Assembly: GCA_036172245.1 (NCBI GenBank)
Contig: JAYWIR010000015.1
Location: forward strand, 3,844,001 to 3,908,000
DNA: 64,000 nucleotides
Source of the DNA: Raillietiella orientalis
Taxonomy: Eukaryota
Direction of reading: 5' to 3'
Part shown: in pieces, positions 1 to 64,000 of the stretch
How positions within the stretch are numbered: position 1 is the stretch's first letter
Layout of the letters: the number at the start of each line of letters is the position of its first letter
Made by a program: the position numbers and the translations under genes
Notes under the pieces: model-generated
What the model was told of the DNA's origin: nothing
Databases searched by the model: none
What the model saw: the letters and a program-made list of their open reading frames with translations, nothing else

Positions 1-39
1 CGGATGCTCCGTTCACTGGCCGGACTTGGGAGATGATCC

Positions 40-385
40 TCCGGGGTCCTTCCAGGAATTAAGGAGCCGTTCCCCTCCCTCGAGGCTTTCTTCAGAGGAA
101 GGAACAAGGAGCGGACCCTTTTCGGGAGTCCGCTCCTTGTTCCCTTCGAGGAAGAAATGAGGAATGACTCCAGTCGGGAGTCCCTCCGGAGAGAACAAGG
201 AAGAGATTCCCTTTCGGGGTTTCTTCCCAAGCGTAAAAGGAGCAGACCCTTCTCTCCAGAGTTTTCCTGTGCTCATAGGATGTGCGAGGTCACCCCCTAT
301 AACTTGAAGAGTCACAATCACCCTCGGATGGTGTGGACGGTGCTTAAAGAGCTTCATGAGCCTCCTAAGTAGGTGAGCGGTTCTA
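40..385 (+). mobile_element. Dispersed repeat copy 1 (putative SINE family, body/3' part)
   Basis: ccggggtccttccaggaattaaggagccgttcccctcc (41-78) recurs near 16779. cataacttgaagag...tgcttaaagagcttcatga..cctcctaagtaggtgagc recurs at ~4487-4567 and, more diverged, at ~17918-17998. Confidence 0.7.
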
Positions 386-1129
386 CCCGTTAGGTGCGCA
401 TCAACTTACCATGACGTTCCGCCATCTTATAGAAGAACAACCTTGCGAACTCCCAAGTCTCTCTCCATCCTCGTCGATAATCATCTCTGGTTTGTTCTTT
501 AGCGAAGTACCCACCTTTAATGCGACTGGGGCTGGGAGTGCTCTCTTTCATCTCTGGAAAGCCTCACTTTCTTTCCTCCTTCGTCACTTCTGCCTGCAAG
601 GGAGGAAGGATACGTCCTGAGAGGAAGAATACGTTCCTGGAACCAGATACTTCTCAAGAACGACGCTCCCCCTGTGGCAGCAGCGTCTTCCCGCTGCACG
701 CTCGGTTCAGTTCCATCCCGAGTTTCGTGCGGTCACACCTGGATTCGTTACTCCGTTCCCACGAGGCCTTCCGTCCTGAAGAAGACTTCTTCCTGGAGGA
801 CTGCTGTACAAGCGAAGAACTCGCTGCCGGCTCTCTCCGGAAGCCAAGGAGACCTGGAGTGGAGCCGCCTTTGAGACCTGAACTCGCCCTGAGGGAAAGG
901 AACCCTTCTATGATAGGGGAACTGCGAGCGCAACTCCGCGCATGCCGCTCGTTCGAAAGTCCACCAGCACAGCGTTCAAGAAGGTGCGTCAACGGCAGTA
1001 GAAAAAATACGGGGACTCCCGTATTGTTTCTTCTCCTCGCCCTCTCTCCAAGAAACCCAAGGGTGCGATCATTGGAACTTTGGGATCTGGAAAGCCACGG
1101 TGTGCCGGAAGAGCTGGAAATTCCAAGGT

Positions 1130-2272
1130 GCGCAAAAACCGCTCAAGGGGAGGAGTTCGGCCCAGTCGGGGCATCTACCGGGCGCGTCGAAATAGGGCAG
1201 TCTCCGAACGATCCAGCACAGAGTGGAGTCTCCCGAAAAAGTACACAAAGTTTCAGACCCCGAGCGACGGCAAAGCTGAAACGGTTCCAGGGCTGCCATG
1301 GTGGAAAATCTGTGCTGTACCAGAGGCCAGCGGTTGGAGCCACGGAAGTTCACTGGGAAGCGACCGGTCGGCTTTTCGGTCCTCTTTGTAGTTTTTGACT
1401 CGTGAAGGATTCGGATGCATGTCGGAAGAGAATGATCTGAAAGGATATCGTGGCCTCTTACCGGCCCATTCGTGGATCGGTGTCGCATCTGGTGCTTCAG
1501 ATTAAAGAGTGGATGTGTAACCACACTGGACTTGGCCGGCCTCTTCGATCATTCGGTGACGAAGCTCCAGGAGAGTCGAGTCAGCGGAAGAGAAGCAAAT
1601 GACGAAGACTGGCTCTCCACTTCATCTCCAGAGTCCAATGGGATCGCTCTTCGTGGAGAGCACTTGGGATCGTGGGAAGCATGCTGAAATCCCTGGACTA
1701 TAGGGAAAATAGACGGTGCTCTCGAACATCAAGCGGTCCCAGGGCTCACTCCGGAAGCACTCACTGGACCTCTGGCTGCGATGAAGGTTGAGAGTACCGC
1801 AGTTTCGTCCGGAGGATGACGTGAAGGACATCCTGGCCTCTGAGATGGTGGGGGTCCATCCATCATTTGCCTCCTCCCCTCCAGCATGACTTGTGTGTAA
1901 AGAGATGTAAGTAAGGATCCGTGCTGCAGGATCGGAAAAAAGAGAGCGAATGGCGTTGAATGAAAGGTCCTGGATGGTGATCGCGTCGAGGCTGAGGGTT
2001 TTTGTTGCTCTCCTGAATCTGGAGAGCACGGGATCCTGCACAACAGCCACCTTCGAAGAACAGGATCGTGCAGCATGTTGGTCCTGCGGGCTCCGCGTGA
2101 GGTGCTCGGCGGTCTGGTTGGCCAGCTCACGGCACGAACTCTGGGGGATACCGGCGGACGTCAGGAAACACCGGTTCTGGAACGGCGAAGTCTTCCCGCT
2201 TTCGTGATCCATCAAGCAGGGGGGAAGGATGCGATTAATTAGGTCCGCATGCCGCCGACCATTCCTTTCCAC
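1130..2272 (-). pseudogene. Possible decayed leucine-rich-repeat gene
   Basis: Minus-strand frames give LRR-like ITIQDLSFNAIRSL. Further 3' is an LRR C-cap-like STLCWIVRRLPYFDAPGRCPDWAELLPLSGFC. The fragments lie in different frames, so there is no intact ORF. Confidence 0.35.
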
Positions 2273-4119
2273 GTCCAGTTGACGCGCGCAGAGGACAGGA
2301 AATCGTAGCCTGGCACGTCGCGGGATTTCCCATTCCAGAAATCCAGGTTCTGCCGATCGGAGGTAACGAAGGAGCGTTTGCCTCCCGGTGGATTATGGGA
2401 ATCCTGGGACGGCCTGATGCCAGAAATTCGAATTCTTCCTCGGCAAAGAGCAGGCGAGATCTCCTGAACCAGGAAAGAATATGACCCTCTCTTCCCTTAA
2501 TTTATTGTGCGCTATTTGGTTTCCGGGAGGAAGCGTCGATTTCGCATCGGATTCCAACCGATCCAGATGCCTTTCCCCCCACTCACACAAGCGCCTCCTT
2601 GAAGATGGACGTCCTCTTCATGGTCCTTATGGCTGGTGTGCTCACCTCTCTTCGCCGGCTTTCCTCGCGCTTCCGGCGTTCGTTCCAGCGAGTCCTGGCC
2701 ACGGCATTCTCAAAGCGGGAAGCTCTGTGTCTGGGCGGCAGGGGTCCCTCACAGGCGGCCTGAGAAGCCTCGTGCCTCATCTTCCACGGCGTTCCCAAAT
2801 CTCGATCCACGCTACTCCAGAATCCAAAATCGAGCGCCAGCTTGAAGTTTCTCTTCACAGGGGAGACCACTAGAACTCTCCCAAAGCTCCTCGATATTTT
2901 GACGCTGCGGCCACTCCGTTAGAATCGATTCCCAACTCTCTCGTCATCGAGCCCAATTTTCTTTTGTGGTGACCCCATCCCCAAATGGGGTAGGCAATTG
3001 TGGCTGTGAGATGCGTGTTCCGGAGTAGAACAAGCCGGCTTCTTGCGCATGGCACGCTCCCGGATTTAACCCGGGACGGCTCCAAAGTCGTGCCAAAAGA
3101 GCGGTCCCCCATCCGCTCGTGAAACCGCAAACGGAACGTCATCTCCCAGTGAGCGGCAGGAATTTCCCGGGGACCCATTCGGGGCGCTCCGAGACCCCAC
3201 GATTTGCCGGCGTCCTTTCCCACAGTGTTCCTGAACCAGGCGCTTGGAAGACGACGGGGAAGGAAATACCCTGCCGCGCTCGCTCCGTTGTTCTCCTCTG
3301 GGTATCCCCTCTGGGCACCCCTCTTGTGACTGTGCTCCAAAAATCCCAAAAGCTCCCTTCGCTCCCGAAATTCGTCGAAGCGGCGCGTCAGGCAAAAAGG
3401 GGGCGTCCGGATTCCTACCCCATTCGAGGGCGGCCGAGAATGCGCCTTGCGCGTCATTTGATTGCATTGCTGGGGTGGCGCTCGAATCGCCACGCGGGGG
3501 GCAGCCGTGGGGGAATTCGCGGCCTCCGGGCCATCGAGCGGCTCGAGACTTTTTGAGAGGTCCTCGAGGCTTCCCTGAAATTCTTTTCAGGAACTTTTGG
3601 AATCTTTCCTTGGAAAACCTGATCCAACTGAAAAATAGTGATGGTCACTAATAACAATGGTTGCTGGGTAGTTGCTAAGATTCCGTTTACTTTCTTTTTC
3701 ACCTCTTCCCTGTAATTGCTTCGTTTCCTCTTTTATTAATGTAATTACTGTTCAACAAAAGAAATGTATTTTCCGGTCTCTCTTATTTTAAGAAATTTTT
3801 CCATCTCTTGTATTCACTTCCCTTTGAGCCCATTTCCAGCACTGATCACCCGGGGAGGAGAATGCAGTAATTCTCGAACCAGGGAAGCTGGAGGGCGTTC
3901 ATATGAAGGACGTAGAGAGGGGGGGAAGGAAAAAAAAAATTCTCGATATTTAGAAATTGGCTATTGTAAATTCGGAATGTAAGAAGATGGCGTTCGCTTC
4001 GCATGGAACTGTGGTCAGAGCGTTTCTCGGACGGGTGCGCTCCCATGGCAACGGCGAAGCTCCCTGTGGCTGCTCTAATTAATGCACCTTGAAACGACGC
4101 TTGACATATTAGTAGCCAC

Positions 4120-4575
4120 ACGCCCGCGTTGGTGGACACGTGGCCGCGGTCTCCGCGCCACCCGGAGAGCCACGTGGCCTCCGTGGTACCAAACGTTGCG
4201 GGTGCGAATCCCCACACGTGGAGGATCGATGCCAAGAACGGGAGATTGCGGGAGGGTTGCTCTGAACCGGTGATCCTTCAGAGAAAATTCGGAAACGTCC
4301 CTTCAGGGTTCTCTTCGGAGGAGGAAGAATCAGGGAGCGGTTCCCTCGCGGTTGCTCTCCGGGGAGTCCCTCTAGAGAGAACAAGAGGTTCCTTCCGGAG
4401 CTCCCTCCCAAGAGTAAGAGAGAAGCGGACTCTTTCCTCCGGCGCCTTCCTGGATTAAAAGGTTGGTCCGTTCTCGGAGTACCCCCCATAACTTGAAGAG
4501 TGACACTCGTCCTCGGGTGGCATGGACAGTGCTTAAAGAGCTTCATGAACCTCCTAAGTAGGTGAGCAGTTCTTC
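4120..4575 (+). mobile_element. Dispersed repeat copy 2 (putative tRNA-derived SINE)
   Basis: Head cgttgcgggtgcgaatccc...ggatcgatgccaagaac (~4194-4239) matches the copy at ~16628-16673. The tail matches 294-383. Confidence 0.65.
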
Positions 4576-5599
4576 AGCCCTAGGAGAACCAAATAACAAA
4601 AAAAAAAAAAGGTCAGAAGGAAAACAGCGAAGCAGACAAACCCAAAGATTTCCATCATCCTAGGCCAGTGGCAACGAAAGATCTTTTTAAGAAGAACCAA
4701 TTCAAAACTACGCTCGAAATGAGGGGTGGCGATCCTTGTAGCCAAGTTTGTTGCTGTCGTCGCTGCTGATTGTTTCAGCTTTCCGGTTTCTGATTTGAGA
4801 CTCCAGCAACAACAAGTATTAAGAAATCCAAGGTGTCCAAGGCAGTGTTGCCGGTCCAGTTCGTGCTCCGGAGCTCCTCAGGGTTTGCAACAGTCAAAGT
4901 TTGGAGAGGGTGCTGCCGCCCTCCTGCTGGACCCCCTGCGGTGCGCAAACCGAATGCTGGAAGTCCAGCTGCTGTCCCTTCTGTGTCGGAATGCTTCCCA
5001 CTCTCCTCTGATCAGCGCCATCTTCCTTCCCTCCTCTCCCCCCTTCACTGCCAGATCGGGAGGGGCATAAAAAACTCATCCTCTGCCGCAGATGACTCTC
5101 AAGGACTCTTCTCGAGCATGCCTCCTCTGTTTGCTCCCTGCACCGTGTTGCCTCTCTGTGATACCAATACCAGAGAGGACAAGCTTCCTCGCGTCCCGGA
5201 TCGCTCCGGGGAGAGCGATGCGCCGCGGCTACCCGGGAAACAGCTGAGCGCGACGCGCAACATGAGCGAAGCGCTCATCACAAGCTCTCCTGCTCTCTGG
5301 AGGCGTCTGGAGACCCGAAGGTCATTTGGGATGATTTCATGAACGCGGCCCAGCAGGATCAGCTCTTGAACCGTGCACACCATTCCACGGACTGCACTCT
5401 GGCAGCTCACGCAGCATCCGCACATGAAGCAAGGTGCTTCTGTCCGCAATGAGGACTAGCGGACGCGATCGCAGCTCTGCTTGTCTTTCAGGGAAGCAGA
5501 GGTGAGACTCCTCCCCAGCCTCCATAGCTGCAGGTCATCAAACCACTTCGAGAAAAGTGTCTCCTGCTTTTCCTCTCGCGCGTTCATCCTTGACCTTGG

Positions 5600-6350
5600 C
5601 GGTCGGAGGGCATCTTGCCTGGTTTTTCCTCAAAGCGAAGACAGGGGTGGTCTCACCGGGACCAAGGTCGGTGGCTCCACTCATTAGGCGAACCTCCAAT
5701 GGGCCAGGAGCTCCCTTGCGCCTCCGTGGCGTAAAGTTGTGAAATGGGAGGCGGCATTTTTCGTGTTTCCTTTGGGTGGTGCCCACGACATTCGAGGGAC
5801 CGACCGAGCACCAGGAAGCCAGAACGCCGAGCTTCCCGATCTCACGACCAGGACTAAGCTTTCCGGGCACTCCCGGTCGGCGAGCCGAAAGAGATGGCGA
5901 CCGCGAAGGGGAAAATTGCCAGATTCTTCCTGTAGTCTTTCCGGTGCTTTCGGTGGCGCTTACTTGCGGCGCCACTGTCCCGCATGCGGCGGTTGGAGGT
6001 GCTCCTCTCCCGCCCGCGGCCCTCGGACCTCGTTGGTAGCGGTAGTGAGCGAGCCGCGTGCTCCAAGGGAAACCCAGTCGCGACCAGCATTCGGGAGTAG
6101 GGGTGCTCCCCACGAGTCTTCCCCAATATACGCCTTGTCGAGATGCGTGGGGGGCGTTCCCATCCAACAGCGTATCCCTGAAGGCCCTCAAGTGTGGGGG
6201 GGGTGAAGAGTGGGATTCCCTCTACGTCATGCGCTTCCGAGTAACTGCGCCTCCCGCCGCTGCGCAATTCTTTGCACCTTCCGGCGCCAGCGGCGCCGTC
6301 GTTCCCTCCACGCACTCTTCGGTGTTGTCCCTCTGAGGTCGAAGTTTTCT
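5600..6350 (-). mobile_element. Possible highly decayed non-LTR reverse-transcriptase fragment
   Basis: Colinear weak RT-like motifs across frames: LEGLQGYAVG (Q.GF..G), THLDKAYIGEDSW (D..KAYD.V.W), GRIWQFSPSRSPSL (G..QG.PLSP.L). Confidence 0.25.
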
Positions 6351-7822
6351 CTCGCAGATACATGCCAATCGCGTAAGCAGACATCCCGCTCGGGAAGAGC
6401 TCAGACCGGAAGTCGCGGCGGCGGATCTTCCCGATGAAATTTCCAGTTTCCCCATTTCTTGATTGGTACCCGTGGGAACGCCTTGTCAGCTCCCGTCACG
6501 CAATTCGTCATCCGGTGCCAGAGCAGTGGGTCTGCTACATCATCCGGGGTCGAACAGATCCCGGTCGAAGATGGGGCCCACGAAACTCCTTCCTCCTCCT
6601 CCTGAGTCTACGAGCCCGGTTGCCCGGCAACGAAGACGTGCGCCGTGGGAAGGGGCTGTCGTCCTGGTCGCGGCGTGGATTGCCGCTGCCATCTGAGGAT
6701 TCCGGTGCAGAATCTGGGAGCAAAGGCGTCCGCGTCATCGGAGAGTACGCAAGAAGCTCCCCTGTTCCGGACGCGGGAGTGTCCTCGGCCGAGGAACCGG
6801 GACAGACCCCGAGATGCGCTGGGCGGAAGCTCTCCGGGACTCCTCACCCCAGGCATCCCTTCGTTTGGAGGTTCTGTCGTGTGCAGTCCCGTTCAGGAGC
6901 CGGCCGAGTAGGTCCCACTAACGACCATCGAGATGACGCGCCCGGAGGCGGGGGCAGCTGCAGCTTCAGGTCCTGCAATCCGGACCGACTCAAGTTCCTT
7001 GTTTCCTTTTCTGTTTCCTCGTGCCAGGGCACGCGGTCGCACGGTGAAGGGAGGAAGGGCAACAGACGCGTGGTTTTCGCACAGCCAGGATTCTTCCGGG
7101 AAACATCCAGGATTACCTCGGCGATTTGCAAATGGCGGCGGCTGTCGTCTTGGCGTTCCCTCGGTCGAATACCTCTCGCCCTTCCTCTCCTCACCGCCCG
7201 TCTTTGCAGGTTACCGTGGAGACCGAGGTGCAATCCTCCTGGGAACCTCCGGAACGTGCCCTCCCTCGTGGCGAGTGGGAGTCATCTTCGGCATTCCCGA
7301 CCATCCCTCCAGCCGCAGCAGCTCCCGGAGAGCCGAGAGCTCTGGGGCCACTTCCTCCTCCTTCCTCATTCTGACCTTGAGACTCGCGGGACCACGACCG
7401 TCCGTTGGGGTATGGCGGTAGGGCCCCTCTCCTTCGGAGCTGCGCAGCAGTCGTGATCCACGATCCTCAGCAACTGCCGCCAGCTCCCCACTGGGAGCCC
7501 ACTGGGGGAGAGATGACAACTTTCCCTGAGAGGAGCAGCAGAGATGATTTCGGGACAGGGTGACCTTTCATCCGACCCCACTTTCCCCGTCTGGGGTGCA
7601 GCTATCCAGGGGCCCGCCGTAAAGACCCCATAGCCCGAGAAGCAATGAGTCCTTCGATGCGCCCTGGTCACCCCATCCCTAAGGGGTCTGCTGCTCCTCT
7701 CCAGAGCGTTCGCGGTTGCCTTGACACCGACCAGGAAGAGACCGCGCGCCCTCTTCCTGGTCGAGGGAGGAAGCAGGGAGCCCTCAAACATGGACGTCAT
7801 CCTGCCCCGTTTGTGTCCGTAG

Positions 7823-8054
7823 GCCGCACCCGAGCAGGTCATCGAGTACATACCCGTGGTCGAGGATGGAGGGCTCGAGACTTCCAACCTGGGTCTGGAG
7901 CTACAGCTGACCCCCTCTCAGCTCCGGAATCACCGCCTAAGGGTGAAGTGCACCGCCGCCATCGCCACTGTGTACTGGACCAACGAGGAGAGGGACATCC
8001 CCGTGTACCCGGCCCAGAAGGCCACCATGCTGGAGAGCAGGGCAGTCTCCTCCG
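7823..8054 (+). CDS. Internal exon of a Beaten-path (Beat)-like immunoglobulin-domain gene; other exons not located
   Basis: Acceptor tttgtgtccgtag| and donor |gtagga. Translation AAPEQVIEYIPVVEDGGLETSNLGLELQLTPSQLRNHRLRVKCTAAIATVYWTNEERDIPVYPAQKATMLESRAVSS matches the DGLETS.LGL...L.KC.A.I...Y signature of the second Beat Ig domain. Confidence 0.7.
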
Positions 8055-8269
8055 GTAGGAACCTCGGGATGGAGCGCTCCCGCCTCCTTGGGCTCCTCCT
8101 TTGGGAAAAACCGAAAAAGGAAGGGGCAGGGAACGAGGGCGTACGCTGCATGGAGCAAGGACGGCCGGGGAGGCGTCGGGCGGGGTCAGGGAGAGAATGG
8201 AACGGGACAAAAGTGGAAATGGGAGGGGAGGGGAGAGGGACACAGAGACAAGAGGGTGAGGAGCAGCGC

Positions 8270-11200
8270 CAGCTCCCGGCAGGTTTCAAGAAGGCGAGCC
8301 GAGGTCTCCTTCCTCAGGGACGTCCCTGTCTTCGCGCGCGTCCCCCTCCTGCGCCTCGGCGAGGTGGACGCCTTGAGAGCCCTGGAGAGGCGCAGGCGGC
8401 GGCGCCGTGACGGGGTGCATTTCCGGCATCCTCGGGGATGGAGGACGACCCCTACCTGGCTCCCTCGTTCCCGGAGGCGGGTCTCGCTGACCTCTTCATC
8501 CCTTGTCCCTCCCGTCTCCCAGATCCTCATCAACCTGTCTGTCCTTGGCCCGACTGTCCTCCGGACACGTCCCTCAGGCTGCAGAGCTCTCGTCGAGGAT
8601 TCCTTGGATGCCCCCGACCCCAAGGGCTCTCCTCCCCGGGTGCACATGGGTGCTTGGGGGCCATTCTGGATCCAGGATAGCAGGGACCCTCCCAGGGAGA
8701 ACTGCCGCTGCTTCGCCGCTCCCAGTTTCCCCGTCTGCAGATAATGCCAGTGACTGCAAAACTGCCCAACGCGGTGATGGGAGAGTTTCCTGCCCTCGCC
8801 GAATGGTGGACGTCCGAGAGGAAGTCGGGGAGCCCTGGGGGGCTCACCTTCCTTCCTCTGCCTCCTTCGTCCACTTCCCTTGCTAGCCGGGCACGTCCTG
8901 GCATCAATGTCCTGAGAAGGCGCCCTCCCATACCGGACAGAAGCGTGGCTTCATGCTTTCCCGCCTGGAACATATCCGCCCGCGGCCCCTCTTCCGCTTT
9001 CCATCCTTTCCCCTGAGCTGCTACAGGAAGGAGGAACTGTCTCTTCCCCCTCCCTCTCGTCAGGAGCTCCGGGCATCCCCGAAATCGTTCCCTCTTTTCA
9101 CCCTCACCCCGCGTCCGCCTGCGGTGGCGGTTGCCACCGGTTTTCTGGTCCGGGAGGGCCCTCAGGAAGGTTCCTTGCCTCCCTGACGTAGAAGGGGAGG
9201 GTGGTCGCAGAAGAGGAGTAAGGCCAGAATGGATCCCGCGCGCGACCTGACGCCCTATTCCTGTCTTTCAGGTTCCGGGAGTCGTTTTTTCCGGGGCAGT
9301 CTGCCGGAAGGCAGCCTCCTGCCTCCGCCAGCGCTGCTGCTGCTGCTGCTGAGTTGACGTCAGCACGGACCCCCGTGAGAGGCGACGATCTCGGCCTCTC
9401 CCACCCGTGCCGCAGCCGGTGGCCTCCTTTGGGAGAGGGATGTGTCGTCACCCGGAGCTCCTCGGAGGAGGGAGGGTACGGTCGCGAAGCAGCAAAAGGT
9501 CGTTTTGCTAGCGGGGGCTGCCGCCGTGCGCGCGAGCAGCCCCGCGGGGCACCGCATAAAACTTGACCGCCGTCCGCAGAGGCGTGCTGACCCGTCGTGG
9601 GAGTAGGGAGGGGAGGGAGCGGGGACGGGGTGGAGGTGGATTAGTAGGGAAAGGGAAACTGCTTACACTGGGTGAATGGGAGGAGGAGGAGGAGGGACGT
9701 GACCTCTAGGAACCGCCCGAGGGAAGGAGCACCCCGAGAGTAGGGGAGCGGAAGCCATGCTCCCTCAGACCTCCTGTTTCTTCCCGTTCCTTCCCGGTAC
9801 GATGCTCACCTCGACCTTTCACTAGTCCAGAGGCCTCGGTAAGGGAGAGAGGCCTAGCATCTGCCCTTTCCCTCCCGCAGTGCTGGAGGTCAAAGGTCAC
9901 GATTGGGGCTTCAGGGAGAGCGAGGACCTCGAGACAGGTCGCGCCCCCGGATGCTCTTTCTCCCCCATCTGCGTGAGGGAGGAGGGGGATCTCATCGCCC
10001 GAGTCTTGCCACAGATCCCGCCTCGACTCTTCCCCCCCTCTCCCTCCCTTCCCCTAGAACCTCTCTGGCGGGCAGAAGCCGAGAGCCCCCGAACCGGTTG
10101 AGACTGCGCGTAGGGTGGCAGCCTCTCCGTTTCATCCCCTACGAAAACGCACAAGCAAGGAGGGAGGGGGCCCTCGAAGCGCTGCCGGTCACCTCCATCC
10201 AAGATGGTGACCACGAGGTGCAGCGGTCCTACATCGCTACTTCCAGGAAGAGGGGCACTGGGGAGCGTGGATGCTACTGGTCAAGGTGGGCGGAAGGGCG
10301 GTCAGGCGGTTCTTCTTGAGCGAAGGGAGTGGGAAGGGAAAATAGGATGAGGCGTCCGGGGCGATGGACCCTTTTATCCGCAGAGATGAGCCCTCCCGGA
10401 GGTCTAGGAGTCGCGCTACCCTCTCCTCCCCTGCTTTGACAAAAGGAGGGGGTCTCGGAGGGGCAAGCGAGGTCCTGAATCCTTCATGGGGACAGGTCCA
10501 CTTGACTTGAGGAGGCTCGTTCCCTCCCAGCCCCTTCCTGCTCCCGGTAGATGGGGATTAGACCTCTAAAACCCGGAAGGGGAAAGCGGACGGCGAGGAT
10601 GAGCGGCCGGTGGTCAGGAGTACCACGAGGGCCATCGGTTCCTCCCTTTCCGTTCGAGGAGTCAGGAGTCCCCGGCTCCACCGCGGGGAGGGGGAACACA
10701 CGAGGTGGAAGGCACCTGCGTTGCGACTCTGGCGGTCGGTTCTTCGAGGGACTCCCGAAAGAGGGTGCTGGCCACTCCGCTCCCAAGAGGCCAAGAGGCG
10801 AGCGGCGACCACCCCCACACGCGCCAGCAGGATGAAGGGAGGGGGTCACTTTTTTAGGAATACCTGTCTCCCACCTGTCTGCGTCCAGAGGTTCCTCTGG
10901 AAAGGGATTGGGAGTCCCTGGCTCCAAGGGACTCGTCGAGAAGGGCCTCTCCCGCGAGCTCCCACGGACTGACCTCGGATGGGACCGAGACAGGATGGCG
11001 GAGAGTCGCCGCCTCCCTCACAGCCAGAGAGTGCGTTGGTCAATCCTTCTCTTCGCACGCCTCCGGGCAGCAGCGGGATCCCGCTCCAGCTTGAAGAACA
11101 CTCGGAGGAAGCACCGGCCTCCTCCTCCAGTGGCAGCCATCTTGAATAACTCGGCATGGCAGACCCACACCGCCTTGGAGGCCTAGGCTTTCGACCAGCT

Positions 11201-11965
11201 GGGGAACTCGGAGTGTCAATGCCCTTCCGTCACGGCGGTTTCCGTGGAAACTCGGTTCTCTTCCCTCCCTTCCGTCTGTCTTCCTCTGCGACAGCGCGTC
11301 AGCAACCACCACGCGCTTGCGCCGGTCACCCGCGCCTCGCCGCTTGGCAGAACTCGATTTCCTGTCCCGCTCCTAGGGAATCCCCCCCCTCTTCTCTCCA
11401 GTTTCCACGTCTCAAAGGGGCCAGAGGGCAACACAATCCCTCCTGCACCTGCTTGTGTATTGTGTTGCCCTCCGGTCCCTTTGGGAACGCTTTGCCGCGA
11501 CCCTACGAACTCCCGGCGGTAACTCCAGGGACGCTTTAAGGTTCCTCCTCCAATGCGACGCCCTTTGGCCGTCAGCCGCTCTCTCTGCTGCATACGCGGG
11601 ATCTCAGTAGCCTGAAGCGATGCAAGAGGAAGACCAAGCGACAGGGGTGCCACATCCGCTTCGCCGTCCGCTTCATGAGGACGACTACAAGATGGTTCCA
11701 CCTGGACAACATGCAGCATGAGCTTTCCAGCATCCTTGAAAGGATGCGGAGGGTCACTCACAGCAGGACGTGACCCCGCTCCGCAGTTTCTCGAATTTAT
11801 GTATTTATTTATTCCCTTGTTGTCAGCTCTCTCCCCTCTGCTGCCAAGGAGAACCCCACCGGTCTGCATACCGGTGATCCGGCAGATTCTTTTTGGAGGC
11901 GGATGTGGTTGCACCACCGACCCTACCACAAAACTTGTGGATGTTTATGTTTATGAAATAAACGC
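8270..11965 (+). mobile_element. Decayed L1/Tx1-type LINE, copy A
   Basis: Colinear relics in shifting frames: ORF1-like segment (QILINLSVLG; Cys-knuckle remnants ~8700-8810), RT-like SLSVRGVR (~10640), post-RT VQRFLWKG (~10880), zf-RVT-like SLLHLLVYCVALRSLW (~11437-11485), C-terminal IRFAVRFMRT..RW.HL...ELSSILERM, AATAAA at 11957-11962. The 3' part is homologous to copy B. Confidence 0.6.
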
Positions 11966-12953
11966 TCCAGAACATCCGGGTGGACATCCGATCCCCGCGA
12001 ACCACTCGCCAAGGGTCCCTCCGGCAGGGAAGGCTCCTGCCGCGTGGGTTCCCTTCACCCCGTCCCTCGAAGCTCGCTCCTCCCTTCCGCTCCATCGCCC
12101 GTGCGAAGCGTGTATTTGCTCCCGGGAATTCCAGGCGCTCTGCCACCCTATCCCTCCTGCCCCCTCACCTCCAGTCTCCGAGGAGTCCACCCAACCATCT
12201 CATCTTTCTCCTCTCCTTCTGTGCCTCCCGGATGCGGCCGCCACTTCCCGTTCGCATGGCGGACTCCGCCAGCAACGCAGACCATCCCGCTCTCCCCTTC
12301 CGACAATCAGCTCCCCCTGCCCTAAGCAATTATCCCTGAGCAGTTCTGCGATTCCGGAAAGTCCGAGGATGACCATCGGAGGCTCTCATCCTTCGGGCGC
12401 TGGCCCGCGGAGCAAGGAAGCGGCCTCTTCCCTCCGACTGCCCAAGGGTCTCGCGTCCCTCCCCGTCCTCCGGAGCGGACATTCCTTCTCCGGGACACGG
12501 GAGGGGATGGAAGTAGACCAGGGGTCTCAGAACACCGCCCCCAGGGGGTGTTCTGAGGCCAGTTCCCCGCTTCTTGGGGCCGGAGCGAGCCGGCGGGTCG
12601 AGGACTCCCAGGGTGGGTAGTGAGCCCTCCGGCAGCCCAACCGCCTCTCCCAAAAGGCGACTCTGCAGCGCAGATCACCGCGCTGTCTGTTCGAGCGGAT
12701 GGCCACAGGAAGAAGCACAGCGCTCCTGAGCTCACGAGGGCTCACGAGAGTCCTTTCCTTCCTCTGTTTCCTCCCCCAGACATGGGAACGAGACGGTGCC
12801 GTTGCCAAGGACAGGCAGGCTCGAGAAAGCGGCTTGTGTCATCTGAGCTGAGGATCCTCTCCCGGAGATCTCGGTGGAGGAGGATCCCTCCTGATGGTTG
12901 CGGAGGTCGAGGACCGGATGCTCCTCCTCCTAGGTCCGGTCGAGAGCCGGCCC

Positions 12954-14076
12954 GGATTTTGATCGTTCGAAATCCCGAACGATCAAAATCCCGAAGGATC
13001 GCACGAGATCAACGCGTGTTGACTCTGCACAGATGAATGTACAGATTTATTTTACTATGCATAGCCATCCATAGTTATTAACGTAACAATTACTAACAGA
13101 AATATTATTGAAACGGATACATTTATTAAGATTCAGGGACATACATTTTATTAATGGAATAAGTTGTTGATTATGTTGTTGATAGTTATTTGTACTTATT
13201 AACAGGCAGATTATTAACAGTAATATTATTGGAACAAAAACATTTATAAAGATTCAGTGGCATACAATTTATTGATAAAATTGATAAGTAGCTGATTATA
13301 TTATTGATATAAATATATATTATATATATTAAATATTATTCTTATATGTATGTATATATGTAGAGAGAGAAATATGCATCAATGTTTCTATATATATATG
13401 TATGCATTTACATTTGTATATATATATTTACACACATATTTATATATAGCTATGCACATATTTATATTGATATTTACATCTTTATGTACATATTCGTATT
13501 CACATATATGTAGTCATACTATCTGGAAATATTGATGCACATAATTAGCGTATGTATTTATTTTTTGTCACCTTTGATACAAATTTCAACAGCATGATCA
13601 ACAACTTATCCATTTTATTAATAAGGTGTATGTCAGTAAATCTTAATAAACCCAACTGTTCCAATAAGATTATAGCTTATAATATGTGCGTTAATAAATA
13701 TGAATAACTATGCATTTTAAAATAAATTTGTTTATTAATCCACATGGAATAAGCACATATATTTAATTTTTATAATCATCATATATATGAATTTATATAT
13801 TAATATATATAATGAGTATGTGTATTCATTTATTATAATCTTTGTAGTATGCATTAAACCATATATTAATTCTTCACAGATATACACATGTATATATCGA
13901 TACATATCATAAGCACATATGTATTTATTTTTATAATCGTCATGATAAATGCATCAACAATAATAATTCGTACATTAATAAATATGGATTGCTATGCTTA
14001 TTTGCTAAATTTGCGTGAAATATTAATCTGTGCAGAGTGAGCACACGCGTTGATCTCGCGCGATCCTTGGGGATTT
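12954..14076. mobile_element. AT-rich foldback/MITE-like element with ~50-bp terminal inverted repeats
   Basis: 12986-13034 (aaatcccgaaggatcgcacgagatcaacgcgtgttgactctgcacagat) is the near-exact reverse complement of 14026-14076. The interior is extremely AT-rich, with two direct ~120-bp subrepeats (~13075-13310) and an inverted copy (~13585-13700). Confidence 0.75.
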
Positions 14077-14149
14077 CTCTGGGTCCAGGATTTTGATGAA
14101 TCCCTGATCCGACAGCGAACGCAGCAACGCACCCTCTGCCTCCCGTTTG

Positions 14150-17100
14150 ACGCGTGCCAAATGCCGCGAGCGCGAAGGACCGGCCGGACGACCTCGGGAC
14201 CAGAGGCGATGCGGCACCGCGCGCGCGCTGTTGGAACCGCCTCAGCCACCCCCGTCGTTTGGCACGGGAACGGAAACGGTGGACTTGGCTCTCGCAGCCT
14301 GAGGGCCCATGGGCGCCCACCGCCATCATCGAGCGCATGCGGGGTCACTGCCTTGGGCAGCAAAGGGAGCTCCCGCAGCGCAGGTTCGGCGAGCAGCTCA
14401 AGAACGGCATCCCGTTGTCTCCCTGCCCCAAATCGGGACTCGTCCGCGTCCCGATTCCCGTGTGTCCTTCCCAGCTGCACCCGGCCAGCAGCGAACCCCA
14501 CCCCATCCACGCGCGGGGAGAGAATCCGCGCCCGCCTGGATGAGCAGGAACTCTGCGACCCCTGTCCCTGAAGCTCAGCGGACCTCTCCCACACCGGTCC
14601 CGTTTAGGGGACTCGGGATGCTCGCCCCTCCGAATGGTCGCACGGGACGCGTTGCCAGCGGCTTCCTCGTTCACCTGGGATCCTGCTATTGCTGCCCCCC
14701 AGCTCCACCCCTGCGTTCCCGGAGGCCCAGAGCATGGCGAGCAGCTCTGCGCCATCCTCACTCGTCCTCATCTCCGCACCTGCTGTGTCTGCGCGGAATG
14801 GCGCCCGGCTGCTCGTTCTGCATAGTAACGGAATCCGGCCACCTTGCGCGCCCGACACGCGACTCGCCGTCGCGGAGAGCCGCGTGCACCTCACCCCATC
14901 CGCACGGGAACGAAGGTTCTGCCGGCGGCGGGATACTGGCGAAGATGCGGCACATCGCTGCGTCGTCCAGAGGCTCCCCGCTCGGGAGGAGCGACGGCGC
15001 CCCTGGAGGCTGCTGGCAAGAGCTTTCACATTCTGCGCCGTTCCGCCCGACAGGCCGCGAAGCCCGGATGGATCTGGAGAGCATCGGGATCTCGACGGGA
15101 TTCGCTTCCCTCCCTCGTGGCCCCGAAGATGGTCAGCTGATTGTCTTCCTTCCTCCGCTATAGCACTTTCCGCCGCCCCTCGTTAGCGAAAGCGGAGCCC
15201 CGGTCGCCACTTCCCTCCCCGCAGAGACTTCCTTCATCCCTCCAGAGCCCGTCCCGGGAAAGAAGGGGGATGGGGAATCCGGGATTCGTTCGCCAGCGAG
15301 ACGTCGCGGGCAGCTTCGGCGCGTCCTCTCGCAGGCGGAAAGGCGCGTTCCCGGCTTCCGCGGATGCCGCACAAGAGCCACTGATCGATCTCTGGGAACG
15401 CGGGGGGTTCTGCCCCGCGCCGCGCTGCAGCCTGCGGGACGTCCTTCTTTCGCGCGACGGAGAGGGAGGCGGGAGGAGCCTGGGTGAGTGGACTACCGGG
15501 TGCATTCGCCACGTGCGCTCCCTTGTCCAGAGTGGACTCCTCGTCCGGCGTCGAAACCGCTTGCTCAGCCGACTGCCCCTCCCCTCCTCCCCAATTTGGC
15601 GCGGCTCCCGCCGCCGTCTCTCGGGAAACGGTTCCTGGTGCCTTCCTTTCCCCGCGAGACTCGTGCCTGCTTGAGGAAGGGGGAGGCGGGGGGGGGCACT
15701 TTGTCTCAGCCACAGGTCCGTTCCTCGAGCCCGCGAGTGATGCCCCCCATCTATAATTCACGTGCTGATGCGCCTCCTCTATCCGTCCTGCCGGGTCCCA
15801 CGGTAGCCGCTCCGCAGGCTGCCTTGCATCCGGTTGGCAGTTCAGATTATCCTGCATATTAATTGAGGATTCTAATTAAGGAAGAGGATCGCGCCATAAT
15901 TCAGTTCCAGGAGATGAACTCTGAGAGCCAAGAATGCACGATGAGTATTCATTATTGATGCTGTTTTACGCACGATGACTATCCATTATTGATGCTGATT
16001 CGTGAACTCCCTCGCAACCCTTTTGGAGATTCATCTCCCCCTCCTAACTCTCGTTCCCCGGTGCCGAGCCAGCGGGGATGCTGCCGCTCGCTTCTGCGCG
16101 GTCGTTTGGCTACCGAAGGGAGCTCTCGAGGAACGCCGACGGGCCTCATCGGAAGAAGCGGTGGCGAAGCTTCCCAGTCGAACCCTGGCTCACGGACACG
16201 TGACGTCACCGAGGATGCTCGGGCCCGCGCCCGGGCTTCGCGTCGTCTTCGCCGCGGAAGAGAGCCAGCGGCGACCCGCTCATCCGCGGCCATCAAAGCA
16301 CGGAGGAGAGACCCCTTAGATCCGAGGCGGGTTCCGAGGCGGAGAACAGCATACTCACAGTAGAGATGAGAAGAGACAGAGGACGAGTACCTGGCTGGCA
16401 GGCTCACCAGAGTGGACGCCTCGCGCCACCCCCACCCCGGCTGCGGCTTCCTGGGGCACGTCCCACCTGGGTCGGGCAAACCCAGGGTTCAGGCAGACCT
16501 CGCGGACTTGGCAGTTGATCCGTCCGTCTGCAACACATCCTGGCGCAACAGTTCCCACAGATGGACCGCTCGATGCGAGCAGACGAGTGACGGCCCGCGG
16601 CGAGTAGTCTCCGCTCGTTGTGCGTAGCGTTGCGGGTTCAAATCTCTCCAGGGGTAGGATCGACGCCGAGAACGAGGGGTGCGTCATGAGTTTGGAGTCT
16701 CCTCCACAAGATGACGGTGGTTGGCCCAGTGCGCAACTCGTGTAAGCCGGTAACAGGATGCCCCCATTGAGTCGCCCTCCGGGATCCTTCCAGGAATCAA
16801 GGAGCCGTTCCCCTCCGGTTGTGAAAATGGAGCCGTCTCCTCCCCCCTTCGGAAGGAGGCCCTCCATCACGTTCCATAGAGCTGGTCGATGCCCCCGTCC
16901 TGGGGTCGGTTGCTTCTCCAGAGTGTCGAAAGCGGGCTGCTCCTTTCGAGAAGCGTCCTTCAGAGAAATCGGGAAGCATCCCTTCGGGGTTCTCTTCGGA
17001 AGAGGAAAACAAGGAGTGGTTCCCTTGCGGATGCCCTCCGGAGAAGAAATCAGGAGTGACTCCCTCTGGGCGGTCCCTCCGGAGAGAGTAAAGAAGAGAT

Positions 17101-17891
17101 TCCCCTTTGAGGTTCTTCTACGAAGCGTAAGAGCGGACTCCTTTTTCCGGAGCCTTCCTGGATTCATAGGGTGGTCCCTCTGGGGTTGCTCCCATAAATT
17201 GAAGGGACTATTGAGCTGGGGTGAGCTGCTGGGAATCCTACAGGAAGACCTGGAGTGGCTTCCCGTGCTGAAGAACAACCGGGTCCTCCTCCTGAAGTGG
17301 CAGGAGTCGGCACTTCTGCTGTTGCACTAGGGTCTCCCGTGCAACGCCTGCCGGTCTCACTGGATCCGAGGGGCTGTGGACCCCAACTGTTGCAGGTGTA
17401 GGGAGCAGAACCCCTCCCGCACCTGTCCGTGGACTGTGTTGACCTCCGGCTCCTGTGGTTGTGTTACGCAACGTCCCTTGGTGCACCGATTGGCAATCCC
17501 AGGGATGTCTCTTCTTGCGCGATGTCCTTTCGCCTGCCGCATCCTTAGCAGCCCTTTGCTGCTGCCTACGCGGGATTGTGACGGCCTGGAACTACGTGAG
17601 AGGAGGGCGGAGCGACAGGGACGTCATCTGCTTCGCCCTGCGCTTCATGAGGACGGCAGCTAGATGGCCCCACCTGGGGCATACTCAGAAGGAACTTTCT
17701 GGAATCCTGGAAAGGATGCAGAGGACGCCCTCCAGAAGACAGTGATTCCTTCCCGTGCCCTCCAGAGATTTTTTGTTGTTGATTTTTATTTTATTTTGCC
17801 CTTCCGTGCCGGTTACTCGGCAGGTTCCGAGCATTTTGGGACGATGTAGGACCGATGGCCCTGCACATATAGGTTTATTTTTTATAATAAA
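14150..17891 (+). mobile_element. Decayed L1/Tx1-type LINE, copy B, interrupted by a SINE-like insertion
   Basis: ORF1-like GERIRARLDEQELCDPC; APE-endonuclease-like LLVLHSNGIR, SAGGGILAK, PLIDLWE; post-RT VWLPKGALEE. A zf-RVT-like H*GLPCN...DPNCCRC /fs/ EPLPHLSVDCVDLRLLW lies at ~17325-17460, followed by ICFALRFMRT..RWPHL..ELSGILERM and AATAAA at 17886-17891. Confidence 0.65.
16570..17210 (+). mobile_element. Dispersed repeat copy 3 (longest; putative tRNA-derived SINE)
   Basis: B-box-like ggttcaaatc at 16635-16644. The body aligns by eye to both 40-300 and 4194-4500. Confidence 0.65.
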
Positions 17892-17914
17892 CATCCCGAC
17901 GTGACGGGGTGATA

Positions 17915-18000
17915 AACCATAACTTGAAGAGTTAGAGCACCCTCAGGTGGCGTGGGCGATGCTTCAAGAGCTTCGAGATCCCCTAGGCGAACAGTTCTTG
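17915..18000 (+). mobile_element. Dispersed repeat copy 4 (3' fragment)
   Basis: ccataacttgaagag...tgcttcaagagcttcgagatcccctaggcgaacagttct resembles 296-383 and 4486-4573. Confidence 0.55.
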
Positions 18001-18529
18001 AGGACTTGGCCACCCTGCGGTCAGGCTGCGGGACATGCAGATGCCCTTTCGTTCTGTGCATGGCGTGGGCGACCTCTTGGTTCGGGTGAGCCGCCCGCCT
18101 TCATCCCTCGTCCTCTCCTGCCTCTGAGATCCCTCCCTCCCATCTCGTTAGGTAGATGGAAGGAGAATTGTGAGGGAGATGGAAGGGGAAGAGGACTGAG
18201 AATGTCCTGCTCCTCGATCGAATGCTTCCCGCCCATCGTCCGGCGGCATTCGAACGCAACACTCCCGCTGCATCTTCCCCTATCCCGGTTGTCGAAACGT
18301 CTGCTTCGCTACGATCTCTTTTAGGGGTCGGAAGCTGGAGAGTAGATAGGCGGATGAGGAACCTTCGTTGTTTTGCCGGCGTGAGTTCGAATTTTCCCGG
18401 TTTCCAAGGCAATTTGGGCACAGAGGCTGGAGCTTTGGAATCTGCTGGGCTCGCACTGAAAGACTCCCCGTGCACCGAGGATCAGAGAAAAGGATGCATC
18501 CAGCATCAGAGACTCTGAAGACGGCGTCC

Positions 18530-19570
18530 GATGTGTGAGGAACATTCGAGAGAGCAGGTTGCTTTGGAGGATAACAGAGTGACAACGGAGGACCGGGAAG
18601 CTTCTCGAAAGGAAGCCGAAGGGGGAGGGAAGAGAAAAACAAAAAACGGAATCGTCTCGGAGACTGGATACTTGGCAACGGCGACCGACGCACGGAATGC
18701 TCTTTTTGATAGCAGCTTCTCAGGCGAAGGGGGGAGGACCTTCTGCCGCCGCAGAACAAGGATGGGGATACCACAACCCGGAGAGGATTTCCTAGCTGCT
18801 TTGTGATGGGGGAGCTGAAGGGCCGCTTTAAGTCGAACGGGACTCTTTAGGGCTCTGGTCGAAGGTGCAGAGAGCCGCCAAAGAGGCTCGAACAGCATCT
18901 CGGTCCCTCCCTCCCATTCTGGGAGAGGATCCGGTAAGGGAGAAGGGGGGGGGGCAGAATGCTCGAGAGGGGAACCTTCGGGTCAGAAAGAGAGAGGATG
19001 GAAACCCACGAAGAGAAGCAGCAAGAGGACGGAGAGATCTTCCCGGTGACCATCCCGCCGACTCCCGGAGGACGGGAGCGTCCCGAACCAGACCTCAAGG
19101 CCTTTATGATGGGGCGGGCAGCTGCTGTCCAGAGACGGGGAAACGGCCGGATCCTTAGAGCGATCTCACATGTCTCTGGGAGTAGGGCGCCGGTGGAGAC
19201 CACTGAACGTGGGCGATCCGTAGGGTATCAGACCCGATCTCCCTCACCCATCCGAGTTGGGTGGAGGGGGACCGGGCAATCCCATGCATGGGAGGGGCCG
19301 CTTGCGTTGAACAGGAACGCCCTTCTGGACGGGAGCAACTCTTGACGGTGGTTGCGCTCTCCATGCGGGCGGGGTTGCCACAGTCGCACTTCCCTTTGCT
19401 GGGGAACAGCGAGGTCTCTCCGTTGCCAGCTGTGACACGAATCGACCCCGAGCGAGCGAGGAGGCGACCTCGGAGCGGCGAGCAGCCTCCACCTTCCGTT
19501 CGCGATCTCGAAAATTCTATGGGAACGGAGAGGTCTCATTCGAGCAAGAGGGTTCATGGAAACCTTTGAG
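18530..19570 (+). mobile_element. Possible Ty3/gypsy gag-protease-RT-start relic
   Basis: Weak colinear motifs: FCRRRT...PGEDFLAAL (gag), SHVSGSRAPV...VGYQ...GNPMHGR (protease C-terminal part), VALSMRAG...SPLPAVTRIDPE (pre-RT). Confidence 0.3.
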
Positions 19571-20109
19571 CTTAGTAAGGAAAGATTCGAGAGATGTTCA
19601 GAGCGCCTTGCCTGCCTCTCCCTCCGTGGTCTGGGAGACAGGAAAAGCGGAGAGCTGGAGCGCGCTCTCCTCCCGAGTTTCAAGCGTTGGTCGCAACGGC
19701 ACCCCCTCTCCCCCCCTCTCTCTCTCTTCCGCCGTCACCCCTGGTCTCTGGAACTTCCCGCTCCCGCAGATTTATTGGTTGCTCCCCTCCCTCGGGGATT
19801 GCAGACGGACTTTCGGTGACTCGAAGGGTCGAAGTGCTTTCGGCATAAATTAGAAGAGAGAGAGGGGGGGGAGCGAGGAGGAGAATGAGCGAACAGAGTT
19901 GCCCCAGTCTTCGGGAGGAGGGTGCATCTGGCACCGATCCCACTCCCCCATTCCTTTTTTCCCCGCTTTTTCCTTCGTTACTCTTCCGGTACGGCTGGCT
20001 GGCAGCGCGCGTCGGCGTGTGAGATCTTTCAGAAGGTGCGAATGCGGGAGAGGGGGCGCCCCGGTGATCCCCCGTAAGTGACGTCTTCCTTGCAGAATGG
20101 GGGGTCTCC

Positions 20110-23100
20110 TCACTGGTTGTTCCTGGCCGGGGGATGCGCTATGAGTTCCGTGGAGTAGGACCGGGACCGCTTGCTCATCCTCAGGGCCACCCCGAGGACC
20201 ACCAGCCCGACGACCAGGATGAGGCAGATGACAAAGAAGACCCAGAAGAGGATGTCGTAGCGCCACCGTTCCATCCAGGTCACCCAGCTGGACAGGGAGA
20301 CCACGTATGGGACCGTGTCCTCCCAGAACTTGGATTCCTGAAAGAAGAAGAAAAAAAAGTCGTTCCGGGTACCTTCGGGGGCGGCGAGTAATCCCCGAGC
20401 CGGGAGGGCGGAGAAGAGGGGGCTACGAGGGCAGGTCTGCACCGCTCGAGCGCATTCGGCGACACCGAGGTCGAATCCGCCCTCTGACCTGTCATCTCGT
20501 GGTGGACCACTCGCAGGAGATATAGGCTCCGGAGAGCCCTGCGTCGGTGAGGAGGGAAAGGGAAGATGGCACCTCTCTCGTTACCACCCGTCGTCAAGGG
20601 TGCGGAGGTGACCTCGGCTACGACGCGTGCGCCTAAGCACACCAGAATGGGGAAGAATGGGAAGCGCGCAGTGGCGACATCACGCACATCCCTTTCAACA
20701 GGCGGTCGTCGTAGGTCTTCTTGGAGAGCGGGAGAAATAAGACCAGCGTGGGGAGGACAGGCAGGAGCTGAGTAGCAGCGGAGCCCCACAACAGTGCGGA
20801 ACAGGATGAGGGAAAGAGGAGAGGGAAGATTCAGGAAAGGAACCTCGTTTTATTCTCTTGCTGCCTGGAAAGCATGGAAGGATCCGGGAGGACAGCAGCC
20901 CCACCCTCCCCGGACGAGCGAGGCAGAGCAGAGGTGTTCTACGTCGAAGCGAGAGGGTGCCGCTGTACTCTCGTGGGAACGGACCACGAGGAACTCTCCC
21001 CTCCATCGTCCTTCTCGCAGGACGGAGACGGGAGGATGGGTCTCCTGGAGACACAGAAGGGGATGTCTAGGATTGGGGGGGAGGAAGAGGAGGAACTTGG
21101 AAGCTCTTGTTCCAAGAACGGGAACTCGCTAGCAACTGGGAGCCAGACTCATAGAAGACCGAGGAGCGGAAGAGGGAAGCAAGGAGCAGGAAACTCGGAG
21201 GTGGGAGAGAAAGGGGGAGGATGCTGGGAACGGTGGTCCATCATCCCCAGACGGGGGAGGTCTATACGAAGAGGCTGCAAGGGATCGGGGCTGGTGCGTT
21301 TGCTTTTCTGCTCCGGGAAGAAAGAGAACGAGCGAGAAGGAAGCAAAGTCCAGGAAGTGCCAGGAACCCAGGAGAGAGGGAGGCGCGGCGTGAGTGCGGG
21401 CGCTGCCTGGCGAATGGAGAGCATCTGGACAGGGAAGTAGGGGAGGGGATCCGCTCGTGGCCGATAAGCCTGCGGCCCGCCCTGCTGGAAGGAACATGGG
21501 AGTCGGCCATGACCTGCTGCTTGTAGTCCAGAACCATCGGAGCCGGGAAGAAGGAGATGTTGTAGGAGATCCTGTTGCTGCGCGTGGAGGGCAGCCAGAG
21601 AGGCCGAAGAACCGGGATAGCGCTCATCCGCGGGATCCTGGAGGAAACACATAAGGCAGGAGATCAGCCTCCTCCTCCTCCTCGTCTTCCAGCTGCCTCG
21701 CGATCGACCGGGTCAGCCGGGGTGGGTGATCCGAGGAAGTGGAGGTCGAAGGACACGCGCTGGCTACGTACCCGAACTGGGCGAACGTTGCCCATGCCGT
21801 GCACAGGACGAAGGACATCTGCATGTCCTCACGCTGCAGTCTGCCCACGGGATGACTCGTGGCGATCTGGAACAGGTACGACAGCTCGTCTCCGTGAGAT
21901 ACGGCTAGAAGGCACGCAAGATGACCCTCATCCCTTTTCCTCCTCTTCACCGCCGGGAACAGCGGCATCACACACCTACCCGTATAGAACAGTGGGTCGT
22001 TGAGGCCGACCTTCTGGGCTTCCTGGATGAGCCTGAAGGCCCACGTGGGCGATCCCAGGGACCGATATGAGAAGACGTACGAGAAGACCCCGGTTTGCCC
22101 GGTATTCTTCTCCGTGAGGTCGCGCAGGGTCTTTTGCACGCAGGAAGTCACGGTCATGTCCGTCAGCATCTGGAAGGAAGAACCCCCCAGCTGCAATATG
22201 CCAGGAGCAGCGCGGCGAGATGGGCTTGTAAGGCGAGACCACCTCCTGAGCTGTTTGTGGGAAGGGTAGCTGGGCCGAGGATACCTGGGGCGTAGCAGGC
22301 GACCCCAGAGAAGTGCCCCCATAGCCTTCCCAAGACGAACACCATGTGGCACGTGAGGGAGGCACAGAGTTCAGGAGTCTTGCAGGGACACCGTCGAGAT
22401 ACCTTCCCCCCCCGACGAGGTTCCTGCTGGAGTGAGTGAGGCGAAACAAAAGGCGACTGGAAGAGCAGTCGGTCCATCTTATAGGACGGTTGCAGAGAGG
22501 ATGGAGGCAAGGAGGGAGCCGATCCCCGCCTTTTTTCAGTGGAGCATGCAATAGGGTCTGTTGACCCGCATCCTGGAGAGGAAGGACACAAGTCCAGTGA
22601 ACCCGGTGACCCCACCAAAAGAGCGTCAACCGAAATTCCGCTTAGGAAGAGAAGGATGGATGGAATGTGGATGTGGATGGATGGCAGTTGACCAGATGCT
22701 TCAGCCGAGGCGGCGGAGAGCAAGTGATGGGTGGAAACTTGAATCCGGGAAGCAAGTATGCTCCAGGCGTCGGGGAAAGAGCGGGACGGGGAAGCTGTGA
22801 GGAAGGAAGCGAGTGACTTCACGAGCTCACGCCGGCTGCCCTTCGTGCATCCTCTTAGACGTCCATTTCCGCTGAGATGGGCTGCAAGCCCTCTCTGATG
22901 CGGTTCAGACGTCGATTACTGACGAATATGCCCGATTGCCCTAGAACTTTGGGTCGTCATAGTCCTAGTCTGTGGCCACTGTCGAAGCACCGTGGAGCGC
23001 TCTCGGGTGCAAGGCCCAGGCAGTCCAGCCGGTTCCAGAGTGACTCCCCTGTGTTCCCTTGGATTTGGTGCTTCTTGGGAGTGCGAGGATGGGGGAGTAA

Positions 23101-26100
23101 CGGTCCGAAACCGTGCGCTTGGGGAGGTGGGCCCCGTTCGTCCCTAGGAAAGCTCTGAAGGATTCTAGGGTGGGGAGCAGAGGTGGATCAGGGGACTGAA
23201 CGGCAGGGACTGCAGCTGAGTGAGGAATAGAAGGGGAGGAGGAAGGTGGCGTGAAGAAGAGTGCCTGTGATAATTGCCGAGGATAGTCCTTCTCCTCCTC
23301 CGCATTTCTGACGGTTGGTGGCGGGGCTTCGCCTCGGAGTTTCCGCCTCCGCGACGACGCGGACGTCAGCCGCTCTCTCAGGCCGGCCCGTCATCGGTTT
23401 GCGCCTGGATTCCCTCTTTCGCACCATTCCCTCCCTCTCTTTCCAGACGACGGGTGGAAGGAAACGAGGAGTCGCGTTCCCGAGGAGCGAAAACCGCGAT
23501 GTCACGTGGAGACGCGGAGTAGCGTGGCGTCTTTGAGGTCCGCGCGAGAGGGAACGCGATGCGCTCGGGAAAGAGCTTCTAGCTTCCTCGAAGAGATGTC
23601 GCTACCTTGGTGAACGAGGAGACGAGGTCGCTAGGGTTGTTGAGGTTTTTGTCTTGGAAGTATTGCCTGTAGACGATCTCAGTCAGCCTAGAGGCTTCGT
23701 ACGGGTTGTTGAAGTAAGAAGATAGGATCTCGCGGATGAGGTCCTTCTTCTTGTAGTTCTGGTCAGAGAACTGGTGGCGCCTCTCCAGGTAGATTCCTGA
23801 AACAAGGAGCAAGGTAAGAGCATCAACTGATCCAGGAGGCGAGGACAAAGTATCCCTATTTCCCTCTGTCGAGATGCTCTGGGATCGGGAGACGGCAAAA
23901 AGATGATCAAGGTGGGGACGGACTTGACCCAACTATCCCGCCTTCAGCGTCACTGATCCTGCCGCATGCTTTCAACCCCGCAGCGGAAACTGAGATGTCT
24001 GGCCCCGGCGGCGAAACGTTCCCTCAGATGGACTGGCTGCTGTCCCAAGACTTGCTTTCCAGAGCAAGCCTCGCCATAGGAGAGCAGGAAATTGGTACCA
24101 GCGGTACGGACTACGAGAGGACTCATGTCCAAATCCATATCGGCCCATCCTGCACGCAGGGGCGGCGCGCAGTGAGCAAGATCACGCCTGCACGGGAGAT
24201 CGGGAGACCGGAAAAGGAGCATGCGGAAACGAATACTCGGCTTTGCCATAATCGCGCGAAGGGTGCTTCAAGTACGCGTACATTCACGTGTACACGTGCG
24301 CATATACTTTTCGCGGAATCACTGCAGTGCCTTCTGGGAAACGAACATGTGCACGTGTGCGTACACAGCACAAGTACACGCTCTCAGGTGTACACATGCT
24401 CCATGGTATCGCGACAAATGGGAAAGCGTGTGTACATGCATGCGTACAGGAAGGAGGACGCGTGCTCAGGCGGACCTGAGGAGCGAGATATGCGCACTTC
24501 TGCTCCAGCAAGCTCCCAGATCTTCGCCTCAGAAACCCGTGGATCCGGAAACAGATGCTGGGAGCAAGCCTCTTGGCGGCGTGGTCCCTCTTAGGGCGTG
24601 GCCATTTCGGGGATCGCCCTAAGAGAATGCGCTTTGCATGAGCACGTAACCAGCACACTCTCCGGGAGCCCGCCCAGAACACTTGAAGAGCTTCTGGGCT
24701 GAAGCGGATGGGGAAGTGGAGCCGGGAGGTCTGCCAGGGTTACACGCTCTGGGGCAAAGGGGGAGGGGGCGAATCACTCACGGAGGAACAGGGCTAGACC
24801 CTCGTCGGTATTCTGGCCAATGATCACGGGGACCTCCCACGCCGCCTGCTGCCTCCTCCGGATAGCCTCTTCGGGCGACCTCCGGACAATGGGGCTGGCG
24901 CGGCTGCCGTAGTCTACCACGGGCACCGTCTTCAGGGGCAGTATGGCCAGTTTCTGGAACGCGGACGATGGATTTCGCGCGGTCCGGAGTGAGAGGGGGT
25001 GGGATGAGGGACACTGACCATATCCTCGTAGTGGGTGCGTACGAGGTCCTGGACTGACACGCCCCTCAGGCAGTCCACCAGGCTGGTGGTCTTCAGGTAG
25101 CCGCAGTTGAGCGAGTAGGAGAGCGCTTTGGCGAAGCTGAAGGGGTCGCGCTCGAAGGCCCAGTCGCAGAGGGCAGACCCACTCTCCAGCACCACCTTGT
25201 GGAACAGCCCTGAAAGGGAAGGAGGTCGCTCCAAGAGTTTCCTCGAAGGTTCTTCGCTGCTTCGCCTCCCCGGTCCCGGTAAGTGACGACCCTCCGTCGT
25301 CCACTTGCGACCAGGGCGCGCGCGCACTCGCCTTTGCTCCTTGGAGACATCATGAGGTAGTGCACCGAGGCCGCTCCGGAGCCCTGGCCCACGAGTGTGA
25401 CCCGGTCGGGGTCTCCTCCGAAGTCCCTGACGTTGGCCTGCACCCACTGGAGGGCGGCAATCTGGTCGGCAAGGCCGAAGTTCCCTGGTAGGACATAGTC
25501 CCCGGTGCTGAGGAATCCTGGAAAGGGAGGGGCGCAGGGTCGCTGCCGGGTGTGCGCGCCACGCGCTCCCCACTCCCCGCGTGGGGCGAGGAGTCGCAAC
25601 CAACCGAGGACGCCGAGCCGGTAGTTGAAGGTCACCAGCACCACGTTCTCCTGCATAAGCTTCTCGGGGCCGAAGATGCTGGCCGATCCCGAGATGAAGT
25701 CGCCCCCGTGCACAAAGACCAGCACAGGCAGACCCCTGGCGTAGCCCGAGCCGGCGGGTCCCCTGAGGGTGCGGTTGGCATGCCGCAGCTCTCTAGTCCG
25801 CCTTTTCTCAGAGATGGAGGCACCGACAGAGGAGGAGGAAGAAGAGACCTTTCTCTGGAAGCCCACGGACGGGTTGAAGGAAGGGAGTCCGCCCCCGGGA
25901 AGACCTGGAGAGAGAGAGAGAAAGGAGAGGGAAAATCCAGAGGTCATGCGAGGAAAGAAACGGAAACCGCGCGCGCTGCTGTTGCTCTGCTCCCAACTTC
26001 ACCCAATCTCCCCCTTCTCCCCCATTCGCAGAAGGTGGGGAGAGGGGAGGGAAAAGAGGTGGGCTGCTTGCAAGGGGAGGCGACTCCCTGCCCCTCTCTC

Positions 26101-26921
26101 AGGACTAGGAGGGCTTCTTCCAGTATCTCCCATCCCTCGGGAGCAAGCGATTCTTCGTCGACCCTCCAACTCTCTCTCTCAGAGCACCCCGCGGCTGGAC
26201 GCATGCCCCTGCTCCTTGGAAGGGCGGCGAAGGAGCGCCTTCCTTCCTTCCTCCCCTTCCCTCTCCTTGCTTACTCGTTGGCAGGACGGGGCTGAAGACG
26301 TTCAGGTAGAGGCAGTCCTCCTGACCGATGACAGCCCTGGTCCTCTCCTCCAGCTGGGGACATACGGGAGAGTAGTCCCTCGCGTTGAGGTCTCCCGTCC
26401 ACGGCAAGGGCTGCTCGGGGTCCTGGAAGAGGAAAAAAGGAAGGGCAGGGCGAGGGGGTAGTCAGGAAACCCGGAACGCGGGAGAAGGAGGGTTGGCCTG
26501 CTGGAGAGGGAAGAAGGAAAGGCGACCTCGTGGCCTCGAGGTCCGTTCCCGAGGGGTGCAGGGGAAGAGCGCGGGAGTCCGCAGAGGGGTCTCTCTCAGC
26601 CTCCGGTCATCCGGAAAGAAGGAGTCTGGCGGGAGGGGGTTCTCTGCTTACCTTCCAACGTAGCCGCCCCACTGGGGGGCGCGCGTAGGGAATGCCCCGG
26701 AAAGCGGCGAACCTCCTAGGGAAATTGCGGTCCAGAGGGCCTGGGGAGACCTCCAATGTCCCGGTGATTAGCCCAGCTCCAGTGTTGACACTGATGACGC
26801 TCTCGGCAGATGCACTGCCTCTCCGGGTCACTCCAGCAGAGCACAGCAGCAGCAAAGCTGCGAGGAGCGGCAGCAGGAAAGGAGGAGGAGGAGGAGGAGG
26901 CTGCGGAGGATGGAGCGGCAT
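20110..26921 (-). CDS. Type-I membrane carboxyl/cholinesterase-family protein, probably non-catalytic (11 coding exons)
   Basis: Frame-consistent exons: 26921-26652, 26422-26275, 25904-25605, 25517-25332, 25209-25019, 24953-24782, 23796-23606, 22169-21980, 21904-21772, 21637-21514, 20337-20110. Signal peptide (LLPLLAALLLLCSAG); family motifs FRGIPYARPPVGRLRW, QEDCLYLNVFSP, PVLVFVHGG, NYRLGVLGFLS, FGGDPDRVTLVGQGSGA, NTDEG, VSHGDEL; C-terminal TM helix ILFWVFFVICLILVVGLVVLGVAL. Confidence 0.93.
20874..21440 (+). mobile_element. BEL/Pao-like integrase relic in the last intron of the esterase-family gene
   Basis: One 188-aa ORF has colinear degenerate motifs TLVGTDH (F..GVDY.GP), MSRIGG...SCSKNGNSL (RF..RRG...SDNG.NF) and GGCWERW (GG.WER). 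Confidence 0.45.
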
Positions 26922-29900
26922 GTTCCTCTCGCGACCTCGCCGGCACCACCACTGCCAGGAGGAGTCGTCGTCTCCCCCTTCGAGGAAACGAGGAGCGAGC
27001 TCTTCCTCTCTTCCACTCTTTATCTCAGGTGTGGTCCTTCGCCCCTCCTCTCCTGCCGGCGGCACTCGCATGCGCGCTCTCCCTGAGGTCCGGAGGGAGC
27101 TCCCACGTGACGTCAGCGACGGTCTGTTGATCTTCAGCTTCCGCCCCGCCCGGCTGAGAGCGCCCCGCCGCCGAACTCCGCGCGGAGCGGTGCTGGACCC
27201 CTGGAGCGGGGCGTCCGCGCCGCTCAGCTTCTTCGTCCCCGCCTTCCCGGCCTCCTTGGTCTTCCCGTCGCTGCTGACCTTTCCCGTCCCGAGGCTAGAG
27301 AACCCCCTTGGACGGTCAACCTGCCATCCTCCTGCTGCGCGGGCCGGGCGGGATGTCCGAGGGAGGAGCTCACGTGGCGCCGCCGCAGTCTTCCCGACCT
27401 CTCCCGGCTTCACCCTTTGCTCTCGCCGCGCTTCCCTCCTGCGCCTCCTGGCGGAGTTCATCTGTAGCCTGTCGTTCGTCACTTGCGCCCTTTGGCATCT
27501 TCCCGCCGGCAAGGCGCAGGAGCGCCAGTCTCCGCTAGAGCGACACGGGCGAGAAGCTCAGGAGGCCGCGGACTCCGAGGACCAGGGAGTGCCATCTGCC
27601 CCCCTCCCTCTTTATCGTGGGGCGTGGGGCTCCCCTTCTCGGCCTCCCCCCCCCCTCCTCGCTCTCCCAGTTTGCGTGCACATCCGGGAAGGAGGAGGTA
27701 GGGACTCCTCTTCCGTCCTCGCCCGTTTCCGGCCCTTCGGGGAAGAGGCAGCATCCTCACCTGCTCCTTTCTCCTCTCTTCCGTTTGCTTTCGCGGAACG
27801 GGAGCGGAAGGACGCCCTCAGGGAACTTTCATTTTGCGTGCGCGCCCTTCCGGCCAGTCGAGCTCTTTGCATTCCCGGAGGTCTCCTTGGAGGCGGGCGG
27901 CTCCTCCCTGGACCAGGAAGCGCGCACTCTCCCGCTCGCGAGGAAGAGACGGGGTGATGTCGCGCTTCAGCTTTGGAGTCTTTCCCCTTGCCGCTCCTCT
28001 CCGTCGGAAAAGGGGGGAAAAGCAAGAGGACACGTTCCATGCGGGGATTCTTTCTGATCAGCGCACGTGGGGAAGCGGAGGGGAGGAGACGGACCCTCGA
28101 GGGAACGATCTTTCATTCGTGTGACCCCCGCGGGAAGGAAAAAACTGTCCCTTGGCGTCCTAGGGAAGACGCTTCGTCTCATTCCTGTTCCCTCCCATCT
28201 CCCACCCCCTCCCTCCTTCCCCTTCACGTCTCCCATGTGGTGACAAAATCCCTCCCAACAAGCCGGGCGAGAAGCCTCTTCTTTCGAAGAAACCACTTCG
28301 TCCCCAGCCTGGCGAGTGCGGCAACAGGGTTGCCAGACTCTCCCATTGGATTAGCACTTCACAGGAAGCATTCGTTTCCCCTCATCGTTTCGCGCCATCC
28401 CTCAGGACCACAGCCGCACCAGCACCAGCACGAGAGTCGCAGCAACCTCCGGACAGGAAAATGAGCTTCTGGGATACCTTGGAGGCGCGCAGAAAATCAA
28501 GCGGATTTGCAGCTTCCTGATATCAGGCAACTCCCTTGAAGCAGGGGCGAAAATCCAATTCGGGATCGGAGGAAAGGGGGGGGGGATCGCCAATGGCTCA
28601 GTCTTCCTATCAGGTGGGCGGTGTCTCGCGCTCGAATCTCGTGGAGCAAGAGGACGTCCAGAGGGCATTCCAGGTGTCCTGGAATTTCCGAAAGTCCCAG
28701 AAGCCTGTGCGGGAAGAGAAACCGTAAGGCAGGAATGAATCCAGAGGAGAGAGGGGGAATCCAAGAACAGACCTATCTCTAGGGGGGGAGGGTGGAAGGG
28801 TGAGGAAGGAGGTAATTAATGGGTGGAACCGGCGGCTGCTGAGGGAGCAGGCGGGACAGAGAGGAAGCGAGTAATGAGTCCTCTCGAGTGCCAAGGATAC
28901 AAGGAGAGGAATCTGGAAGGGCTGCGGATGACCCGGCTTCTTCACAGGTAACCGGTTGGTACGACACAGCTTCCAGACGCGCACGCGATGCGTCGGGACA
29001 CTCCGAATGGCGGGCAGAAGGCACGCAGGAGGGATAGGTCGCTCCCGGAACAGGGATTCGCAGGCAAGGGTCTCTCCTGAACCGGTCCAGGGACCGCTCC
29101 GCGATCGGTTCCGTTTCCCGAACGATCGATGCGCCCCTGGGGCCACCTGCAAGGACATGGATCTCGACAAGAGCTCTTCCGGGTCAGTCCGCGCTCTCTC
29201 CTTCTTCCCTGAACCGGAAGCAACGCGGCTGGCGTGATCTTCCGACTCCAAGAAGGACCGGTACGATCCCCCCTGATGCCGCTCTTAGCTGGAAGCAGGG
29301 ACTCTGTGGCACAGGGCACGGGATGTCCGTCTCCATCGAAAGCCGACGGCTACTGTTTCCGCAGTGCTTTTCCTACTGTGCCCGAGCACCTCGCATCAAT
29401 GCGACCGGTCCCGATGAAGTCAGGAACTGCAGACGTTTTCTCGCGGGAGACGTTTGCCATCGGTGACGCAGACGCTGTGCAGGAATCTGGAAACGCCGTG
29501 ACCTTATCGCAGGGCAAGGGACGCGCGTTCGACTGCTTCGTTTTTCCTCCGGTGCGTCACGGCGGCACCGCGATCGGCACAGATCCTCCTTCCCGCCCTC
29601 CTCCGATCCTAGGGGGCGAGGGAAAACCCAGTCCACGGTGATGTGGTGGACCTCCCGACGTTCCTGAGAAATGATCGAGCGTTTCCTAGGCGAGGCAGCT
29701 TCTCGAGGTTCCTTCTGTACGCTCTCCTTCCCTGACTTGGGCAGCGGGAGCAACCTTCGAACACCCGCCGACGCCTGGCTCCCTGGAAAGAGGTCGCCGC
29801 GAGACGGACAAAGGTTTCCTTACGGGCACCTCTCTAAGGGAACCCGTCAGCCTTTCCGAAGGATGCGAAGAGAGGTCAGGTGGTCACGACCAAAAAGCAG

Positions 29901-31899
29901 GTCCACAACGATTCCTCCTCGCGGTCTCGGTGGTTCCGCTGGCGCTGGGCAGGAAACCGGGATAGGCGATTCCGCGGTGCGGCTGGTCTAAGAGAGCCTC
30001 CTGATCCATCCATCCATTCATCCATCTTCCCTCCTCCTCTCCCTTCATGATGTCCACTCGTCCGTGCGCAAACAGCAGGCGGGTGGATGATCTTTCCCGA
30101 TCCGGATTTGCTACTCTGGAACGACCGACAGGAGAGGCAGTGGCGCGGATGCATCTAGGAACGCCTCTTGGTTCTACCCCCCACCCCCCATCAAGTCACC
30201 CTGGATCACGTGTGACCTTTTCCCCTCCATTCTCCCCGTAACCCAGATCTGGTCGACGCCCTCTGACTCGCATCCTTTCTCCTGGGATCGACAGAAGAGC
30301 TTTTTCGATTATTTCAACGCCAGAAGAGCTTTTTTTCTGCTGTCGGGCTGGCCCGAAGGACGAGCAAGAGGTCTACGGAGCTCATAGAGCACTCTCACCC
30401 ACCCCGTCCAGGAACAATCGGTGAGGATACCCCCCATGTTGCAAGAAAGACGAGCGGTCCACCACCTACGGGGGATCCCCAGGAGCTTCCGAGTCCCTTT
30501 TCCCGCATTCGCAACCTCGAAAGATCTCTTGGTATCGACGGAAAGGGAAACTCCCGTCACGAGGCCCCACTCGACAGGGGCGCTCTAATGAAGGGGGGCA
30601 CTTGACACAATCTGCGTGGGAATGTGACGTCACGGCTCGCGGACCGCGTTTCCCGCGCACTGCAGCCCTCAGTCACTCCCGCGAGCGCATCTGCGAATGC
30701 CTTCTCCCGGTGACGCCTCCTCCGGCCACCGGCAAGCCGGGGTAGACTCCGCCGGTCGGAATGGAGCTCCATGGATCGTTTAAAATCTGCGAGCGAAGAG
30801 GAGGAGGAAGGGCAGGAGGTTCGGATTCTGGACCTCCTTCTCGAGGGGACTTAGGGGTGCTCACAGATCAAGCGCTCGGTGGTTCCAGGGGAAATGCAGG
30901 GAAGCAGGAAGAGAGGAAGAAAGCAAAGGACGGGGAGCGGCCACATTCGAAGCTGGCAGGGATGTCGAGAGTCTGCGCTCCCCCCTTCCCCGCAGCGATT
31001 CTCTATCCGTCGGTCGCATCAGGGTATCCCGCGCAGAACTTCCCGAAGACCAGACAGAGATCACGATGGGTCGGTCGTCCTTGGATCCTGCGAAGGGCGC
31101 GGGCTGCTGGAGGGATCGCCGTCCAGGAACGTGCGGATAACTGGTGCTGAGAGAAGCAGCTTCCGACGCGCCACCTGCCTTCCCTTGTTTCCCCAGGCAG
31201 GCGCCCTTCTGGAAGGGGAGAGCCCCTCCTGTGTATCTCCTGCATCCCGGAGAATTCGGACATGCGCCATCCCCTGAGGGAAGACTCCCACCTTCCGGAC
31301 CCGCTGGCTGGTCAAAAGACGCCTGCTGGATTTCCGCGGGCAAAACCTTCGGTGGACTCCCCGCATCACCCTCCACCTCCTTGTATCCGCGGGGAACACA
31401 GTGGGCGTCGGTCTCCAAGCGCCACCACCGTGCCCCCCGTCCCCCCTGCGGTGCAGGATGAGCCCTTCTCACCTCGGGACGGAAGATCCCGGACGCAGTG
31501 CTCTAAGCTGGGGGCTCGGGCATGTTCCCGCAGCTGATGCCACTGAGTTTTCCCTCTCTGCCTCTCTGCCTTCCATCGGGGTGGAACGCTAGCGTTGGGA
31601 GGCGCGGATTCCTCAAGAGCGCGGGAAGCGAAGAGGGCGGTCGCGTCTGAGAGCTCAGAGGCCAGCGCTCTCTCAGTGATGACACAAGCGGCAGAGGAAA
31701 CGCGCTGGCAGCAGAGGAGGCGTCGGAAAACCCTCATGACCCAAAGGGGGTCCCTTCGTGAGGCATGAGGTCATCGAAGAAGCAACTCCTCCTGAGCAAA
31801 GAGAGCTGGTAGGTGAGAAGCGTGCGGAGGCGATACGGGGATGGAAGGAAGGTGGGGATCGGAAAGCAGCTTCGTGGACATATCGTGGAGCGCTGCGAC

Positions 31900-33345
31900 T
31901 TTGCAGCTGCGTGACCTTCGGGACCGTGAGGCAGCGGGCATCGGAAGACGCAGCTGTCATCTGGTTTCACACCACGCAAGGGGCAGGAAAAGAGATGGAC
32001 ACAAGAAAGGATGAAGGAACGACTCTCCTTTCTCATGGCAGAAGCGGAGGGAGAGGAGGGAACAGGCACAACGCAGAGGAGTGAACCCATGCAAGTCGCT
32101 TGCTGATGCATCTTCTCAGCCTCTGTACGAGAAGAGCAAAATCTGGACCTCTTAAAAAGTACGAAGGGCTGGTCCGAAACCAGTTCAAGCATCCTTCCGG
32201 AGCGCGGCTGCCAGGAAGAGTCGCCCCGGAGAAGCAGGAAATGCATCCATGCCACGCCACAGTCTGCATCGCTCCTCCATGATGGCTCGGCGCCATGGTG
32301 TCGCGATTCCGGGTACTCCTCCCAGAAGTGCCGGTGCAAACCAGCTGGAGCAACTAGCGAATCCCGTGATCGTCAAGGTGACGCCTGCTTGGACACGAAA
32401 GGAATCCCTCTTCGGCAGCATTCTTCTCCGTTCCTTAAAAGGAGATGCAGTGACCACTGGACAGCCTAATGCGTGCTCTACCATCGCGCTCAGTTTTCTT
32501 ATCTTGATCATGGTGGTGTTTTTCCGCCTGCACCCCTTCTAAATGGATATCATCGGTTTCCTTTCTCGTAGGAAACGCGGTTCCTTGTCACCCGGTGGCG
32601 CTACAAACGGTAGTCAGTGGAACTATGCGTCCTGTCAAGTCCGAACATGCTTTGGGAGCCGGTGAGGCCTACAACATAACAGAGGGGTTAAGGGATTGAA
32701 GGGGGGGGAGGGGGGAAGGAAAAGGAAAACAAAAGCAGTCTGGTTAAATTAGGGGAAGGATCGCATCCCGCGATGTGGGATCCTCTGCATCCTTTCCAGG
32801 ATGCCCGCGAGCTCCTCTTGTTAGCTGAGCGGTGGTTCCTCCTCGACTCGACTCGATGGAACCGGATGGCACAGGGGACGGCTCATCTGTCCACTCTCGG
32901 CACCGTTCCTGGAGACGAAGGTTCCTCATAGGCAGCACGGCACTGTGACGGCGGAAGCTGGGAGACCAGGCACCTCGTACAAAGAGATTACCCAAGATGT
33001 TTAAAAGGTTGTCCACTGTGGAGGGGAGGGACGCGGAGAAACGTTTTCATGATGCCCGCAGGGCGTCCCACCGCCATCTTGCCTGACCTCAATGGGAAAG
33101 AAATTTCTAGGTGTTCCCTCCTTTCTTTGCAGTCGCGAAGGGCGCTCGACTTTCAAGCCAATCTCCGGACTTCTCAAAGCTGCAGCACGACCTAGGAACG
33201 ACTCCGAAGATACGCGCTGCTGAGCGACCGCTTCTTTATGCCGTAAGCACACATCCGACCTTCTCAATAGCAGAAGTAGAGACTTACAATCTTGGGACGA
33301 ACTTTGGTCACCATGGTCGTATTGAAAAAAGAGCTTCTCCTGCAT
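31900..33345 (-). mobile_element. BEL/Pao-like LTR retrotransposon pol relic (integrase region)
   Basis: Colinear fragments: SRLQRK...FPIEV...HHE (GRL...PI.LP...H), LSAMVEHALGCPVVT (E..LN.RPLT), HFWEEYPE...W...GRMLEL (FW..EYL...W..GRI.E). Multiple stops and frameshifts. Confidence 0.45.
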
Positions 33346-35481
33346 CTGATGCCTCCTAAGGTTTGATTAGGACATCAGATGATCAACAAACAAGAACGTG
33401 TGTGACGAGAATGAGGGAAGGTTCAGAATTGCCACTTGAACATTAATTATTTTGCTGCTCTCATTAGCAGAAGAGCACTGTTTTGTGATGCACTTGTGAC
33501 TCAGCATGTGCACCTTGCTCCTAGTTGCTGAAAGTCAGTGATACATCTGTGTATTCATCAGCCACCTTCTACCCTTGCATGTGCTCAAAGTTTCGGTTTC
33601 TCACTGCCTAGTACTTCTTGGAAGCAGGATTCAGCTACCTTGCTTGTCTTCTCTTGCTTCTCTGGTTCTGTTGAAAGAAATGCAATCGGTCGAGAGCACG
33701 CTCATTCTGTCTGCATCTTCTGTGATCCAAACTGACCTTCATTCTTTCGTGATCCTGAGATTTGAATGTCTTCATCACTTCTCTTGCATGTGCTTGCGTT
33801 CGTGAGAGCAGGACCAGGAGTTTTTCTATAAAACATGGGAAACACCACGCATCGCAACGTCTACCATGGAAATGGTTCTAAGATCTGGAGTTCGCTGGTG
33901 AGAACTTTACAGAAATTGTTTGTCAATTCCAAACGACTGAGACCTTCATTCAGCAGCTCTGCGACGCAACTTCCACGTCAACAGTCTCTTATATGCCTTG
34001 AAGTTTTCTTCAAGGCATCTTGGTTTATATGTGCAATAATTCACTGTCTTTCCTTTTTGATTCCGACAACTGTTGGTAGCGTCGTTGCCTACAAACAAGG
34101 AGCTTTCCTACACAAATGAATCGTCAGACGTTTGGACATCAGTTGGCATCCAAGTCCAAGAAGTCATCTAATGAATCTTTGATATGAACTTTTAAGTCAA
34201 AAGGTGCAAAATCCCTACCAGGTTTTATCTTAGGAGTAGCACCGAATGAGAAGCTTTTACTCTCCTTCAGCTGCCAATGAAAATTTGAATATCATAATAT
34301 AATAATAGATTTCTTCAGAAGTTCACCATATCTATGGTGCTATGAAGATTACAAATTATTGAGCTATCTCAAAGGTTTTTTTGAAATTTCATCGAAAAAT
34401 GGAAATCACGTGAATGTAAATATGTGTACTTCATGTATGTCTTCATTGCATACAATTTCCTAAAAAAAAAATCACCCTGTGAAGAGTAAGAAACAAGCAC
34501 TTTCTCATCCTCCTGCCAACTTTTAAAATGGACGATTATGCTAGTCATTTCAAGGGCTTATTTTCTAAATGAAGAGACAATAGCATTCATTACAGTATCA
34601 TGATTTCAGGTACAGATACATCTATATGCACGAATTTGAATTCCAAAACGATCACTCAATAATGATCTTCTCTGAAAAGAAAATTCCTGCAGAATTCCCT
34701 CTAAACTTTGTGCAGTAATAGCAGTTTGTTGTATTCATAAACTGCCAGCTCAGAGTCTCATGAAGAGATTCACCTTGAAATAATTTTGAATTACTATGGA
34801 TCTGTATTAATATGAAGAGATTAACTGAGTTGCCATTATTTGGGGGTTTGCACTAATCACGAATTGTTTAATTTTCCATCTTCGAATTATCACGCTTCAA
34901 AGTGAGTATGCTCGAATACAATCTCAAATAGACAAACGAATGCTTTGTAGTAAATGCCTGCAAAGGCTGCAGTTCCAAAAATGACACATGACGAACAATT
35001 CATCTGCTCAAATTCTGTCAAATTCGTGAAACGATTAAGCACTAAGGGCTGAGTAAAGCACGACTAAAAATTTTCCTGAAACCAAGCCTCCCGTCAGGAG
35101 ACAGCACTGGCACTCCTGGGTATCTGGAAACCTCTAGCGCGCTGATTCTACGGGGGCCTGGGACGACCACCCTTCCGTTGATTCTGGCAGGCGAGCGTCG
35201 CCAACGGTAGCTTTCAGTTACAGCAGTAAGTTCTAACAGCAGGGCACATCTTTTGTGAACAGGATGCAGGCGTAAAGCAGGTGCCCTCCAGTCAAAGTTT
35301 CACTGTTCACACAAACACTAATCTGGATCCAACGTGCCCGTTTCTTTTTGTGTGATCGGCTGCGAAAGTATGGGCTTCCAGTAAATCGCGATCTTAAGAG
35401 CAGCTTTACGTCCAGCGGTGACAACGGAGGTAGCAGTTGTGCATGTTTCAGTGTTTTGAGCTCTATGTCCCAGGCACCGAG

Positions 35482-36327
35482 ATGAAGTTCAAAGGCAAAA
35501 TAACAGAAATACTGTGCTTGAAGTTATTCACGAATACGTTTGTTGTGTTGTCGAAGATCTGCAAATTCTGTATCATGCGCTTCACGCAGAAAAGCTTGTA
35601 CTTTTTAATCAATGATAGCATTGCATCCGGCAATTTCTGGTTGTGGTGCGAACTGCGTCAAGAGAACATTTTCGAATATTACTGCGTTGAAGGTGTATCC
35701 AAAGAATTAAATGAAATAGTTCTCAAGGTTTCTCCGGACTTCGTCGCCAAAGTTCTGAAAACTGCTCCAATGGCCAAATCTGTGAAGCTGAAATTAACAA
35801 AGAAAGATACACCAGCCCTGAGTTTTGAAGTGGAACAGCCATCACCAACATGCCTTTCAAGGAACGTATGTCATGATATCCCCATTGAAATCGTGCATAA
35901 GGAATACTGGAGCCAGTATAAAGAGCCAGTTATGACTGACCAGCAAATCATGTTTTTCCTGCCAAAAATCAAGATCTTCAAAAATGTACTGGAAAAGCTA
36001 AAAAACTTAGGTCACTTTGTAACCATTTCTATCAATAAAAAATCATTAAAGTTGACACTGGAGACTGAGACTGTACGTGTGACCACACACTTTAATGATG
36101 TTCAATTAGCACAGAACCTTACATCAGCTGGAACAGATTTAAATAATGATGACCACATGATTACAGTGAAAGTGGATGTTCGCAAATTTCATACTTTCAT
36201 CACTTCTATTGAGAATTTAAATGCAACCAAAATCACCTGTAGCATTTCTTGTAGAAGAGGATTATATGTCTCTGTGCTTCATGATGATATTACCATACAA
36301 TACTCACTTCCTGCTGTTGATAATTAA
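35482..36327 (+). CDS. HUS1: Checkpoint protein HUS1 (9-1-1 clamp subunit), 281 aa, single coding exon
   Basis: MKFKGKI...LWCELRQENIFEYY.VEGVS...NEIVL...AKSVKLKLTKK..P.LSFEVE...R.VCHDIPI...LKNLG...LETETVRVTTHF...IQYSLPA follows the Hus1 family over its full length. ATG at 35482 follows a ccag| acceptor-like site. Confidence 0.96.
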   Translation: MKFKGKITEILCLKLFTNTFVVLSKICKFCIMRFTQKSLYFLINDSIASGNFWLWCELRQENIFEYYCVEGVSKELNEIVLKVSPDFVAKVLKTAPMAKSVKLKLTKKDTPALSFEVEQPSPTCLSRNVCHDIPIEIVHKEYWSQYKEPVMTDQQIMFFLPKIKIFKNVLEKLKNLGHFVTISINKKSLKLTLETETVRVTTHFNDVQLAQNLTSAGTDLNNDDHMITVKVDVRKFHTFITSIENLNATKITCSISCRRGLYVSVLHDDITIQYSLPAVDN

Positions 36328-36688
36328 TTATTTTCAAACACAAAAAAATGAAAACTTTTGCAACTCTTAGCTAACATCCTTTGTGTTGGTTAGATCATAA
36401 AATAGACATTCTGCTTGCCAATTAAATCAAGATCAGTCCAAAATGAACCATCCCTTGTGCAAGATATAGCAAAGTTTAAAAAATGTACTGTGCAATTAAA
36501 TTTATTCACATGTTAAAATGTTTCAAAAAAAAAAAAAAGGCAGCTTCACATTTAGCTAGTTAATGTTGCATAATATCTTATTTGAACAAAAATATAATGC
36601 AAAATAACAATACTGTATGATAACACCATGTGTACTTCGGAAGCATATTATAATGATTTTAAAAAGGTTAACTCAGATCAAACAAGAT

Positions 36689-38391
36689 TTAAGTATTTGA
36701 TGAAATGATATTCTGTAAAATATCAACTTCAGGAAGCAAGCCTTTTGGTTTTTTCTTGGATAGATACGAATTCTGCAAGTATAGCAGATGTTCCCTATAA
36801 TAATGCCTAACTGCTTGTGGCTGCTGAACCGAAGAAAACAGACTGTTACTGCAATGACAACAACCCACATGGAAATGGTAATCAGTTGGCCAAAATGGGT
36901 GCCAGTGAGATCTCTTAAAATAATTAGGCATTCCTCGCAATTTCGCTTGTTGGTTTTCTGGCATGGCAGCATTGATCTATGAAAGCAAGTTTCAGAATTG
37001 AAACTGGCACCATTTGAAGAACTTACTTTCATATTTTCCAAGTTTTTCACAACTGAGACCATTCTTTGGCCTTCATCACTGGAACTGGCAAAAGAATTCT
37101 CATTTGCAGCATTTACACCTCCAAAACCTGAGCAATATTTTTGTTTCTTTTTAATTGGGTACACACCTTCAGTTTAGTTGTGATGCATTTTGTAAAAACC
37201 AAACCAAACAATTGAATACAAAAAATGCAAACATAGTCTTTAAATTCATGTCCCAAACAGAAGACTTATGCATTAATTATTCATTCTTTCAATAACATAA
37301 TCAGCTTATATTTTATTTGGAACAGAATATAAATACTTATCAAAAATTATTTAGTCATTATGCTTTCTATATGAATCTGTCATAATCCCATCAAAAGGGA
37401 AAAATTCTTTCCTTATTGCTCAGTTAGATAACTAGAAACAATTTTTGAAATGAACAAAAGTTCAGGCACGGTAAAAGTGTTTCACAGAATGCATTCAAGT
37501 GTAAATGAAGTGCATTTTTATCACACAAACTTGAATTGATTGTACAACTTATCTTTTATTACAAATGGATTTCTTGCATCTTACCCATTTTTAGTGCATT
37601 CTGGGTAGAGATTTTATGTTTCATAGAATTTTCAAGAGCTGACTCCATAACAATGTCATATCTTGTTTCAGTTTCATCTGCAGCTCCTCCCTAAGATAAA
37701 CAAATTGCACACAGCTCTTAAATTTAACACATTGCAAACAGACTTGAAGATATTTTGACTGCATGCTTCAAGCAATATAGTAGGATGAAATGAACATGGA
37801 GATATTCATGTTCATACTACCTGTTTAAGTGCAATTGCAAATCCTACATTCAGCTCAGCAGTAATAAATAAAGTATTTAAATGCAGATGCTCACTGAAGT
37901 TCTTTTTTCCAGGGAATCTTTTGCTGATTCTCCTGTGTTATCTTTCTCAGACTGGAATTCAGAATATTCATTTGGTACTTCTTTTAAAATACATTCCTTT
38001 ATTGTTTTCTGAACTAAATTACAAAAAATTATTTAAATCTATGTTTATCAACAAAAACATTGGAACTGACAAATATTACATTTACTTCTTTTTTCTTTTT
38101 CTTCAAGAAATTCTTTAAGGACATCCTTTCCTGTTTCTGGATCTGTGATTTCAATGATATTTTTTTTTTTTACATTGGATTCTGTTTGAGGAAGCAAATT
38201 TGGCAGCATGAAAGAAACATGTCTTCTTAAAGGATGACAAACATGAGGGCGTTTAAGAAACACATGAGGAAATGGTTGATGTTCTAAAGATGATGTATAC
38301 AATTTATACACTTATATCTAGAAGACTCACCTGATATATAACGATCTGAAAAATTATATTGTGATTGAACTTGATGGGGTATCAGTCGTTT
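36689..38391 (-). CDS. Truncated eIF4G paralogue (PABP-binding and eIF4E-binding motifs only); 5' end unresolved
   Basis: GT-AG exons 38391-38331, 38283-38086, 38013-37895, 37690-37585, 37127-37027 and 36976-36689 splice into an 873-nt stop-free frame ending in TAA. It contains KKKNIIEITDPETGKDVLKEFLEEKEK and VRHYYREHLLYLQNSYLSKKKPKGLLPEVDIL. A candidate upstream exon at ~38740-38885 was not resolved. Confidence 0.8.
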
Positions 38392-40799
38392 CTGCAATTC
38401 AAAAAAATCATACTATGAAATCATGGAAAAAATAAAAAAAGATACCAATATAATTCCAAACTACAAGGATATACGGATTTGGTCTTCCGAAAACACATGC
38501 TTAAAACTCATGACAATCAGAGAATTGGGTACTTTTTGACAAAAATCACTTTCTTTAAGGGTGACCACAGTTATTACTGTCATGAATAATGAAATATTCA
38601 TTATAACTACAAATTCTTCAAGTACACAAATATGCAATCAAGCAAACGTTCCCAAACAATGAAGAATTAAGTACATCACACATATGGAGCACCCACAACA
38701 ATGAGTTTCGAAATGTACATATTACATATGCACACATACACGCAACTGCAGGCCTCAATGCTTGTGAAAGATTGCAGTTATGACGGCAACTATGCAGATG
38801 GGTATTAAATGGGTAAGGGGCTACTATACGGCAGATTGGTCTAACTGTGCTTCCATACAAAGGCATGAACAAAGTATGCATTATTCTGAATTTTTTTGCA
38901 ATATTAACTGATAATTAAAAACACAATTGACAAGCAGAAAAACGCCGAATAGGGTATCAGTTTCAAAATTTACATCCACTGATCAACTCTAATTAACTTT
39001 TAAATTATTTCACAATTACCTGATCAAAATGATTTGTTCTCTTCATCATCCGTAAAAGAAGAATCGAAGTATTTGAAGGAAGTGCCAAGTCTTGAGAAAT
39101 TTTCTCGATTATTGCTAAACATCAAATGCATGTGCAATTCAGCATGCATTTGTAGGCAGTGATTTATTTAATTTTCCTTAGAATAATGAAATCAGAAATC
39201 CAGAATATCCCGGGATCTCGAAACATTTGCTTAGGGTATGATTTAAGTTTGCTATGAAAACTAAGAATTCATACACAGGAGTTTATAATTTAAAAAAACT
39301 AAGCATTAAATCCGATATGATATTTTGAGTACTATTATATCTTTAAGTAGATAAAAGTTAAGCTCATAAATGATCTTTGCAAACATTGCTACATTTTAAA
39401 GAATAAAGGATATGAAAAGATTATTTTACATGAGATTAATGAATTTTAGATTGAATAGGGAGCCTTTTGTTTGAATGAATTCAAAACCTATAATAAAATG
39501 CTGAATCAGAATCTCATCTAGCAATCCATATCAATTAATTTTGAAAACGAAATAAATTTAACGGGGCATTCACAAGCTGTTAATTGATTCCACAAAAATC
39601 GCATATACAAAAAAAATTGAAATGTAATGAAAATCTTAATTCTAAGAAAACTGCCTTTGGTGTTTTTTTCTTATACACAATTTGTTTCTAAATTCTGTAT
39701 TATATGTTATACATATTGTAGCTAACAACGGTAACATGAAAACGTCTTCTATTAAGAGTAAATTGAAGAATTCTAAGTAATTGCTGTTTTAGGCAGTTAT
39801 ACTTATCTTGAAAAATTCAGTTAGGAAAGCGTCTCATCAATATATGAATGTTTTCCAAGAACGTCGTAACATTGTGAGCTGAATCAAAAACAAACGAATG
39901 CTGCATTCTTATTCATTGGTGTAAAAAGTAATTTTATTTTGTAAGAGAAATTAGACCTTGAAAATAATTAATAAGAAAGCAGTAAACTGTTTATGAGTCA
40001 AAAATTAAAAACCACAAGACATTTTATCTATTTTTCTAAATTTCCAATATACTAATGCATGATAACAGAAAATGCTAAATTAGCACATTGTCATTTCAAT
40101 TTTAAGTTTCTCAGCGTTCTGCCTGATGTGCTCATGTTTTCAATTTCCTTGCACCAAAAGTTTATTGCTTCACCAAAAAACCTATTACCAAAAAAGAATC
40201 TTTCCGGTAAGCCTCTTCTCGAGACTGAAAATAGATATTTTAGAAGAGAGTTTGAGATACAAGTTTGAGGGGCAGCTGATATTTACGGGAAAATAAAGCT
40301 ACCTAAGTGAACTTGAAGGCTGCTGATTTCCTGGACCTAGCTGAATATCTGTCGCTGTGAAAGCCAAAGAAATTCTTAGCACTAATTCTTAGGATCAGAA
40401 ACCTGAAAATCATTACAGGGACATCGAGATAACGATATGATACACGTATAATGTGTTTGATGCAGGATTCAGAGCTGGTTACTCTTGCCTCTGCGCTTTC
40501 ACGTACGGACTACCTTCGTCACACGGTTATTATCAAACCAGAACCACTGTAAGATCCAATTAGTGGAAGCTGGTGCTGTGATTAGGCGATTGCCTACACG
40601 CTGAAATGAAGGTCCTTTAGCTCCCTAGGCTCTCGATCTTCGCCGTCGATACAAATCTGGAACTCAGATATGATCCACTGTGTTCAAAGGCATTTTGTTT
40701 CACAATAACAGCTGACGTTACGGATGAACCTTTATGTTCGGGTTTTCCGAGTCCCTTACACGGATAGTCAGTCTTCTATGCTAACCGTGTTCATTTATG

Positions 40800-40966
40800 T
40801 CAATGTTCCTCAGACTGCTCAGTCGTAGATAAACAAAGTGCAATGCTATGGAACCCTCCAAAGTTCCGCAAGCCTTCTTCCAGGTTCATTCTCCACATGG
40901 TTTGCAAGTATCCTGCTTCAGTTTCTATGAAGCGATATGGAGGGCTGAAGCTCCGTGCATCGGGCT
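40800..40966 (-). other. Diverged duplicate of the eIF4G terminal exon (relic or alternative last exon)
   Basis: Ends CLSTTEQSEEH* versus CLSMPEQSEEH* in eIF4G. tcaatgttcctcagactgctc is identical at 40800 and 45676. It is preceded by a polypyrimidine tract and cag| acceptor in phase 1, like the true last exon (167 vs 173 nt). Confidence 0.7.
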
Positions 40967-41431
40967 CTGCGGATAGTGCCGGCGCAGGGGAAAAAAAAAA
41001 AAAAAACTCGAAGACTGTCAGTGAAGGACACCCGAAAAGGACACACTTTCCAAATAATTTTTCTTTTTCCATCTCTTGGTAACCGGGGAGAAGGAGTAGC
41101 ATAAACAGTTTAGGATGAACAAGGATGACTGTATGCTACTGTCAGCTTCTGCTCCTTACAAACTCGAGGAAGGTCGGAACCTCATCTGCTTGTGTACTGC
41201 AGCCAGGGAACTGAGTTGGCTGCATGGTGCAAGCTTCATGCACTTTTCATAAAAAGAAACGAAACCCACCAACAAATGCCAAGGGCAGCTTTTCTTTCAT
41301 TTTCAGGTTTATGTGAGACTGTGAGTTTAATAGTTTCCATGTACCTAGTGCTACTGTGCTTTGAAAATTTTCCTTAAGATTCAAAAAACGAAGAGCATCT
41401 TTAACTGTTGTTTCGTTTCAAAGTCTTGGCA

Positions 41432-41875
41432 TTATTTTTTTTTCTTTTCTTTTAACAGACTGCAGCACTCACTAGTCCCATTACAGGTCCTTGTGCTACA
41501 CCCACTCACCGAACTTTTAACATTAAAAAAATGGAGTAATTCCAAACCATCTCCACGTGACAAGCGAAAATCTAGGAGGACATTTGAACCCATGTCCAGC
41601 AGTGTAATTTTAAAGATAAGCTGCATTTTCCCTTGGTCTTGTGTGGAAATGGTCATTACTTGTGGGCAATTACACCAGCATTGATATCCTAGTTGGTCAC
41701 AAACATTCTGAAGTTCCTCCTGACTTTTAATGCCTTGCAGTGAAGTACAAATTAAGAATCGGGTCGTTCTTTTGACCAAGCAATGAAAAAAAAGGACTAT
41801 AGCCCATCTGGGTTGCCTGTTATTCAGAGCTCAAAAGTAAGTAGCTGCAGTTAACTGGTTGAGAAAAAAAGAAAT
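41432..41875 (-). pseudogene. CHEK1: Chk1 C-terminal regulatory (KA1) domain fragment, disabled
   Basis: FSQPVNCSYLLLSSE*QATQ... /frameshift in T8/ ...LVKRTTRF...CDQLGYQ...QVMTISTQD..KMQLIFKITLLDM...VLLDFRLSRGDGLE parallels Chk1 FSQP...LVKRMTRF...LVDFRLSKGDGLEF. It has an in-frame TAA, and no kinase domain was seen nearby. Confidence 0.88.
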
Positions 41876-44800
41876 GCAGATAATAGGTGCGGCCACTTGG
41901 AACTCTTTTGCCGAAAATTGATAAACCTGCCTTGAGCACATTGGGAGGAACCCATCTAGGAAATCCAGATAGCATCATCCGGCTGCTTGATGGCGTCTTG
42001 ATATTCTTAGAGAACTCTCTTTCACATCAAAGTAAGCAAATGATGCATTGCAGACCTGTTCGGTCCGCTGATTAAAGATGAAAAATGAGTTTTCATCTCC
42101 AAAACATCGCTATATTATTTTGTTAAGGTGTGTTGATTCAGCACTGAGATCATGATCACCGGCATTGAGATCCCGACATTTTTTCACTTCCATATTTTGA
42201 CTGCGTTAGGATTTGTGAGAGGGGGAAAAAAAAAAATGCTTACTATTTTATCCTTCCATCCTGTAGAAGACCAAAAACCAATCAACTATTGAAAATTTAT
42301 CGATACAGTTGTGAGTCCCATGTCGTTTAAAATTTGCTTCGAATCCTTTGAAACTTCGCGCTGTTATCCACTTTGGCGATATGACTTTTCTGGTGTGGAT
42401 TGAAAGCTTAGCGTGTTTTGTCGAGATTCTGCTTTGGGCGGTGTTGCCCTGCATTGCACAAGAACCACACGGATGTCGAGATGCCAGTGTCGTACCTTGC
42501 AGCCATCATGATGAACGGCGTGCTGAATTTCGTGACCTGTTTCCGGTAAACATATCCCACAGAGTGATCCCAACTCAAGCCAATGCCCAAAATTTGGATG
42601 AGGTGGCGAAAAGCGCCTTAACGCGTGCAGAGTTCCCAAGAAGATGAATAAAAAAATATACGTGGAATGAGCTAATGCAGTACACGAGGATTTGCAGAAT
42701 GATGCATGTAAAGCATGTTTTGCAAATCATACTGCCTACCGAAGGAACAACGAGAAGCAAAGCATTCCCTAAGTTTTTAACTACAGAGTACAATCCTTAT
42801 GACTAGAGGGGAAGTACATTGCTCAAATCTTCATCTACTGATCACGAATAGCATGAAGTGTGAACCTTTTTGGTGTTTTCAGACTTGTCGTGAGTACACT
42901 TCGTGACCATTGCCGTCCGATGCGAATTTTCTGCAATCCTTAAGGTTACAACGATCCCAATGTTCTTGCGAACGTGAAACGAGAAAGTAAATGATTGTGT
43001 CCCGCTGTCCCACCATCCTGAGGGAGCAACGGTGGTACCCATGGCAGTTCAGCCAAGTGAGTTCATTTGTTTCGATGCTTCCAAAGCACAAGGAGCCGCT
43101 GCAGTGAGGCAGAATGGCAGCAGGGCACAAAGGCAGAATTCTCTTTCCGTTCCGGCAAACGGCGCGACTTGACCAGGTACTTCGCTTCACGAACCCTCGG
43201 GCATCTCCCTCCATCATTCGCAACTCGGGCTCATGCTGCCTGACGTGGACCCCACTCGAAAGAATCTCTGGCCTCACCGGACGTTGAAACACTTGAATGC
43301 AATGCCTCGGAGATCCCTTGACGCTGCTGACTTAATGGCTAAGCGTATGGCTATTCACATAGGAAGTGCAATCGAAGAGATGTGAGGTGGTAACCTGAGT
43401 ATGGGCTACCTAATCGACAAGAACGGTAACGATACGACACACGACAGGATCAAGACTTCCATTACATTACGTGCATCGTTCAGAATGACTGCGACACAAC
43501 GGACGCGCACCGGCCTTTGGCATTTCCTTTGCATCGGGGCTAATCAACACGTGCTCCTGCTGGAAGAGGTAACAAAAAAAGTGATGACAGAAAAACGGTT
43601 TTCATTTACTTGAGCAATCGACCGGAAACCACTCGGATGTCCCAAACACATGGCATTCCAATTTTTGGCACGCACCCGGCAAAGGTCTCGAAAATTTCTT
43701 GGAAACTGGATCGCCGTGAACAGGCGGGCGCGGCGAACTCCCCCGCACTCCGGACGGCAAGGGCACATGATGGCAGACAACGCTCCCTCCATCTTTCTAC
43801 TTCAGTTCGCCGACTAAAGTGTCTATTCGTTCGGGAAACTTCCATTCCGCGTCAAAAATGCCGACTTTCCTCGGGCGAGCAGCAGTGCAAAGCAGGTCAC
43901 ACACGTTGACTCCTGGTTACTTACTGCGCTCGTCGAGTACGATCAGCGCCATTCAGACATGTGCAAGAGATGTAACCATGACGACGCCCAACTGCCATTG
44001 CTGGGCACCGTCCTCGTATTCGATATTTGTTTCCCAACGCACGGAATCTGCGTCCCGCTTTGCCCTTTGGCGGTTACACGATGAGGGAAATCTCCAGTAA
44101 TCAATCCCTCAGCTGGCGTGAACGTGTGAGGAGTCGATCTCAGTCGTATCACACGTGCACTGTGAATGACGTTTCGTCTTCCGAGATCCTTGCAATTTTC
44201 TTATGTACTTGCGTGGGGGGTTGGGGCTATGGTTGCAAGCATCAACTCCGTGGTAAATACGACTTGGTGCTGTGAACACATAAATACATATGTCTGACGA
44301 AGCAAACGGTTTATTCTCCACAGTAGAGTATCGCCTCGCAGCATCTTCCAGAACATTCAAGAGACCTTTTAAGCCTGTTGGTCGCACCGCTACCAAGAAA
44401 CACACACACAAAAAGAAAAAGGAACAACACACACGTACAATGATAAACTTTTGTATTTCAGATTCAAACAGTAAAAAAAATACTTTCCATTTTCAAAAGG
44501 ACAAATGAGCAAAAACACATCCTAGCAGAAATGCCACGCAATACAAAACAGCCTGCTGTTTCCTGGTCAGTTTGACATATTGCTGGGCACAAGAGTTACC
44601 GTATTCACTTTTACAGAAAGGTTTCGATTTACAAATTTTGGGGTTCTGCGTCAACGACACAGACTTGCGGACACACTCTTGCACACGCCCATTTTCGTCC
44701 AATTTCGTCTTTTTCGTGAGCTGTTTCAAGTGACAGCCGGTGCCACCTCGACAAGAACTCGAGGAGCTAACGAAACTTTCTGGACAGCCCACGTTCTCGG

Positions 44801-45675
44801 AACTGGAACTCAATTCAAAATCGCAACTATTTTCAGAATAGCTTGCTGGCATCGTGTCATCTATTCGCACGTGCGGCAAACACAAAAAGCAGCATGCAAA
44901 AATTTAGTTCCAGTTTAATTTTTTTTTTTTTTCAATGATAAAACAGCTAAAGGGGGCAATGAATGAATTGTGCAAATTACACACCGTAGTGATCTGCGTG
45001 TAATCACCAAGGTTACTAATTGTCAGGGTCTTATTGCTTGCACGCCTAATTTTTACCATTTCCATTACCAGCGAAGCAAACAAGAACCAGGACCAAGCAT
45101 TTTTCCTATTTCCAACACGGCGCAAAGTTAATTTTTCTTTATTCTATAAGGCTATTTACATACATTTATATGATTAAAAATGTGAAGCTTAATTAAAATA
45201 TAAAATATGGATTCTTTTCCGCATTTACACCGGTAGTACACAGAAGCAGTCCTCCTACAAAACAAAATTCGTGACGGCGGAGGCGGCGGCCACGAAAGAT
45301 GGCGACTACCCCAAAATGCAAAACTACTGTGCAAAATTTCAAAGCACACACACACGCACGCACACTTACACATACATATTAAAGTCTTTTAATGCTACGT
45401 GATTTTTTTTTTTTTTGACTTTAAAATCTGAACAAGAATCATATATCGAATACAACCACATGGTTATATGCAGAACCGGCACCACTCGTTCACTTTCATG
45501 GGGAAAATTGCAGCATCAAGATATCGGCATGTCAACAAAAATAAACGACTTTAAAAATGTATTAATATACACTGTTACTTTGTCATGTTAACTTTTTAAA
45601 AAAAGTTGCATAATATACTGTTCTGGAGACATGTCAATAAATAGCTGGGCTAGGATCACTATAACCACATTTACG

Positions 45676-48600
45676 TCAATGTTCCTCAGACTGCTCGGGC
45701 ATAGATAAACATTCAAAGAAACGGTTTGTTGATTTCACAGCCACACCCTTCCCCTCCATTTCTGATACGTCCTCCTTCCACATTTTGAAGACGTTTCCCA
45801 TCACCAAATCTTTATCTTCAAGGAATTGGAAGCAACTCCGGAGGAAGTCTAGGCACGAGAAAAAGAAAAAAAAAAAGGCAAAACAGAAAGCATGAAACAG
45901 TTTGTGCATAGCTCCAACCTTGGGGATGATCGAGGATTAAATCTAGATGCTGCAAGGCAAGCAAGCACTGGAGTTGGAAATTTTCGTCTTCGCCAAGGTA
46001 CTTTTTGAGCACGAGCTCGTGCACACTGCAAGCGTTCTCGAAGTTGTACGTTCCCCCTTCTAAAAAATCGCCAGCGTGTGTGAGCAGCAAAGTATTTAGC
46101 ACCACAGATTACCCTTTTTCTCATTTAAGGTCATAAAAACGGCACTCGTTAAGGCACGAATGAAAGGATTACTGTACTGCACATCTTTATGATGTTCCTG
46201 GAACAAAAGGAATGGATTACAGATTGCAGTAGGGTCAGTCAGTTCACATGCAAAGCCACATCCAACAGCGTCAGTATCCTTTTGACTATTCGCACAGTTT
46301 CACCAGTTGCATAAAGCAACCTCGCACAAGCAAATAGGTCTCATCAGTGTACTGCTGGCTATCCCGCAATTCCACCACCACGGGTTACTTACCACAATCC
46401 ACGTGTCGATCTCCATGCTGGAAACTGCCTTTGAAAGCAAGTTATACAAGGAAAAATAGGTGTTCGCATCACAGTGTTTGGGGACTTTACATTTGGACAA
46501 GGGTGCCTTCTGCAAATGAAAGAAAATAATAGGACAATGCTTGGTCACAAAATCCCTTCTGAGACTCACAGGTTGCTTATCACTGGGGGTACTAAGAGTA
46601 CTCGATGGTTCCTTTATCCCTTCCAGGATTTCATCTATGAAAGCCTCGGGTTTCTGTATGTTCAGAAACTTCCAAGTTTCAGGAGAAATTTCTTTGCCCA
46701 CTTCTTGCGCTTTAGCCCGATTCTTGACAAAAAACAAAAAGTTAAGTTCGAAAGAATTTTTTCCTGTTTTCCCTTTACCTCATGGGTTGCAATATATTCA
46801 AGTATGGGTTTGACGAACTTTAGGCGATTTGCTTCCTCGCCATAATCTAAATCTTTCAAGAAATTGATGGAGATAATTCCGTTGGTTATTGCTGGAGCTA
46901 CGAAAAAGAAAAAGAATTTAGTTTGCATCAGCACACATTCCAACCACACACGCTGTCGATGTACCTATGATATGTCCCAAATACATCCACAGCAACGGAA
47001 TATCAAGTTCTAAATCTGGGGCGTTACGAATAGTTTCTTGCAACCTTTGAACAGTAACTTAAATGTAACAAAATTTAAATCATTTCGCCACAACGCACCC
47101 GTCAATGTAAGTCTGCGCAGAAATCAGCTTGGCTTTGACTAGATGAGCAAGATGATAACTGCCTTCCATTCTTACTGACGCAGGCTTTTCAAGCAAAACA
47201 TTTATCATCTCTAGCACAATCGTATCTACGTTCGAAGAATGAAACTTCTCTGTTACCACTTTGCAGAATGCCTCATTCTGATGGGGAAGATTAGGGAGAG
47301 CGAAAGAGGTATAAAATTCCAGGCACACAAGCACAGGCACATGCATGCACACACACACACAGACACAAGAACTACCGTTAACTTGGTGGGGAGTAAATTA
47401 CAAATATCATCGATTATTTTTCGCAGCATCTCGTTGTCCATTTTTGCAGGCCCCTGAAAAGTCAATTCCACATTCTTGTGGGCTTCATGTGTGGCATGAC
47501 TGTTACTTTGCAACTCTGAAGAAATAAGATACGGTTTGCATAGGTTTTAGCATTTTCACGAGCTTACCATGACGTTTGATTCCTTCCATGCTTTGGCTAC
47601 GGTTTTGGCAATCGGGATGCGTATCACGGTATTTTTCAGTAAATTCTCTGCTGGTAGAACTGAAGAAAACATCATGAAATTGACGCTCTACTTTACGAAC
47701 CCATACAACACAGGACGACTTTCCACTCCATCAGCAAGGGGTGAAAAACGATTGCTAATCGTGGTTCCTTTCGCCTCTTCCTGCTTAAGCTTTCCTAAGC
47801 TGCTTCCTGAGCCCCAAGTCTGTGAACCCTTTGGAGCAAACATCACTAGTTCATATTCCTGAAAGACACGACGTTCATGATGGAGAAATTCATAACTTCC
47901 TGAAGAAAAGCAAAAACAACCATCAATTCAGACAGAACATTGACTAACAGCATTCACTGATCAGAGACTCTAATCTGGTTGTTACTGATTCATCATTGTT
48001 CATCAAAAAATAAAAAAAAAAATTCAAAGGCCTCACCTTGGGAATGTTGGGTATTTTGTTTACATCATAGCTTTCACTCTTATATGATTTGGAGCTTTTG
48101 CTTGGATGAATCCAACCATCACTTTCAGGATGAGCTATGCTAGCAAATAAAAAACGAAATAAAGTACAATTTCCTCACAGCTTCTGCTCTTCTTTCTTTC
48201 TTCAGGCTGCTTCTTTGAGCTGGTATACAATTCCATCTGTTGCTTATAAGCCTCTATCTGAGCATCATTGTGTATTTCATCAATAGTCTTTGGATTGTTT
48301 GTGGCTCTTCGAGGTTTCCAATTATTTTCCTTGAGATCAATAAGATCCTGCAGCATAAAACGCACACGGCTAGATACAGTCCGTTTATTTATGATGTTCT
48401 GAATTTGTTTGAAGTAATGTAAGCAGAAATCCGCAGAATTCTGAAAAGGCAAAGTAACTTTACAATTACCTTTGTAACATGCTGTGCATTACCTCGGATT
48501 GTTCGTTTTCCAATTCTCTGCCAATAGTACTTAGTAAATGACACAAACATTCCAGAGAATCCTCATCATCTTCATTTTTGAGCAAAAATGAAAGGCAAGT

Positions 48601-51600
48601 ATTCATAATATTTGTATTTAGCATTCTTAATTTGTACAGCTCTCCTATAAATCTAAAAAAAATCGCAAATGTACATGACATATCTATTTCCTTATGTATG
48701 CTATAAACCTTATATTTCCAAGGTATTTCCGCTTGGCCTTTTGTTTATCATCTTCATCATTAGCATTTCGTTCTTTTTCAAATTCCTGTTGGCATCTATT
48801 AAGAAGAAGCTTACGAAATGTTATTTTGTCCCTATCTACTTGAAGGACTTCCTTGCTAAGAAGTTCCTTACACATTTTGGCATACTCTACTGCAAAATTT
48901 GGTTCCTCGACAGCCTAAAAAAACAAACTGCTTTGATGCTGAATTTAAGGAATTTTCAGCAACTATGCTTGCAGTAAACCGTTTCAGAAAGATAACTGTC
49001 TTCATTGAAAATCAGACAGGGATAACAAACATCATAAATTTCCCAAACTTTTTTTCATAGATGAGCCATTTACCTTTTCAAATACCAAATTTATGATTCC
49101 TTCCAATCTAAACTGCGTATCTATTTCTAAAGCATGAATCTTATCAATTAGTGTATGGAACTTTTGTGGTGTCAACTTATTTAATATACTTCTGAACTTC
49201 TTAAATAGTGACTAAAACAGAACACTGTTAGACAATGAATCAATTAACACGCTCATTACTTGATCTTTCTCTGTCTCATTGCTTTGACGAGAGCATTTAC
49301 TGGAAGGCTTCCATGCATTCTCGGTTTCATGTAAGTCAACTTTTTCATTTAATAGGACCTTCAACTCAATAAATTTGGGAGCAGGTTTACTGCTTCTACC
49401 CTGAAGGCTTCCCCTACTTGAACGAGGCACCTAGATCCAGATAATGATTGGTCATCATCACTAATGCTGCCTACACACCATTTTGGGAGTGATCCCTGAT
49501 TTATCCAATGGAAAGCTTGGGTAGAAATCTATCGTTTCATTGTTTCTAGGAAAACTTGATCCCCTCCTTGGCACTGAAGCCTGCATCAAATGAAAACGAT
49601 TTGATATAACAATCTCCACTGGTTATAAACACGTTAGATACCTTATTAGATGACTGGCCATTTGAAAATTCCTGTTTCAATTCCTTCGGTTTTTGAATTG
49701 ACAAGAAAACGTGCTGCAAATCCATAATGAACTCCCGACTGTACTTCCTTATTCCATCAGTATTAACATATCCAACTTCTTTTTGGCATTTCACAGCATT
49801 ACTATTATCTTGCGCTTGAATAGAAGTGCTTTCACGACCATCTTTCGCTTCTTTCGAATCCTTAACATCTTTCGCTTTCGATTCCTTAACATCTTTCGCT
49901 TCTTTCGAATCCTTAACATCTTTCGCTTCTTTCGAATCCTTAACATCTTTCGCTTCTTTCGAATCCTTAACATCTTTTGCTTCCTTGACATCTTTCAGTT
50001 CTTTTGCTTCCTTGACATCTTTCAGTTCTTTTGCTTCCTTGACATCTTTCAGTTCTTTCGCTTCCTTGACATCTTTCAGTTCTTTCGCTTCCTTGACATC
50101 TTTCAGTTCTTTCGTATCCTTCGCATCTTTCAGTTCTTTCGTATCCTTCGAATCCTTTACATCCTTCACATCTTTCGAATCCTTTACATCCTTCACTTCT
50201 TTCGTATCCTTCGCATCTTTCGAATCCTTTACATCCTTCACTTCTTTCGAATCCTTTACATCCTTCACTTCTTTCGAATCCTTTACATCCTTCACTTCTT
50301 TCGAATCCTTTACATCCTTCACTTCTTTCGATTCCTTTACATCCTTCACTTCTTTCGATTCCTTTACATCCTTCACTTCTTTCGATTCCTTTACATCCTT
50401 CACTTCTTTCGATTCCTTTACATCCTTCACTTCTTTCGATTCCTTTACATCCTTCACTTCTTTCGAATCCTTTACATCCTTCACTTCTTTCGAATCCTTT
50501 ACATCCTTCACTTCTTTCGATTCCTTTACATCCTTCACTTCTCTCGATTCCTTTACATCCTTCGCTTCTTTCGATTCCTTTGACTCTTTCACTTCTTGCA
50601 CATCTACCACATCACTCACACGTGGTTCTTTATCCTAGGGAAATAAAAGGAATTAAAATAAAACGAACACGCATTCGTGTACATGAAACATCTGTTTGGT
50701 TTCATAAAGAATAGAAAGTAATAAAATGAATACTCACATCTTCCAATTCTTTAGCATTCGTAGGTTGCTGAATGATAATATCCTCTTTCATTTGATCACC
50801 CTCAAGTTGTACTTCATTTTGCACAGGTTCTTCACTTTCTACATGCAAATATTAAAGTAAGTTTTGCGGATTGTATGTATCAAAATGCACTGATCATTCT
50901 TAGAAAGAGGCATATAATATTAATTGAAAAAAAAACTACTCCGAAATGCACGACAATCACTGTACATGGCAGCCTAAATGGTTTCTCAAGATTATTGCAA
51001 AATCAGTACACTTCGAGCACGTTCTTGTAGCGCTCGGCAATACTTCAATCTTGCCAAAAATAGCATTCGCTCTATGAGCAGCAGCAATGGTAAAATTGTA
51101 CTGTTGCCAATTGGAAATAAATTTCCGAACTTCAGATTCACTGGATATTAAAATGCTATAATTGATTAAATATTCCGTGCTTTCGTGTGCAAATTTTACG
51201 CAGCTGTTAAAAGCATTACATTTCAATAATGCCTAAAAAATTTTAAATGCTCCTTTCATGGACGAACACTGATCAAAATAATTATGGGGTAATGCACGGG
51301 AATAGCTTGTTACAGGGTAAAAATTTTGAAAATGTCACAGCCAGTTCCTGAAAAACGATGTACTCAATTGAATTAATGAAGTCTAATTGGCTCAAACCAT
51401 GCGTCTATTTATAATAGAAGTTTACTGGTAATTTACAAAAAAGCGCTCGTAAACTTTAGCCTGGTATTTTGGGGATATGGATATATGTCAACTGAGAAAA
51501 AATGCATGAATCATTTTCACTGAAATTACGGTGTATTTTTGACACTATATTCTTTAATTACGAAGTTGCAGTACAACCCCCTCTCTAATATACCAGTGAC

Positions 51601-54600
51601 CTCTTAGAAGAATTTAAAAATTTGAAACACTGTAAATTGTTCACATTGTTATTCTGGTGACCAACTTGCAAACAAGATAATTTCGAAATATGGCAATAGC
51701 AGCCTAAATACCTGTGAATATTCAATACCTTAGTGATAGGTGAGCATATTCACAAAATCTATGTTCCAAGAATTACATGACTAATGAGAAAATGAAGGCA
51801 ACACACGTGCAGATACACCAAAAAAAGGCGCAAATTACGTTTGGCAAAACAGAAAATGCTAAAATTGTTTCTCCAAAAACCTGTGTAGTACCGAAGTTAC
51901 TAAAATAATACTCGACTTTGTTTATCTTAAACTCATTTGCAGATATATTCAACTATCAGTAAGTAAACTGACAAGAATGTAATGTTTATTAAAATTTGCT
52001 TATAAGATTCAACAAGGAGCAAAGAACAATTGGATATAAAATGCAGATGCAATTTCAATATTGATAGTTATTAAATTTAGAATCTGCTTTCAAACCACTA
52101 GTCTCATTTCTGAATTAGTTTTCATTTAACAAGAAATTTGACAGGAGAAATCCAGAATCAAGCAGATAAATGCTCTCAATCAGGAAATACCATACTTGAG
52201 AGACAAATACCTACTCTAAACACTTGCAGACAAGACTGGTTTGCAAAATGCTGTTCAACCAATGTGCTACTTGATAAAAATAAGTCATAAGAGTACTTGA
52301 TGGGGGCTATGAATTTTTTACATCAATGTAGAAAACAAATTTCTCGAGTTTGTACTTATATAGTTCTTGTTTTATAAGGTTATGCATTAGATGCACAGAA
52401 AATTGTACGCAAGCACACAATCATTAAATAATGCAAACAAAATTCATTGCACATGGGTTCAAAACTCACTGAACACCTACTACTAGCTTGCTTGTTGGTT
52501 ATGTCAACATAAATCAACTTTACAATACTGAAATTGAGCTTTTCGGGACCAATGAACACAAGACTTGTGATTATCCAAGACAATGAAATGCCTTTTTTCT
52601 AAACATCATTTCTAAACATCAGCTACAGGTACATCAAAACCATTACCAACTGAAGCTCTTAAAGAAAGAAAAGAAAACAAGGATGATGAAAACTTTCGAC
52701 ATAAGAAAAAATTATGGGCACACAATATGTAAAGCTAAATATGCTGGGCAGCTCAAAACACCTCCAACAAGAGGCAACTTTAATATTATAAAAACGTTTC
52801 ACGAACAAAATGACTTCTATATTCTCTCACATTCTCAATAGTTTACTTTTAGATGAATGCAATAATCCAAAGCTATTTTAAACCTGGAAGCAGGGGACTG
52901 CAACTGCAGAATCTTTCCAGAGTTACACTGCAATTTTTAAACTTCCAGGTACATAAGTCTCTTGAACTTAAATGGATTCAGTTGTAATTAACAGACTAGA
53001 AAATAAATCTTATGTGCACAAAAACATGTGAAATGAATAAATCTCTAACATGGATACCGACTCAACAAACTATTGCCAATGATCAAAGGAGTTGAGACCA
53101 TTAACAACAGCTACATATATAGACCCTCAAGCCAGGAAATCAAGAAATACGTGTATATTATCCACCAATATCCACTTACAAAGACACAGGCTTCAGAAAT
53201 TCCGTATGAATAGAACAGATGCACAAAAGACTACCACAAATAAAACATGCAAAACCTTCTCAAAGGTCCTAATAAGCTTTGGGAAATGAAATGAAATAAT
53301 ATTCCTTAGCTTGCACACAACACAAAACCAATTCATTAAATACAAATCCTACATATTTGATTTAAGGCATCAAAATTCTACAGAACATTAAATTCATTAC
53401 AGGTACACAATCTTCAAATGCGAATCGGAAAAAATGCACACCTAACTTATAGGTGCTTAATAGAAACTCACCATGAAAAATCTCAATATACAGAATAGAT
53501 TAACAATCAATGAATTTTAAGGCATAAACATTTAATGTGTAACTGAAATCATATCAATTTCATATCAAGTGCTGCTTTGAAGTAATATTGTTCACAAGAT
53601 ATGCATGGACAGAGTGAGCAAGTTTTTGTTTATTTAACAATTTTAAAGATCAAGTATAACACAAAACCACCTGTGACTACAGTCAACCTACCATTGTTGA
53701 CTCCATCCACATTAGTTCCTATCTGCACATTATCCTCCTGAGAAGTCATGACCACTAACTCATTTTTATCAACATCCTCAGAAAACATATCACTTGTAAA
53801 TTGATGTAATATATCACTATCTAAATTCATGGGTGACTGTGCATCACTAGTTACAAGAGTCATACTGGGTGTGCTTTCAACTTCAGGGAAAGGGAGGGCA
53901 TCATTAACTGTCAAAGAAGCTGATATGCTTGGCTCAAATTCAGGTAACAATAAATCTTTACTCTCCCCATAAGCTACGTTTGCCACCTGCCTTGCAAATT
54001 CTGCTTTAATGGATTCCTTGAAAAAAACGTGAAAAAATTCGTGCCATGTCCCTTACTGACACTACTTACTGATGGGAGAGAATCACATACTCCAGTTTCA
54101 CCAGAAAGAGTGTTTCCCTGATTCATTCTTTCTTTTTCCTTTTCCTCTAAAAATTCTTTCAGTACATCTTTTCCTGTATCTGGATCTTTGATTTCAATAA
54201 ATGTCTTTTTTCTTTCGGTCCTAACAGGTTCACTTGAGGAACTTGAAGTCTGGGTGATGACAGGCAATCCACGAGGCATTGTCTGTCCCACAGGTGTTGT
54301 CACCACATACATGGCAGGATTGAATTGTGCATACTCTGCTATACAAAGAACACAATCGAATTTCATCTACATTAAACTTACCAGTAATTAAAGAAGGATA
54401 ACTATACCCAGGAGTCATTTGAGAATACATCATTCTATTAGGCTACAAATAAACAATGAATCAACAACAAAGTACATCTCATTGATTTCTGAATTGGTTA
54501 GTTGCAAAGAATAGAATGAAATAAACAATGAAATAGCAAACAAACAAACAGGATAAATCTGGGATCACAATTCATGCATTATTCCATGAAATTCACTTTA

Positions 54601-55280
54601 TTAAACATATTTGCAAGTTCCATCACTAAGCTATCAAATCATATGCTCTAAGCTGTTATATTTTCATAATTTAAATAATAACCTGAACAACAAACAGCTA
54701 TTGTTCAAATCTTAAATATGCTACACATATATAAATACAGAACATCTAATATGTGGGAACTTGTCCACATATAAAGGGGAATTTTCAAATAGCTCACCAT
54801 GTGTGCAGTTGGTGAATTAAAAATGACTGATGGTATCATTGTGTTGTTGAAGTAGTTTCCTTGTGAATGAGGATTATAATTCACTGAAGTAGTTGGCATT
54901 ATGTACTTTGGTGTCTGATAGAAATCAGCAAACAAGCACATCCCATAAATGCTTAATCACATGTTTCTAACCTGGATGTTTCCTTGAGGCCGTGAACTTC
55001 GTGGAAACAACATAGAATTTGCAACAGATGAAGAACTTCCTAATAAACATATACTTTATGAAAAAATTTTTTGAACTTTTGACAAATTTTTGCACAACTT
55101 TCAAAAGCTTTCAGATTACTCGTTAACATCACACTTTATCAGCAGACCGTCACGAAAATTTTCATCATACTGGACTCCATAAATGAAATCCAATTACACT
55201 GCACACACTTCAAAAAATGATTATGCATAGCATTTACCTTGCAATGAGCTGGGGTTGGTATGCAAGGCTTGCTTATTCAT
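45676..55280 (-). CDS. eIF4G: Eukaryotic translation initiation factor 4 gamma (divergent), ~26 coding exons
   Basis: Exons: 55280-55238, 55039-54972, 54914-54798, 54442-54382, 54338-54070, 54016-53692(or 53671), 50838-50738, 50634-49642, 49580-49479, 49430-49260, 49211-49074, 48914-48709, 48652-48493, 48440-48179, 48134-48037, 47858-47701, 47659-47568, 47515-47376, 47277-47099, 47044-46965, 46897-46779, 46722-46570, 46509-46393, 46197-46113, 46059-45919, 45848-45676. Motifs: IEIKDPDTGKDV (PABP), YSREFIM, ENAWKP; MIF4G (RSILNKLTPQKF, FRKLLLNRCQQEFE, LGNIRFIGELYKL, SRVRFMLQDLIDL); MA3 (DIPLLWMYL); W2 (FIRALTSAV, LQCLLALQ, GKGVAVKS). Confidence 0.95.
49835..50600 (-). repeat. Coding minisatellite (9-nt subunit, 27-nt unit) encoding ~250 aa of xK[D/E] within eIF4G exon 8
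   Basis: Units such as ttctttcgattcctttacatccttcac encode SKEVKDVKE/D, then AKELKDVKE, then SKEAKDVKD blocks. Confidence 0.97.
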
Positions 55281-55628
55281 GTCATGAGTGGTGACTCAGA
55301 AGCAGTTGGAGCACTGTAACAGTACCAAAAAAAAATATAATGTACGTAACTTAACAGCTTGTATGTGCAGATTAATCAATAGATCACAAATCATTATTCA
55401 TTTTCTATTCTAAAAAATCATTGGTGAATTTTTGAATCGAAATTATTTCATTAGCATGTCAAACAACAATAATGCTCGAAACGATTTCCAAACAGGGCAA
55501 AACAAGACAACTATTTAATTAATAACAACCATTTCTATTGCTCAAGGCTTCTTGAAATTCCAAAAAGAACGGTTAAATTTCTTACTTGATTAGGACAGAT
55601 TGCCATTCCCTTTGATGATCTGCATGCG
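55281..55628 (-). promoter_or_regulatory. Putative spliced 5' UTR of eIF4G with upstream AUGs
   Basis: Acceptor ttacag| before 55313. Candidate exon 55628-55586 (ctacag| ... |gtaaga). Upstream ATGs at 55625, 55606 and 55285. Confidence 0.45.
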
Positions 55629-58382
55629 CTGTAGAAATCACATGCAATCAGAAGTTCCATTGAAACTATCTGAACTTGAACTTAAATTTTCAATTTTAAT
55701 TCTTGACAAAATAATTGATTTGATTGAACGTCTTTATTGTTTCTGAAAACAATTTCAATAATATGAACAAAATTACCTAAATATCAAAAGCGCAATTAAA
55801 CTAGAAGGACAATATCTTTTCAAGAGCATTTATTATTACTGCTGCTCGACTTTTTGTCCAAGATTTCCACCATTGCTCCGCCAAGGCATTCACGCACGTA
55901 AAATTGAGGCCATGTGATGCATCCCAATATGGCTGCTACTTATCGCTCGCGGTACACTTATTCTATTACGTCATTCTACATCCCATTTCTCTATTCACGT
56001 GTTTCACAACTGAGTATTTAAGCATTTGGAAGGAAACGAGGCCCTTTCGGCGAAACGCTGCATGGATGTGTTCGAAAAGAACTCTTTCATTTCGGCAAAG
56101 AAATCGTCATAAAGTCGAAACCATTGTGATTAAGCGAGGAAAACAATTGCAAATCCTTTCGAAACTGTTTGCAAGGCTCCACGCTGCAACTGATGGCACA
56201 CTGAATCACAGCAGCAAAAAAAGGGAAAAAGGCATTCATCGACGTATCGGCTGACCAACCTTCACACAAACTACTCTTAAAACCAATATGAAAAAAAAAA
56301 AAAAAAAATTTTTTCCCCTCCTCCCCTGCGCGCTGTTTGTCGCAAATTCCTGCAGAACTGAGGAGGAATTCCTTGGCTGCAAGCGTTTCACACTTACAAG
56401 CAATTGCACCAAGACCAACTCCCATGTGACTCCACACACGTTGTGAGATGGGTGTGCGACAAACGCGAAACCATACATCACACCTTTTCCAGATTTGAAC
56501 AATAAGATTTCGTAATACGGCACATTTGCGCCGTGCAGGAAAACGACTTCAGGATGCACATGCCATGTAGACAAAATGCGCACAAAATGTACTTCTTTTG
56601 AATACAAGATTGTTCGGCAAATTCCTTTTATGACCTGTCAAACAAGCATTTCGTTTGGGAAAATATTCGTCTTTCAGACAATTACGAACGAACAATGCCA
56701 GGTTTACGGCAAAGTGGTTGCTTTACATCGCGAACCATGAGAACATAATTTAATGAGCACGAAATCTTACACTGCGATGGTAATTAATAATTACGATACG
56801 CAGGAGGCATAAACAGTACGTTGCTGCAATAACAATCCGATTACATATTTACATCAATAAAACTTTGATTCACGTCTTCGGTATCATTTATATCACGTCT
56901 GATGAAACAAGGGGATCGCGGATAACATGCAACTTCTAAAGGTCCACAGTGATGAGAAATGCTTTCCAAGCTGATGCTCTTTAAGCAATTTTCCAAACCA
57001 TCAAGCTCTTTAAAGTAATTCAATATTTTTTTTTTTTTTTTTGTCGCGTACATGCATTCTTTTCCAGTCTCTTGCAAATCTATTCTCCCAACTCGACCTT
57101 TGTTCTACACAAGATTATTCCTATACAATATTACTAAACAGTGCAACATCCACATATATAGGGAACAGCATATTTACAACATACAAACTATGATAGTTTA
57201 ACTTTGCAGTGTTTTTTTTACTTCTGTTGATTAAGAATTTCTTTTTCTGCAGTACACATACCAAGAATTTTTTTTGCAAACAAATGCATCAATTTAACAT
57301 CATTTAACAATTCATCTTGTTTAACAAGGCTTAAACTTGTGCTGAATGCTGTGAACACATCAAACAATTCACCTTCCCTTAGATGCAAATACTGACATGT
57401 TTCTTTGTGCAAACCCACACACACACACTGACAATCTCCTAAATATAAGAGCTTAACAAAAAATCCATGCACTCCAATGGTATCTAGAATTTTGGTTTGA
57501 AGTGAGGATGTTTTTGCTTTTATTGGGCAAATCAAGCTTAAACATGCTGCAATTCCAAATTTAATGAATAAAATAGGATGCATAACACCCTGAAATAAAA
57601 AGTCAACTGTAATGTAACACTAGTCTGAAAATCTATGGGCAAGTACAAAATTGTAGCCAAGTAAGCATTATGTAAAAACCACTGATGTTTCAGACATAAA
57701 TTTTAGGTTAATGCTTCTGTGTTGGATGTTAGATGAAATCCTCCTGTCATACAGTAAACAGACGAAATAGCATTTTAAAACTACCTCAATTAAAAGGGTT
57801 TCATTAGTATCTTGATCACAGGTTTTTAATGCAACTCATGGTGCACTCAAACTGAGAAACTGAGCATGCACTCCATTATTAATATTAGGAAATGCTTTAA
57901 AAATACTACCTCTTACAGTATGAAAAGCAGTATTGGGATTTTGCTACCCAACACTTAACCACAAAATTATTTGAATGAACTAGCATAACCACATTTTCTG
58001 CATGTAATCAACCATTCTAGGAAATATTTGCAATTGGCATTGATTATTTTTACAAATCAGTTTCCATATAAACAAGTGTTAAATACATCTACTGATACTG
58101 ACAACTGATCCGAACATAAGTATTATCCATAAATCGCATGCATGAACACTAATAAAGTTTCACTGATGAACAGCAAATAATGGACTTGATAAATAAATGA
58201 ATGCAAACACAGACTGAACAAAATAGAAACGCGATGACCTCTTCTACTTATTTGGGCACATTTGTGCATAATTACAGCCACATGGGCACAAAGATAAATT
58301 ACAGAAAGACTGGGCAATCTGTCCTCACATATTAAATTGTTTTAAGGGCTCCCGCTAGTCACATGCACACCTACGCAAATTC

Positions 58383-58422
58383 AGAAATCCAACTAGACAT
58401 TTGCATGTCTAGTTGGATTTCT
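58383..58422. repeat. Perfect 18-bp inverted repeat with 4-nt loop
   Basis: agaaatccaactagacat-ttgc-atgtctagttggatttct. Confidence 0.9.
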
Positions 58423-59540
58423 TTGGCACCCAATCCACATAACTTTTTTTCCTTTTCTAAAATCAGCAGACCAAACTACACTGATAACGATGAGCTACAC
58501 TGAACGAATACATCAAATCCCAAGGTAACAAAGAAAACGTGTGTCAGAGCTACACTCACAGGCAAATGGTTGGACCTCAAAATAACACCGGACAAGCATT
58601 CTGCACTAAACAGATGCAAACCAACTAGACAGAGTTGGTGACGAAAGCTGAAATTACTCCATGGTAAATCGAATTTAACACGTACTCCAAAGAACTTCCA
58701 CGTACAAGGGAGGAAGAAAAAAGGGGGGGGAGGAAAAACGAATGTAAAAAAAAAAACGATGGGAAAAAAAAAAGAAAAAGGGGGGGCTAAAGGAAAGAAA
58801 GGAAGGAAGAAAAAACCACCCACACATACACACACATTGTGATGCCCTTTCTGACGCAAAAACAAGAGGAAGGAGATTGCATGGATTGACCGCCAACATT
58901 TACAACGAACATTCCTGCCTGTGGCCAACAGGAACCACTCACATACGGCAAATCGCCGCGCACATAACCACCACCTACGTCTGGTTGCGAAAGAATAACC
59001 CACTCCTCGACACGTGATGCCCCACGAAACCTTCCATACGAAAATCACGAAAGCAAAATGCTAAATCGCGTGGGAAAACGCCGTTACGTACAGTTCTCTC
59101 TTCACACCATTTTGCATTTGCATTTTATATGTGCATGAAAATATGGAATTCTGTTCGTCCATTTACAAAAAGCACTTTAATGCGATTAAAATCAAATGGA
59201 AAATTCATCTTTTAGCCACCTCGCACGATTCGAGGAGAGGAGGATTCTTGCGTTTGTCGAGACAACCGCCAAGGAAAGGGGAAAAAAAAAATTCACACAT
59301 ATACACGGGATGCCTTGTATAGACACCAAACACACAAAGTTTAATCAATACCGTTATTGTACACTAAAGAATTCAGGAATACGTCCGGAATTCGTTGACG
59401 TCCAGCGTGTACCTTTTAAAACTCTTTGGCTGATTTCACAGAAATCAATGCAACATAACTAATTTGACTTTCCGCTGATATGCACAGATCTGGGTTGGTG
59501 AAAATTTACTAAAACGAAAACCACCAAAAATAAAAGAAAC

Positions 59541-59543
<3 letters not shown>

Positions 59544-59572
<29 letters not shown>
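59544..59572. repeat. (TA)n microsatellite
   Basis: Uninterrupted ta dinucleotide run. Confidence 0.9.
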
Positions 59573-59574
<2 letters not shown>

Positions 59575-62500
59575 ATTTGCAAATAGGATGCATAAAGGAA
59601 TGGATAAAGGCAATAATACATCGGCATTAAATTGAGACTTACACGTCTCGAACCAAAGGCTGATTATCATGCGAAACCGAATTATTTCACAATTTTTTTC
59701 TTTTTTTTTTGTGCCATTATGCAAAAGCAAGCTTGTGAAAATACCTAAATTCCACGAAGAATTTTGCCTTTCCGATCTCCAACCTCATGAAGCACTCAAA
59801 AAAAGAGATTCATTTGTGCAAAAAAAAAAAAAAAAAAAAACCCGCCAACAATGCTGCGAGGCAGCAATGAACTGACTTCAATGGACTCGGTGGAAATTAA
59901 AATGCACCTCTTGCAGATGGGGAGAACGTGATGACGGTGCAGCCGGCGGCTGCAACCCGTTCCTCCCATCCCGTGACCATCGAAAGGGGGGGGGGGGAAG
60001 GAAGGATCGCGCACGGAGCAGGCTGGGTTTTTTTTTTCTTTTTTTCCTTTTTTTTTTTTTTTTTTTTTTTTTCCTGCCAGGTCTTCACGAAGAAACCGAC
60101 CTCGGGTTTGCCCGGTAAACGCACACGGATTTTCAAGTCTGTTTTCGAAGCCTCCGACTGCAAGAAACACGTCAACACCCTGCAATGTTGATGGTCCGCG
60201 CTCTTTCTTCGGCTCCCCCTCTTCCCCAGAGAAGACCAAGCCTTCGTGGTGCACGAGGAAAAATTCGTACACGCTTCTTCTGTACGGTGCCGATTTACAG
60301 TAGCCCCTTGCAAAGTGTGCTCTTTCTTCTTCGTGTGGACGGGGGGGAACAGACAGACAAGGGTTCGGGAGCAGAATCACAAAAGGATAGTGTATTTGCA
60401 AATTGCAAATCGAGCTTGTTGTTCCCTGGGACGAGGTGAGTATCGATCTCGATGGACTTCTGAATTTCTGTAAGTTTCAGCCAAGACAAAAGAAAGGATC
60501 TGCACAGCATCAGTGGTCTCAGAGATAATGCATCTGAACAGAAATGTAAATTTGAGCATTTAGTTTGCGCTAACAAGAACATAATCTGAAAATCATTACC
60601 ATCGTTCCATCTTTTCCCAACTGTTTGCATATTTTGTTTTTACTCAAAATTACGTAAGTGCTTGTAAAAATGCAAATTTGGGATCCAGATCCAAAGAGTC
60701 CTCGCTAATAACGTATAAAATAAATGTGCATGGATATTTCTAAGGAAAACTAATGATGGTCTCTCGAAATTCGCATGAGAGCTGTGTGAAACATTTGGGA
60801 TCAATGCATAGAAAAAACACAAAAGTTTATGAAGATCAGGATGAAGCAGATCGGGACTCCGTAATGAATCTCGAGGTGATGAACCAGAAGTGCGAGAAAA
60901 GCATGTTTTCCTAACTGGAAAACTGTACAGAAATGGATACCAATGTCAGGAATTTACATTTGATTTATTGCTCGCTTCCGTTATCGTTGGTCATTCACTA
61001 ACGATGATACGAGAACGAAGAAGAATTTTTCTTTCGGTTTTCTCTTATCTAAGGAGAATTTGAAGCTAGCATTTACTAAAGTGTTTGCTTTGGATAGATT
61101 GCCTTTTCGTAAAATGCAAGGGACTCACATTGGTGGTTGGCGTGAAATGCAAATGAGGAACTTATCGATCTATGCCTACTTTGAGGTCTTAGCAATGCGT
61201 GCAGTATTATTCGTGTTGGTTATTCGGTTAGTATTAGGGGAGAAATGTGTTCACTGATAATGATCGGAATAATTTGCTTAAATAACCTTTTTTTTTATCA
61301 TGGAAATTCTATGCCTATTATTCAGAAATCCAGCAGTTCAGAAGCTGAAGCAAGAAGGGCTTGCTTCAGCTTCTATTACTATACTTGCTTTACGATACTC
61401 AGCTCCAGTTTCATTTCAGAATTGGCACAGGAAAAGGGAGGCATTAAAAATTTCTGATTTTGATGTGTTAGGTTGCATTTCACACTTCTTCGGTAGTTTC
61501 CTAAACATTCTCCAAATTTCTCCATGGAATTGGTGTTGTTCCCTGCCGATCCTTACTTTTTTTTTTTTTTTTTTTTTTACTCATGTCTTCTTACAACGCT
61601 GTTTATTTAATGAGTGGAAGCAGCAATGAGAAACCGATAACTTGGTCATCAAGGGGTAAATTGTCCGAACCGGTAACAGTGCGGCCGCTGTAGATATGTT
61701 CTATTTCGCCTTGTGTCCCTGCTGTGCATGGTAAGAGTACAGTACCAAACCGTATTCGTGATCTGGAAAAACAACACGATTCGTGCTAGAAGCCTGTATC
61801 CGAGATTTTACACTCAATGTCCAAGTCTGAAACATGTTGTAACATCTGTAGAAGTTTTTCATCTGAACCACATTCGAATCGAAATGGACTCAAGACCTCG
61901 TTCTATGTTGCCGTTAAGTTACCAGTGATTCCAATGCACAACTGGAGAAAGGCTGCCATAAAAGTTTTGAATGTGAAGTGAAAGAAGAAATCTTAGAGAG
62001 CAGTACTCAAATGAAGGGATATTTACGAGCTGCATCGAGAACTTTGTATGATAGTGTTCTCAGAATACCTCTTCACAGTACTGATTTGCTGCAATAGTAC
62101 ATCAACTGGAAACAAGGGAGCACAGTACTGTTGTATGGGGAAATATGGTATGGGGAGAACCACAAAGAAATAATCCATTCTTTGCATAAGAAAAAGGACT
62201 TGCAGTACGAGTCTGAATCAAAGAGCAATTAAAAACGGAAATTTCGGGTTTCTTTGCCAAAAAAGTTTGCGACGTTTAACCTTATCTTTGTGTATCTTAG
62301 CACAATGATTTAATGTACTGCTTATTTATTGCTAGATGATAAAAAGAAACTTTCTCCTCTAACCTCGATATGGTTGGTTATTAAAGGGGTGTAGTCTTTT
62401 ATCGATCCATCATGGGTAAAATTTAGCAGAAGAAAGGACCACATCGGGAGCTGAACGGGCAGTCTTGCAGGATCTATGTAATTTTAGTCAATCTACCATG

Positions 62501-64000
62501 CAAAATGGTATGAGCAGGTCTGCATTGCGTGGAGTTGATAGCAAAAATTAGTTGTATTTATAAAAAGGAGCAAGAAGAAGCTTTCATTCAAATAGGGAGA
62601 AACATAAAACAGATAAAATTATTCATAGCCACTTGAACACCAAAGGCAGTAACAAACCGGGTAACCATATTGTCATAAACAGCTAGTCATTCATGAAGGC
62701 TTTAGGATTTTGCCACAAACTCCGGAGTGCTTGCACAGACCTAGAGCTCAAAAGAAGCTTTGCTTTGGAGCATACACTGAGTTATGCTCTTACATCATGA
62801 ATACAGTAGATGGAAAAACAAAAATGTATGCAGGTGGACTTCAGTACCGTTGAAGTAAGGATGGAACCCAAGGTACAATCCAGAAAACTTCGATACGAAA
62901 ACCTGAAAAGATCACCTCTAAGATGAAAACTCGTGCTTCACAACGCTAACAAACGAGTCGGTGATCAGTAAAGAGCGAAGTCTTCAAGAAATAACTGTTG
63001 AGGCCCTGAAGTAGACATGGATATGCACAGGGAGCAACCACTTTGTTACTGTCAGTTAAATCTGTTTTGAGAGTGAATGCGTATAAAGAATACGAATTTT
63101 CTTTCCTGAGAGGTAGAAATTTGGCTGTTTATTTAAATTCTAAATATGGAAGGTTGATCGGATCCAAAAGTATTTCTCTGTATGCATATTAGCAACATAA
63201 TACTCATTTTTACAGGAGACATGTAGAACATCAAAACGAATCCCTATCCACATGAATTCTTGATTTTCTTCTCCTTTAAAGAAAGTAAACTGGAGAAAAC
63301 CCCAGAGCAGGCAGATGATGTTTTCCCTTTTTCCTTGCCTGCATACATGCTGAGGTCACAAAGATTCTCTTTGAAGATCACTTAGCGGCCCTCATCAATG
63401 TCGAAGAAAGTGGCCACCGCATCGGAAAAGTGCCGATATCGCAACGAAAACTCCTCCAGATGACGGAGGGCTCGGGATTCTCGTATTTCTTGTTGGCCAA
63501 AGTCCATGATGTGGCACCATGAATGTTTTTCGAATCCGAAGGGTTATTCACCGAAAGGTTGGCTTGATGTCTTTGACTTCTCACTTGTAAATGTAAAGTT
63601 GCAAAAGTCTTTTAACCATTTGACTTGGCTGCTCAGTAAGGGCATATCTGCAAACAAAACACCAGTAAATGAAGCTCATTTGAGTTGAAATCCCTTCTGT
63701 GAGCCGAAAACTCATCACATCAGTTCCGCATTTAAGGGTTTGCTTTGCCTAACGACGACGGAGGAAAATTTCCGGATCCCACTTCCCACTTCAATTCCAT
63801 GTTGTCTTCAGGTTTGCAAGGTGGTAGACCCTCAAATCCTAACATTTTGGCAATACAAGATCCTTCTTCGTTAAAAGCTTCCAAGACAAACACGGGATCC
63901 AATGGTTCTCACGAGGAACAATGGTTGCCACTTTGGAATAGGAACAGAATCCACAACGAACTAGTCCACATCTCGCTTAACACACCTGGACAGAAGAGTT

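Follow-up and report, generated by a model that had tools for sequence, protein, structure and literature searches.

The N-terminal product released from human eIF4G1 by the enteroviral 2A protease, 2A-cpN, acts as a potent dominant repressor and depends on its PABP as well as its eIF4E contact to do so; as reported in a 2026 preprint, it forms a 'dead-end closed loop', the closed loop being able to serve silencing and not initiation (PMC13081929). In the 4E-binding proteins, a canonical Tyr-X4-Leu-phi motif is followed after about 15-29 residues by a second, non-canonical motif of hydrophobic character (PMC4164784), and these proteins, namely 4E-BP1-3/Thor, Cup, 4E-T and Mextli, compete with eIF4G and have no ribosome-recruiting domain (PMC4164784, PMC6061780). 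A keyword search of the open-access literature, performed by word matching, retrieved no description of an N-terminal-only eIF4G gene. To our knowledge, no 4E-binding protein has been described that derives from the eIF4G N-terminus or bears an eIF4G-type PABP motif. Paip2, a small translational repressor that engages PABP, does so through PAM1/PAM2 motifs, which bear no relation to that of eIF4G, and lacks a motif for binding eIF4E.

The window (the whole 64,000-nt stretch of Raillietiella orientalis DNA analyzed here) contains a full-length, parent-type eIF4G gene on the minus strand (eIF4G-A, 45679..54914, 5' end provisional), with the PABP motif at 54133-54213, the 4E motif at 49669-49752, MIF4G at 48138-49211 and W2 at 45679-45936. 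Next to it, on the same strand, lies a short eIF4G-derived gene for which the sequence-only reading had proposed six GT-AG exons joined into a 290-residue stop-free frame. The model was recovered at the same positions, 38391..36689, with a joined length of 873 nt (290 codons and TAA), and this gene structure can be regarded as established. The first exon of the model, exon 2 (38331..38391, 61 nt, phase 0 to 1), starts at the acceptor ttgcag and is followed by exon 3 (38086..38283), which holds the eIF4G-type PABP-binding motif, exon 4 (37895..38013, in-frame codon score 0.49 per codon), exon 5 (37585..37690, codon score 0.36), which encodes an acidic, serine-rich linker, exon 6 (37027..37127), which continues the linker up to the donor GTAAGT of a 50-nt intron that is also open to read-through, and exon 7 (36689..36976), which contains both 4E motifs and the TAA stop at 36691-36689. 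The donors of the five introns are, in order, GTGAGT, GTAAAT, GTGAGC, GTAAGA and GTAAGT, the acceptors are all YAG, and all codons (290/290) and GT/AG splice bases (20/20) are intact.

Because exon 2 opens at an acceptor, the ATG must come from at least one exon further upstream. Two ATG-containing exons that might provide it were located, at 39049-39020 and 38881-38726, both of them putative. The candidate at 39020..39049 (minus strand) has two ATGs and 10 codons, ending in CAG/gtaatt at phase 0; the alternative at 38726..38881 (minus strand) has an ATG and 52 codons, ends in TAT/gtaata at phase 0, and shows no alignable similarity to exon a of eIF4G-A. When the DNA preceding exon 2 was aligned with this exon a, no convincing similarity emerged. 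At the other end of the gene, a candidate poly(A) signal, AATAAA (36501..36506, minus strand), is found 183 nt past the stop, a weak indication given that the window contains 78 such hexamers.

A spliced frame of this length far exceeds what chance would produce. In a test based on the longest stop-free GT[AG]A[AG]...YAG chain, dinucleotide shuffles (n=1000) yielded a mean of 239 nt (sd 98) and a maximum of 672 nt, 873 nt being reached in none of the 1000, and the longest chain on the opposite (plus) strand of the same span was 243 nt. Control windows at 30-33% G+C (n=10) gave longest chains of 114-426 nt, and across the complete set of control windows (n=34) the range was 114-828 nt, with its upper end in G+C-richer minus-strand stretches upstream of eIF4G-A. 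The codon usage score was +0.21 per codon in the proposed frame and -0.06 and -0.33 in the other two, with 55 stop-free control ORFs averaging -0.035 (sd 0.16). The spacers alone scored +0.19; the weakest signal in the gene, +0.07, was that of exon 7, which is open in a second frame too.

The PABP-binding motif in exon 3, IEITDPETGKDVLKEFLEEKEK (38090-38170, minus strand), had been reported as near-identical to that of the adjacent eIF4G, and indeed 22 of the 27 residues are the same as in eIF4G-A. At the nucleotide level, an 83-nt stretch is 83% identical to 54133-54215 (E 1e-17), and the homology of the motif is established. The arrangement of a basic cluster followed by I-x-I-x-D-P fits the human motif KRERKTIRIRD, the mutation of which abolishes PABP binding (PMC13081929), and also agrees with the eIF4G motif of Thrips (P0020). 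Judged by these resemblances, the short gene encodes an eIF4G N-terminal PABP motif. Furthermore, exon 4 starts with TIKECILKEV, a weak counterpart of SIKAEFARQV, the box found after the PABP motif of eIF4G-A. Pfam analysis of exon 3 returned nothing meaningful, and the PDB sequence search with this exon resulted in a single row at E 6.7.

Both elements previously pointed out in exon 7 are present as well: the canonical 4E motif YYREHLL (36782-36802), which is of the Y-x4-L-phi type, and, downstream of it, the non-canonical stretch KKKPKGLLPEVDIL (36716-36757). The exon additionally encodes a Y-x3-W-x-P box (36893-36922), and a 23-residue His/Cys/Trp-rich insertion sits between this box and the canonical helix. 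Against a profile generated from five unrelated arthropod eIF4Gs (P0018-P0022), exon 7 scored 20.0 bits, compared to a shuffle maximum of 7.6 bits (0/2000 reached 20.0), and the alignment continued through the non-canonical stretch. YYREHLL aligns to YDRxFL[LMI] of the five eIF4Gs, with His in the place of their Phe, and LLPEVDIL, which begins 15 residues past the canonical motif and spans positions 15-22, aligns to the arthropod eIF4G sequence GLP(D/N)(M/L)(D/E)V(V/I). Not only is the 4E region homologous to that of eIF4G, which we likewise take as established, but the W-x-P box and G-L-(L)-P-x-x-D-I-L retained in the short gene are both absent from eIF4G-A, so that copying from eIF4G-A cannot account for them. 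By sequence comparison, then, exon 7 encodes an eIF4G-type eIF4E-binding region and has the predicted canonical motif and downstream hydrophobic non-canonical motif of a 4E-BP. The bipartite arrangement is common to the short gene and the 4E-binding proteins, but its 4E region is recognizably eIF4G-like, unlike those of 4E-BP1-3/Thor, Cup, 4E-T and Mextli. Searches of domain and structure databases with exon 7 added little: Pfam gave two chance-level rows (E 0.23 and 0.3), with PF21140 reported neither for the short gene nor for the 4E region of eIF4G-A itself, the PDB sequence search gave three rows (E 0.094-9.8), none of them eIF4G, and the ESM Atlas gave no usable match.

The frame of the short gene ends 8 residues past the non-canonical motif, its stop being only a few bases away from the position at which the 4E exon of eIF4G-A ends, and no Pfam domain was found in it. 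That no MIF4G, MA3 or W2 follows was confirmed within the window: Pfam analysis of 111 minus-strand ORFs between 39000 and 45600 together with the short gene detected no MIF4G, hits being obtained solely in eIF4G-A; tblastx comparison of positions 1-36000 with eIF4G-A at E up to 1 detected no eIF4G body exon, the sole row (E 0.69) being to non-eIF4G sequence; and Pfam analysis of ORFs of at least 120 aa in 1-36000 detected no eIF4G-like exon. The space downstream is occupied by HUS1 and an esterase gene. The locus is bounded by the convergent, intronless HUS1 (35482..36327, plus strand; Pfam Hus1 2.7e-64, residues 1-279 of 281), the stop of which lies 361 nt from the TAA of the short gene, in agreement with the earlier figure of about 360 bp. 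The short gene lacks the MIF4G/HEAT-1 region by which a functional eIF4G initiation scaffold binds eIF4A and eIF3 and, like the 4E-BPs, has no ribosome-recruiting domain.

In this respect the short gene resembles 2A-cpN, which also combines the eIF4G PABP and eIF4E motifs with the absence of MIF4G and of eIF3/eIF4A sites (PMC13081929); on the evidence of its motifs, the predicted product of the short gene carries a PABP site and an eIF4E site in a single chain without MIF4G. However, 2A-cpN is a proteolytic product of the full-length protein in infection, whereas the short gene is a separate spliced gene that ends at an exon boundary. Compared to 2A-cpN, it is also shorter, with about 190 residues between the predicted binding motifs, and has a helix with His for Phe and the 23-residue insertion.

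The short gene and eIF4G-A share a homologous PABP motif, the 4E region and the 5' exon architecture, and in Smith-Waterman comparison of the two the N-terminal part scored 121 and the 4E part 60 (0/500 shuffles as high for each). The exon at 38391-38331 corresponds to the eIF4G-A exon at 54442-54382, both being 61 nt long with the same phases (0 to 1), and is followed by an intron of 47 nt, versus 43 nt in eIF4G-A. Missing from the short gene are not only MIF4G, MA3 and W2 but also the 28-copy 27-nt repeat array of eIF4G-A, and the flanks of the motifs have diverged beyond alignment. The earlier statement that the spacers are unalignable to eIF4G therefore stands as far as alignment goes, but they are not wholly unrelated because exon length, phase and the short intron are common to both genes. 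In the PABP block, comparison with eIF4G-A gave dS of 0.78-1.11, which is near saturation, and dN of 0.06-0.10, the age estimate relying on just 12-16 synonymous sites; in the 4E block, dS is saturated. Collectively, these comparisons identify the short gene as an old, intron-bearing partial duplicate of the neighboring eIF4G. An origin as a retrocopy was rejected on account of the five introns, and recent gene conversion as the source of the similarity in the PABP block was rejected because the 22 codons compared differ at 6 synonymous positions.

The age of the duplicate and the preservation of its frame are both established, and an intact frame in an old copy is improbable under neutral decay: in simulations, the share of intact copies had fallen to 1.5% by 5% divergence and to 0.02% by 10%. 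This argues that the frame has been kept by selection, a case that the sequence-only reading had already made and that is strengthened by the age of the duplicate, the loss of the frame at 5-10% neutral divergence and the retention of ancestral 4E residues. We consider it likely, from these sequence comparisons, that the short gene is real and maintained by selection. The strongest competing explanation is that it is a non-functional relic, that is, an unprocessed truncated pseudogene that arose by tandem duplication and deletion and is unexpressed or recently dead. The intact frame would be compatible with a loss of function dating back no more than a few per cent of divergence, the start codon is a candidate, the spacers are odd in being His/Cys/Trp-rich, and the codon score of exon 7 is weak. 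In addition, a 44-nt sequence (40792..40835, minus strand) that is 91% identical to the end of the eIF4G-A coding sequence, including the stop, and the beginning of its 3'UTR stands between eIF4G-A and the short gene, 1.7 kb upstream of the latter; it marks a more complex duplication history and indicates that eIF4G-derived DNA has decayed at this locus. Nevertheless, every codon and splice base of the short gene is intact although the copy is old (dS of at least 0.8), the low dN in the PABP block and the ancestral 4E residues absent from eIF4G-A speak against a relic, and the in-frame codon bias extends to the spacers; on balance, we regard this explanation as unlikely.

No orthologue of the short gene was found, which would fit a relic, but the databases contain no close relatives. 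The representative-protein search with exon 3 gave 7 matches, none of them an orthologue (P0001 and P0003 are unrelated repeat proteins), and the search of longer proteins for exon 7 homologs gave 27 candidates, none at E <=0.01. The control search with HUS1 against the same collection gave 860 candidates, none at E <=1e-10, and that with the MIF4G exon gave 7 matches at 37-53% identity; since the controls also lack close relatives, the missing orthologue is uninformative.

The structural part of the sequence-only reading thus holds: the frame is spliced, intact and derived from eIF4G, it carries the PABP and eIF4E motifs, and MIF4G/MA3/W2 exons are missing. We conclude from the sequence that the short gene is probably a real gene and an eIF4E-binding regulator of a new form. 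Under the scenario that we favor, partial duplication of eIF4G, introns included, would have given rise to a surviving protein-coding gene of about 300-340 residues, the product of which would be an N-terminal eIF4G module in which an acidic linker connects the PABP motif to a bipartite eIF4E-binding region. The frame appears to stop where the 4E exon of the parent would join the exons leading to MIF4G, so that the product could not recruit eIF4A, eIF3 or the 43S complex. Its most likely action would be competition, with the product taking the position of full-length eIF4G on eIF4E, at both the dorsal and the lateral surface. If PABP were held simultaneously with eIF4E, a closed cap-to-tail bridge unable to load ribosomes would form, and repression or storage of the mRNA would result. 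Expression and binding are what we infer here, and the repressor role is drawn by analogy with 2A-cpN: given a real, selected gene, its motifs make it likely that the product binds eIF4E and PABP and, given such binding, the analogy makes a net repressive effect quite likely. Nothing in the data speaks for the use in germline or dormancy that the sequence-only reading had suggested as an example. Taken as a whole, an old partial eIF4G duplicate acting as a competitive, closed-loop repressor is the best explanation, and we give it about an even chance. The more specific proposal that the short gene is a genome-encoded counterpart of 2A-cpN, maintained by selection and bridging eIF4E and PABP into a closed, ribosome-free silencing or storage mRNP, is put forward tentatively.

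The same sequence evidence would also accommodate a real binder of eIF4E and/or PABP with a role other than general repression, such as stabilizing or storing mRNA, shielding eIF4E from 4E-BPs, titrating PABP or acting on a particular eIF4E paralogue. The helix with His for Phe and the lineage-specific insertion before it could alter the choice of partner, and human eIF4G1 fragments released from the N-terminus by caspases are reported to have failed to repress, which implies that the sites present on a fragment decide the outcome (PMC13081929). However, 2A-cpN, the sole protein with this combination of sites known to have been tested, represses via both of them (PMC13081929), and the short gene offers no sequence pointer to another activity and no Pfam domain, so that a role of this kind appears distinctly unlikely. 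Very unlikely, finally, is a wrong or incomplete gene model (a different or longer transcript, an isoform retaining the last intron, a remainder beyond the window or an assembly error): although the 5' exons are candidates and reading through the last intron (37026-36977) yields a 939-nt open frame that lacks the 4E motif and runs to 36673, the TAA of the model coincides with the end of the homologous exon, a search of exon 7 for a GT[AG]A[AG] donor found none, no eIF4G-like exon was detected in 1-36000 by tblastx or Pfam, HUS1 and the esterase gene take up the downstream space, and the outside eIF4Gs match the 4E frame and not the read-through frame.

If the short gene is expressed as the favored explanation of a closed-loop repressor supposes, it would represent a 2A-cpN-type fragment in natural, heritable form, and evolution would have used the same architecture; it would also provide a simple genetic handle on a non-productive closed loop in vivo and reveal a new origin for eIF4E-binding regulators, namely eIF4G itself truncated at an exon boundary. 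The closed loop would then be a physiological device to silence or store mRNAs. If not expressed, it would be a partial duplicate that is unusually well preserved but of limited interest.

RNA folding of the 44-nt conserved stop region gave no structure signal (z-score +0.63), and an Rfam search over the whole window gave no match. Five predicted proteins (P0002, P0004, P0005, P0006 and P0007) contain 2-11 eIF4G-type PABP motifs and, like the short gene, no Pfam MIF4G but, unlike it, carry no Y-x4-L-phi motif (0/5); these PABP-module-repeat proteins, among them P0006, a hypothetical protein of Plakobranchus ocellatus, may be artefactual predictions on tandem exon arrays.

The sequence-only reading had proposed a short eIF4G-like gene on the minus strand (hereafter the short gene), with six exons joined by GT-AG introns into a stop-free frame of 290 amino acids, and this structure is confirmed. 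Joining the exons by their coordinates on the minus strand (38391-38331, 38283-38086, 38013-37895, 37690-37585, 37127-37027 and 36976-36689, numbered exons 2 to 7) yields a frame of 873 nt, that is, 290 codons and TAA, with the donors GTGAGT, GTAAAT, GTGAGC, GTAAGA and GTAAGT and YAG acceptors throughout; the PABP- and eIF4E-binding (4E) motifs lie where they had been placed. When the longest stop-free chain was sought under fixed limits (GT[AG]A[AG] as donor, YAG as acceptor, no more than five introns, each 40-500 nt long, and no exon shorter than 50 nt), none of the 1000 dinucleotide shuffles of the span reached 873 nt (mean 239 nt, sd 98, maximum 672), and on the opposite (plus) strand the longest chain over this span was 243 nt. 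Among 34 real control windows, the longest chains measured 114-828 nt, and only 114-426 nt in the ten windows with 30-33% G+C; the top chains came from G+C-richer minus-strand stretches upstream of the neighboring full-length, parent-type eIF4G gene (eIF4G-A).

The frame ends 361 nt from the stop codon of the convergent HUS1 gene, matching the anticipated gap of about 360 bp, and the expectation that it terminates before any MIF4G, MA3 or W2 domain also held. A tblastx search (E up to 1) detected no eIF4G-like exons in 1-36000, the sole match of this region (E 0.69) being to non-eIF4G sequence near 60880, and among the 123 ORFs of at least 120 aa in 1-35400, Pfam recognized a carboxylesterase gene and no other family. 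The stop coincides with the end of the alignment to the 4E exon of eIF4G-A (SSNT and stop in the short gene versus SSNK and the donor gtatct in eIF4G-A); at the DNA level, the TAA falls within six bases of the eIF4G-A exon junction, and exon 7 contains no consensus-type donor. At the 5' side, exon 2 opens at an acceptor. Two candidate upstream ATG exons on the minus strand, at 39049-39020 and 38881-38726, end in phase 0 with plausible donors (CAG/gtaatt and TAT/gtaata, respectively); neither resembles the upstream exon of eIF4G-A.

Similarity between the short gene and eIF4G-A, which is located upstream on the same strand, is limited to short islands in blastn and tblastx comparisons. In the PABP block, identity reaches 83% across 83 nt (E 1e-17) and 22 of 27 residues agree, 13 of 28 residues match in the 4E block, and the Smith-Waterman scores, 121 for the joined N-terminal part (shuffle maximum 49) and 60 for exon 7 (maximum 38), were each equaled in 0 of 500 shuffles. 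Exon 2 agrees with the eIF4G-A exon 54442-54382 in length (61 nt) and in phases (0 at the start, 1 at the end), the intron that follows is 47 nt in the short gene and 43 nt in eIF4G-A, and the next exon in both genes holds the PABP motif, which lies 43 residues in for the short gene and 47 residues in for eIF4G-A. On sequence grounds, this common architecture identifies the short gene as an intron-bearing, DNA-level duplicate and, together with the introns themselves, rules out a retrocopy. The simplest history would be a partial duplication with a breakpoint in the intron 3' of the 4E exon. Between the two genes, a 44-nt stretch at 40792-40835 is 91% identical to 45668-45711 (minus strand), matching the last eight codons of eIF4G-A, the stop and the first 3'UTR bases, such that similarity continues beyond the stop; it includes an exact 22-mer present at these two locations only. 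Protein-level similarity around this stretch is marginal, RNA structure analysis of it gave no signal (z-score +0.63), and it might be either a relic of another eIF4G copy or a conserved element.

A search with a MIF4G exon of eIF4G-A retrieved seven eIF4Gs, including ones named for Limulus, Thrips and Cyprideis, and the 4E regions of five of these, all arthropod proteins (P0018-P0022), were used for alignment and a profile. In the MAFFT alignment, the short gene matches these at three points, namely a Y-x3-W-x-P box, the canonical helix (YYREHLL vs YDRxFL[LMI]) and K-K-P-x-G-L-(L)-P-E-V-D-I-L vs K-K-P-x-G-L-P-x-x-(D/E)-V-(V/I), with a 23-residue insertion preceding the helix. The spacing agrees with the arrangement outlined in PMC4164784, a canonical Tyr-X4-Leu-phi motif and non-canonical hydrophobic motifs some 15-29 residues later. 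The profile scored exon 7 at 20.0 bits (shuffle maximum 7.6, 0 of 2000 as high) and eIF4G-A at 28.3 bits (shuffle maximum 6.8), and its alignment runs through the non-canonical stretch in the short gene and ends before it in eIF4G-A. In eIF4G-A, neither the Y-x3-W-x-P box nor the non-canonical stretch (G-L-P...V-V-L) of the five arthropod eIF4Gs is present; the short gene keeps both. The two genes have thus retained different ancestral residues; eIF4G-A cannot have been the copy source of W-x-P and G-L-P...D-I-L in the short gene. The 4E region of eIF4G-A (49669-49752, minus strand) is itself atypical, reading Y-S-R-E-F-I-M with Ile at the Leu position.

Mutation of KRERKTIRIRD and YDREFLL in the human protein abolishes binding of PABP and eIF4E, respectively, according to PMC13081929; the counterparts in the short gene are K-K-K-N-I-I-E-I-T-D and YYREHLL. 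Neither Pfam nor PDB sequence search nor Atlas picked up these short linear motifs. Affinity or the choice of eIF4E paralog may be altered by the substitution of His for Phe in the helix and by the insertion that precedes it. The insertion in exon 7 (36850-36890, minus strand) is His/Cys/Trp-rich (H-F-H-V-G-C-C-H-C). In the PDB, it matched two zinc-binding modules weakly and below significance, the C1-like domain of ROCK2 (E 0.094) and a LIM domain of FHL2 (E 2.3); it is possibly a metal-binding patch, or mere composition.

Relative to eIF4G-A, Nei-Gojobori estimates for the PABP block are dS 0.78 (22 codons) to 1.11 (27 codons) and dN 0.058-0.105, and in the 4E block every synonymous site has changed, with dN 0.47; with 12-16 synonymous sites only, the age is rough. 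A recent copy or conversion is nevertheless excluded. In a neutral-decay simulation of 5000 copies of the 870-nt frame, under random mutation at the local base composition, copies whose frame stayed open and whose 20 GT/AG bases were all preserved made up 1.5% at 5% divergence, 0.02% at 10% and none at 15% or more; indels, outside the model, would lower survival further. A codon-usage log-ratio, with 916 codons from HUS1 and eIF4G-A as the training set and local non-coding trinucleotides as the background, is +0.214 per codon in frame versus -0.057 and -0.332 out of frame, and +0.191 for the 225 spacer codons alone, compared with a mean of -0.035 (sd 0.16, maximum 0.39) for 55 stop-free control ORFs and 0.11-0.59 for the training pieces, which are self-scored and hence biased upward. 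The lowest-scoring exons are exon 2 (-0.16, 20 codons) and exon 7 (+0.07). Taken together, divergence, simulated decay and codon usage argue that the frame was kept as coding sequence through most of its history, in line with the selection that had been proposed, and the short gene is probably a selected protein-coding gene. Its function could have been lost very recently.

Were the 50-nt last intron (37026-36977) retained, the frame would continue from exon 6 through 151 codons before stopping, at 36673 (36673-37127, minus strand), giving an alternative product of 939 nt that lacks the 4E motif and has a hydrophobic tail rich in Cys. Exon 7 is entirely open in two frames, which is unusual at 38% G+C; its codon score in the alternative frame is -0.04, versus the +0.07 of the 4E frame, and the outside eIF4Gs match the 4E frame rather than the alternative one.

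The predicted product, which would be classed among the eIF4E-binding regulators, would hold both contacts that full-length eIF4G uses for cap-tail bridging and lack the surfaces that recruit eIF4A, eIF3 and the 43S complex. Exactly the same make-up is described, in a 2026 preprint (PMC13081929), for 2A-cpN, the N-terminal enteroviral 2A-protease product of human eIF4G1, a dominant repressor whose activity is reported to be lost when one of the two sites, for PABP or for eIF4E, is removed. By analogy, the protein would most likely act by occupying eIF4E and PABP competitively within a closed loop that is non-productive, and a repressor function is plausible; storage or stabilization of mRNA, instead of plain repression, is a live alternative.

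No ortholog of the short gene was found in protein collections containing no close relative of the source organism; given the HUS1 control and best identities of 37-53% for the eIF4G-A MIF4G exon, this negative result carries little weight. A word-matching open-access search, which misses subscription journals, did not turn up any gene described as coding for the eIF4G N-terminal PABP-plus-4E module alone. Five predicted proteins, the unnamed P0002, P0004, P0005 and P0007 and a hypothetical protein of Plakobranchus ocellatus (P0006), consist of 2-11 tandem eIF4G N-terminal units with a PABP motif of the R-K-I-I-Q-I-K-D-P-N-S-N-K-D-V type; none has a MIF4G hit or a Y-x4-L-phi motif (0 of 5), and they could be either exon arrays mis-predicted as proteins or an unrecognized class of multivalent PABP binders.

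In eIF4G-A (minus strand), the PABP motif lies at 54133-54213, and Pfam places MIF4G in four ORFs at 48138-49211 and W2 at 45679-45936. The exon separating its PABP and 4E motifs contains a 27-nt tandem array (49839-50597, 28.6 copies, 85% matches) coding for about 250 residues of nine-residue K/D/E/V/S repeats, an array absent from the short gene. HUS1 (35482-36327, plus strand; Pfam Hus1, full length, E 2.7e-64) is intronless, one unbroken ORF of 281 codons, whereas the neighboring genes are intron-rich. The carboxylesterase-family gene (about 27557 to 21627, minus strand; Pfam COesterase, best ORF E 1e-49) is spliced and lies in the G+C-rich part of this eukaryotic sequence, which shows two contrasting compositions, about 60% G+C across 1-32000, with a maximum of 65%, and 30-42% beyond about 34000, the A+T-rich portion that includes the short gene. 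The shift is sharp and may reflect either a natural boundary between isochores or a join introduced by the assembly.

Follow-up and report, generated by a model that had tools for sequence, protein, structure and literature searches.

Two eIF4G-derived loci lie approximately 8 kb apart on the minus strand of the 64-kb window, i.e., the whole stretch of DNA that was analyzed. One is a gene of full length, the other a short paralogue (the mini copy) whose only recognizable parts are a PAM1-type motif and a bipartite eIF4E-binding site and which is without MIF4G. The interpretation that we tentatively favor, with somewhat less than even confidence, is that of an eIF4G scaffold with a changed eIF4E site accompanied by a mini protein that would act as a competitor binding eIF4E and PABP. 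The positions of the relevant features are compiled in Table 1.

Table 1. Features of the two eIF4G-derived loci and of the interval between them (numbering of the window)
Feature	Position	Strand	Remarks
Full-length eIF4G gene, intron-containing	45676..54433	-	ATG 54433-54431, stop TGA 45676-45678
Full-length exon 1, start codon	54382..54433	-	
YSYPSLI, second minimal YxxxxL-hydrophobic match, in full-length exon 1	54386-54406	-	
Full-length exon 2 with PAM1-type (PABP-binding) motif	54070..54338	-	Motif core 54136-54216
Full-length exon 3	53692..54016	-	
Full-length exon 4	50738..50838	-	
Full-length exon 5	49642..50634	-	9-aa K/D/E/V/S repeat, then eIF4E-binding region
In-frame 27-nt tandem repeat, 28.6 copies, KDVKESKEV-type units	49839..50597	-	Tandem Repeats Finder: period 27, 85% matches
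Canonical eIF4E-binding helix, full-length copy, YSREFIMDLQ	49714..49743	-	YSREFIM 49723-49743; aligned to PDB 5T46_B
Linker and degenerate non-canonical segment, full-length copy, HVFLSIQKPKELKQEFSNGQSSNK	49642..49713	-	
Full-length exon 6, contains DFYPSF	49479..49580	-	Flanking introns 61 and 48 nt
Full-length exon 7, ENAWKPSSK region preceding MIF4G	49260..49430	-	
Four MIF4G exons	48179..49211	-	49211-49074, 48914-48709, 48652-48493, 48440-48179
MA3-like and W2 regions	45679..47277	-	MA3-like ~47277-46963, W2 ~46024-45679
44-nt duplicate (91%) of the full-length gene's last codons, stop, and first 3'-UTR bases	40792..40835	-	Between both genes
Candidate extra upstream mini exon	38331..38391	-	In frame with exon 1 via 47-nt intron
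Mini paralogue, five exons, 624 nt (207 codons + stop)	36689..38209	-	Inferred from sequence alone
Mini exons	38209-38086, 38013-37895, 37690-37585, 37166-37027, 36823-36689	-	
PAM1-type motif, mini copy	38090..38170	-	22/27 residues identical to full-length copy
Canonical eIF4E-binding helix, mini copy, YYREHLLYLQ	36773..36802	-	
Non-canonical (lateral-surface) motif, mini copy, GLLPEVDIL	36716..36742	-	Stop 8 codons later
AATAAA, candidate poly(A) signal	36501..36506	-	183 nt 3' of mini stop

A profile built from 51 eIF4E-binding segments of eIF4G proteins was run over the whole window, taking from all six frames the open pieces that were 15 amino acids or longer (2240 pieces). The scan returned exactly two sites, with 28.4 and 27.9 bits (E of about 1e-7); since the next piece reached only 8.4 bits, these two matches exceed chance. 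As the same scan yielded the two known sites only, an overlooked alternative exon encoding a canonical Leu motif could be ruled out. MIF4G-like sequence outside the full-length gene was present neither between positions 33000 and 45600 nor elsewhere in the window. A single transcript spanning both loci was also considered and was rejected because, on the strand that the two loci share, the mini exons are located 3' of the stop codon that ends the full-length frame. The 44-nt duplicate of the end of the full-length gene may be what is left of a third copy, and besides this tail copy no other eIF4G remnants were found between the two genes.

The N-terminal and MIF4G exons of the full-length gene were modeled with GT..AG sites and consistent phases, and the C-terminal half was placed by homology alone. 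The MIF4G domain is present: the Pfam family PF02854 covers profile positions 2 to 203 of 203 over four consecutive exons, two of which score 49.7 and 46.3 bits individually and thereby pass the cut-off of 30.8 bits, and the joined domain shows 43 to 53% identity to 16 metazoan eIF4G proteins. Single-exon Pfam scores remained below the cut-off for MA3 (15.2 bits; cut-off, 23.2) and for W2 (22.2 bits; cut-off, 30). Both regions were located by tblastn with eIF4G of Limulus, scorpion, bivalve, and fish as queries, the scorpion and bivalve proteins aligning with E values of 1e-10 to 9e-12 for W2 and 1.7e-6 for MA3. In protein-library comparisons, a word-index search with a MIF4G exon retrieved six proteins of 38 to 42% identity, an exhaustive representative search gave a best identity of at most 61% for the most conserved full-length exon, and no candidate had three words in common with the full-length exon carrying the eIF4E site. 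A search with the HUS1 protein produced no hit at an E value of 1e-10 or better. If the exon 5 donor were read through, VSNVFI would be available as a second motif; this form was rejected as the main product, since its frame runs into a stop at 49546 and phase 0 is matched by the downstream exons only when the AAG|GTATCT donor is used. Overall, as judged from its gene model and predicted domains, the full-length locus appears to be an intact arthropod-type eIF4G scaffold.

The canonical and the lateral eIF4E-binding motifs and their contacts have been described, and the lateral motif is reported to increase eIF4E affinity (PMC8558276, PMC6061780). The extended consensus of the canonical helix is given as YX(R/K)X2L-hydrophobic-X2(R/K/Q) (PMC8558276). 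Minus-strand translation of positions 49400 to 50100 of the full-length gene contains GIRKYSREFIMDLQHVFLSIQKPKELKQEF, which bears out the reading of YSREFIM in an earlier note on this DNA, and the region aligns with the human eIF4G1 peptide of PDB 5T46 chain B. The human peptide quoted in the note agrees with this chain and with fish eIF4G1/eIF4G3 sequences. Within the YXXXXL-hydrophobic motif, the Leu position is occupied by Ile, encoded by ATT at 49726-49728. The Leu is indeed close to invariant: in a family set of 51 eIF4E-binding segments from 47 metazoan eIF4G proteins, ranging from sponge to vertebrates, this column holds Leu 50 times and Ile once. Consistently, a profile scan of 178 proteins gave 77 matched stretches, 72 of them with a readable motif (Leu in 70, Ile in one, and Gln in one). 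The one other case of Ile at this position is an eIF4G1-like protein of the catfish Silurus meridionalis (P0049), which reads YSRDFIL.

The second part of the binding region is altered as well. Its four lateral columns correspond to the human contacts Leu633, Ile636, Val639, and Val640 (PMC8558276). In the full-length copy these columns hold L, a gap, F, and S, so that just two of four are hydrophobic, and where the GLP consensus has Gly and Pro, the copy has residues found in none of the 51 segments. The suggestion in the earlier note that the full-length gene lacks a second motif thus largely holds for the spliced product, with the qualification that two hydrophobic residues stay in place. 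The N-terminal flank (N..G) and the Phe at position 5 are retained, and the 27-nt repeat array lies directly upstream of the site. Since Leu is found in the mini copy as well as in every outgroup, the Leu-to-Ile exchange and the loss of the lateral motif are considered to be derived in the full-length lineage.

In the mini model, all junctions are consensus GT..AG sites, all phases are compatible, and the frame is open across five exons; two overlapping long open frames of 166 and 95 codons are located at 36673-37173. The candidate upstream exon is in frame, and therefore the true start codon may be further upstream, giving a protein of at least 207 codons. Both copies have a PAM1-type motif, made up of a basic cluster and then I.I.DP..GKD, from which PABP binding is predicted; PAM1 is described as binding RRM2 of PABP, with its basic KRERK cluster being required (PMC12709193, PMC4174440). 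A PAM1-type motif N-terminal of the eIF4E site also occurs in seven of the eIF4G proteins compared, among them eIF4G3 of sturgeon and electric eel and a Thrips eIF4G1-like protein. Searches of solved structures with the PAM1 exons and with the motif alone matched no eIF4G or PABP chain, the same search with the mini eIF4E exon did not reach eIF4G chains, and Pfam indicated no relevant family for the eIF4E exons or the PAM1 exons of either copy. Note that the PABP-binding motif of the mini copy had been missed in the earlier note.

In the mini copy, the eIF4E-binding region reads YYREHLLYLQNSYLSKKKPKGLLPEVDIL on the minus strand, with YYREHLL at 36782-36802. Its helix conforms to YXXXXL-hydrophobic and also has the R/K expected at position 3 and the R/K/Q expected at position 10. 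The segment KPKGLLPEVDIL aligns to the family consensus KPeGLP..dvv, placing the lateral motif at the right distance, and the lateral columns L, V, I, and L are hydrophobic in all four cases. In this helix, position 2 is Tyr and position 5 is His, residues that none of the 51 family segments has at these positions. The canonical helix itself may be weak, because His at position 5 scored 0.0008 versus 0.098 for Phe in a scan with human eIF4E (PMC12102759). With the family profile derived from other species, the full-length and mini copies score about equally (31.7 and 29.8 bits). The earlier assertion that the mini copy has the better site is consequently upheld with respect to the Leu and the lateral motif, both of which are kept, but not with respect to the profile scores, which are alike, or to the residues at positions 2 and 5. 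In summary, the mini model combines a predicted PABP site and a predicted eIF4E site on one chain devoid of MIF4G.

Data bearing on the strength of the full-length site come from a deep mutational scan with human eIF4E, in which the Leu position of the eIF4G1 peptide 606-621 gave signals of 0.434 for Leu, 0.408 for Met, 0.148 for Ile, and 0.009 for Val (PMC12102759). In this best-covered eIF4G1 peptide, Ile had about one-third of the Leu signal, and at the position after Leu, Met gave 0.342 versus 0.285 for Leu (PMC12102759). By analogy, the Ile variant fits a description as "weakened, not dead," and the eIF4E docking site of the full-length copy is probably weakened; it may be far weaker than "tuned," or the eIF4E of the species may have co-evolved. 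An alternative, which we regard as unlikely, holds that the mini copy is a functional eIF4E/PABP binder but that YSREFIM is a normal scaffold site, the Ile being tolerated or co-evolved, with no functional shift between the copies; the locus would then amount to a usual eIF4G accompanied by one more 4E-binding protein. Ile is among only three residues with appreciable signal in the best-covered scan, and at the position that follows, the signal of Met is no lower than that of Leu (PMC12102759). The remaining positions of the extended consensus (PMC8558276) are satisfied by YSREFIMDLQ, a Leu and a Phe are still found in the lateral segment, the catfish protein shares the Ile, and the profile score of the full-length copy even slightly exceeds that of the mini copy. 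Moreover, its MIF4G identity is within the range of Thrips (34 to 53%) and an ostracod (35 to 50%), so that the full-length gene looks like a normal eIF4G evolving at a pancrustacean rate. A normal site is, however, difficult to reconcile with a Leu retained from sponge to vertebrates in 50 of the 51 segments, with the zero signal that Ile gave in three of four scanned peptides (PMC12102759), and with the loss, at the same time, of much of the lateral motif that raises affinity.

The PAM1 stretch is the only one in which the two copies are similar at the DNA level (83% over 83 nt); 22 of 27 residues are identical, and pN is 0.14 versus a pS of 0.57. The eIF4E pieces share 52% nucleotide identity, with a pS of about 1.0 versus a pN of 0.35, the pN/pS comparison covering 29 and 28 codons. 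Synonymous sites are thus saturated. That the two motifs have nevertheless been kept points to purifying selection, and these signs of constraint suggest that the mini copy is an old, selectively maintained truncated paralogue. Gene conversion from the full-length neighbor cannot account for the ancestral lateral residues of the mini copy because these have been lost there. A recent origin from a donor elsewhere in the genome would weaken the arguments from constraint.

It appears rather unlikely that the mini copy is instead a decaying, unexpressed remnant, either of a tandem duplicate or of a copy of another eIF4G elsewhere, its motif similarity being residual, in which case the full-length gene alone would be of importance. 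Several observations speak for such a remnant: only two short stretches are recognizably homologous, the introns are placed differently than in the full-length gene, exons 2 to 4 have no homologue, and neither of their open frames (43 and 51 codons) stands out by itself in DNA of 32% G+C. The 44-nt last-exon piece further demonstrates that duplicated pieces have decayed in this interval. A neutral copy at synonymous saturation should, however, have lost both motifs, whereas the identical PAM1 residues and the 29.8-bit match remain; in addition, five exons with consensus splice sites and matching phases form one open frame, and the ancestral residues of the lateral motif are not derivable from the neighboring copy. 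If the mini gene were unexpressed, a rare Leu-to-Ile variant of eIF4G would be left, which is a modest curiosity.

We judge it improbable that the Ile stems from an error in assembly or sequencing or represents a rare allele, or that the tandem pair is tissue-restricted (e.g., to the germline) with a housekeeping eIF4G carrying a canonical site elsewhere. ATT differs from the Leu codon CTT by one base, and fishes and spiders possess lineage-specific, fast-changing eIF4G duplicates with repeated or altered eIF4E motifs. The loss of the lateral motif, on the other hand, spans many substitutions and hence cannot be a single error, and the MIF4G divergence is unexceptional.

Cap-dependent recruitment requires the eIF4E site and MIF4G on the same chain. 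The domain map of eIF4G has been described (PMC12709193). True subfunctionalization in the duplication-degeneration-complementation sense, as proposed in the earlier note, with the mini protein supplying high-affinity eIF4E binding and the scaffold supplying the eIF4A and eIF3 functions, is thus very improbable: the decay of the eIF4E regions does look complementary, with the N-terminal flank and Phe 5 kept in one copy and the Leu and the lateral motif in the other, but a mini chain without MIF4G cannot make good a poor scaffold site unless both proteins cooperate or the scaffold uses a specialized eIF4E paralogue or acts cap-independently, neither sequence gives a sign that the two chains bind one another, and an N-terminal eIF4G fragment alone is reported to repress rather than to help (bioRxiv 10.64898/2026.04.06.716749).

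A competitor or regulator role of the mini protein, i.e., neofunctionalization, is the coherent version of the earlier reading and corresponds to the interpretation favored here. Following the duplication, the eIF4E region of the scaffold would have exchanged its key Leu for Ile and lost most of the lateral motif; the scaffold would still bind eIF4E, though more weakly. The mini protein, if expressed, would be an eIF4G-derived competitor for eIF4E, a gene-encoded analogue of the N-terminal fragment generated by enteroviral 2A cleavage. As it could recruit neither eIF4A nor eIF3, it would compete with the scaffold, and as the scaffold would bind eIF4E more weakly, initiation would respond to the level of the mini protein. 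Expression, binding, the relative affinities, and the repressive outcome at this locus are inferred. The retained PABP motif changes the likely mechanism: the mini protein could hold capped, polyadenylated mRNAs in a non-productive closed loop, resulting in repression or storage. The enteroviral N-terminal eIF4G1 fragment is described as repressing dominantly, an effect for which contacts with eIF4E and with PABP are both required (bioRxiv 10.64898/2026.04.06.716749).

In a more specific form, which we consider speculative and on balance doubtful, the mini protein would be a natural "closed-loop lock," an eIF4E-to-PABP clamp without ribosome recruitment, and the scaffold site would have been weakened such that the lock prevails when expressed. 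It would keep mRNAs protected yet silent, for instance those of maternal origin or of a dormant stage in a crustacean. It has long been asked whether translation is promoted by the cap-eIF4E-eIF4G-PABP closed loop or can be repressed by it, and a 2026 preprint describes potent repression by an eIF4G fragment limited to the PABP and eIF4E sites (bioRxiv 10.64898/2026.04.06.716749). A separate, maintained gene next to a scaffold with a drifted eIF4E site would represent a natural system for testing repression by the closed loop and would show an initiation factor giving rise to its own competitor. The lock, if true, would be the first counterpart of the repressive enteroviral 2A fragment to be encoded by a gene. 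A limited literature search revealed no earlier description of an eIF4G paralogue restricted to the N-terminal part.

Compared with metazoan eIF4G1 and eIF4G3 (PDB 5T46), the full-length gene displays the same order of elements, i.e., PAM1-type motif, eIF4E region, MIF4G, and the putative MA3 and W2 domains. It differs in having Ile for the near-invariant Leu, two instead of four hydrophobic residues at the lateral contact positions, and a 28-unit, 9-aa charged repeat inserted just before the eIF4E site. The protein of Silurus meridionalis resembles the full-length copy in its Ile, but its lateral motif is intact; an eIF4G1-like protein of Trichomycterus (P0101) has three eIF4E motifs, and an eIF4G3-like protein of Argiope (P0007) has two eIF4E motifs and two MIF4G domains. 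These examples show that N-terminal modules of eIF4G duplicate and diverge repeatedly. Each of the three is one long predicted protein, perhaps the result of merging tandem genes, unlike the separate, N-terminal-only mini gene. The human eIF4G1 fragment 2A-cpN comprises, like the mini copy, a PABP site and an eIF4E site without MIF4G. The mini copy, which is known from sequence alone, has a gene of its own rather than being made by proteolysis, and, given the position of the human cleavage site, it is also much shorter than 2A-cpN. The combination of a canonical helix, a linker, and a lateral motif in the absence of MIF4G is shared with the bipartite 4E-BPs (4E-BP1/Thor, Cup, 4E-T, and Mextli, as well as yeast p20 and Eap1p), from which the mini copy is distinguished by being recognizable as an eIF4G paralogue (29.8 bits with the eIF4G profile) and by its eIF4G-type PABP motif, which is not known from these proteins. 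The bipartite 4E-BPs are described as competing with eIF4G (PMC8558276, PMC6061780). Finally, eIF4G2/DAP5/p97 is, like the mini copy, a truncated eIF4G paralogue (PMC12709193). Its truncation is the reciprocal one: it keeps MIF4G, MA3, and W2 without the PABP and eIF4E sites, whereas the mini copy keeps only those two.

Minus-strand translation and a six-frame motif scan located both eIF4E-binding (4E) sites quoted in an earlier note: YSREFIM of the full-length eIF4G gene at 49723-49743 and YYREHLL of the truncated, eIF4G-derived mini copy at 36782-36802, both on the minus strand. Exons 1-7 and the four MIF4G exons of the full-length gene were joined into a model by their stop-free segments, GT..AG sites, and phases. 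MIF4G profile positions 2-203 are covered across four exons, and the Limulus, scorpion, bivalve, and fish homologues that placed the MA3 and W2 regions also align to an SWG.GSS...NRFS region downstream of MIF4G. Short introns occur in both eIF4G-derived genes (61, 48, 48, and 47 nt, within 49431-49641, 49212-49259, and 38284-38330). Against 16 metazoan eIF4G proteins, the joined MIF4G domain shows 43-53% identity; since the ranges for Thrips and an ostracod in this comparison are similar (34-53% and 35-50%, respectively), the full-length gene does not look exceptionally fast-evolving. Its closest homologues, among the matches listed, are scattered over chelicerates, a thrips, molluscs, and fishes, and no close relative was present in the protein libraries searched. 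Translation of 49400-50100 (minus) gave a long K/D/E-rich repeat, then GIRKYSREFIMDLQHVFLSIQKPKELKQEF; the repeat, about 28 KDVKESKEV-type units directly N-terminal of the 4E site, was absent from all homologues inspected. At residues 10-16 the full-length protein has a second minimal YxxxxL-hydrophobic match, YSYPSLI (54386-54406, minus), against a chance expectation of about 0.1; it includes a Pro and probably does not form a helix.

Coordinates of features in the window
Feature	Position	Strand	Basis or remark
Carboxylesterase-family gene	24935-27557	minus	GC-rich half; Pfam COesterase, E 1e-49 on one open frame
HUS1 checkpoint-clamp gene	35443-36327	plus	intronless, 294 codons; Pfam Hus1, E 3e-64
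Mini exons	38209-38086, 38013-37895, 37690-37585, 37166-37027, 36823-36689	minus	five-exon model
Candidate extra upstream mini exon	38391-38331	minus	in frame through 47-nt intron
44-nt tail copy	40792-40835	minus	91% to stop-codon region of full-length gene; 22-nt exact core
Full-length exon 1	54433-54382	minus	begins with ATG
Full-length exon 2	54338-54070	minus	splice sites and phase
Full-length exon 3	54016-53692	minus	splice sites and phase
Full-length exon 4	50838-50738	minus	splice sites and phase
Full-length exon 5	50634-49642	minus	27-nt repeat, then 4E site
27-nt tandem repeat	49839-50597	minus	exon 5; 28.6 copies, 85% matches, in frame
Full-length exon 6	49580-49479	minus	splice sites and phase
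Full-length exon 7	49430-49260	minus	splice sites and phase
Four MIF4G exons	49211-49074, 48914-48709, 48652-48493, 48440-48179	minus	Pfam MIF4G
MA3 region	about 47277-46963	minus	alignment with homologues
W2 region	46024-45679	minus	alignment with homologues
Full-length stop codon (TGA)	45676-45678	minus	

Both eIF4G-derived loci lie on the minus strand in the AT-rich half of the window, G+C being about 60% at 1-32 kb versus 30-42% at 34-64 kb, with a sharp switch from about 60% to 30-40% at about 32000-34000. The HUS1 gene, intronless whereas the genes around it have many tiny introns, is possibly a retrogene; its 3′ end and that of the mini gene converge, about 360 nt apart at most.

The mini copy was read from the minus strand, 38420 to 36600. 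The model has consensus splice sites throughout (donors gtaaat, gtgagc, gtaaga, and gtaagt; a pyrimidine-rich run before the AG of each acceptor) and fitting phases, and comprises 624 nt, i.e., 207 codons and a stop, with AATAAA 183 nt 3′ of the stop codon. Because a candidate in-frame exon lies upstream, the start codon of the mini gene is provisional. DNA-level likeness to the full-length gene is confined at this locus to 38090-38171 (83% to 54133-54215), and, the full-length gene aside, neither 33000-45600 nor any other part of the window contains MIF4G-like sequence. In the predicted protein, two parts can be recognised: near the N terminus a motif of the PABP-binding PAM1 type, KKKNIIEITDPETGKDVLKEFLEEKEK, with 22 of 27 residues identical to the full-length copy, and at the very C terminus the 4E site, YYREHLLYLQNSYLSKKKPKGLLPEVDIL, with 8 further codons before the stop. 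From mini exon 4 through intron 4 into exon 5, two long open frames of 166 and 95 codons overlap (36673-37173, minus); the chance of the 166-codon frame at the local base composition is about 1e-6, and the second frame encodes a 20-residue hydrophobic stretch. The 44-nt piece between the two genes holds the last codons, the stop, and the first 3′-UTR bases, with similarity stopping abruptly on both sides, and may be a remnant of a third eIF4G copy.

The pattern "basic cluster, I.I.DP..GKD(I/V)..E" stands N-terminal of the 4E site in seven eIF4G proteins of the sample, including sturgeon and electric-eel eIF4G3 and a Thrips eIF4G1-like protein. In a 2025 review, human PAM1, which binds PABP RRM2, spans residues 166-200, upstream of the 4E site (PMC12709193); PABPC1 binding is attributed to the KRERK cluster at 187-191 in another paper (PMC4174440). 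We take the window motif as PAM1 because its position and sequence correspond. No eIF4G or PABP chain came up when solved structures were searched with the two exons that carry the motif or with the motif of the full-length copy by itself.

To place the two 4E sites within the family, representative proteins were searched exhaustively with a MIF4G exon (1.84 billion proteins; best 150 of 1577 hits listed). A regular expression (Y; R/K/Q at position 3; L/I/M/V/F at 6; hydrophobic at 7; R/K/Q/A/S/M at 10) gave 58 matches from 159 collected proteins. After removal of two false matches (P0035, P0109) and five redundant rows (P0134 once, the Argiope isoforms P0156 and P0157 twice each), the set comprised 51 segments of 47 proteins, with named members from sponge, starfish, amphioxus, molluscs, chelicerates, millipede, insects, ostracod, and fishes.

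The two 4E sites compared with the family set
Column	Family	Full-length	Mini
Position 2	Asp 39, Ser 6 of 51	Ser	Tyr (0/51)
Position 5	Phe 44/51	Phe	His (0/51)
Position 6 (Leu position)	Leu 50, Ile 1 of 51	Ile	Leu
Position 7	Leu 40, Met 6, Ile 5 of 51	Met	Leu
N-flank	Asn 29/50, Gly 28/50	both kept	both lost
Gly of GLP consensus	Gly 24/51	Glu (0/51)	Gly
Pro of GLP consensus	Pro 43/51	Lys (0/51)	Pro
Human Leu633, Ile636, Val639, Val640	hydrophobic	L, gap, F, S	L, V, I, L

The sole family Ile at position 6 belongs to Silurus meridionalis (YSRDFIL); the single ostracod sequence has Leu (YDRDFLI). In a regex-free profile scan of all 178 collected proteins, isoforms counted, 77 stretches from 68 proteins matched; the motif was readable in 72 (Leu 70, Ile 1, and Gln 1, the last in a plaice eIF4G3-like protein), and five were irregular. 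An HMM built from the 51 segments gave 31.7 bits for the full-length site and 29.8 for the mini copy. Across all 2240 six-frame open pieces of the window, these two sites were the only ones it picked out. The full-length oddities concern the key Leu and the lateral motif, those of the mini copy two helix positions and the N-flank; by these comparisons, the divergence is complementary, rather than one site being good and the other bad. The proposal that the mini copy has the better site thus holds for its Leu and lateral motif, but not for positions 2 and 5, the lost N-flank, or the profile score. Duplicated modules (two MIF4G, two or three 4E motifs, or two PAM1) occur in several predicted eIF4G proteins from spiders, fishes, and other animals (P0007, P0008, P0019, P0022, P0049, P0101, P0129), so tandem duplication of eIF4G modules (or merging of tandem genes) seems recurrent.

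According to two papers, the Leu-hydrophobic pair touches the dorsal surface of human eIF4E at Val69, Trp73, and Leu131, and the lateral motif makes binding tighter and confers an edge in competition (PMC8558276, PMC6061780); the lateral-surface contacts of the human protein are Leu633, Ile636, Val639, and Val640 (PMC8558276). A phage-display deep mutational scan used human eIF4E as bait (PMC12102759), and its values, from short peptides without the lateral motif, serve only as a guide for this species: at the Leu position of the best-covered peptide (eIF4G1 606-621, completeness 0.84), Leu scores 0.434, Met 0.408, Ile 0.148, Val 0.009, and other residues near zero, and Ile scores 0 in each of the three remaining peptides (eIF4G1 608-623 and two of 4E-BP1; completeness 0.46-0.58). 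At the following position, Met scores at least as high as Leu (0.342 and 0.285). At position 5 of the best-covered peptide, His scores 0.0008 versus 0.098 for Phe, which speaks against the mini helix being simply "better"; Glu or Gln occurs there in natural eIF4G-like proteins of the sample.

Between the copies, the PAM1 piece gave pS 0.57 and pN 0.14 and the 4E piece (52% nucleotide identity) pS about 1.0 and pN 0.35, on small samples of 29 and 28 codons, respectively. The mini copy could be younger than it appears if it came from an unseen donor elsewhere in the genome. With synonymous sites near saturation, a neutrally drifting copy should have lost both motifs over a similar time. Gene conversion from the neighbouring full-length copy cannot explain the mini lateral motif, since the ancestral residues kept there are gone from that neighbour. 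The open five-exon frame with its splice sites argues for a living gene; weak points of that case are exons 2-4, which lack a homologue and whose open frames are of a length ordinary for this base composition, and the two overlapping open frames at 36673-37173. On sequence grounds, the mini copy appears to be maintained as a gene.

The pair would then consist of an eIF4G-derived 4E-binding protein and a Leu-to-Ile eIF4G; the functions of both copies are ones that we infer. The observation in the earlier note was real and specific, and its interpretation partly right: a good 4E site on a separate chain cannot complement the scaffold (the full-length protein), so that subfunctionalisation gives way to a new regulatory role of the truncated copy as the coherent version, which gains interest once the PABP motif is taken in. 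A literature search of limited coverage found no N-terminal-only eIF4G paralogue described. By analogy, the mini protein would most likely compete with the scaffold for eIF4E, and most likely could join cap and tail without recruiting the 43S complex; the Ile and the reduced lateral motif would lower the competing ability of the scaffold. The predicted mini protein has the same content as the enteroviral 2A N-terminal fragment of eIF4G1, namely, PAM1 and a bipartite 4E site without MIF4G, and that fragment is described, in a preprint, as a potent dominant repressor that has to bind eIF4E and PABP at the same time and makes a dead-end closed loop (bioRxiv 10.64898/2026.04.06.716749).
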